Shown: in pieces, positions 1 to 25,339 of the stretch
Position numbering within the stretch: position 1 is the stretch's first letter
How the letters are laid out: every line of letters begins with the position of its first letter
IMG/VR virus record: IMGVR_UViG_3300023256_001082
Span: 1 to 25,339 of that record
Source: a virus
Lineage: Duplodnaviria; Caudoviricetes
Reading direction: 5' to 3' (one strand)
DNA length: 25,339 bases
Notes under the pieces: generated by a model
Database searches by the model: none
Seen by the model: only the letters and a program-made list of their open reading frames with translations
Told to the model about the DNA's origin: nothing
Position numbers and translations under genes: made by a program

Positions 1-885
1 AATCCCCAAAAATGTAGTTTCTTCTTGAATACCTCCACTATCTGTCAAAACAATCTTAGCTTGAGAAATTAAAGCTAAAAAATCAAAATAACCAAGAGGC
101 TTAATAATTCCCAAATCTTTGATTCCACAATCTTCTAATTCAAGAATTTTTTGAGTCCGAGGATGAATTGGAAAAATTATCTTTATTTTACTTTCGATTT
201 CTGTAAAAAGATTCAAAAAATATCCCAAATTCTTTAAATTATCAACATTCACAGGACGATGCAAAGTCAAAACAGCATAATTCTTTTTTCTTAAATCTAA
301 TTTTTTAAGAATCCTTGATTTTCGAATTCCAAGTTTCAAACTTTTCAAAGAATCAATTGCTGTATTGCCTACTAAATGAATTTTTTCTTTTGAAATTCCT
401 TCTTCTAAAAGATTTTTGACCCCACTCGGCTCAGTAACAAACAATAAATCAGAGATATGATCGGTAAGTCGTCTATTTATCTCTTCGGGCATCGATGTAT
501 CAAAACTCCTCAATCCTGCCTCAATATGAACCACAGGAATATGTAATTTAGCAGCAACTAAAGCTCCAGCTAAAGTTGTATTAGAATCACCTACTACAAC
601 AACAAAATTCGGTTTTCCTTTTAAAAGAACTGGCTCCAATCTTTTCATTATTTCTGCTGTTTGGAAAGCATGTGAACCACTACCAACTTTTAAATCATAA
701 TTGGGTTTAGGAATGTTCAACTCTCGAAAAAAAACTTTAGACATCTCATAATCATAATGCTGACCTGTATTAACTAACATCGTTTTTATTTGATGATGCT
801 TTTTCGCCTCTTTCACGAAAGAAGCAATTTTTATAATGTCAGGCCTTATTCCTGCTACACAAAAAATTCTTAGTTTATAATCCAT
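1..885 (-). CDS. wecB: UDP-N-acetylglucosamine 2-epimerase (non-hydrolysing), 3' end runs off the window
   Basis: Not in ORF track. Manual translation from ATG at 885: MDYKLRIFCVAGIRPDIIK...NTGQHYD...VVGDSNTTLAGALVAAKLHIPVVHIEAGLRSFD..MPEEINRRLTDHISDLLF, the hallmark WecB motifs. Confidence 0.95.
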   Translation of the reverse strand, partial: MDYKLRIFCVAGIRPDIIKIASFVKEAKKHHQIKTMLVNTGQHYDYEMSKVFFRELNIPKPNYDLKVGSGSHAFQTAEIMKRLEPVLLKGKPNFVVVVGDSNTTLAGALVAAKLHIPVVHIEAGLRSFDTSMPEEINRRLTDHISDLLFVTEPSGVKNLLEEGISKEKIHLVGNTAIDSLKSLKLGIRKSRILKKLDLRKKNYAVLTLHRPVNVDNLKNLGYFLNLFTEIESKIKIIFPIHPRTQKILELEDCGIKDLGIIKPLGYFDFLALISQAKIVLTDSGGIQEETTFLGI

Positions 886-1084
886 TGGTAATTTCTTTTA
901 TTCTTTCTAAATTTTCTAACGACTGATGTTGACGATTTAAAAATTTCCTAATTATATCTTTATGGTTACAATTTATTTCTCTCAATCCTGCTGGACAATT
1001 GCACTCTAATTTATTTCTTGTCTCCTGAACTATATAATATAAATCTTCTTTAGTTTTTGATTGAACTTCAAATCTTCTATTCAT
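875..1084 (-). CDS. Small SWIM-type zinc-finger protein
   Basis: CNCPAGLREINCNH fits CxC-xn-CxH. ATG at 1084 overlaps the upstream stop; the track start at 1093 is also possible. Confidence 0.7.
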   Translation of the reverse strand: MNRRFEVQSKTKEDLYYIVQETRNKLECNCPAGLREINCNHKDIIRKFLNRQHQSLENLERIKEITNGL

Positions 1085-1865
1085 AATTTTCAAAATAATC
1101 TCTTATGCCAGATTCGACCATATAATCTGGCTTGAATCCCCAATTAAGATTTGCCCTAGTAAAAGTTTGATACTTATCTATATAAGGATTTTCAATGAAC
1201 CTGGGTTCAACCATGACTTCTAATGTTTGAATAACAATTTTCAGTATATCTCTGAAATCTGTTGCTACCCCAGTTCCCAAATCATAAATTCCACTTTTCA
1301 TTTTTTCTGCCATCCTAAAACCCTTAATGATATCTTTGACATAAATAAAGTCCCTTTTATAATCACCTTTAAAAATAACAGGTCTCTCACCTTTTGAAAT
1401 TTGTTCTTTCCACTGAGTAATTACACTAGCATCTTTTCCTTTTGGTTTTTCTTGTTGACCATAACAATTAAATGGTCTCAATCCAACAATTTCCATTTTG
1501 TCAAAATATCTTTTTGCCATTTCGTCAATCATTCTCTTAGATTCACTATAAGCATTTAAAGATCCTTTTCCATTTCCATAAACACTAGCACTTGATGCAT
1601 AAATTAATCTTATTTTGTTATCAAAAGCATATCTTAAAACATTCAAAAACCCCATAATATTATTCCTATACATTTCCATATCATCAGGATATGTTGTACT
1701 AGTATTTGCTGCTAAATGATAAATCATATCAGGTTTCTCTCTTGGAATAAATCCAAGAGAAACATCTGAATTAAATAATTCAATATTTTCTTCTCTATTC
1801 TTTAATAATGTTTCAAGAAGATTAGAGCCAATAAAGCCCTGACCTCCTGTAATTAAATATTTCAT
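1077..1865 (-). CDS. hldD: ADP-L-glycero-D-manno-heptose 6-epimerase-like extended SDR
   Basis: ITGGQGFIGSNL Rossmann motif, YASSASVYG, YSESK (YxxxK), GLRPFNCYGQQEKPKG..ASV, RDFIYVKD and YQTFTRANL match RfaD/HldD. Start placed at the ATGA overlap at 1865. Confidence 0.8.
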   Translation of the reverse strand: MKYLITGGQGFIGSNLLETLLKNREENIELFNSDVSLGFIPREKPDMIYHLAANTSTTYPDDMEMYRNNIMGFLNVLRYAFDNKIRLIYASSASVYGNGKGSLNAYSESKRMIDEMAKRYFDKMEIVGLRPFNCYGQQEKPKGKDASVITQWKEQISKGERPVIFKGDYKRDFIYVKDIIKGFRMAEKMKSGIYDLGTGVATDFRDILKIVIQTLEVMVEPRFIENPYIDKYQTFTRANLNWGFKPDYMVESGIRDYFENYE

Positions 1866-2488
1866 ACTTTTATTATATGACAATTTGGACAAAGTTTTTC
1901 TAAAGCAACAATTACTTTTGGACTATCTTCAAAATATTCTTCGATTCCTAGCCTATTAATCATTTGAGATTTCCACTCAATTTCTCGTTCAATTGTTTTT
2001 TCGTTCAAACTAATCGGATTGAAATAAACTGGATGATTTTTTCTAGTTTCTTCATCAACTTTTTCTATCTCATCAATAGTTCTACTTGTAATCACAGGTG
2101 CACCTTTCTGAGGTCGTATTCCAGCCTTAATGACACCATCATAGTCATAAGCTTGAAACAAGTGTGCCTTACCTGACATATACTTCCTGTAAGAATCTTT
2201 TTCATCATGATGAGAAGAAAATTCGATAATTTGAGCATTCGTCAAACCAGTAAAACGATGCCAAGTATTTGGTTGAATGTGGACTGAATCTTCTGGCTTC
2301 ATTATCCATTTCTTATCATCAACTTCCATTAATATCTTTCCTCTAATGAGATAAAAAACTTCATCTTTCTTTTTATGACAATGAAGACTACAGCGATATC
2401 CCCTATTGAGAATAAGTTTCTTTCCACAATAATCTTCATTCCATATCCACTTTTCCTTACCCCAAACTTTTTCAACTTCTTTAATCAT
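1862..2488 (-). CDS. Cupin (sugar isomerase-like) fused to a HAD-like phosphatase domain
   Basis: N-term EKVWGKE..SLHCHKKKDEVFY..IQPNTWHRF is a cupin metal motif. C-term AYDYDGVI (DxDG) and YFEDS are HAD motifs I and IV. Confidence 0.75.
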   Translation of the reverse strand: MIKEVEKVWGKEKWIWNEDYCGKKLILNRGYRCSLHCHKKKDEVFYLIRGKILMEVDDKKWIMKPEDSVHIQPNTWHRFTGLTNAQIIEFSSHHDEKDSYRKYMSGKAHLFQAYDYDGVIKAGIRPQKGAPVITSRTIDEIEKVDEETRKNHPVYFNPISLNEKTIEREIEWKSQMINRLGIEEYFEDSPKVIVALEKLCPNCHIIKV

Positions 2489-3267
2489 TGATTTAATTCT
2501 CTTAAAGTAATAGCAGAAGTTCCAAAACGAGAAATAACAATTCCAGCAGCTTTATTAGCAAGCTCCATCATTTTTTGTGTATTTGTCAAGCCAATCGCTA
2601 AACAATATATAAGAACTGCTATTACTGTATCTCCTGCACCAGATACATCAATAACTTCTTTTGTGATAGCAGGAACATTCATTTTAAATTCTCCATCTTT
2701 ATAATAATTAATTCCTTTTCCACTTTGAGTAATAAAAGCTTGAGGAAAATTCTTATTTTCAGCTTCTTCATACTCTTTTTTGTTAATCTTTAAAATCTGA
2801 GTTCCCTCAAAGACTGATAAATCTTTCTTTTTAGTATCAACAATCGTTGCTTTTCCACCTTTGATAATTCCCTTATTATAATCTATAAAAGCAATAATAT
2901 CAAATTCTGAAAATGATGGATACTCCATATTAGCCAAATCTTCTTCTCGATAAACTTTTGGTTCATCCACCCTTAAAAGTTGTTGCCTCAAAGCAGCAAA
3001 TCTAGTTTTTACTAATGATACACAATTCTTTGGAGAAACAACAGGAAAGTTAAGCTCCTTTATATAATTTTCATCTACTATAGTAAATACAACTGGCTCA
3101 ATTTCTAAACCAAATAAATTTTTAGCAACATTTAAAGCACCACCTGGACGAGTTTCAGTTGCTCCTACATCAAGAATTGGTACTGGGGCTTCTGGAGAAA
3201 TTCTTTCTACTTCTCCAAGACAATACTTATCTAAAAAACTATCTCCAACTATTGCAACTTTTTTCAT
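2485..3267 (-). CDS. hldA: D-glycero-beta-D-manno-heptose-7-phosphate kinase (RfaE/HldE domain I, PfkB family)
   Basis: VGDSFLDKY..GEVERISPEAPVP, PGGALNVAKNL, KTRF..QQLLRVD and DVSGAGDTVIA. Confidence 0.9.
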   Translation of the reverse strand: MKKVAIVGDSFLDKYCLGEVERISPEAPVPILDVGATETRPGGALNVAKNLFGLEIEPVVFTIVDENYIKELNFPVVSPKNCVSLVKTRFAALRQQLLRVDEPKVYREEDLANMEYPSFSEFDIIAFIDYNKGIIKGGKATIVDTKKKDLSVFEGTQILKINKKEYEEAENKNFPQAFITQSGKGINYYKDGEFKMNVPAITKEVIDVSGAGDTVIAVLIYCLAIGLTNTQKMMELANKAAGIVISRFGTSAITLRELNQ

Positions 3268-4253
3268 GATATATAACCTCCTTTTATTTTTGGTAAATTT
3301 TTATCAAAAGAACGACCTTTAATCTCTTGAATTAATCTAGTGGTCGAATGATGTTCCAGTGTCGGAATAATCACTATTTGCCCACCATAACTTTCTACAA
3401 ACTCATGACCTATTACTGTCTTTCTAGTATAATCACTACCTTTTATCACTATATCTGGTTTTACCTTTTTCATTAAACGCAAAGGATTAAGTTCGTCAAA
3501 AATTTCAACCTTATCAATATATTTTATAGATTCAAGTAATTTCTTTCTCTTTTCTTGATTATTAATGGGCTCTCTTTTTATTTTAGTAGCTGATCTATCT
3601 GAATTCAAGCCCACTATCAATATATCACCAAGTTTTTTGGCTTTTTCGAATAAATAAATATGTCCAACATGAATCAAATCAAAAACACCATTTACAAACA
3701 CAACTTTTTCCTTTCTATATAAAGCACTATAAATATCCTTTCTTACCCCACACTCAACCTCTGGATAGCCTGATTTGATAAGTTTAAATCCTCTTGTCTC
3801 AAAAAATAAATCTAAACTTCTTTTTGTAAAAAAATGTAAATGCTCACCAGTGTCAAATTTAAAATGCTTCCATCCCATTAACTTTTTCCCTTCAGGAAGA
3901 ATTGGAAGTGAAACATAAACATAATTAGTCTTTTTAAATAATTTATTTAATACCCGAAAATCTGGAAAATGTTCCAAAACATCACAGAAAAAAACCAGAT
4001 CATAAAAATCATGCCTAATTCCAGTATATTTTATTGGAAATTTACCCAAATCAAAAGAATCAACTGTTATTCCTTTGGGAGCAAATTTGGTTAAAAAACT
4101 TGCTCCAGCCCCATAATCTAAAGCAATTTTGGGTTTTATTTCTTTAACAAAATCCCAGCGAACTTTATTAAGTATTTTCGCTGTTTTTTCATAAGCTTTT
4201 GAAATTGTTTTCCAATATTCTTTATTATATTGAAAATAAATATTTTTCTTCAT
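3264..4253 (-). CDS. hldC: Class I SAM methyltransferase fused to heptose-1-phosphate nucleotidyltransferase (RfaE/HldE domain II)
   Basis: N-term ALDYGAG, DVLEHF and EHLHFFT. C-term FVNGVFDLIHVGH, VGLNSDRS, KPDIVIKGSDY and STT. Start moved from 4340 to ATG 4253 because 4272-4396 is hairpin-rich. Confidence 0.85.
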   Translation of the reverse strand: MKKNIYFQYNKEYWKTISKAYEKTAKILNKVRWDFVKEIKPKIALDYGAGASFLTKFAPKGITVDSFDLGKFPIKYTGIRHDFYDLVFFCDVLEHFPDFRVLNKLFKKTNYVYVSLPILPEGKKLMGWKHFKFDTGEHLHFFTKRSLDLFFETRGFKLIKSGYPEVECGVRKDIYSALYRKEKVVFVNGVFDLIHVGHIYLFEKAKKLGDILIVGLNSDRSATKIKREPINNQEKRKKLLESIKYIDKVEIFDELNPLRLMKKVKPDIVIKGSDYTRKTVIGHEFVESYGGQIVIIPTLEHHSTTRLIQEIKGRSFDKNLPKIKGGYIS

Positions 4254-4271
4254 ATTGGGAATCTCTTTTAA

Positions 4272-4396
4272 TGGTTGGGGGACATTGGAAAGGTCTAATC
4301 CTCCAACCAATCTTGTATCCTTAAAACCTTTCCATCCCATTGGTTTCGCTGAAACTCCACAAGTAAAGTTTCTCCACCAATGGAAGACTTAAGGAT
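4272..4396 (-). other. Two stem-loops between the capsid gene and the sugar cluster (attenuator or processing site candidate)
   Basis: Inverted repeats 4317-4324/4389-4396, 4337-4344/4376-4383, 4351-4356/4367-4372 and 4272-4282/4299-4309. Confidence 0.55.
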
Positions 4397-4424
4397 GCTT
4401 AAATTAATCTATTGACTTTGAGGA

Positions 4425-5363
4425 TTAGTAATCGCTACTACCAGCATAAGCGTATTGCCACATTCCAAATCCTGCATTTCCACGCCAGTCTACTCCGAAG
4501 AAGATTTTCTTTCTCATAAAGTCTTCTTGAGTATTACCAGCGAGAGTACTGAATTTGATATCTTGCCTAAGTTGCAAGATAAGTGGTTTAACTATGCCCG
4601 AAGTGTCCATTACAGACCAAAAATTGGTAGGTACGTGAGGGGTAACATATAAATCAAGTGCACCTTGCATTACATTTGTAGCAAGCTTTTGTGCATTTGC
4701 AATCTGAGTTGGGAAATAGGTACTGTTAAGAATTTCTCGAGCCAAGAACTGATTAGTAGGGTGAACTACTAACAAGTTTGGTCGGATATCCATAATATTA
4801 CCTTTGTCATCCACAAATTGCTGCATTGCTGTCATAGCTGCCTGAATGGCTACACTACTGAAAGTTGTTCCTGTAGCAATATTGGATTGAATCCCTGAAC
4901 TACCTGAAGTATGAGCTGCTGAAAAGAAAGGTACACCATCATAACTTGTAATACCTTTTCCTGCAAACAATCCAGTTCCAGTGGTTAGATTACCTTGACC
5001 CAAAAGGGTGTAAACTAATCTTCCCCAGAACCTTCTTGCTTTATCAGCTAAATCTCTTACTCTGATACCAATTTGACCATATTGTTCATCATCAAGTGCA
5101 TTACGACCTACTGCGATAGTGCTTTCCCAGTCGTAATTCCTAATTGCGAATTCAAGTTCATTTAAACCTTCTGTGATTCTTTCATCTTTCCACTCTCTTA
5201 AATCAGGAACACCTCCGAGCCATGGATATGTCTCATTAGCTTTAGTTGATTTAATTTGAGTAGCAACTTTTTTCCATTCTGGTTCGTACATCTTCAACTG
5301 TTTCATGAACTCCTTTTTCATTCCCGCAAGTAATAGATTAGGTATATCTGTTCTGACTAACAT
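4425..5363 (-). CDS. Major capsid protein, Mu gpT-like
   Basis: ETYPWLGGVPDLREW, IRNYDWESTIAVGRNALDDEQYG, YDGVPFFSAAH, KPLILQLR and GVDWRGNAGFGMWQYA; position after protease and decoration genes. Confidence 0.9.
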   Translation of the reverse strand: MLVRTDIPNLLLAGMKKEFMKQLKMYEPEWKKVATQIKSTKANETYPWLGGVPDLREWKDERITEGLNELEFAIRNYDWESTIAVGRNALDDEQYGQIGIRVRDLADKARRFWGRLVYTLLGQGNLTTGTGLFAGKGITSYDGVPFFSAAHTSGSSGIQSNIATGTTFSSVAIQAAMTAMQQFVDDKGNIMDIRPNLLVVHPTNQFLAREILNSTYFPTQIANAQKLATNVMQGALDLYVTPHVPTNFWSVMDTSGIVKPLILQLRQDIKFSTLAGNTQEDFMRKKIFFGVDWRGNAGFGMWQYAYAGSSDY

Positions 5364-5365
5364 AA

Positions 5366-5899
5366 TTATGAGCTTTCTGAACTAGAAGATGAACTTTTTG
5401 AACTTGAGCTGGATGAACTAGAACTGAATGAGCTTGAACTTGAACTTGAAGAACTCCAAGATTCTTCAACCCATCCCATTTGACAAGGACAACAAACGGC
5501 TACCTTGACTTTGGTTGCACTAATATATCCAACACAATTACCTACTAACATTCCATTGGTTGTAGATTGACGAAGAGCAACAGTATTGTCATCAAGTGCA
5601 TATACTTGTCTGCCAACCCAAGCTTGGGAAGCACCAGTACATGGTAGTTGAAAAACACCATTTAGAAATACTCTTACGCCTCTATCTCCATTACTCTCTC
5701 CAGCGACTGCAACTGAGTTTTCAACGGCAATTCCTGCCATATTGACTGCTGCAGAATCTGTAGCAGGCACTAACCAACCATTAGCGTTTTGGGTAACAAC
5801 AATTGCTCCCTTGTAAACGGTACTAGCAGCTAGAATGGAATAGTAGATTATATCTCCATCTTGACGATTATCCTCATAAGCCGTTGTTAATACGGCCAT
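5366..5899 (-). CDS. Head decoration/cement protein (DUF2190-like) with C-terminal poly-Ser tail
   Basis: VYKGAIV, AGIAVE, GVFQL and VGRQVYALDDNTV are typical of small proteins next to Mu-like capsid genes. Confidence 0.7.
   Translation of the reverse strand: MAVLTTAYEDNRQDGDIIYYSILAASTVYKGAIVVTQNANGWLVPATDSAAVNMAGIAVENSVAVAGESNGDRGVRVFLNGVFQLPCTGASQAWVGRQVYALDDNTVALRQSTTNGMLVGNCVGYISATKVKVAVCCPCQMGWVEESWSSSSSSSSSFSSSSSSSSSKSSSSSSESS
5369..5455 (-). repeat. Poly-serine tract (26 Ser in the last 29 residues)
   Basis: S9-F-S9-K-S6-E-S2 encoded by mixed AGT/TCA/TCT/AGC/TCC codons. Confidence 0.95.
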
Positions 5900-5933
5900 A
5901 TGATTTTATTCGGTTTATTCAATTTTTAATGAA

Positions 5934-7883
5934 TTAAAATAGAGTTGATTCTTCCTTTTTTCCTTTTCCTTCTTTATTTTTTTTGAAATCCTTGTAGGTA
6001 TCTTTTTGGATATCTTCACTAAATCCCATATTATCCATTTGTTCTTTCACTTCTTCAGGGATTTTTTCTTCATCCTTTTTATTACCCTCAATGGTTCCAA
6101 ACTCTTCTAAAGAGAAAATAGGACTTCTAGATTCCAAATACTTCTTCAAAGCTTTACGGATATCTACTTTTCTTCCATCAGCTAATTCGATAGGAGTATC
6201 TGATTGTAAAAGTGGAAGTAGAAGATCTTTTTCAGCAGGAGTCACTTGACCTTGCTTCAAAAGTTCTTCAAATATTTTCTCAGCTTCAGCTAACTCAACT
6301 CTCTCTTTTTTAGCTTTAGCCTCTTCAGTTTCTTCCTCAGTTTCAGTTTCCTCAGTTTCAGTTTCTTCGGTTGAAGCTTCCTCAGTTTCTTCTTCCTCTC
6401 CATCCTCGGTTTCTTTACCGACTTCTGGAGACTCAGATTTCTTTGAATCTTCTTCTGTTGAAGTCTCTTCTTCTGTAGGAGTCTCTTCAGTAGATTCTCT
6501 TTCTGGAGTTTCCTCCTTTGGAGTTTCTTCTGAAGTTACTTCTTCTGAAGTTTCTTCTGAAGTTTCATTATCTTCATTTAAACTTACTTTTTCTTCTAAT
6601 TTTTGTATTTTTTCTGCCATTTGACTAAGCGTTAAGTGTACATCTATATTCATAATAGGAATTACTATACTGTCCTTGAAATCATCTGAGAGAGGAACAA
6701 AACTTTCCAATCCCTTGATATAAGGTTCATTTACTAATGCTGCATGGAATAAAGTTGGACCAACGGATTTACTTGTATCTTTTCTAAAGTAATTTTCTGC
6801 AAAACTGGCAGAAATTCCCTTAATAAGTCCTTTCTTAATTTTTTCAGCAATAGTTTCATCCTTAACATCAATTGTTGCCATTAATTTATCACCATCCTTT
6901 GATAATTTCAAATCAGCTACCTGACCAACATTTTTAGAAGGATCATCAGTTGTAGGATGTCCTAGAGGAACAAAAACATTATCAATAACTTTAGATTTAA
7001 AGTTTTTGACAATAGTCTTTAACATTTCCTTTGTTACATCTAATACACCTGTCCTACTTGCATTATGTTGCCATTTTCCTACTCTCAATAATTCTTTCTT
7101 AAATTCAGAAAACTCTTTTTTGTCTTCTAAATCAATAGCACCAGAATTCATGACACTATAGACAATTTTTTCCTCAGTTAATTCTGTTTCTTCTTTCTTT
7201 TCCTCTTCAGGGGTTTCCTCAGAAGTTTCTTCAGGAGTTTCTTCTGTAGGAGCTTCTTCTTCTACAGGAGTTTCTTCTTCAGTAGCTTCTTCGGTAGCCT
7301 CTTCAGTGGTTTCTTCTTCAGTAGTTTCCTCTGATTCTCCACCCTCACTTAAGTCTATTTCTTTTATTTCTTTGTTTTTCATGTTTTTATCAGCTTCAGC
7401 CATTTTGATAGCTTTTGAAACATACCATCGAATAGCTTTGGCCTCTGGATTAGCACCTTGTGGTACCAAAGATACCTCTATAAGGTGCAATTCTTTAATT
7501 AACATAATCCTCAAATCAGGAAGTAGTTCGACCTTTTCTGCCTTTAATATCTGCCCTTTTATCGACAAACAATTCAGTTCTCCTGATTTGACTTTTTTTA
7601 TTATTGATTTTTTTGTTACTTCGGTTTTTACCCAAATTTTACCTTTTTTAAAATGGCAATCAATCAATTTGCCAATCGTTTCCTCCGTATGATTTATACA
7701 AAACTTTCCTTCTTTCTTAAAATCACTTATACATTTTCTTAATGCCTCATCTGAAATTATATCATTCTGTAAATCAAAATCATTTGCAGCTGCAAATCCT
7801 TCAAAAATGAACTTTCCTTCTTTTTCTTTCTTTTCTGATAACTGTAGAGGAAATTCAAACTTTATTTTTGCATACTCTATCAT
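5934..7883 (-). CDS. Prohead protease/scaffold with two protease-like domains and Glu/Thr-rich linkers
   Basis: Domain 1: FEGFAA..DLQNDII..INH..LSIKG..EVSLVPQGANPEA (HK97/S78-like). Domain 2: LLRVGKW..LGH..GISASF..GPTLFHAALVNEPYIKGL (Mu gpI-like). Confidence 0.85.
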   Translation of the reverse strand: MIEYAKIKFEFPLQLSEKKEKEGKFIFEGFAAANDFDLQNDIISDEALRKCISDFKKEGKFCINHTEETIGKLIDCHFKKGKIWVKTEVTKKSIIKKVKSGELNCLSIKGQILKAEKVELLPDLRIMLIKELHLIEVSLVPQGANPEAKAIRWYVSKAIKMAEADKNMKNKEIKEIDLSEGGESEETTEEETTEEATEEATEEETPVEEEAPTEETPEETSEETPEEEKKEETELTEEKIVYSVMNSGAIDLEDKKEFSEFKKELLRVGKWQHNASRTGVLDVTKEMLKTIVKNFKSKVIDNVFVPLGHPTTDDPSKNVGQVADLKLSKDGDKLMATIDVKDETIAEKIKKGLIKGISASFAENYFRKDTSKSVGPTLFHAALVNEPYIKGLESFVPLSDDFKDSIVIPIMNIDVHLTLSQMAEKIQKLEEKVSLNEDNETSEETSEEVTSEETPKEETPERESTEETPTEEETSTEEDSKKSESPEVGKETEDGEEEETEEASTEETETEETETEEETEEAKAKKERVELAEAEKIFEELLKQGQVTPAEKDLLLPLLQSDTPIELADGRKVDIRKALKKYLESRSPIFSLEEFGTIEGNKKDEEKIPEEVKEQMDNMGFSEDIQKDTYKDFKKNKEGKGKKEESTLF

Positions 7884-7889
7884 TTTTTT

Positions 7890-7918
7890 ATTTTAATTAG
7901 ATTATCACAAAAGGTCAA
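7890..7918 (-). promoter_or_regulatory. Sigma70-type promoter, probably leaderless, for protease/capsid genes
   Basis: TTGACC-17 nt-TAAAAT with the ATG only 6 nt after the -10 box. Confidence 0.6.
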
Positions 7919-10188
7919 GTGTTTAACTTCTCCTTGTGCTTAGCATCACTTTCTACCTTGTCTTTTTTGATTCGATCAATTAATTCTTTTTGTCTTTTTA
8001 ATTTTTTCAAACTCTTTAATAAAGATTTTCCAGTATCTAATCCATCATCCACTTTAACCATTTTAGCAAAATCAACTAACTCTTTAATATGAGCTCCTGA
8101 ATATCCATTTGTATTATCCAATATAGATTTCATTAAACTATCCTCTATTTTTTCTTCAGTCCATTTAGAAATCATAGCTTTCCGCATATCTCTAGTTGGT
8201 AAAGAGAATTCTAATACATCATGAAATCTTCCAGGTCTATCTAACAAAGCATCAGGAAATTCTTCGGGATTATTAGAAGTAAGAATTGTTATCATTCCAT
8301 CATTACCTTTTAATCCATCCATCTCTGTTTTCAATAAATCCATAGAATAAGATTTTAACCATGTATCTATGTCTTCCATAAATAATATTGCTGGTGTCAA
8401 TTTTCTAGCCAAACTAAATGCCATTTTTAAAGCAGTAAGTGGACCAATTTTGTCAAAATCTCTACTCGATACCCAAATAAATGTAGCATCTTTTAAAGTA
8501 TTCATTAAAACTTTCCCAGTTTTAGTCTTTCCAGTTCCAGGCTTTCCAACAAACATCATTCCTCTACTCAACGCATTCTCACCCTTAGCATTTAATTGAT
8601 TTACAGATTTCTTGATACTATCCATTACTTCACTATCCAATATCAAGTCATCAAACACATCACTTGTTTTTTTAAGAAAATCACCACTTAATCCAAATAT
8701 CTCTCCTCTTAAGAAATTATTTTTATTAGTCCATTCATGAACTTTATTTAATAACTCCTTATTCCAATCTTTGTCTTCAATTGTACTTAATAATTGAATT
8801 TGAAGACTATACATGCTTGGTTGAATTTTCATTATAACCTTATTATACCCATCAACTTTATAAAAACTTGTTCCATTAACTAGGAAATCATTAGATTTTT
8901 GAGAATTAAGCTTTATAGTCTCATATTCCAAAGGTACTTCCTTTCCACTATAAGTAAAGTTTCTACAATCAGCTAATTCAAATTCAGACAAAATCTTCTT
9001 AAATCCAGACAAGTAAGTTCCCATCATTGGACTTGGAATTTCGTAACTATTTTGATAGATTTTCTTTACATCGCAATTTAAAAATCTACTAAACATTTCG
9101 TACTCAAAACTAGCCGCTACACTTTCAACCGACTCAACATCAAAGTTTGAAGAAAGACTTAAATTCCATCTAACTCCTTTTTCTTTTATATCATCAGTAC
9201 CTTCTCCAAATGAATATTGAGTTACCTCTTCGAATGATTTTGAAGCTACATGGAATGATCCACCCTTGGCCTGACAATGGCTTCTTGCTGAAGAAGCATT
9301 CCAAGCATCTTTCTTATACCTCATTGATTGTAATTCAGATTTTCCATCCTTAATACCATAAATATGTGCTATACATTTTCCACTACTCTTAACCGCACAA
9401 TTTTTTCTAGCAAATCTATCATATCCACTAGGTGAAGATAATCTACAAGAATGCTCACTTGGATATGGTTTTGATAATTCATCAGATTTCTCAACCTTAG
9501 TTAAGCCTTTTTGTCTGTCAAAAGAAACCACATATCCCTTTTTAGCCAATTTCTCTTCAATTTCTTTAGCTCTATGATCCAAACTATCTACAATTTTATG
9601 TTTTAACTTTCTTCCCAATATCTCTCTTCTAAAAAGAATATGATATTTGATACATTCATCAGAAGGAGCACTCAAGGTATTCCAAAGTCCATGAATTAAG
9701 TCATGTCCTCTCATTAAATCTGCATTTTTGAACTCAGATGGATCTCCGATATCAACATTCTTAAAAACTACACTATCCAACCAAGAATAAACACCATCTG
9801 GCTTAATAATCTTTTTAGGAGGATCAAATTTAGAAATTATCTCAACAGAGTAATAATAGAAGGTTTCTTCATATGGCCACCACAATTTACGCTCTTTTTC
9901 TGATATTTTATGGAATTTTGCCAAATTTTTGAACTCTTTTGTGTTAATTTCCTTAGCTGGTTTTATTCTAATTATGGCCAAAGCAACCTCGTCCTCAATA
10001 AGATATATAGGAATATCAATATATTTTGCAAATTTCTCACAAGTTACTATGGCTTTTTTTTCTTTTTCCCAAATCATAGTCCCATAAGGCTTCAAAAGTA
10101 TCTTTCCAGGTAAAAAAATTCTCTTCCCTGGCTCTAAAAGATCAGGAATATCTGATGGAACTACCATTTTTTTTGTTTGATTAATCAT
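7915..10188 (-). CDS. Multidomain protein with C-terminal classical AAA+ ATPase
   Basis: Walker A GKPGTGKT, Walker B ILFMEDID, SRH TSNNPEEFPDALLDRPGRF. The N-terminal ~500 aa are not confidently assigned. Confidence 0.85.
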   Translation of the reverse strand: MINQTKKMVVPSDIPDLLEPGKRIFLPGKILLKPYGTMIWEKEKKAIVTCEKFAKYIDIPIYLIEDEVALAIIRIKPAKEINTKEFKNLAKFHKISEKERKLWWPYEETFYYYSVEIISKFDPPKKIIKPDGVYSWLDSVVFKNVDIGDPSEFKNADLMRGHDLIHGLWNTLSAPSDECIKYHILFRREILGRKLKHKIVDSLDHRAKEIEEKLAKKGYVVSFDRQKGLTKVEKSDELSKPYPSEHSCRLSSPSGYDRFARKNCAVKSSGKCIAHIYGIKDGKSELQSMRYKKDAWNASSARSHCQAKGGSFHVASKSFEEVTQYSFGEGTDDIKEKGVRWNLSLSSNFDVESVESVAASFEYEMFSRFLNCDVKKIYQNSYEIPSPMMGTYLSGFKKILSEFELADCRNFTYSGKEVPLEYETIKLNSQKSNDFLVNGTSFYKVDGYNKVIMKIQPSMYSLQIQLLSTIEDKDWNKELLNKVHEWTNKNNFLRGEIFGLSGDFLKKTSDVFDDLILDSEVMDSIKKSVNQLNAKGENALSRGMMFVGKPGTGKTKTGKVLMNTLKDATFIWVSSRDFDKIGPLTALKMAFSLARKLTPAILFMEDIDTWLKSYSMDLLKTEMDGLKGNDGMITILTSNNPEEFPDALLDRPGRFHDVLEFSLPTRDMRKAMISKWTEEKIEDSLMKSILDNTNGYSGAHIKELVDFAKMVKVDDGLDTGKSLLKSLKKLKRQKELIDRIKKDKVESDAKHKEKLNT

Positions 10189-10303
10189 CTTTCTTTACTT
10201 TAATTTCAAGAGGCCAACTACATTTTTTACAATGTGAGTATTCTTCTTTATTTTTTGTCCCACACTTAGGACATTTTTTTCTGTTCTCGTTTGCAGATGA
10301 CAT
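10181..10303 (-). CDS. 40-aa zinc-ribbon protein
   Basis: Manual translation MSSANENRKKCPKCGTKNKEEYSHCKKCSWPLEIKVKKDD. It fills the portal-AAA gap and overlaps both neighbours. Confidence 0.7.
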   Translation of the reverse strand: MSSANENRKKCPKCGTKNKEEYSHCKKCSWPLEIKVKKDD

Positions 10304-11789
10304 CTGTGAATTTTTCACCTAATGCGAAACATTTATCTTCAAAATTAGGTTGAATTTTTAAATTTAATAATTGCTCCCTAAGTTTTTTTGGAGTTTTAGG
10401 AGCATCAATCTCCATTTGGTCGGCTTTTGATTTCTTACCTTGCTCAAAAGCAAGAAGTGCTTTTTTATTTTCATCTTCTTTTTCATCTTCTTTTTCATCA
10501 TTTTTCTTTCCAGTTCCATCGTTTACCCATTTCAATTTTAAAGTTTTCGATGCTTCTGTAATAACTTCTTGAATAAATCCATCAGGAAGATCATATCCAG
10601 TTTTCATAATTTGACTAAATACATCTCTTAGGAATGCGACAGATGCATCTGCAAGTTTTTCAAATTTTATCTTAGGATAAACACCAGTTCCATAATTCCA
10701 ATCTATGAGAGGAGCTACTGCATAAGTATTAAGAGTGGCTTCCATTTGTTTCATTATAGATGCGATAGCTAAATCCACATATTGAGAAGCAGGAGTTCCT
10801 TTTCCATAAGGATAAGCATATTTAACCTGATCTAAAACTTGAACTAATGCAGATTTTGACATTTGATTATTATGATGATTTATAAGTGGCATTGGATCAA
10901 ATCCTCCCTCTCCACCTCTTTCAATCTCTAATTCAAGACCAGGTGGTAGTGTTACTCTAGTATTAACACCAATAGTATCTATTACTCCTTCTGCAGTTTC
11001 TCTTTCTTCTGCAGTGGTAGTTTGATTAATTTTTAAAATCTTTAAACCTGTAGTATCTATTTCAGCTTTTTTGTGAGAAATATAATATAGTTTGTGTTTT
11101 TTGTCATAATGATAATAAGCAGTTTTTAAAATAGATTCTCCATAAAGCCAATGTTTTTCCTTTTGAAATGTAAACAACATACATTTCTCTGGAGGAATGG
11201 CAACATCTTTTGTTTCTGATCCCAAGGTTGCACTCTGATAAACTCCCTTGAAACCACCATGTTCATCAGCTTTTAACTGAACAGTTTGAGCATCTCTTGG
11301 AGCCAACTTTCTCCAACTAACCTTTCCCTTATACTTTCCTTTTTCAATAATCTGAGCAACCTTTTCATAGACTCGAAAACCTTCAAAAATACCTCTAGTC
11401 ATATCGGCAACAATAAAAGGAAGCGGTGTAGTCATACCGCCCAAATTTGGAGGAGAAAAAAATGCAGTTTCGATAAAATCTCTTTCACCTTTATCACCTT
11501 CTGCAGGCTCTACATAAAGTGGAGTCGAAACTATTGGCAGAGTTAAAAGTCTAACTATTGCTTGAACTTCACCATCATTTCTTTGCATTTCAATATAATC
11601 TTCTGGTTTTAATTCATCAGGATTTTCTTCTGTTTCATAAGTACCGATAACTCCCTCCCTACCGATTCCTAACTCTTTTGTAAACTCAGCAATGCTCAAT
11701 ACCTTTTTAGTATCAACTTTTTTCTCTACTTCTTCCTTTTTTGGTTTTCTTTTTAAAAAACTAAAGAATGGCACAGTTTTAAAATGCAC
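10266..11789 (-). CDS. Portal protein, DUF935/Mu gp29-like
   Basis: 507 aa with GFRVYEKV, IPPEKC, LYGESILKTAYYHY, PLIDWNYG and YPKIKF; first gene of the head module. GTG at 11774 is an alternative start. Confidence 0.8.
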   Translation of the reverse strand: MHFKTVPFFSFLKRKPKKEEVEKKVDTKKVLSIAEFTKELGIGREGVIGTYETEENPDELKPEDYIEMQRNDGEVQAIVRLLTLPIVSTPLYVEPAEGDKGERDFIETAFFSPPNLGGMTTPLPFIVADMTRGIFEGFRVYEKVAQIIEKGKYKGKVSWRKLAPRDAQTVQLKADEHGGFKGVYQSATLGSETKDVAIPPEKCMLFTFQKEKHWLYGESILKTAYYHYDKKHKLYYISHKKAEIDTTGLKILKINQTTTAEERETAEGVIDTIGVNTRVTLPPGLELEIERGGEGGFDPMPLINHHNNQMSKSALVQVLDQVKYAYPYGKGTPASQYVDLAIASIMKQMEATLNTYAVAPLIDWNYGTGVYPKIKFEKLADASVAFLRDVFSQIMKTGYDLPDGFIQEVITEASKTLKLKWVNDGTGKKNDEKEDEKEDENKKALLAFEQGKKSKADQMEIDAPKTPKKLREQLLNLKIQPNFEDKCFALGEKFTDVICKREQKKMS

Positions 11790-11819
11790 CCAGGTTCAAC
11801 CTCCAGAGCATAAAATGCT

Positions 11820-11992
11820 ATATCGGCTTTAAGCAGAGACATAACATGTTTAAGCCTTGCGGACATAAACTATTACCGAGTCTACGGTGGACATAACATA
11901 TTCTGGTTCAGTCTCTGCTTTGAGCTAGTGTTTATACACTACACTAAATAGGTGAACCTCCATCATGTTATGTTCCTGCTTAAAACCAATAT
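11820..11992 (-). ncRNA. Candidate structured cis-regulatory RNA in the portal leader
   Basis: 28-bp closing stem 11821-11848/11964-11991 with 24 WC pairs; 3 of the 4 other pairs are G-U on the minus strand. Internal hairpins are present. Confidence 0.55.
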
Positions 11993-12035
11993 CTAATCCA
12001 TGGACACTTCGTCAAGTTTTAGCACAAAAATTTGT

Positions 12036-12404
12036 TTATAATATCTTAATTAGTTCGTCCATTAAATCAATAAAGTTTCCAACTGTTTTTAATTGAACTA
12101 ACTTCTTGTCTTTGAGAATCTTGATTATCTCAAATGCTTGTTTGGCTTTATCTTTAGCTCGTTCCTGTAAATATACAGGATAACTTTCTCTAATTACTAT
12201 TGGATAATAATAATCTTGATAATAATGCCAACAAGTACAATTGTCAGTATAAGTAGCATGATTTCCTAAATCCGCTATATCGCCCGTGTCAGGAAGAGTT
12301 TGTAGAAAATTAATTGTTCCAGCACTATCCATATTTGAATCAGAAATATTTAAATTATCATCTACTGAACAATTAAGTGTGTTCATCACTTGTTCTTTAT
12401 CCAT
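12036..12404 (-). CDS. Hypothetical protein
   Basis: ORF track 12036-12434; ATG at 12404 preceded by an A-rich leader is preferred. Confidence 0.7.
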   Translation of the reverse strand: MDKEQVMNTLNCSVDDNLNISDSNMDSAGTINFLQTLPDTGDIADLGNHATYTDNCTCWHYYQDYYYPIVIRESYPVYLQERAKDKAKQAFEIIKILKDKKLVQLKTVGNFIDLMDELIKIL

Positions 12405-12534
12405 ATTTTTTTCAACTAACGGGTGTATTACCAACCGAGAGTTGTAGTTAATATTTTGTACTAAATGTTAAAGAACTTGACTTCGTGCTCATGGATTGTC
12501 AATTGTTGAAATAAAAAAGGAACTAACTTAAATA

Positions 12535-12981
12535 TTAAGCAGTTCCAACAAGCCCTTTAATGGTCGCAATGCTATTTGCGGGATCACCATTACCGATAAG
12601 CATAATTTTGATATACTTGTCCATTATCGGTACTATCAATCTATATGTGCCTGAGGCAGAATATCTATGGCTTAACATCGAATCTGTGCTAACTCCAGCA
12701 GTAACAGAAGAACCAACTTCCTGATACCAAAGTGCTGCTGCTACAAGTGTTGTTGTTGCATTATCAGTGAAATATATCTTCAAGTCCATACTACTTGATG
12801 ATCCCAAACTGAGATAAATATACAACACCAAATAGTTACAATCTTCTGCATCAATAGCTTCATTGTCTTCATCATCATCACTAGTAGACAAAATAGCAGT
12901 CCCATTAGTAAAATCATTAGGTAAGACAGCATTCCAAAGCTCGTATTCCCTATGTATATAAAAATGTGATATAGATGGCAT
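12535..12981 (-). CDS. Hypothetical protein, possibly a beta-rich virion protein
   Basis: 148 aa, Ser/Thr/Ala-rich with alternating hydrophobic strands; first gene of the leftward operon. Confidence 0.7.
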   Translation of the reverse strand: MPSISHFYIHREYELWNAVLPNDFTNGTAILSTSDDDEDNEAIDAEDCNYLVLYIYLSLGSSSSMDLKIYFTDNATTTLVAAALWYQEVGSSVTAGVSTDSMLSHRYSASGTYRLIVPIMDKYIKIMLIGNGDPANSIATIKGLVGTA

Positions 12982-12989
12982 ATTATTTA

Positions 12990-13018
12990 ATTATTACTTA
13001 TTAAAAACTTAGTGTCAA
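12990..13018 (-). promoter_or_regulatory. Sigma70-type promoter candidate, near-leaderless
   Basis: TTGACA-17-AATAAT, with the ATG 8 nt after the -10 box. Confidence 0.4.
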
Positions 13019-13159
13019 GTGTAAAATAGGGAAGCTGACTGCTTTAGCCGCTTTATATTTTATATGTGTGTGACTTATTGCAAGCCAGCTCCCTTTCTCC
13101 CAAGGGAGAATTATCATGTGTCTATAATAATTTTCCCCCATTAAATGAACTATTATTGG

Positions 13160-13188
13160 AATATAACATTACTGAAACATAAGGTCAA
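13160..13188 (-). promoter_or_regulatory. Leftward sigma70-type promoter
   Basis: TTGACC-17-TATATT with extended TG. Confidence 0.55.
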
Positions 13189-13279
13189 GTGTTTGTAAAT
13201 CTGCGAGTTTCAGAAAAAAAATTATAAAAATTTTGCCCTATACTATATATAGAAAAGACATAGAGATAACAAGGGGTTG

Positions 13280-13293
13280 TGAACCTAGGTTCA
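13280..13293. promoter_or_regulatory. Perfect palindrome TGAACCTAGGTTCA (operator candidate)
   Basis: Lies just downstream of the 13312-13339 leftward promoter; related copies occur elsewhere. Confidence 0.6.
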
Positions 13294-13311
13294 TATATAT
13301 AGTGTGTTTAT

Positions 13312-13339
13312 ATTATAACAGTATATAGGTAGATGTCAA
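13312..13339 (-). promoter_or_regulatory. Leftward consensus sigma70 promoter
   Basis: TTGACA-16-TATAAT with extended TG. Confidence 0.65.
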
Positions 13340-13459
13340 GAGTTAAGTTTAAAGCGAGTTTTGGGATTTTTATGTAGGTTGGGAGATACAGGGAGTATCC
13401 TTTAATCTATATTTATTTTTTTTTATCCCTTTTTATAACTAGTTGAATTGCTAGGGGGT

Positions 13460-13489
13460 GGCTTGGGCTTGAGCTTGGGCTTGAGCTTG
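13460..13489 (+). repeat. 5 x (G/A)GCTTG tandem hexamer
   Basis: ggcttg ggcttg agcttg ggcttg agcttg. Confidence 0.9.
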
Positions 13490-13507
13490 TTTTAACTTGA
13501 TCAATAG

Positions 13508-13565
13508 TTTTCCACAAGTCAATTTTGTTTGACTACTTGACAGGGGGGGGTGATTTTGGTATTAT
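13508..13565 (+). promoter_or_regulatory. DnaA box plus rightward early promoter
   Basis: TTTTCCACA at 13508-13516; TTGACA(13537)-17 nt including G8-TATTAT with extended TG. Confidence 0.7.
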
Positions 13566-13605
13566 TAACTATGGAGGGTATAACTATTTTATACCATTAA
13601 AAAAG

Positions 13606-13633
13606 TTTGCTGGAACTTTTAAAAATAAATATG
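13606..13633 (+). repeat. 28-nt leader repeat copy 1 (TTTGCTGGAACTTTWAAAAATAAATATG)
   Basis: Copies at 14344-14371 and 15313-15340 differ by one base; each ends in a start codon. Confidence 0.95.
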
Positions 13634-13837
13634 ACTAAAAAAGATTATGTTAAAATCGCTTCTATTATTAAGGAGGCGTGGAATAAAACAACCGATAAAC
13701 AGGCAGTAAGGCATATAATAACTGGACTAGAAAAAATATTTTCTGATGATAATGAAAGATTTGATATTGAAAGATTTGAAAAAGCCATTGACGATAAACC
13801 GATTATAAACTTTAATTTTTTAAAAGAAAATGATTAA
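13631..13837 (+). CDS. Hypothetical early protein
   Basis: MTKKDYVKIA..FSDDNERFDIERF. Start reassigned to the ATG of the leader repeat. Confidence 0.8.
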   Translation: MTKKDYVKIASIIKEAWNKTTDKQAVRHIITGLEKIFSDDNERFDIERFEKAIDDKPIINFNFLKEND

Positions 13838-13991
13838 GAAAATAAACTGGTCAATGATCCAAAAAGAAAAAAGAGCCAAAGAGATAAGAGATAAAATAAA
13901 GTTGGTTGCTTGTTGGTCCAGTCTGGTATGCTTGGCTATTATCTTGCTTCCTATAATATGGTTGTGCTTGGTTCTCTTGTTAAGTATTTGA
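13830..13991 (+). CDS. 53-aa membrane protein
   Basis: Manual translation MIKKINWSMIQKEKRAKEIRDKIKLVACWSSLVCLAIILLPIIWLCLVLLLSI. Confidence 0.65.
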   Translation: MIKKINWSMIQKEKRAKEIRDKIKLVACWSSLVCLAIILLPIIWLCLVLLLSI

Positions 13992-14044
13992 GATTTTTTA
14001 AGGGGTATTATACCAGCTTTATAATATCTCTTATAAAGATTTTA
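13989..14044 (+). other. Stop-codon-anchored stem-loop, loop CCAGCTT
   Basis: Stem 14001-14012/14020-14031 with two G-U pairs. Confidence 0.75.
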
Positions 14045-14101
14045 AAGTAAGTTAAAAAATATAATAACCCTAGCCGAATAAATAAGGTAAGGGGAAATAA
14101 T

Positions 14102-14275
14102 ATGGAAAAAATAGAAGGGGCAGAGTATAGCATAACATCAATAGATAATTATAATGCCTATGAGCTAGAGGGTAATAATAATTATTTAAATGATGTAAAT
14201 GTTAGTAATCTAAAAAAAGGTGATAAGGTGGTTATAGCTTGGGAGGGAGGAGAAAAAGAAATTAAAATTGGTTAA
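14102..14275 (+). CDS. 57-aa hypothetical protein
   Basis: Manual translation MEKIEGAEYSITSID...EIKIG; AAGGGG upstream. Confidence 0.65.
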   Translation: MEKIEGAEYSITSIDNYNAYELEGNNNYLNDVNVSNLKKGDKVVIAWEGGEKEIKIG

Positions 14276-14326
14276 TACCTTTTATCCTATCCCTAAAAAG
14301 TTTTTGGGGATAGTAAAAAGAGATTA
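14273..14326 (+). other. Stop-codon-anchored stem-loop, short loop
   Basis: CTATCCCTAAAA/TTTTGGGGATAG plus outer stem. Confidence 0.75.
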
Positions 14327-14343
14327 AAAAATTAACTAAAGTT

Positions 14344-14371
14344 TTTGCTGGAACTTTAAAAAATAAATATG
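14344..14371 (+). repeat. 28-nt leader repeat copy 2
   Basis: tttgctggaactttaaaaaataaatatg. Confidence 0.95.
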
Positions 14372-14992
14372 GAAACAATAAAAGTAGTCAATTACAAGGG
14401 TTTTGATATAAAAATATATCAAGATGATAATTTTGAAAGTCCTGAAAATTGGGATAATGAAAATGTTTTTCTAGTCAATTACCATAGGGACTTTTGTGTA
14501 AAAAATGACAAGATCATAACTGAAGATGATGTTAAAAACTGGTATACTGGTAAAAAGATAGAACAACAAAAAGATTATCATATCTTTATGTTATCAATGT
14601 TAAGCCATAGTGGAGTATGGTTATCTCTTGAAAATAATTTTGCTTGTGATGGTGGTGGTTGGGATACAAGCCATATTGGAATTGTATTGGTTAGTAAAAA
14701 AGAAGCAAGGACTAAAAAGAAAGCAAGAGAATTAGCCGAAGGACTTTTAGAAAACTGGAACGATTGTCTATCTGGAAATGTTTATGGATTTATGATAGAT
14801 GAGTTTAATGAAAGTATTTGGGGATTTTATGGGGATATTGATAAGAGTGGAATTATTGATGAAGCAAGAGGAATTATTGATTATGAAGTAAAAGAAAGGA
14901 CTAAAAAGCATTTGAAAAGATTAAAAGCATATATTGGAAATAAAGTGAGCTTGAATAAGAGAAAGCCATTAAGATCAACAATATTAGCTTAA
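14369..14992 (+). CDS. Conserved phage early hypothetical protein
   Basis: 207 aa with HSGV..WDTS..G and L.GNVYGF..ESIWGFYG motifs that I recognise from phage early regions; function unknown. Confidence 0.8.
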   Translation: METIKVVNYKGFDIKIYQDDNFESPENWDNENVFLVNYHRDFCVKNDKIITEDDVKNWYTGKKIEQQKDYHIFMLSMLSHSGVWLSLENNFACDGGGWDTSHIGIVLVSKKEARTKKKARELAEGLLENWNDCLSGNVYGFMIDEFNESIWGFYGDIDKSGIIDEARGIIDYEVKERTKKHLKRLKAYIGNKVSLNKRKPLRSTILA

Positions 14993-15056
14993 TTGTGCTT
15001 TTTGTAAGTTAGCATTATGTCCAGCAACATAGTGCTAACTACAAAGAATATAATTA
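14990..15056 (+). other. Stop-codon-anchored stem-loop, loop CCAGCA
   Basis: 14-bp stem 15007-15020/15027-15040 with one G-U pair. Confidence 0.85.
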
Positions 15057-15094
15057 AAAAGGTCAGATCATAAAAATTAAAAAAGCATAAAAAA

Positions 15095-15253
15095 ATGAAA
15101 CAAGGAATTAAAAAAAGATTAAAATATCTTAAAGAGCAGATTAAAAATGAAAATATAAGTTATGGTGAAATAGCAGAATTACAAGGACTAGCAGAACATA
15201 TTGATAAAAATGATGTTGAATTGAGAGAGTGGACAAGTGTTAAAGAGTTTTAG
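15095..15253 (+). CDS. 52-aa hypothetical protein
   Basis: Manual translation MKQGIKKRLKYLKEQIKNENISYGEIAELQGLAEHIDKNDVELREWTSVKEF. Confidence 0.7.
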   Translation: MKQGIKKRLKYLKEQIKNENISYGEIAELQGLAEHIDKNDVELREWTSVKEF

Positions 15254-15304
15254 TCGGTTGTTAGATAGCATAAAAAAGTTTTATGCTATCCATACAAAAG
15301 ATTA
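15251..15304 (+). other. Stop-codon-anchored stem-loop, short loop
   Basis: GATAGCATAAAA-AAG-TTTTATGCTATC. Confidence 0.75.
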
Positions 15305-15312
15305 ACATAGAG

Positions 15313-15340
15313 TTTGCTGGAACTTTAAAAAATAAATATG
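15313..15340 (+). repeat. 28-nt leader repeat copy 3
   Basis: tttgctggaactttaaaaaataaatatg. Confidence 0.95.
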
Positions 15341-15733
15341 AAAATAAAAGAATTAAAAAAAGCTATTTTAGATAATTACCAAAATAGCAAAAGCAGAAAA
15401 TTAGACAATTATTATTCTGATGAGATTAGAAAAGGTTTAGATGAATTATTGAATTATGCTGATGATACAGAAATTGATGTAAAAGAGATAGAAAACAATT
15501 TATCAGAAATTGAAATATCAGAATTAGCAGATAGTATGGTTGATCCATATACGGCAGATTTATTGAAATGGTATTCTGATAATTTACACAGATGTTATTA
15601 TGCTGATGATTTTATGTCAGAAATGGGTGGTAAAAACTTTATTGAGATTTTGGTGGGTGGTCAATATATGTATTATTCTGAATTGTTGAATTATGTTTTT
15701 GAATTAATAAAAGATGAGTTAGAAAAGGAATAA
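15338..15733 (+). CDS. Acidic protein, possible Ocr-like DNA mimic (antirestriction)
   Basis: ISELADSMVDPYTADLL resembles the T7 Ocr core IHMAADNAVPHYYADIF; acidic, similar size, early position. Confidence 0.5.
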   Translation: MKIKELKKAILDNYQNSKSRKLDNYYSDEIRKGLDELLNYADDTEIDVKEIENNLSEIEISELADSMVDPYTADLLKWYSDNLHRCYYADDFMSEMGGKNFIEILVGGQYMYYSELLNYVFELIKDELEKE

Positions 15734-15795
15734 TTATATTCTTTTAGATAGCATTATATCCAGCAATATAGTGCTATCTGAAAAGGATAGAATTA
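15731..15795 (+). other. Stop-codon-anchored stem-loop, loop CCAGCA
   Basis: 14-bp stem 15746-15759/15766-15779 with one G-U pair. Confidence 0.85.
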
Positions 15796-15844
15796 GATCG
15801 TTTAAGAATAGAATAAATAAGCAAAAACTATTAAATAAATTGCT

Positions 15845-15910
15845 TAATTTGTAATAAGTGTCTATAAATACTTGGTCGTTTAAAAAAGAGTATTTGTAGA
15901 TAGCAAGTTA
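15845..15910 (+). other. Same-type stem-loop with no ORF in front of it
   Basis: TCTATAAATACTT/GAGTATTTGTAGA plus outer TAATTTGT/GCAAGTTA. Confidence 0.65.
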
Positions 15911-16004
15911 TAAATTAAGGTTGACAATCTATTTTCTATCCCCTTATAAAATGTTTGATTAAGGATTAAAAGGTCGGATTATTAAAAATTAAAAGTTAAA
16001 AGTT

Positions 16005-16196
16005 ATGATAACAAAAACAGAAGTCCATAGAGGATTTATTGGAAACAAAAAGGGTTGGGCTTTTTCCGTATATTTTAATAATGCGAATTATCCCAATTTA
16101 ATATCGGCTCTTTTTAAAACTAAAAGAGAAACAAAATCAGAGCTTGAAAGATATCTTGGAACAGGAGAGTATAAAACTTATGGTAGTGCGGAATAA
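16005..16196 (+). CDS. Hypothetical protein
   Basis: ORF track; followed by a perfect 15-bp hairpin at 16197-16231. Confidence 0.7.
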   Translation: MITKTEVHRGFIGNKKGWAFSVYFNNANYPNLISALFKTKRETKSELERYLGTGEYKTYGSAE

Positions 16197-16262
16197 TTTT
16201 TAGGGTATATATTTTGTATATACCCTAAAAAGCATAAAATTAATTAACCTGTTTATTAAAAA

Positions 16263-16451
16263 ATGAAAATGATAATTAAAATAGACCTAGAAAATGATTA
16301 TTGGATCATTAGATTTATTGATAATAATGGTGTAATCATTTTAGCAAAAACAAAGAATTATGAGGTTGCTAAAAGAAAGGCAGAAAAGTTTAGGAGGTAT
16401 TTAAGGGAGGGTAAATTATTAAAAGCAGAAAAGAGTATTGAAAAGTATTAA
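16263..16451 (+). CDS. Hypothetical protein
   Basis: ORF track; A-rich leader. Confidence 0.7.
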   Translation: MKMIIKIDLENDYWIIRFIDNNGVIILAKTKNYEVAKRKAEKFRRYLREGKLLKAEKSIEKY

Positions 16452-16508
16452 TTTTCAAACAAGGTAGCTTTTATAAAAACAGGGTAAAAGCTATCTATTT
16501 GAGAATTA
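16449..16508 (+). other. Stop-codon-anchored stem-loop, loop TAAAAACAGGG
   Basis: Stem 16462-16473/16485-16496 plus outer TAATTTTCAAA/TTTGAGAATTA. Confidence 0.8.
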
Positions 16509-16544
16509 AAAAATAATTGCTTGAAATAGGCAAGTTAATTAAAA

Positions 16545-16688
16545 ATGAAAAATAAAAAACTTTATCGGGCTTTAAGCAAAGATAATTTTCATTTTGATAT
16601 TATCGCAAAAAATAAAGAGCAAGTAAAAAAAGCAATAACCTTTAAGGGATTTGATTTAAAAAACTGGATAATTGAACGAATTAGATAA
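16545..16688 (+). CDS. 47-aa hypothetical protein
   Basis: Manual translation MKNKKLYRALSKDNFHFDIIAKNKEQVKKAITFKGFDLKNWIIERIR. Confidence 0.65.
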   Translation: MKNKKLYRALSKDNFHFDIIAKNKEQVKKAITFKGFDLKNWIIERIR

Positions 16689-16745
16689 TTTTTCAACAAG
16701 GGTTATTATTGTCCTATTAAATAATAACTCTTAATTGGTAAATTA
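16686..16745 (+). other. Stop-codon-anchored stem-loop, loop GTCCTATTA
   Basis: Stem 16698-16710/16720-16732. Confidence 0.8.
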
Positions 16746-16897
16746 TTAGTATTTTTAACAATTTAGCAAAAAAACATAGTGTCTAATTGCTCTTGTAAGC
16801 GATTTATATGGTTTAGATGTAGTTTAGTATAGGATTTGACAGGGGGGTTTATGTCTATCCATTGGGAACTTTTATGTTTTAAACCTAATTTTAAGGG

Positions 16898-16942
16898 TGT
16901 GGAAAACTATCTGTTGACTAGGGGGGTATGATATGCTATTAT
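16898..16942 (+). promoter_or_regulatory. Inverted DnaA box plus second early promoter
   Basis: TGTGGAAAA at 16898-16906; TTGACT(16914)-17 nt including G6-TATTAT with extended TG. Confidence 0.7.
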
Positions 16943-16965
16943 AACCTTGTAAGGGGATAACTATT

Positions 16966-17142
16966 ATGACAAAAGAAAAACTAGAAAAAGAGATAGAAAA
17001 AACAGAGAATATAGTATTAAAAAGGTGGTTTCTTGATAGTAATAGATCAAGAATAGATATATTAACAGGCAATTATTTAGATAGTTATGAGTTTGATAAG
17101 TATAATTCTTTAAAAATTGAGTTGGCGAGTTTGAAAGGATAG
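16966..17142 (+). CDS. 58-aa hypothetical protein
   Basis: Manual translation MTKEKLEKEIEKTENIVLKRWF...; directly after the promoter with AAGGGG upstream. Confidence 0.65.
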   Translation: MTKEKLEKEIEKTENIVLKRWFLDSNRSRIDILTGNYLDSYEFDKYNSLKIELASLKG

Positions 17143-17312
17143 GGGTAGGGGATTTGAAACTCTTAATATATCCATATAAAAAAATACAATTCTAGCTTTA
17201 AAGATATTCTAATTTTACAATTTACTTTACCTAACCTTAACCCTATCATTAACCTATTGTTTATCCTTTTATCTTTACTATTTATTATATATTTAGATAA
17301 GGGCAAAAAATT

Positions 17313-17468
17313 ATGACAAAAACATATTGTAAAAAATGTAAAAAAGAGGTTGATGTTTTAGAATTATTTACTGGTGATATATGTGTAAAATGTTATGAAA
17401 AAGAATATAATAAATTATCAGAAAAAGATAGAAAGCCAGTATTTGATAATAGTTTATTAAAGGTTTAA
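17313..17468 (+). CDS. 51-aa CxxC-CxxC zinc-finger protein
   Basis: MTKTYCKKCKKEVDVLELFTGDICVKCYEKEY... Confidence 0.7.
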   Translation: MTKTYCKKCKKEVDVLELFTGDICVKCYEKEYNKLSEKDRKPVFDNSLLKV

Positions 17469-17485
17469 TAAGAAAGGCAAAAATT

Positions 17486-17782
17486 ATGACAAAGTTAATT
17501 AAAACAAATGGGGAAATTATAGAAGTATCCCCTAAAAATAAAAAAGCATTTTCCTATAATGAATTAAAAGATTATGTGGGTGGTATGATAGAAATAGTCC
17601 CACTACCAAGCGGAAAAGAGTTTGTGATCAATGAAGAGGGAAAATTGATAGGATTAGAGAAAAATGAGGAAGCAACAAAGATTTGGAAAGAGGAATATCC
17701 TATTAACAAATATCCTGATAACAATGACGAGCTTATTGTTGGTAATGCTCTATTGGTAGAAAAATTATCAGAATTAGGTTAA
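17486..17782 (+). CDS. DUF3846-like protein
   Basis: ELKDYVGGMIE..INEEGKLIGLEKNEEAT..IVGNALL. Confidence 0.75.
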   Translation: MTKLIKTNGEIIEVSPKNKKAFSYNELKDYVGGMIEIVPLPSGKEFVINEEGKLIGLEKNEEATKIWKEEYPINKYPDNNDELIVGNALLVEKLSELG

Positions 17783-17785
17783 ATT

Positions 17786-18001
17786 ATGCTAGGTAAAAAG
17801 ATTAAAAAGAAAGTATGGAGTAGAAAGGGGAAATGTCCGTATTGTAAAGTTGGTTCTGGTAGCAAACATAGTAAAAAGTGTAAATTAGATTATAGAACTT
17901 TTGATAAGTATAAAGTAAAAGGAAATGATGTGATATTTTCTAAACCCACTATAATAAAGCATATAATAAATATAATAATTAAAGCAAAAAAATTATGTTA
18001 G
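17786..18001 (+). CDS. Basic hypothetical protein with CxxC..H..C
   Basis: ORF track. Confidence 0.65.
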   Translation: MLGKKIKKKVWSRKGKCPYCKVGSGSKHSKKCKLDYRTFDKYKVKGNDVIFSKPTIIKHIINIIIKAKKLC

Positions 18002-18252
18002 TCAAACTATCTAATCAAGGAACACCCAATAAAAACATTGTCTTTATTGGCAACCTAACATTATATTTTAGCTATAAAACCATTATTGCGTTTAGTAGTC
18101 CAAAAACAGGATTTGTATGTAGGGAAAATAGTTGGTCAACAACAACAGGAAAGTTCTTAAATGAAATATGTCCTGATCATAAGAAAAGAATAAAAAGTGA
18201 AGAGTTTGAGAAACAATTAGAAAAGCTATTAAAAAGAATTAAGGTTGTATAA
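17995..18252 (+). CDS. Conserved phage hypothetical protein
   Basis: FSYKTIIAF..WSTTTGKFLN motif. Confidence 0.75.
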   Translation: MLVKLSNQGTPNKNIVFIGNLTLYFSYKTIIAFSSPKTGFVCRENSWSTTTGKFLNEICPDHKKRIKSEEFEKQLEKLLKRIKVV

Positions 18253-18256
18253 TCCT

Positions 18257-18445
18257 ATGAGAATATATCTAAATAAAAATAATGCTAATATCTATTTTAA
18301 AGAAGGTAATCTTATAAAAGCAGTTCCAATTTCCTATGACGAAGTAATAGATTTTGAAAAAGACGCTTGTGATGTTATTCCTGATGATTTAGATGAGTGG
18401 AACGAAAAAGAATATCTAAAAATAGAGAAAGCATTAAAATTATGA
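18257..18445 (+). CDS. Hypothetical protein
   Basis: ORF track (18245 TTG start); ATG at 18257 is preferred. Confidence 0.6.
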   Translation: MRIYLNKNNANIYFKEGNLIKAVPISYDEVIDFEKDACDVIPDDLDEWNEKEYLKIEKALKL

Positions 18446-18615
18446 AACACAATAAATATACAGCTTGGATAGAAAAAGAGGGGAAAGCAAAAAAAAGATT
18501 ATGTTCTTATACACTTTATGCCTTTACAATAACACAAGCAAGAATACTAGCAAAGGCAGACGCTATAAAAATGGGTTTTAATTACAAATTAGTAAAGATC
18601 ATAAAAGACGATTAA
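18442..18615 (+). CDS. Hypothetical protein
   Basis: ORF track; start placed at the ATGA overlap at 18442. Confidence 0.6.
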   Translation: MKHNKYTAWIEKEGKAKKRLCSYTLYAFTITQARILAKADAIKMGFNYKLVKIIKDD

Positions 18616-18623
18616 AGAATAAT

Positions 18624-18911
18624 ATGGCTCAACATATCCCTATTAAAGAATTAAAGCAAAAGGTATTTAAAAAGATAGAAGAAACTATTAAGAAAGATTT
18701 TGAAAGACCATATACATACCTTAAAACTTCTTTTAGATATAATTTTGATATAGGACTATCAGATTTTTACAAAGCCAATAATGACGAGGAAGTTTATTTA
18801 TGTGAAAGGTATATTGGTAAAGGATTTATTTATGGATCAAAAAGAGGGGGGTTTGAAATACATTTTGATAAGGTCAAAAAGAAAATCAATAATATTTATT
18901 TAGTAGCATAA
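18624..18911 (+). CDS. Hypothetical protein
   Basis: ORF track. Confidence 0.7.
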   Translation: MAQHIPIKELKQKVFKKIEETIKKDFERPYTYLKTSFRYNFDIGLSDFYKANNDEEVYLCERYIGKGFIYGSKRGGFEIHFDKVKKKINNIYLVA

Positions 18912-18915
18912 AATT

Positions 18916-19089
18916 ATGGCAAAAATAAAAACATTTAAAGTATCGGTAAATTGGGATACAGATAATCAAAAAGTAGATTTACCAAAAGTGGTAAAAATAC
19001 CTGAACATATTAGAAAAGAGGATAGAATAGCAGATTATCTATCAGACGAATATGGTTGGTGTGTTAATAGTTATGTTGAATTAGAATAG
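18916..19089 (+). CDS. 57-aa hypothetical protein
   Basis: Manual translation MAKIKTFKVSVNWDTDNQKVDLPKVVKIP..IADYLSDEYGWCVNSY. Confidence 0.75.
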   Translation: MAKIKTFKVSVNWDTDNQKVDLPKVVKIPEHIRKEDRIADYLSDEYGWCVNSYVELE

Positions 19090-19188
19090 GTTTAATCCAT
19101 TAAAATTGAGATAATCTAATAACGCACATTGCTTATGGGTTTCAAAATTAAGGTGGCTAAATTATCTCAATTTTAAGGGATTAAACTT
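19088..19188 (+). other. Long stop-anchored inverted repeat
   Basis: 28-bp stem 19088-19115/19161-19188 (26 WC, 1 G-U, 1 mismatch) with a 45-nt loop. Confidence 0.8.
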
Positions 19189-19381
19189 GGTATAAGTGGT
19201 ATAAAAAAAATAATTAAATTAGAAACTTCACAAAGGTTATCCTATAAGAAGTTGTCAAATCTATTATAATAATTATCATACTTCCTTGCTTATCAAGTTT
19301 GATCCCTGATATACCCAATTTATTATAGTGATTTACTGGAAATTAAATATAAACTATCACTTAATTTCCTAAAAAGTTAAG

Positions 19382-19395
19382 TGAACCTGTGTTCA
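19382..19395. promoter_or_regulatory. TGAACCTGTGTTCA operator candidate
   Basis: Identical copies at 20434 and 24713. Confidence 0.65.
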
Positions 19396-19552
19396 AAAAT
19401 GAATTGAACCTATGTGATAAGAATTAAGTTTAATTTAATACAGACCAACTTAAAAAAATAGAAACTAAACAAAAATATAAAAATACAACTTAACTTACCT
19501 TTCCATTATAACAAAATCAAGAGCAAAGGTCAAATCAATTAACCTAAAAATT

Positions 19553-20206
19553 ATGACTAAAAAAACAAAAAATCAAGGCACTTTATTAAATCGCTTTAAT
19601 TTCCTAATCCATACCTTTTGCGATAAAACCCCAACAAGACCTGAAATCAATGGTGTATTTATAAGTCCAAAAGAAACCTGTGCCACAGATACCCATAAAA
19701 TAATTAAGGTGGATACTCCAAAAGACCTTGACTCTAATGATTATCCAGTTATCCCCAACAGACCAAAGCCATTAAGCGATTTTAAGAGCTTTATTCTACC
19801 AAAGGAAAAAACAAAAGATGTTTTAAATATATTTAATAGTCAAAAAAGTTCTGATACTTTACCAATTTTAGATAATGCTGTGATAGTTAGAAATGGTAAA
19901 GAAATGGTTGAGATAGGCAAAACCGATCTTGAAAGTTTTAATTCGGTAATGAGTAGAAAAATTGAGGGGGATTTTCCAAACTATAAAGAGTTGTTTGTTG
20001 AAAGAGGTAAGTTTATAGAAATCCTAGTGAACCCAAAGCTCTTAAAAGAGATAGCAGATTTTTATATTAGTTTTGTTGATACTTTTGTTGAAGAAATAAA
20101 AATTAAAGTTCCAGTAAAGACAGACGAACCAATTAGATTTTATGGAAAGAGAAAAAGTGGGCAAGAAGCAAAGGCAATGCTTATGCCTATCAAAGATAAT
20201 AAATAA
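19553..20206 (+). CDS. DNA polymerase III beta-clamp-like protein (truncated, about two domains)
   Basis: TRPEINGVF..ATDTHKI, IEGDFPNYKELF and C-terminal LMPIK resemble DnaN central and C-terminal motifs. Confidence 0.7.
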   Translation: MTKKTKNQGTLLNRFNFLIHTFCDKTPTRPEINGVFISPKETCATDTHKIIKVDTPKDLDSNDYPVIPNRPKPLSDFKSFILPKEKTKDVLNIFNSQKSSDTLPILDNAVIVRNGKEMVEIGKTDLESFNSVMSRKIEGDFPNYKELFVERGKFIEILVNPKLLKEIADFYISFVDTFVEEIKIKVPVKTDEPIRFYGKRKSGQEAKAMLMPIKDNK

Positions 20207-20208
20207 TA

Positions 20209-20351
20209 AATTGGTTCTTGAAAGCTGGGTCTTAATGATAAGAAATAGAAGTATTGGGTAGCACCCTTTCTCTTATCTTGGAAAATAGAGCTTTAAAAGT
20301 GTGGATAGAAAATTGCCTCACCCCACGCACCCAGCTTTCAGGATACTAATT
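20209..20351 (+). ncRNA. Candidate multibranch structured RNA
   Basis: P1 20216-20230/20329-20343, P2 20237-20243/20271-20277, P3 20299-20304/20323-20328. Confidence 0.5.
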
Positions 20352-20433
20352 ACAAGGGTTCTAAAACTTAATAGAAGTGCTGATAAGAAAATCTGATATT
20401 TCATTAACTAATTAGATAAGAACATAAAGAAAT

Positions 20434-20447
20434 TGAACCTGTGTTCA
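20434..20447. promoter_or_regulatory. TGAACCTGTGTTCA operator candidate
   Basis: Exact repeat of 19382. Confidence 0.65.
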
Positions 20448-20694
20448 AAATCTCTTGTTCAGAAACTACTATATTGTCTTAATTAGTTCGTCTGTAATGA
20501 TTTTAATTTCTAATCTGATACTTCTAAATAGTTTTAATAATTGCTTGTAAGAAGTTTTTGATGACAGCTTGAAACAGACGAGCTGACTTATAGAAAATAG
20601 TTCTTGCCTTTACATTTCTTTTATAGAAATTAACTGATAGCAATTTTAGGGAGGGACTTTGGTAGTTTCTAACTCCCTTGCTATCATTAAAATT

Positions 20695-20922
20695 ATGAAA
20701 TCATTTATTTTTGCTTTAATAACAACATTATTTATCGTTTTAATTATCACTACATTTATTACTATTAATCTTTTCTTTGAGTATTTAAAGATCAATGAAG
20801 TAATTAAAAATGAAAACTGGGACTTAACAAGAGAAAATACACGATTAGAACAATTAGTAAATGCCTGTGCCAAAGAATTAAAAGAGTGTAAGGGTGATTT
20901 AGATAAGATAATAGATAGATAA
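20695..20922 (+). CDS. Membrane-anchored coiled-coil protein
   Basis: Hydrophobic N-terminus followed by heptad-like region; start reassigned to AAAATTATG at 20695. Confidence 0.7.
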   Translation: MKSFIFALITTLFIVLIITTFITINLFFEYLKINEVIKNENWDLTRENTRLEQLVNACAKELKECKGDLDKIIDR

Positions 20923-20926
20923 TAAT

Positions 20927-21247
20927 ATGAAAAAACCAAAACTAATTATACATCAACCCAAAATAAAAGGTTGTGATGATAGCTTCTTTTACGAGGGTTT
21001 AATCGCTGAAAAAGGAAAGTATAAAATGTATGCTGTTGGGGAAATTAGAATAGACAAGAATAATGAGCTTGTATATGATAACAAAGAAAGAAATAATGGC
21101 TTTGGTTTCAGGGTGGAAAGCGATAAAGATTTAATGAAAGTAAATGAAGATAATGGTTTTATTTGGCAGATGAATAATTGGTTTGATGTTGACGAAGTAG
21201 CGTTTTATTCTTACAAAGAAGCATTAAATTATTTAAAATCTTTATAA
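20927..21247 (+). CDS. Hypothetical protein
   Basis: ORF track. Confidence 0.75.
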   Translation: MKKPKLIIHQPKIKGCDDSFFYEGLIAEKGKYKMYAVGEIRIDKNNELVYDNKERNNGFGFRVESDKDLMKVNEDNGFIWQMNNWFDVDEVAFYSYKEALNYLKSL

Positions 21248-21251
21248 AATT

Positions 21252-21455
21252 ATGTGGAAAAAAATCTATGTGATCTATCCTAAAAAGTTCACTACCCAAA
21301 AACAAATAATGGATTATTTAGAAAAAAATGGTGATGTAGAAAGTTTTACAACTTTGAAAAAAGCAAAAGCATATCAGAAAAAATGGGGTGGTTGGATAAA
21401 TGTAGAGGACGCTGATGAGGAATTGTGTAAAGAAATTGATAAATATACAAAATAA
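21252..21455 (+). CDS. Hypothetical protein
   Basis: ORF track. Confidence 0.7.
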   Translation: MWKKIYVIYPKKFTTQKQIMDYLEKNGDVESFTTLKKAKAYQKKWGGWINVEDADEELCKEIDKYTK

Positions 21456-21458
21456 ATT

Positions 21459-22151
21459 ATGTTAAAACAACATCAAATACTACAAAAATTTGTCTTGGGG
21501 GTTAAAGAGGAGTTGGCTAATTCATTGATAGTAATAGGAAAAGCTGGAACAGGCAAAACAGAAACGATCTTGAACAGCTTAAAAGAGCTTAAAATGAAAG
21601 AGGACGAACATTACAGATTTATCAATAATTATTCAAGTCCTTTGGAACTCTACAATATAGTAAGAAGTGTCAATAATTTAAAGAAACCAAAAATCCTTGT
21701 AATAGACGATTGTGAAGAAATACTTGATAGTCAAAGATCAGTAGGTATATTAAGAAGTGCCTTATGGTCAACCCCTGACGGAAAAAGAAGAGTTTGTTGG
21801 CACTCAACAAGCTCAAAAGTTGAAAGTCAAAGTTTTGAGTTCACTGGTAGAATTATATTTCTTGTAAATAAATTGAACTTGAAAAATAGTTTAATTAAAG
21901 CTCTTGTTAGTAGGGGATTATATTACAATATAGAGTTAAGCAATAAAGAAATACTAGAATTAATAAGAGAAAGAGCCAAGAAGCCCTATAAAAAGCTAAC
22001 TATTAGACAAAGGGGAAAAATAGTTGCTTACATAGGGGAAATTAGTGGATATTCAGAAAAACTTACCTTACGAACCCTGATACAAGCATATAATCTCTTT
22101 ATTTTAAGCCCAAATCACTGGCAAGAATTATTAGATAAAACATTAAAATAA
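21459..22151 (+). CDS. P-loop (AAA-like) ATPase
   Basis: Walker A GKAGTGKT and Walker B ILVIDDCE. Confidence 0.85.
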   Translation: MLKQHQILQKFVLGVKEELANSLIVIGKAGTGKTETILNSLKELKMKEDEHYRFINNYSSPLELYNIVRSVNNLKKPKILVIDDCEEILDSQRSVGILRSALWSTPDGKRRVCWHSTSSKVESQSFEFTGRIIFLVNKLNLKNSLIKALVSRGLYYNIELSNKEILELIRERAKKPYKKLTIRQRGKIVAYIGEISGYSEKLTLRTLIQAYNLFILSPNHWQELLDKTLK

Positions 22152-22158
22152 TAAAAAT

Positions 22159-22254
22159 ATGTATATAAATCTTTTAGATTTAGCAATAGGATTAGTTCCA
22201 ATTATTTTAATCTTAACCTTTTTAATGATATTTTTTGGCACAATAAAAAACTAA
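22159..22254 (+). CDS. 31-aa membrane peptide
   Basis: MYINLLDLAIGLVPIILILTFLMIFFGTIKN with an A-rich leader. Confidence 0.5.
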   Translation: MYINLLDLAIGLVPIILILTFLMIFFGTIKN

Positions 22255-22278
22255 CTAAATACATAAAAAAATAAAACT

Positions 22279-22536
22279 ATGAAAAAATTTCAATGCCCAT
22301 ATTGTAATTGCGATCTAACAAAAGAGGGAATTATATTAGAAGAAATAGGATCAGTTGTTCGTCTTATTAAATATAATTCAAAGGGCTTATACGAAAGTAA
22401 TGACAAAATAAATGGTCAAACAGATGAATACATTGCCTCTTGTGGAAATTGTGCTAAAGCCCTTGATATAGAATTAGGTGATATTTGGGATACCTTGCCT
22501 GAAATAATAGATAAAAGCGAACGAATAATAAATTAA
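22279..22536 (+). CDS. Zinc-ribbon protein
   Basis: CPYC...CGNC. Confidence 0.7.
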   Translation: MKKFQCPYCNCDLTKEGIILEEIGSVVRLIKYNSKGLYESNDKINGQTDEYIASCGNCAKALDIELGDIWDTLPEIIDKSERIIN

Positions 22537-22548
22537 CACTAATAAATT

Positions 22549-22773
22549 ATGGATAAAGAAACATACAAAGCATTAAAAAGAATAATTGATTTTACGAGAG
22601 GAAAAAGAAAAGAGTTAAAGAATAACGATATTAAGAAAGTAGAAGGTTGGATAGATGAAGTTAAAAAAGAATATATTGATCCAAGTGAAATAATTTGTGA
22701 AGGTTGTGGAAAAAATATATTAGAAGGAGAAAGTGTAATAAATGGAGAGAATAGACATAGCGTCTGTTCCTAA
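22549..22773 (+). CDS. Hypothetical protein with C-terminal CxxC..HxxC
   Basis: ORF track. Confidence 0.7.
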   Translation: MDKETYKALKRIIDFTRGKRKELKNNDIKKVEGWIDEVKKEYIDPSEIICEGCGKNILEGESVINGENRHSVCS

Positions 22774-22810
22774 CTTCTTGGGAGTTATAAATTAAGCCCG
22801 TTTATTTAAA

Positions 22811-22972
22811 ATGCCTATTTATAGATTTTCTACTAATAGAATAAATTACTATGATGTAGAAGCCCCAAATCAAGAGAAAGCATTAGAAAAGTTAGAAAAA
22901 GATCCTTTAGAATATTCTGCTGATATCTATGCTGAAGATCCAGAATTTGAGTTTGAAGATATTGTTGGATAA
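22811..22972 (+). CDS. 53-aa hypothetical protein
   Basis: Manual translation MPIYRFSTNRINYYDVEAPNQEKALEKLEKD... Confidence 0.7.
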   Translation: MPIYRFSTNRINYYDVEAPNQEKALEKLEKDPLEYSADIYAEDPEFEFEDIVG

Positions 22973-23031
22973 CTTACAAACTGGCTACTTAACTATAATA
23001 CGGGCATAGTTGAGTATCCTCTTGGGAATTA
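22970..23031 (+). other. Stop-codon-anchored stem-loop, loop AATACGGGC
   Basis: Stem 22986-22996/23006-23016 with one G-U pair. Confidence 0.8.
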
Positions 23032-23052
23032 TAAATTAACCCGCACTTTAAA

Positions 23053-23202
23053 ATGGAAAAAGAATATAGTTATGTTGTTAAAATAGAATTTAGCGGACAA
23101 ACAACCGCAACATCTAAACAACAAGCAAAAGACATAATTAAAGATGATTATAAGCAAGAGTATGGATTAGACCTAGATAATAAAGAAATTACTATTGAGT
23201 AG
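23053..23202 (+). CDS. 49-aa hypothetical protein
   Basis: Manual translation MEKEYSYVVKIEFSGQTTATSKQQAKDIIKDDY... Confidence 0.7.
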   Translation: MEKEYSYVVKIEFSGQTTATSKQQAKDIIKDDYKQEYGLDLDNKEITIE

Positions 23203-23260
23203 TTTCCAAACTAGGTAGCCATTACAAAAAGTGGGGTAATGGCTATCCTTTTGGGAGTTA
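23200..23260 (+). other. Stop-codon-anchored stem-loop, loop AAAAAGTGGG
   Basis: Stem 23214-23225/23236-23247 plus outer TAGTTTCCAAA/TTTGGGAGTTA. Confidence 0.8.
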
Positions 23261-23297
23261 GTCGTCCTAGCTTACATTATATATAAAATATAAAAAT

Positions 23298-23489
23298 ATG
23301 GAAAAGAAGATTTATGTTATAAATTGTAATGAAGATTTTGACTTTAGAGAAGCTGAAAAAAGGGGAGATTTTGAGGGAATAATAACTAAAGCCGAAGAAA
23401 TTGGAAGTGTCTATTCTTTAAAAGGATTTCAAAATGCTTGTAATAATGAAGAACTATCACTTGAAAATAGCTTTATTTATATTAAATAG
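23298..23489 (+). CDS. Hypothetical protein
   Basis: ORF track. Confidence 0.7.
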   Translation: MEKKIYVINCNEDFDFREAEKRGDFEGIITKAEEIGSVYSLKGFQNACNNEELSLENSFIYIK

Positions 23490-23542
23490 TCCTAGTCAAA
23501 ATAAGAGTATGTTGGATCTTATAAATTAAATAGTATAGTATT

Positions 23543-23728
23543 ATGAAAAAGAAGTTTTTAGTAAGTGTTAGCGATTATTCTCATTATCTCGCCAAAGAAA
23601 TAGAAGCAGAAAACCAAGACGAAGCGAGTAAGATATATATGGAAATGGTAGCTAGCGGAGATGTAGAGGTAGTTAATAGTGATTATAGTGAGGTAAAAAT
23701 AAAAAAATTAGGAGAAATAATAATATGA
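23543..23728 (+). CDS. Hypothetical protein (IEAENQDEA motif)
   Basis: ORF track. Confidence 0.7.
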   Translation: MKKKFLVSVSDYSHYLAKEIEAENQDEASKIYMEMVASGDVEVVNSDYSEVKIKKLGEIII

Positions 23729-23892
23729 AAAAATTTAGAATTGGAGTATTTGAAGAACATAGTGGCTATATGGAAATAGAAGCCAAAACTAAAAAAGAAG
23801 CCGAAGAAAAAGCATTGGGGGAAGTAGTGGAAAAGGGAATAGACGCAATAGAGGACTTTGATATTACACATAGGGAAGTTTATTTAGTTTAA
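23725..23892 (+). CDS. 55-aa hypothetical protein (IEAKTKKEA motif)
   Basis: Manual translation MKKFRIGVFEEHSGYMEIEAKTKKEAEEKALGEVV...; ATGA overlap and AGGAG upstream. Confidence 0.75.
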   Translation: MKKFRIGVFEEHSGYMEIEAKTKKEAEEKALGEVVEKGIDAIEDFDITHREVYLV

Positions 23893-23951
23893 TTAGCCCA
23901 AGAATAATTATTAAATAAAGGTTGATCAATAAATTTTAATTACAAAAAATT

Positions 23952-24227
23952 ATGAAATATCAAGCAACTATTAAACTTTATAATATTCCTAATGAAGTGA
24001 AAGAAGAAGATTTGCCTGAATACTTTGAAAATTACATCAAAGAGTTTGGAATTATTAAAGAACAAATTAAAGAAATTAAAATGGAAACTTATACTGAAAA
24101 AGAACAAGAAGCAATGGATAAAGCCAAGAAAATTTTAACCAAAGCTGAATTATATATTGAAGCAAATGAAGATATGCCTGATAGTGATGAGCTTGAAAGA
24201 TGGTGTATTCACCCTAAAGAAGAATAA
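23952..24227 (+). CDS. Hypothetical protein
   Basis: ORF track. Confidence 0.7.
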   Translation: MKYQATIKLYNIPNEVKEEDLPEYFENYIKEFGIIKEQIKEIKMETYTEKEQEAMDKAKKILTKAELYIEANEDMPDSDELERWCIHPKEE

Positions 24228-24243
24228 TTAACTTATTAAAATT

Positions 24244-24564
24244 ATGAAAAAATTAACTAAAAAAGATTATAAAGAAATCGCTGACAATTTAGACCTATCT
24301 CGTCTTTGGGAAGATATTGAAGACGCTATTGATCGCTATTGTGATGACAACAAAATAAAATCCCCAAAAGAACCAATGGTAGCAATGGAAGAAGTATATC
24401 AAATACTTACCAATCAAAAGGAAAAATCAAAAAGCAAAAATATCAAAAAACTAAAAAAGTATATTAAATATGTAGAAGAATATGCCGATGATCACGAAAT
24501 AAAAGGCAATTATCCTGTATGCTATAATGAGTGGCTTAATAATGAGTATGAAGAAAATAAATAA
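24244..24564 (+). CDS. Hypothetical protein
   Basis: ORF track. Confidence 0.7.
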   Translation: MKKLTKKDYKEIADNLDLSRLWEDIEDAIDRYCDDNKIKSPKEPMVAMEEVYQILTNQKEKSKSKNIKKLKKYIKYVEEYADDHEIKGNYPVCYNEWLNNEYEENK

Positions 24565-24711
24565 ATAGAAAAGTATTTAGAGCCAATAGAAGAAGAAAGA
24601 GTTTGGAACAACAAAACAGAAGTATACGAACTTGAAGACACTAATCTTGATAGAGTTGAATTTACGCAGTTGTGTGGGATTTGTAGGACAAAATTAGAAT
24701 ACAAGGGATAA
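24548..24711 (+). pseudogene. Frameshifted small Zn-ribbon-like ORF
   Basis: ATG 24548 (MKKINK) stops at 24566; the -1 frame continues IEKYLEPIEEERVWN...CGICRTKLEYKG with no start of its own. Confidence 0.4.
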
Positions 24712-24712
24712 G

Positions 24713-24726
24713 TGAACCTGTGTTCA
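24713..24726. promoter_or_regulatory. TGAACCTGTGTTCA operator candidate
   Basis: Exact repeat of 19382. Confidence 0.65.
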
Positions 24727-24766
24727 CAAAAAACGAAAGGTCGGAAACTAATTAAGAAACAAAACT

Positions 24767-24973
24767 ATGGAAATACTAATCTTTATATTATTTACTGCCT
24801 TTTGGACTTTCCTTTGCTATCGGATCGCAAATAAAAATGGTAGAGATAAAAACCTTGCTATATTCTTGGGAATATTCTTTGGACTATTCGCTTTAATCGG
24901 ATATTTAATAGCAGGAGAAACAGAAACTAAAAAAATAGAGAGAATTAAAAAAACAACAAAAAGTAAGGAGTAA
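24767..24973 (+). CDS. Small two-TM membrane protein
   Basis: Two hydrophobic segments around IANKNGRD. Confidence 0.75.
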   Translation: MEILIFILFTAFWTFLCYRIANKNGRDKNLAIFLGIFFGLFALIGYLIAGETETKKIERIKKTTKSKE

Positions 24974-25105
24974 TTAAATCTGTGTTCAAAATAGGTTCGG
25001 CACACCACCAGCACGATAAGAAAGGCAATAATGGTAGGTCTTCACCTATGGCATAAAAGTCCTGATATTTGGAAAGGGTATCAGGATTTTTTGTGTTCAA
25101 GAAAC

Positions 25106-25174
25106 TGTGGATAACTCAAAATGTTAGTCGTAAAGTTTTCCACACTTTGACAAATCTCAAAAGTGTTGTGTAAT
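25106..25174 (+). promoter_or_regulatory. Two DnaA boxes and a promoter candidate
   Basis: TGTGGATAA at 25106-25114 (perfect box, inverted), TTTTCCACA at 25136-25144, then TTGACA(25147)-16-TGTAAT. An extended -10 TGTTATAAT also lies at 25260-25268. Confidence 0.55.
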
Positions 25175-25339
25175 GCCAACAAACCCACCTAATCCATTTT
25201 CATAGTCAGGCAATTCACAGGTGGTTAGTCATAAATTGAAAAAGTTGGAAAATCCGATATGTTATAATAAGGATAGTGGGGTAGTCCCTATCAACCCCCT
25301 AACCGAGAACTCGGTGGGAAGTTCTTTAAAAATAAATAT

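Follow-up and report, generated by a model that had tools for sequence, protein, structure and literature searches.

A Cupin–HAD-Like Fusion Protein in a Viral Heptose Operon, a Likely Substitute for GmhA and Probably for GmhB

The Virus and Its Operon

The window considered here, i.e., the whole stretch of DNA that was analyzed, is an entire virus record of 25,339 bp, and its portal, protease, and capsid genes mark it as that of a tailed virus. Its minus strand carries a set of sugar genes, among them a fusion of a cupin with a HAD-like domain, next to the genes of the head:

1..885, minus strand: UDP-GlcNAc 2-epimerase (wecB), truncated at the edge of the window (TIGR00236, above cut-off)
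1077..1865, minus strand: HldD-like ADP-heptose 6-epimerase (TIGR02197, E 5e-56, below cut-off)
1862..2488, minus strand: cupin-HAD fusion gene, 208 aa (open reading frame, relatives, AlphaFold model with mean pLDDT 94)
1865..2164, minus strand: minimal cap-less HAD-like domain of the fusion, residues 109-208, probable heptose-1,7-bisphosphate phosphatase (motifs, fold)
2174..2488, minus strand: cupin domain of the fusion, residues 1-105, likely sedoheptulose-7-phosphate isomerase (Pfam, conservation, fold)
2485..3267, minus strand: RfaE domain I-like heptose-7-phosphate kinase, 260 aa (TIGR02198, E 1.3e-55, below cut-off)
3264..4340, minus strand: methyltransferase fused to an RfaE domain II-like heptose-1-phosphate nucleotidyltransferase (PF13489, PF01467; TIGR02199, E 2.9e-47)
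4425..5363, minus strand: Mu gpT-like major capsid protein, the next gene upstream of the sugar genes (PF10124, E 1.5e-58; phrog_371)
5366..5899, minus strand: virion cement protein ending in a poly-serine tail (PF09956)
5934..11789, minus strand: head module (prohead protease/scaffold 5934-7883, AAA ATPase 7915-10188, portal 10266-11789)

The initial annotation had recognized three enzymes of the ADP-heptose pathway (kinase, nucleotidyltransferase, and epimerase), had placed the fusion gene between the kinase and the epimerase, and had noted that gmhA and gmhB are absent from the window. All of this stands: the best NCBIfam matches of the neighboring genes are heptose models, every one below its curated cut-off (including TIGR02199 for the nucleotidyltransferase), homologs of the three enzymes share one operon, and gmhA and gmhB are absent from the window as well as from two near-identical records. 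The fusion gene overlaps both flanking genes by four bases (ATGA), its start with the kinase stop and its stop with the likely start of the epimerase, for which ATG at 1865 is more likely than the TTG at 1892 given by the ORF finder.

Several other features of the window were observed in passing. A 72-aa ORF with a CxC...CxH pattern (875-1093), lying between the epimerase and wecB, has no family match and is presumably a SWIM-like zinc finger. Between the portal and the protease, a 757-aa protein (7915-10188) ends in an AAA ATPase; at the same position a related virus, G003, carries other cargo, namely DNA ligase and metallo-beta-lactamase-fold domains. Around 13 kb both the GC skew and the coding strand switch, and in the remaining part (~13000-25339) the plus-strand arm contains small early-type genes set apart by long gaps in which no ORF reaches 80 aa.

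Anatomy and Viral Relatives of the Fusion Protein

That one 208-aa protein joins a metal-binding cupin to a DxDG...ED domain, as initially described, is confirmed by Pfam and by alignment. Searches returned 84 relatives, of which 30 span most of its length; with one partial sequence omitted, the alignment holds 29 sequences, the first row being the window's own cluster. The 28 further full-length fusion clusters are 57-83% identical to the query and come from several sources. Among longer proteins (297-2000 aa), of which the 8000 top-ranking candidates were scored, only three HAD fusions turned up, none with a kinase or nucleotidyltransferase; with scoring limited to those candidates, the search is a weak one. 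One protein of 417 aa (P0116) carries an HNH endonuclease domain at the N-terminus of a cupin-HAD fusion.

Ten fusion loci (L004-L010 and L012-L014) were surveyed using profiles seeded with E. coli proteins, viral proteins, and locus matches. Kinase and HldD are present in all ten, the nucleotidyltransferase in eight, a GT9-like gene in seven, and a capsid gene in eight, while the same profile search detected neither GmhA nor GmhB in any of the ten. Copies of gmhA or gmhB elsewhere in the genome, which would speak against the initial proposal, were sought in eight virus records, including two that are nearly identical to the window, and neither PF13580 nor TIGR01656 matched there, the controls matching in 11 and 14 of 14. 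One of the eight, G003, is 76,846 bp long with terminal repeats (CheckV completeness 45%); when 71 of the 78 ORFs of at least 90 aa listed for it were scanned with Pfam, duplicates and overlapping frames being left out, no SIS protein and no other HAD appeared. Its host is probably a bacterium, since it encodes a holin, a transglycosylase, and a peptidoglycan-binding domain.

In marine viruses, a different small HAD adjoins the cupin (46 loci by motif, 61 by profile). In the cultured Synechococcus phage S-SM2 (NC_015279.1; L408:987-3294), two small HADs are labelled phosphoheptose isomerase and the cupin is labelled cysteine dioxygenase, database labels that appear wrong; for the present cupin, "cysteine dioxygenase" (phrog_7851) was likewise rejected as a transferred label.

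The Cupin Domain

Residues 1-105 match Cupin_2 (PF07883; E 7e-12, above cut-off), MannoseP_isomer (PF01050; E 2e-5, at 25.2 bits just above the cut-off of 23.6), and Lyx_isomer (E 2e-4), whereas the NCBIfam model TIGR01479 scores far below its cut-off. The model has the beta-barrel fold of the cupin superfamily, and the alignment shows its His/His/Glu/His ligand set: the predicted metal ligands H36, H38, E43, and H77 are invariant in 29/29 full-length fusion relatives and in 53/53 rows of the wider family. Further invariant residues of the cupin are K7, K23, K41, E89, and R101. The top Foldseek match of the cupin model (E 8e-8) is Thermococcus 7ZVY, which we take from its PDB title to be a phosphomannose isomerase (PMI); in VIA, 7ZVY stands joint first with Streptomyces PAC13 (Z 15.2, rmsd 2.0, 102 aligned). 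The longest profile-to-structure matches are to D-lyxose isomerases in the barrel region only, and the D-lyxose isomerase family PF07385 is covered at 39 of its 222 profile positions. No SIS-fold match to PF13580 or TIGR00441 was obtained for the fusion in Pfam and NCBIfam scans.

Cupins beside NTP-transferase genes form a lower-scoring group, with a phosphomannomutase also present at one locus (L298). They share most of the invariant residues with the query family, but position 36 is Q in 5/5 of those checked as against H in 53/53 query-family rows, and they are read as the true PMI sister group of the query cupins. The QxH first motif and the GDP-mannose gene context of the PMI-type cupins that were fetched are thus replaced in the query by H36 and a heptose context. 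A cupin tree of 85 rows is too unresolved for a donor or host to be named, with support of 24/44 for the fusion group. In one fusion (L010:8747-9412), all four predicted cupin ligands have been lost (to Q, Y, K, and Y) and the HAD motifs are intact; this ligand-less cupin offers a natural negative control.

The HAD-Like Domain

HAD motifs I-IV are, in order, DxD, T/S, K, and an acidic pair. All four are present in that order in residues 109-208 (D115-x-D117-G, T134-x-R136, K173, and E187-D188), D115, D117, T134, R136, and K173 being kept in 29/29 relatives, E187 in 28/29, and D188 in 25/29. When the domain was shuffled 100,000 times, this motif order came up once, a frequency for a pattern written after the alignment had been inspected. 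As no Pfam, NCBIfam HAD, or PHROGs model matches the domain, its name rests on motifs and fold. A profile search of the PDB gave as its best HAD match a class B acid phosphatase at E 0.3 only; TIGR01656/GmhB does not match, and hhalign against E. coli GmhB returned a probability of 0.2%. The domain is confidently modeled (pLDDT 97), and its model matches PNKP phosphatases best (Z 8.9 and 8.6, rmsd 2.8-2.9, 98 aligned), tied with unrelated non-HAD Rossmann folds at Z 8.5. Foldseek also matched MDP-1 (E 2e-3), and those Atlas neighbors of the domain that have a Pfam family are all HADs (scores 0.85-0.87).

The best 80 of 178 viral loci with this domain comprise six fusions and 74 others, which together with L011 give 75 stand-alone relatives. 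Myo-inositol-1-phosphate synthase is found at 74 of these 75 loci, within 1.5 kb upstream in 71, whereas none of the 75 holds a kinase or cupin and three hold a nucleotidyltransferase; an expectation that stand-alone relatives would occur in heptose clusters was therefore rejected. The inositol synthase is in turn absent from 5/5 searched fusion-virus records and from loci L001-L252. Because its stand-alone relatives adjoin inositol-phosphate synthase rather than heptose genes, the domain looks like a recruited sugar-phosphate phosphatase, and the simplest history would have a small polyol-phosphate phosphatase move into the heptose operon and remain active there. Identity with the small HAD of marine-phage heptose clusters was considered and rejected, as the profiles share only motif I (profile probabilities 0.3% and 43%) and the HMMs miss each other's loci. 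The HAD-synthase pairs of L309-L382 (e.g., L309:6860-8360) lie near QueC-like, 5-hmdU-kinase-helical, methyltransferase, and glycosyltransferase genes and are likely an inositol module in phage DNA-modification clusters; relatives of the domain also occur in cultured Stenotrophomonas phages.

The Cupin and GmhA in Cellular Genomes

The survey of stand-alone cupins covered the 80 best of 256 GTDB loci, from 79 genomes whose record titles are mostly those of Woesearchaeota/Nanoarchaeota, Peribacteria, and Planctomycetota. These 80 loci hold the kinase in 56 cases, the nucleotidyltransferase in 51, GmhB in 39, GT9 in 39, HldD in 34, and GmhA in none; of the 49 cellular loci among them with kinase and nucleotidyltransferase, 38 have GmhB. 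Genome-wide, the kinase is present in 75/77 genomes of GTDB cupin loci. Full-length SIS proteins occur elsewhere in 10 of the 79 cupin genomes, and TIGR00441 matches at E<=1e-5 in 25 of them, in no case above cut-off. Two of the SIS proteins are GmhA-grade (E about 1e-41), and both genomes concerned hold two kinases. With an improved GmhA profile, the sole match among loci L001-L252 was at L024, a SIS protein 6 kb from the cupin.

The anti-correlation with gmhA that the initial annotation had proposed to check was found in two phylum samples, in which 0/18 kinase-positive cupin genomes have GmhA. The archaeal sample (251 genomes, phylum of G010), drawn so that genomes were not selected for having the cupin, was searched separately for kinase, cupin, and GmhA at thresholds of 1e-60, 1e-35, and 1e-40, respectively, set after the score gaps had been viewed. 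Its 58 kinase-positive genomes divide into 15 with the cupin only, 30 with GmhA only, none with both, and 13 with neither, so that GmhA occurs in 0/15 genomes with the cupin versus 30/43 without it; the split is 0/13 versus 30/43 minus the sample center and the unpublished G029, and 3/15 versus 32/43 if any SIS match at E<1e-18 is counted. Sixteen archaeal genomes have the cupin, and 15 of these have the kinase, which is adjacent in ten. In the Patescibacteria sample (341 genomes, phylum of the metagenome-assembled genome G033; kinase threshold 1e-50), 27 kinase-positive genomes comprise three with the cupin only, 22 with GmhA only, none with both, and two with neither, i.e., GmhA in 0/3 with the cupin versus 22/24 without. 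The p-values (Fisher p 1.3e-6 for the archaea; 0.003 for Patescibacteria, or 0.018 minus the center) overstate independence because metagenome-assembled genomes are incomplete and interrelated and the thresholds are post hoc. Three genomes flagged as unpublished (G015, G017, and G029) lie inside the counts, and the conclusions are independent of them.

Gene order also points to replacement. The same slot is filled by GmhA in GT9-GmhA-HldD-kinase-NT (L295) and by the cupin in GT9-cupin-HldD-kinase-GmhB+NT (L290), where NT is the nucleotidyltransferase; a like exchange is seen between L287 (cupin) and L301/L302 (GmhA), and the kinase-cupin fusions of L288 and L289 have counterparts in open frames of 506-527 aa that join the kinase to GmhA.

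Some genomes depart from this pattern. In four genomes without a kinase at threshold (G298, G666, G491, and G472), the cupin keeps its residues intact; the Patescibacteria sample, besides its three kinase-positive cupin genomes, has three cupins in genomes without a kinase match. At L395-L397 and L286, intact family cupins lie in housekeeping contexts in genomes without a heptose kinase match; these may be orphans or have another function. The 13 archaeal genomes with a kinase and neither isomerase (L263-L275; e.g., G097, G236, and G302) may have missing contigs or a third type of isomerase.

Destination of the Sugar

In L001, which is near-identical to the window, the operon continues to a weakly GT9-like gene, a UDP-glucose dehydrogenase, and a PEP mutase, followed further downstream by TPP-enzyme halves, an Fe-alcohol dehydrogenase, a CTP-transferase/LicD, and a methyltransferase. 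The GT9 label is a weak one (Pfam E 0.013; RfaQ E 1.5e-4 to 0.06), and kinship of the protein to TibC/Aah is not supported because it has no PDB sequence match. The stretch from the PEP mutase onward (L001:12492-15963), in which the TPP-dependent decarboxylase is split and the CTP-transferase+LicD protein has a serine tail, makes a phage-encoded phosphonate decoration possible.

A serine run ends the cement protein in the window, L004, L005, and L013, and in G003 serine runs are borne by five proteins, cement and tail tube among them. In this virus family, the poly-serine tracts observed in the window (5366-5899) and at L383:17155-17679, L386:1889-19805, and L392:4335-11758 lie on large proteins of the virion module such as cement and tail tube. 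Serine runs were absent from the plus strand of 77 other viral cupin loci and of 74 HAD-synthase loci, and they occur at 2/80 GTDB cupin loci. The cement protein is accordingly listed as a candidate sugar acceptor and the poly-serine tracts as candidate glycosylation sites, and O-heptosylation of the virion is plausible on these sequence grounds.

Proposed Function and Alternative Readings

The initial annotation had suggested that the fusion protein replaces both GmhA and GmhB. For the cupin, mutual exclusion, operon slot, and PMI-like fold together make the role of a GmhA substitute, i.e., a sedoheptulose-7-phosphate isomerase, very probable. The second half of the suggestion holds up less fully: intact motifs, gene context, and the lack of any other phosphatase in the fusion loci argue for the HAD-like domain as a GmhB substitute, and its relatives in inositol-synthase modules argue against, so that this assignment is probable at a clearly lower level. 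That one protein serves both steps is somewhat less assured again, though still the favored reading; the retention of HAD motifs in L010 after loss of the cupin ligands counts against it.

Among the alternatives, one would keep the cupin as the GmhA substitute and make the C-terminal domain a general phosphatase, or one acting on another sugar or polyol monophosphate, such as inositol phosphate or a different glycan precursor, leaving the GmhB step to the host. It draws on the association of the stand-alone relatives with inositol synthase and never with heptose clusters, on a commentary that describes the heptose phosphatase as absent in viruses (PMC11461863, in excerpt), and on the frequent location of gmhB outside heptose operons (it is absent from 7/10 fetched gmhA operons), for which reason the absence of gmhB from the fusion loci is itself weak evidence. 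Yet the inositol synthase is gone from the fusion viruses while the catalytic residues remain invariant, in all 10 loci the fused domain is part of the heptose operon, and other viruses place a different small HAD beside the cupin, which leaves a general monophosphatase unlikely. Where the cupin is unfused, a separate phosphatase usually adjoins it, either GmhB (cells) or another small HAD (marine viruses), and the heptose-bisphosphate phosphatase step would hence appear to be met in three ways: by the fused HAD, by the small HAD of marine viruses, and by cellular GmhB.

A more improbable alternative is that the cupin is itself a PMI or an NDP-sugar epimerase/keto-isomerase, with heptose-7-phosphate coming from the host or another enzyme. 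The PF01050 match and the best fold match would suit it, as would the family members without a kinase, the 13/58 kinase-positive archaea with neither enzyme, the tolerance of a ligand-less cupin in L010, and the cupin C3/C5 epimerases reported to act on GDP-heptose in Campylobacter (PMC7949155). A tailoring enzyme would, however, add to GmhA rather than exclude it, and exclusion in the two samples thus counts against such a role, while the PMI-type cupins beside NTP-transferases fall into their separate, lower-scoring Q36 group. Hardly credible, finally, is the idea that two unrelated small genes were joined by read-through or an assembly error; each domain is indeed far commoner alone than fused, but the 28 other full-length clusters, from several sources and at the identities given above, and the synteny kept across 10 fusion loci largely rule out a local accident of this kind.

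With the cupin as isomerase and the HAD-like domain as heptose-bisphosphate phosphatase, a mechanism may be outlined. The isomerization of fructose-6-phosphate to mannose-6-phosphate is the six-carbon analog of that of sedoheptulose-7-phosphate to heptose-7-phosphate, with the same C3-C5 stereochemistry. In the cupin, a divalent metal on H36/H38/E43/H77 would bind the C1-C2 oxygens of the opened ketose, with K7, K23, K41, and R101 holding the phosphate, and a C1-C2 shift would yield the manno aldose, thereby converting sedoheptulose-7-phosphate to D-glycero-D-manno-heptose-7-phosphate. After the neighboring kinase had added the 1-phosphate, D115 could attack the 7-phosphate of heptose-1,7-bisphosphate, with D117 as acid/base, T134, R136, and K173 holding the phosphate, and E187/D188 binding Mg. 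The nucleotidyltransferase and epimerase would complete NDP-heptose, which the GT9-like enzyme might transfer, most likely to virion serine tracts, this being the least supported step.

Taken at its widest, the proposal, for which the chances appear about even, is that PMI-type cupins have given rise to a second, unrelated class of sedoheptulose-7-phosphate isomerase, found in DPANN, Patescibacteria, some Planctomycetota, and many viruses, and here fused to a phosphatase from a phage inositol module so as to provide host-independent ADP-heptose for poly-serine virion proteins. ADP-heptose, an innate-immune agonist, also serves as a building block of lipopolysaccharide and protein glycans, and surveys recognize the pathway through homologs of GmhA and GmhB. 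If the proposal is true, the cupin isomerase and the 100-aa phosphatase would represent enzyme types new to two textbook steps, would close gaps in many pathways of archaea, CPR, and viruses that seem incomplete (of 28 kinase-positive genomes in the archaeal sample that lack GmhA, 15 would be covered), would provide a candidate for the viral phosphatase reported absent, and would correct database labels such as those of the S-SM2 cupin and small HADs.

Comparison With Known Systems

The fusion protein resembles GmhA and GmhB in proposed role but belongs to neither family. GmhA (SIS fold; TIGR00441, PF13580) and the cupin share an inferred reaction, an operon slot, and a type of fusion with the RfaE domain I kinase, whereas their folds are unrelated and they are mutually exclusive in two genome samples. 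Similarly, GmhB (HAD-IIIA; TIGR01656) and the HAD-like domain have in common motif I (DxD), later T, K, and acidic motifs, and the same inferred reaction, but the latter has 100 aa as against 191 aa, and its relatives are viral proteins linked to inositol synthase. The best fold matches of that domain, the PNKP 3'-phosphatase domains (4XRP and 5UJ0) and MDP-1 (1U7P), are only 9-12% identical to it at Z under 9; unlike PNKP, the query has no polynucleotide kinase domain, and its context is a different one.

Cupin PMIs (PF01050; Thermococcus 7ZVY/7ZVM) and D-lyxose isomerases (2Y0O and 7NZO) have a common fold and metal-site layout, share with the query K7, W9, G10, E12, K23, S34, H38, K41, E43, H77, E89, S91, and R101, and carry out ketose-to-manno-aldose chemistry of the kind that the query would perform by analogy. 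They differ from it in overall sequence (16-26% identity), in having Q rather than H at position 36, and in a GDP-mannose rather than heptose context. A cupin PGI is described as a convergent isomerase in the excerpted text of PMC12525153. No paper tying a cupin to sedoheptulose-7-phosphate isomerization was found among titles and abstract openings, subscription journals lying mostly outside the scope of the search.

According to two commentaries (PMC11461863 and PMC11573728, both in excerpt), the cross-kingdom study of NDP-heptose enzymes by Tang et al. (2024) reports a four-step pathway from sedoheptulose-7-phosphate that extends to viruses and archaea. Within the excerpted commentary text, no cupin is named, and the phosphatase is reported absent in viruses and eukaryotes alike (PMC11461863). 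The fusions listed in that commentary are of kinase with nucleotidyltransferase and of isomerase with kinase and nucleotidyltransferase, whereas the fusion described here would be one of isomerase with phosphatase.

Follow-up and report, generated by a model that had tools for sequence, protein, structure and literature searches.

Predicted pairing between leader words and stop-codon hairpins of the same unit in a tailed phage and its relatives

The window (the whole stretch analysed here, 25,339 nt, positions 1 to 25,339 of IMG/VR record IMGVR_UViG_3300023256_001082) belongs to an uncultured tailed DNA phage, in which a portal, a prohead protease and a Mu-like capsid were found. Behind a putative promoter lies a first operon of small genes (Table 1), and all eight of its units end in a long hairpin placed on the stop codon. 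Three of the eight hairpins are non-kissing, by which we mean that the hairpin tip does not match the leader of its own unit. Genes 3′ of the next promoter-like site are tightly packed and mostly without stop hairpins. The two-gene layout of unit 1 was also found in the related loci L116 and L121. No fold match was obtained for the ORF at 14369, and the guess that the ORF at 15338 encodes an Ocr-like protein found no support when checked.

Table 1. Features of the bracketed array and of two further units in the window; all positions in nt.
Feature	Position	Strand	Remarks
Sigma70-like promoter heading the array	13537-13565	+	11/12 consensus matches, extended -10; putative function
Leader hairpin 1	13601-13620	+	displays TGCTGG, 13608-13613
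Unit 1, two overlapping ORFs	13631-13991	+	68 and 53 aa
Unit 1 hairpin, foot on stop	13989-14044	+	loop CCAGCTT, 14013-14019; 5 bp to leader 1
57-aa ORF	14102-14326	+	purine-rich SD-like leader; non-kissing stop hairpin 14273-14326
Leader hairpin 2	14337-14358	+	displays TGCTGG, 14346-14351
207-aa ORF	14369-14992	+	phrog_6186; family used in orthologue test
29-bp hairpin, foot on stop	14990-15056	+	loop CCAGCA, 15021-15026
GGTC-type leader and 52-aa ORF	15060-15304	+	AGGTCA 15060; ORF 15095-15253; non-kissing stop hairpin 15251-15304
Leader hairpin 3	15308-15327	+	displays TGCTGG, 15315-15320
131-aa helical ORF	15338-15733	+	L116 bracket holds an unrelated 106-aa ORF instead
28-bp hairpin, foot on stop	15731-15795	+	loop CCAGCA, 15760-15765
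GGTC-type leader and 63-aa ORF	15971-16242	+	AGGTCG 15971; ORF 16005-16196; non-kissing stop hairpin
Leader word CCTGTTT	16248-16254	+	no stable leader hairpin
62-aa ORF and hairpin	16263-16508	+	hairpin 16449-16508, foot on stop; loop 16475-16483 ending AAACAGG (from 16477)
Weak leader hairpin	16514-16541	+	displays AATAGG, 16525-16530
47-aa ORF and hairpin	16545-16745	+	hairpin 16686-16745, foot on stop; loop 16711-16719 with CCTATT (from 16713)
Next promoter-like site	16914-16942	+	
Extra unit, word GCCCGT 22796	22796-23019	+	53-aa ORF 22811-22972; weaker hairpin 22983-23019, loop ACGGGC 23000
Extra unit, word CACTTT 23044	23044-23260	+	49-aa ORF 23053-23202; hairpin 23200-23260, foot on stop, loop AAAGTG 23228; weaker, AU-rich pair

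An earlier note on this DNA had proposed that, between 13601 and 16745, hairpin loops behind the genes are complementary to the leader of the same gene. All five leader/loop pairs that it named were exact at their coordinates, and the window held two more, at 22796/23000 and, weaker, at 23044/23228. The pairing of TGCTGG leaders with CCAGC(A) loops was present as described, except that the loop at 14013 gives 5 bp instead of 6; the range also contains three hairpins that had been passed over (after 14275, 15253 and 16196), the tips of which mismatch their own leaders. Folding energies of the five stop hairpins ranged from -15 to -28 kcal/mol, with z between -4.4 and -7.5, and were equalled by 0 of 200 shuffles. 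The repeated leader was said to fold as well. The leader hairpins are weak (-4.6 to -5.9 kcal/mol), and none that is stable forms at the CCTGTTT leader (-0.3 kcal/mol), so that CCTGTTT/AAACAGG is, on the predicted fold, a loop-to-single-strand pair. For 12 hand-picked units of the window, own-leader scores summed to 153 against 110 in permuted pairs (p = 5.5e-5), and p was 1.1e-4 once the three TGCTGG copies were collapsed to one.

Among related phages, the tip matched the own-unit leader in 29 of 174 stop hairpins (permutation mean 3.8, maximum 13 in 10,000), the 29 kissing cases not being independent because brackets are copied modules. The next leader was matched in 6/156 cases, the previous in 6/155, with 3.1 in shuffles, while permutation within loci gave 8.45 expected matches against 22/118 observed; own leaders thus surpassed other leaders, permuted and shuffled pairs, as own-gene complementarity would predict. 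The kissing words comprised 22 different strings, at least 18 of them unrelated words, and were flanked by a stem of at least five Watson-Crick pairs in 15/30 cases against 3.1 expected. At locus L017, five consecutive pairs were orthogonal, scoring 15-19 on their own leader and at most 12 on the others. Words were also repeated within genomes, with three TGCTGG in the window, four in L116 and shared words in L008. Wider searches added little: an exact leader search matched only copies of this phage, from which no covariation could come; a stem-pattern search gave 130 unique strand-matches in 119 loci, six of them after a stop codon (one being this phage and one more a stop-footed hairpin without a kiss); in a leader-pattern search one of six matches was an already known unit and the others were chance. 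Rfam gave no match at gathering score in the window (best E 0.29, outside the region) or in seven related loci.

Changes on both sides of the pair were found in homologous units. TGCTGG/CCAGCA became TACTGG/CCAGTA in orthologues, TGCTGG/CCAGTG became TGCCGG/CCGGCA at 81% protein identity, and AATAGG/CCTATT became AGCAGG/CCTGCT in the homologous L116 bracket, with an unrelated ORF inside; the claim that complementarity is kept while words change was thereby borne out. Within a single orthologue family, kissing was seen for 10/13 hairpin leaders that lacked both SD and GGTC and for 3/20 of the others (p = 2e-5). Covariation was scored per sequence, with no column-based count, as the leader word is shifted by one column in whole-unit MAFFT alignments. 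The automated comparison of G-U with A-C was not discriminating for the kissing helix, the counts at threshold 14 being 29 and 28; within the TGCTGG family, a regex-limited set with few independent events, 84 cells held seven G-U, no A-C and two others. Pairs were broken in some homologous units, being bulged in the first unit of L116 and mismatched at the end in L120. Taken from sequence comparison, word and tip are very probably paired in cis on the mRNA. That the matches arose by chance, or survive as remnants of an old inverted duplication and have no function today, is extremely improbable: the words are short, copied brackets inflate the counts and 3/29 positives resemble AU-rich chance matches, yet the permutation maxima lay far under the observed values, 0/710 host-type genes kissed, and the two-sided changes recur in homologous brackets.

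The shape of the hairpins was tied to the gene end. The hairpin foot lay at offset 0 in 63/174 cases, and stop codons were TAA in 120/174; the earlier note had missed that the stop codon opens the hairpin and that its complement closes it. Counted from the first base of the stop codon, the apical stem started 10-16 nt further on in 45/77 cases, near the +9 edge adopted for the ribosome termination structure (PMC7518266); it was 11-14 bp long in 37/77. Under strand-neutral selection the coding strand folded better in 183/247 cases (-3.65 kcal/mol, vs -0.92 in shuffles), in line with the RNA character ascribed to the hairpins; with DNA parameters it was also better in 63/77. Strand bias and codon anchoring together point to RNA. 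As 145/174 stop hairpins were non-kissing, the hairpin has a separate job of its own. The proposal that pairing places the stop codon beside the start codon applied only loosely, as 23-29 bp separate the tip from the stop codon.

Each unit had further been pictured as its own mRNA closed into a loop. The own-leader pairing is predicted, but the array has a single promoter; no intrinsic terminator was called on the + strand in 13990-16750 and no U-tract was seen (post-stem sequence T-rich in 9/174, A-rich in 46/174). Separate mRNA units would therefore need processing. RNase III sites reportedly lie between the early genes of T7 and SPO1/SP82; those are long, internally looped stems between genes of an early region with strong promoters, and the phage stems of 21-29 bp reach the duplex length expected of such sites, about two helical turns. 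We know of no own-leader complementarity or stop anchoring at the T7 and SPO1/SP82 sites. One alternative is that the long stems serve as RNase III sites cutting the early transcript into units, with the 5′-3′ pairing protecting them or timing their decay without a direct effect on initiation. Stem length, internal loops, the apical stem length and the missing U-tract fit this reading, the enzyme was present in 5/5 small-genome bacteria searched, single cuts are described as leaving stabilising 3′ hairpins in the cited part of PMC3867540, and hbs offers a precedent in that of PMC7821165. It leaves unexplained the foot on the stop codon and the exclusion of ribosome-recruiting motifs by kissing, and we regard it as unlikely, although partly compatible with the translational reading below. 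A further alternative, in which RNase III cuts out the apical hairpin to give a small RNA acting in trans on leaders with a matching word, is very improbable. Uniform apical stems and the orthogonal words of L017 would suit it, but cross-reaction would be expected wherever words are shared (the window, L116 and L008), and tips match the leader upstream in their own unit rather than that of either neighbouring unit.

Homologous brackets held unrelated ORFs; identity breaks off at the ATG and returns with the stop codon. The bracket thus appears to be a reusable expression socket for recombined-in ORFs. Such breaks could also mean that pairing on single-stranded DNA or an RNA intermediate joins cassette ends for excision or exchange, as in an integron or a guide-paired transposon, and the better folding of the coding strand with DNA parameters agrees with this. 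We consider this quite improbable: swaps also occurred in non-kissing brackets, some joins left stacked old stop codons, and the fixed spacing of word to ATG suits translation. Five relatives, one of which has terminal repeats, gave no match to families of tyrosine or serine recombinases, Y1 or IS110 transposases or reverse transcriptases; PF00589 was found in 0/5, four of the five being fragments, and a host enzyme could be the source. Contigs of eight DNA runs, which lose rare variants, contained no joint removing or circularising a unit at its bracket. Integron cassettes are likewise single-ORF arrays with a long imperfect hairpin near the stop and shuffled ORFs. The attC consensus is RYYYAAC...GTTRRRY; this core occurred in 0/174 hairpins, no integrase was found in the five relatives, and the phage hairpins fold better on the coding strand and are predicted to pair at the tip with a leader.

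The kissing words were unevenly distributed among leader types. Kissing was found in 2/42 GGTC leaders, 2/22 SD leaders and 25/110 with neither (Fisher p = 0.009), so that 25/29 kissing units carry neither motif, both defined by pattern. Orthologues alternated between kissing, GGTC and SD leaders: those in L119 and L121 have GGTC leaders and drifted tips, and a kissing-bracketed L116 gene has SD-led orthologues. This exclusivity favours positive readings such as recycling or SD-independent initiation over repression, although it could be spatial, as the positions of leader hairpin and GGUCG overlap. The words end 17, 17, 17, 8 and 14 nt upstream of the ATG in the five original pairs, matching the 8-17 nt first reported, and 4-21 nt (mostly 11-19) more generally. 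The idea that they occupy a Shine-Dalgarno site failed, as they do not coincide with an SD and vary too much for pairing with rRNA.

Pairing of bacterial 5′ and 3′ UTRs has been described for icaR and RNAIII of S. aureus and hbs of B. subtilis (cited part of PMC7821165). As in the phage, sequences flanking one ORF pair in cis there; these are, however, single genes, and icaR pairs with the SD, whereas the phage shows a recurring layout of at least 18 words with a stop hairpin, in a polycistronic region and without SD as the paired segment. The earlier statement that no such phage system was known holds for the leader/stop-hairpin layout, of which no description was found in a search largely outside subscription papers (structured-RNA survey motif tables could hold it), and not for 5′-3′ UTR pairing as such. 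These precedents raise the alternative that the same pairing represses or delays initiation once the hairpin is transcribed, the kissing helix blocking 30S loading, so that early proteins, possibly toxic, would be made in a short burst. The icaR and RNAIII cases speak for it (same part of PMC7821165). Against it, neither SD nor GGUCG lies under the word, which with 22 strings offers no fixed positive element to occlude, and kissing leaders replace positive-motif leaders in orthologues. The edge of the initiating ribosome lies upstream of the ATG near the words, a placement that repression would explain. We judge repression rather unlikely.

Our tentatively preferred explanation, ahead of repression, processing or stability, and DNA exchange, is a closed loop in cis with a positive effect on translation through re-initiation. 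To our knowledge, the concept of closed-loop re-initiation comes from eukaryotes and plant viruses. Leader word and tip would pair in vivo, and a terminating ribosome would melt the lower stem only, leaving apical stem and tip folded. The hairpin would block onward re-initiation, and the tether may hold finishing ribosomes beside their own start, raising re-initiation without a ribosome-binding motif. Such a block resembles the ribosome termination structure (Chemla et al. 2020, cited part of PMC7518266), a stable structure after the stop at the edge of the terminating ribosome (+9); that structure is a statistical fold without a specific tip, whereas the phage hairpins of 21-29 bp take in the stop codon and have an address at the tip. 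Plant-virus 3′CITEs also base-pair to a 5′ leader through a covarying loop, in support of initiation, but recruit eukaryotic initiation factors at genome ends (cited part of PMC3662671); the phage brackets, one per gene or gene pair, belong to a bacterial system and showed no factor-binding domain. Against the closed-loop explanation stand the distance of tip to stop codon, repeated words that could exchange partners on an uncut transcript, and the precedents, of which, in the cited part of PMC7821165, icaR represses, RNAIII delays, hbs stabilises and none activates. A natural, modular, covarying bracket (ca. 30 nt + 60 nt) puts the question within direct reach of reporter assays and might supply orthogonal parts for expression.

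A doubtful extension would join this closed-loop translation to an alternative route from GGUCG to helix 26 (h26) of 16S rRNA, in phages of SD-poor, probably Patescibacteria-like hosts, with the brackets as sockets for unrelated ORFs; phages may in this way acquire new early genes by placing them in sockets already equipped for expression. The GGUCG motif of the non-kissing phage leaders is complementary to the h26 loop of small-genome bacteria, a pairing that is predicted. A wobble test did not discriminate (AGGTTG 14, AGGTAG 14), GGTCG had no positional peak in a first sample of hosts (4/258 genes), and no description of this route was found in a search largely outside subscription papers. 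TURBS and the HCV IRES offer an analogue, pairing with rRNA helix 26 upstream of the start, but use eukaryotic 18S (cited part of PMC11921876). The conserved h26 of bacteria lacking the anti-Shine-Dalgarno has been described as having an unknown role (PMC9297842); GGUCG is a candidate initiation signal for such bacteria.

Each of the eight units between the window's two promoters had a hairpin at its end (relative to base shuffles, z -3.6 to -7.8), a unit (or bracket) being a leader word, its ORF or ORFs and a long hairpin footed at the stop codon. In seven of these first-operon units, the foot of the hairpin coincided with the start of the stop codon and the stem closed on TTA; the eighth hairpin started three bases later. 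In five of the eight, the loop, or tip, was complementary to the leader word of its own unit, an arrangement referred to here as kissing; the three non-kissing hairpins (after 14275, 15253 and 16196) belonged to genes with an SD-like (Shine-Dalgarno) or GGTC (AGGTCG-type) leader. Each leader word and loop listed in the earlier note was present at its window position, and over 12 window units of our own choosing, own pairs were better than permuted pairs (p 5.5e-5; p 1.1e-4 with the TGCTGG copies collapsed). The tip AAAAAGTTTT, common to two non-kissing hairpins (14294-14305 and 15272-15283), also matched (scores 13-15) the 3' arm of those leader hairpins that show TGCTGG; this is probably incidental, since the tip pairs with itself and is seen again ahead of leaders of other types. 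An additional hairpin with GGTCG in its loop (15860-15901), inside a 270-nt gap without an ORF of 40 aa, is possibly an empty or decayed bracket. A stop-footed hairpin of 39 bp (19087-19189) closed the second operon, its own leader being unmatched.

Features located in the window and in loci of related phages (L-numbers)
Feature	Position	Strand	Remark
Near-consensus promoter	13537-13565	+	heads run of small unknown plus-strand ORFs
Second promoter-like site	16914	+	end of run of small ORFs
Extra leader/loop pair	22796/23000		own-unit complementarity
Extra leader/loop pair	23044/23228		weak
AAGGTCG-type motif before start codons	15060, 15971, 19527, 24738		also in related loci
ORF exchange in conserved frame	15293-15795 vs L116:3980-4410		
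ORF exchange in conserved frame	16500-16745 vs L116:4970-5290		
ORF exchange in conserved frame	L017 vs L020; L125 vs L126; L119 vs L121		

Loci of related phages were sampled via the portal (30), via the family of the 207-aa ORF 14369 (80, 80 and 2) and from five longer records; removal of loci above 40% GC and of duplicate gene ends left 1555 genes, with 174 strong stop hairpins, 63 of them footed at offset 0. With a match defined as a Watson-Crick score of 14 or more (about 5-7 bp), 29 of the 174 tips matched their own leader, whereas 10,000 permutations averaged 3.8 and never exceeded 13; this upheld the earlier proposal that tips prefer their own leader. Controls gave 6/156 for the next leader, 6/155 for the previous leader and 3.1 for shuffles; an earlier pass gave 23/146 own matches (22/118 within loci vs 8.45 permuted) and 8/146 for a same-sense control. 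Chance matching is a highly improbable account of this excess, and three of the 29 cases are probably chance. These cases represented 14 loci and 22 word strings, some overlapping, and are not independent because brackets are copied modules; the remaining 145 hairpins were non-kissing. In one locus (L017), five consecutive units each had a tip matching only their own leader. In the ORF 14369 family, 10 of 13 hairpin leaders without SD or GGTC kissed the first downstream stop hairpin, compared with 3 of 20 others (p 2e-5; 63 of 102 rows, those with a well-placed start, the window itself being one of the ten). Stem pairing around the leader word was present in 15 of 30 leaders (3.1 expected). 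A comparable stop hairpin followed 18 of the 710 genes sampled from small-genome bacteria, and none of these kissed. On the reverse strand of another locus (L007), the stop hairpins after the 13742 and 14914 genes carried the tips GTGCTGGA and ACCAGCAA, by which the two could kiss one another.

The claim that sequence changes while complementarity is kept was borne out at homologous positions of relatives, where two-sided changes led from TGCTGG/CCAGCA to TACTGG/CCAGTA, from TGCTGG/CCAGTG to TGCCGG/CCGGCA and from AATAGG/CCTATT to AGCAGG/CCTGCT, and TTGGTAG/CTACCAA differed on both sides from CTGGTAG/CTACCAG. Broken pairs occurred in a few homologous units.

Kissing and SD/GGTC motifs were nearly mutually exclusive (GGTC leaders 2/42, SD 2/22, neither 25/110). 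Orthologues switched leader class, tips having drifted where the leader was GGTC, and even where neighbouring genes rely on SD (27/202, two relatives), kissing leaders had none. Strong SD was found in 2 of 219 genes of close relatives; AGGTCG occurred in many leaders (72 vs 2.6 in shuffles), with a GGTC peak 20-34 nt 5' of the ATG (118 vs 35 for a control word). A homologue of ORF 14369 and the GGTCG motif lay on a contig, possibly a mis-binned phage, of a 0.4-Mb genome with 30 relatives of 0.3-0.9 Mb. Among these relatives, all 11 of the 16S genes that could be read (16S loci L342-L353) carried UCGACCC, complementary to GGUCG, in the loop of helix 26 (h26), and anti-SD was kept in one of the 11. 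For Parcubacteria, anti-SD is reported as lost and h26 as conserved, its role being unknown (PMC9297842). Before ATG, the motif exceeded its control in four genomes without anti-SD (94 vs 49), and the single genome that has anti-SD showed no enrichment (4 vs 18). It peaked 15-34 nt upstream in two bacterial genomes (11/13 and 10/17, contigs partly chosen from matches), showed no positional peak in a smaller sample and marked just a few percent of genes. From these sequences we infer small-genome, anti-SD-poor bacteria as the host, and GGUCG is a candidate alternative ribosome-recruitment signal acting via the h26 loop, a signal not found in the literature searched. A wobble comparison of the motif did not discriminate, AGGTTG and AGGTAG numbering 14 each. 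The L186 gene at 5072 had a tip, TCCGACTT, complementary to GGTCGG of its own leader, a mimic of the h26 loop.

Unrelated proteins were flanked by hairpins 68-98% alike, and in 11 bracket pairs viewed, similarity generally stopped at the ATG and returned at the stop or a few bases off. The 131-aa ORF 15338 and L116:4023 encode unrelated proteins, yet 37 leader bases were identical and the hairpins 82% identical. Such exchange between ATG and stop occurred in brackets with and without a kiss, and older stop codons were stacked at the hairpin foot in some joins, a pattern more in keeping with inexact recombination that selection then filtered than with a dedicated enzyme. Integrase, resolvase, Y1, IS110 and reverse transcriptase families had no match in five relatives, nor did Pfam reveal any among 69 of the 78 longer proteins in a terminal-repeat record, the other nine being homologous to structural and sugar-pathway genes. 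The attC consensus served for the core test; the core was absent from stop hairpins, and the integron cassette was rejected. That the pairing serves exchange at the DNA level is rather improbable.

Under strand-neutral selection, stop windows folded better on the coding strand in 183 of 247, an advantage exceeding composition (-3.65 vs -0.92 kcal/mol). Stems held 215 G-U pairs vs 16 A-C mismatches, a count biased by their selection on the coding strand, and the test restricted to the kissing helix itself was weak. The leader word ended 11-19 nt 5' of the ATG in 24 of 29 kissing units, and anchoring to both stop codon and ATG indicated translation. Since the kiss occupies the place of the recruiting motif in other leaders, a positive role was favoured, and we tentatively suggest that the pair promotes translation; repression by the same pair appears unlikely. 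On this view, a ribosome ending at the stop codon would melt the lower stem; the hairpin would impede its scanning further along, and the tether would hold the unit's own start codon nearby. In 45 of 77 hairpins, the apical stem began 10-16 nt beyond the first base of the stop, near the edge position applied to ribosome termination structures (PMC7518266), so the tip could remain paired. Closed-loop re-initiation, if shown, would be categorically new for bacteria.

Another candidate role is RNase III processing with end protection, for which the early sites of T7 and SPO1 are a comparison. The enzyme is present in the five small-genome bacteria searched, the hairpin geometry would suit it equally well and RNase III is known to form RNA ends (PMC3867540); this too seems unlikely to be the role of the pair. 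No U-tract was found after stop hairpins, which ruled out an intrinsic terminator, Rfam gave no match for the bracket element, and release of a small RNA is distinctly improbable. Pairing in cis between 5' and 3' regions is described for icaR, RNAIII and hbs (PMC7821165) and plant-virus 3'CITEs (PMC3662671), and pairing with rRNA h26 for TURBS (PMC11921876). The bracket element lacked a defining feature of icaR-type repression and one of a CITE, and the portions of the literature searched held no description of its layout; we file the pairing with long-range 5'-3' mRNA pairing.

The window covers part of a tailed-phage genome, with genes for portal, prohead protease and a Mu-like capsid on the minus strand, and the sign of GC skew flips near 13 kb. 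The layout suggests that the small plus-strand ORFs after the 13537 promoter are early genes. Contigs from two DNA runs, possibly the window's own source, covered 13500-17000 with no differences listed. A short tandem repeat (GGCTTGGGCTTGAGCTT units) lay at 13460-13489. The spacer between the -35 and -10 elements in the 13537 promoter contained a G8 run, and the promoter-like site at 16914 had a comparable run of G. Next to the capsid gene, minus-strand ORFs (1077-4340) resembled nucleotide-sugar genes (heptose-type kinase, epimerase, cytidylyltransferase; motifs judged by eye); in a longer record, G001, a glycosyltransferase/LicD cluster occupies that place. The ORF at 7915-10188 (minus), lying between portal and prohead protease, encodes 757 aa with an AAA domain at the C-terminus and corresponded in position to an ORF of 1566 aa in G001. 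The protein at 19553-20206 was distantly sliding-clamp-like (phrog_947, E 8e-7). A dispersed repeat, GAACCTGTGTTCA (family D4), occupied intergenic gaps at 19378, 20430, 24709 and 24971, and its palindromic arms suggest an operator.
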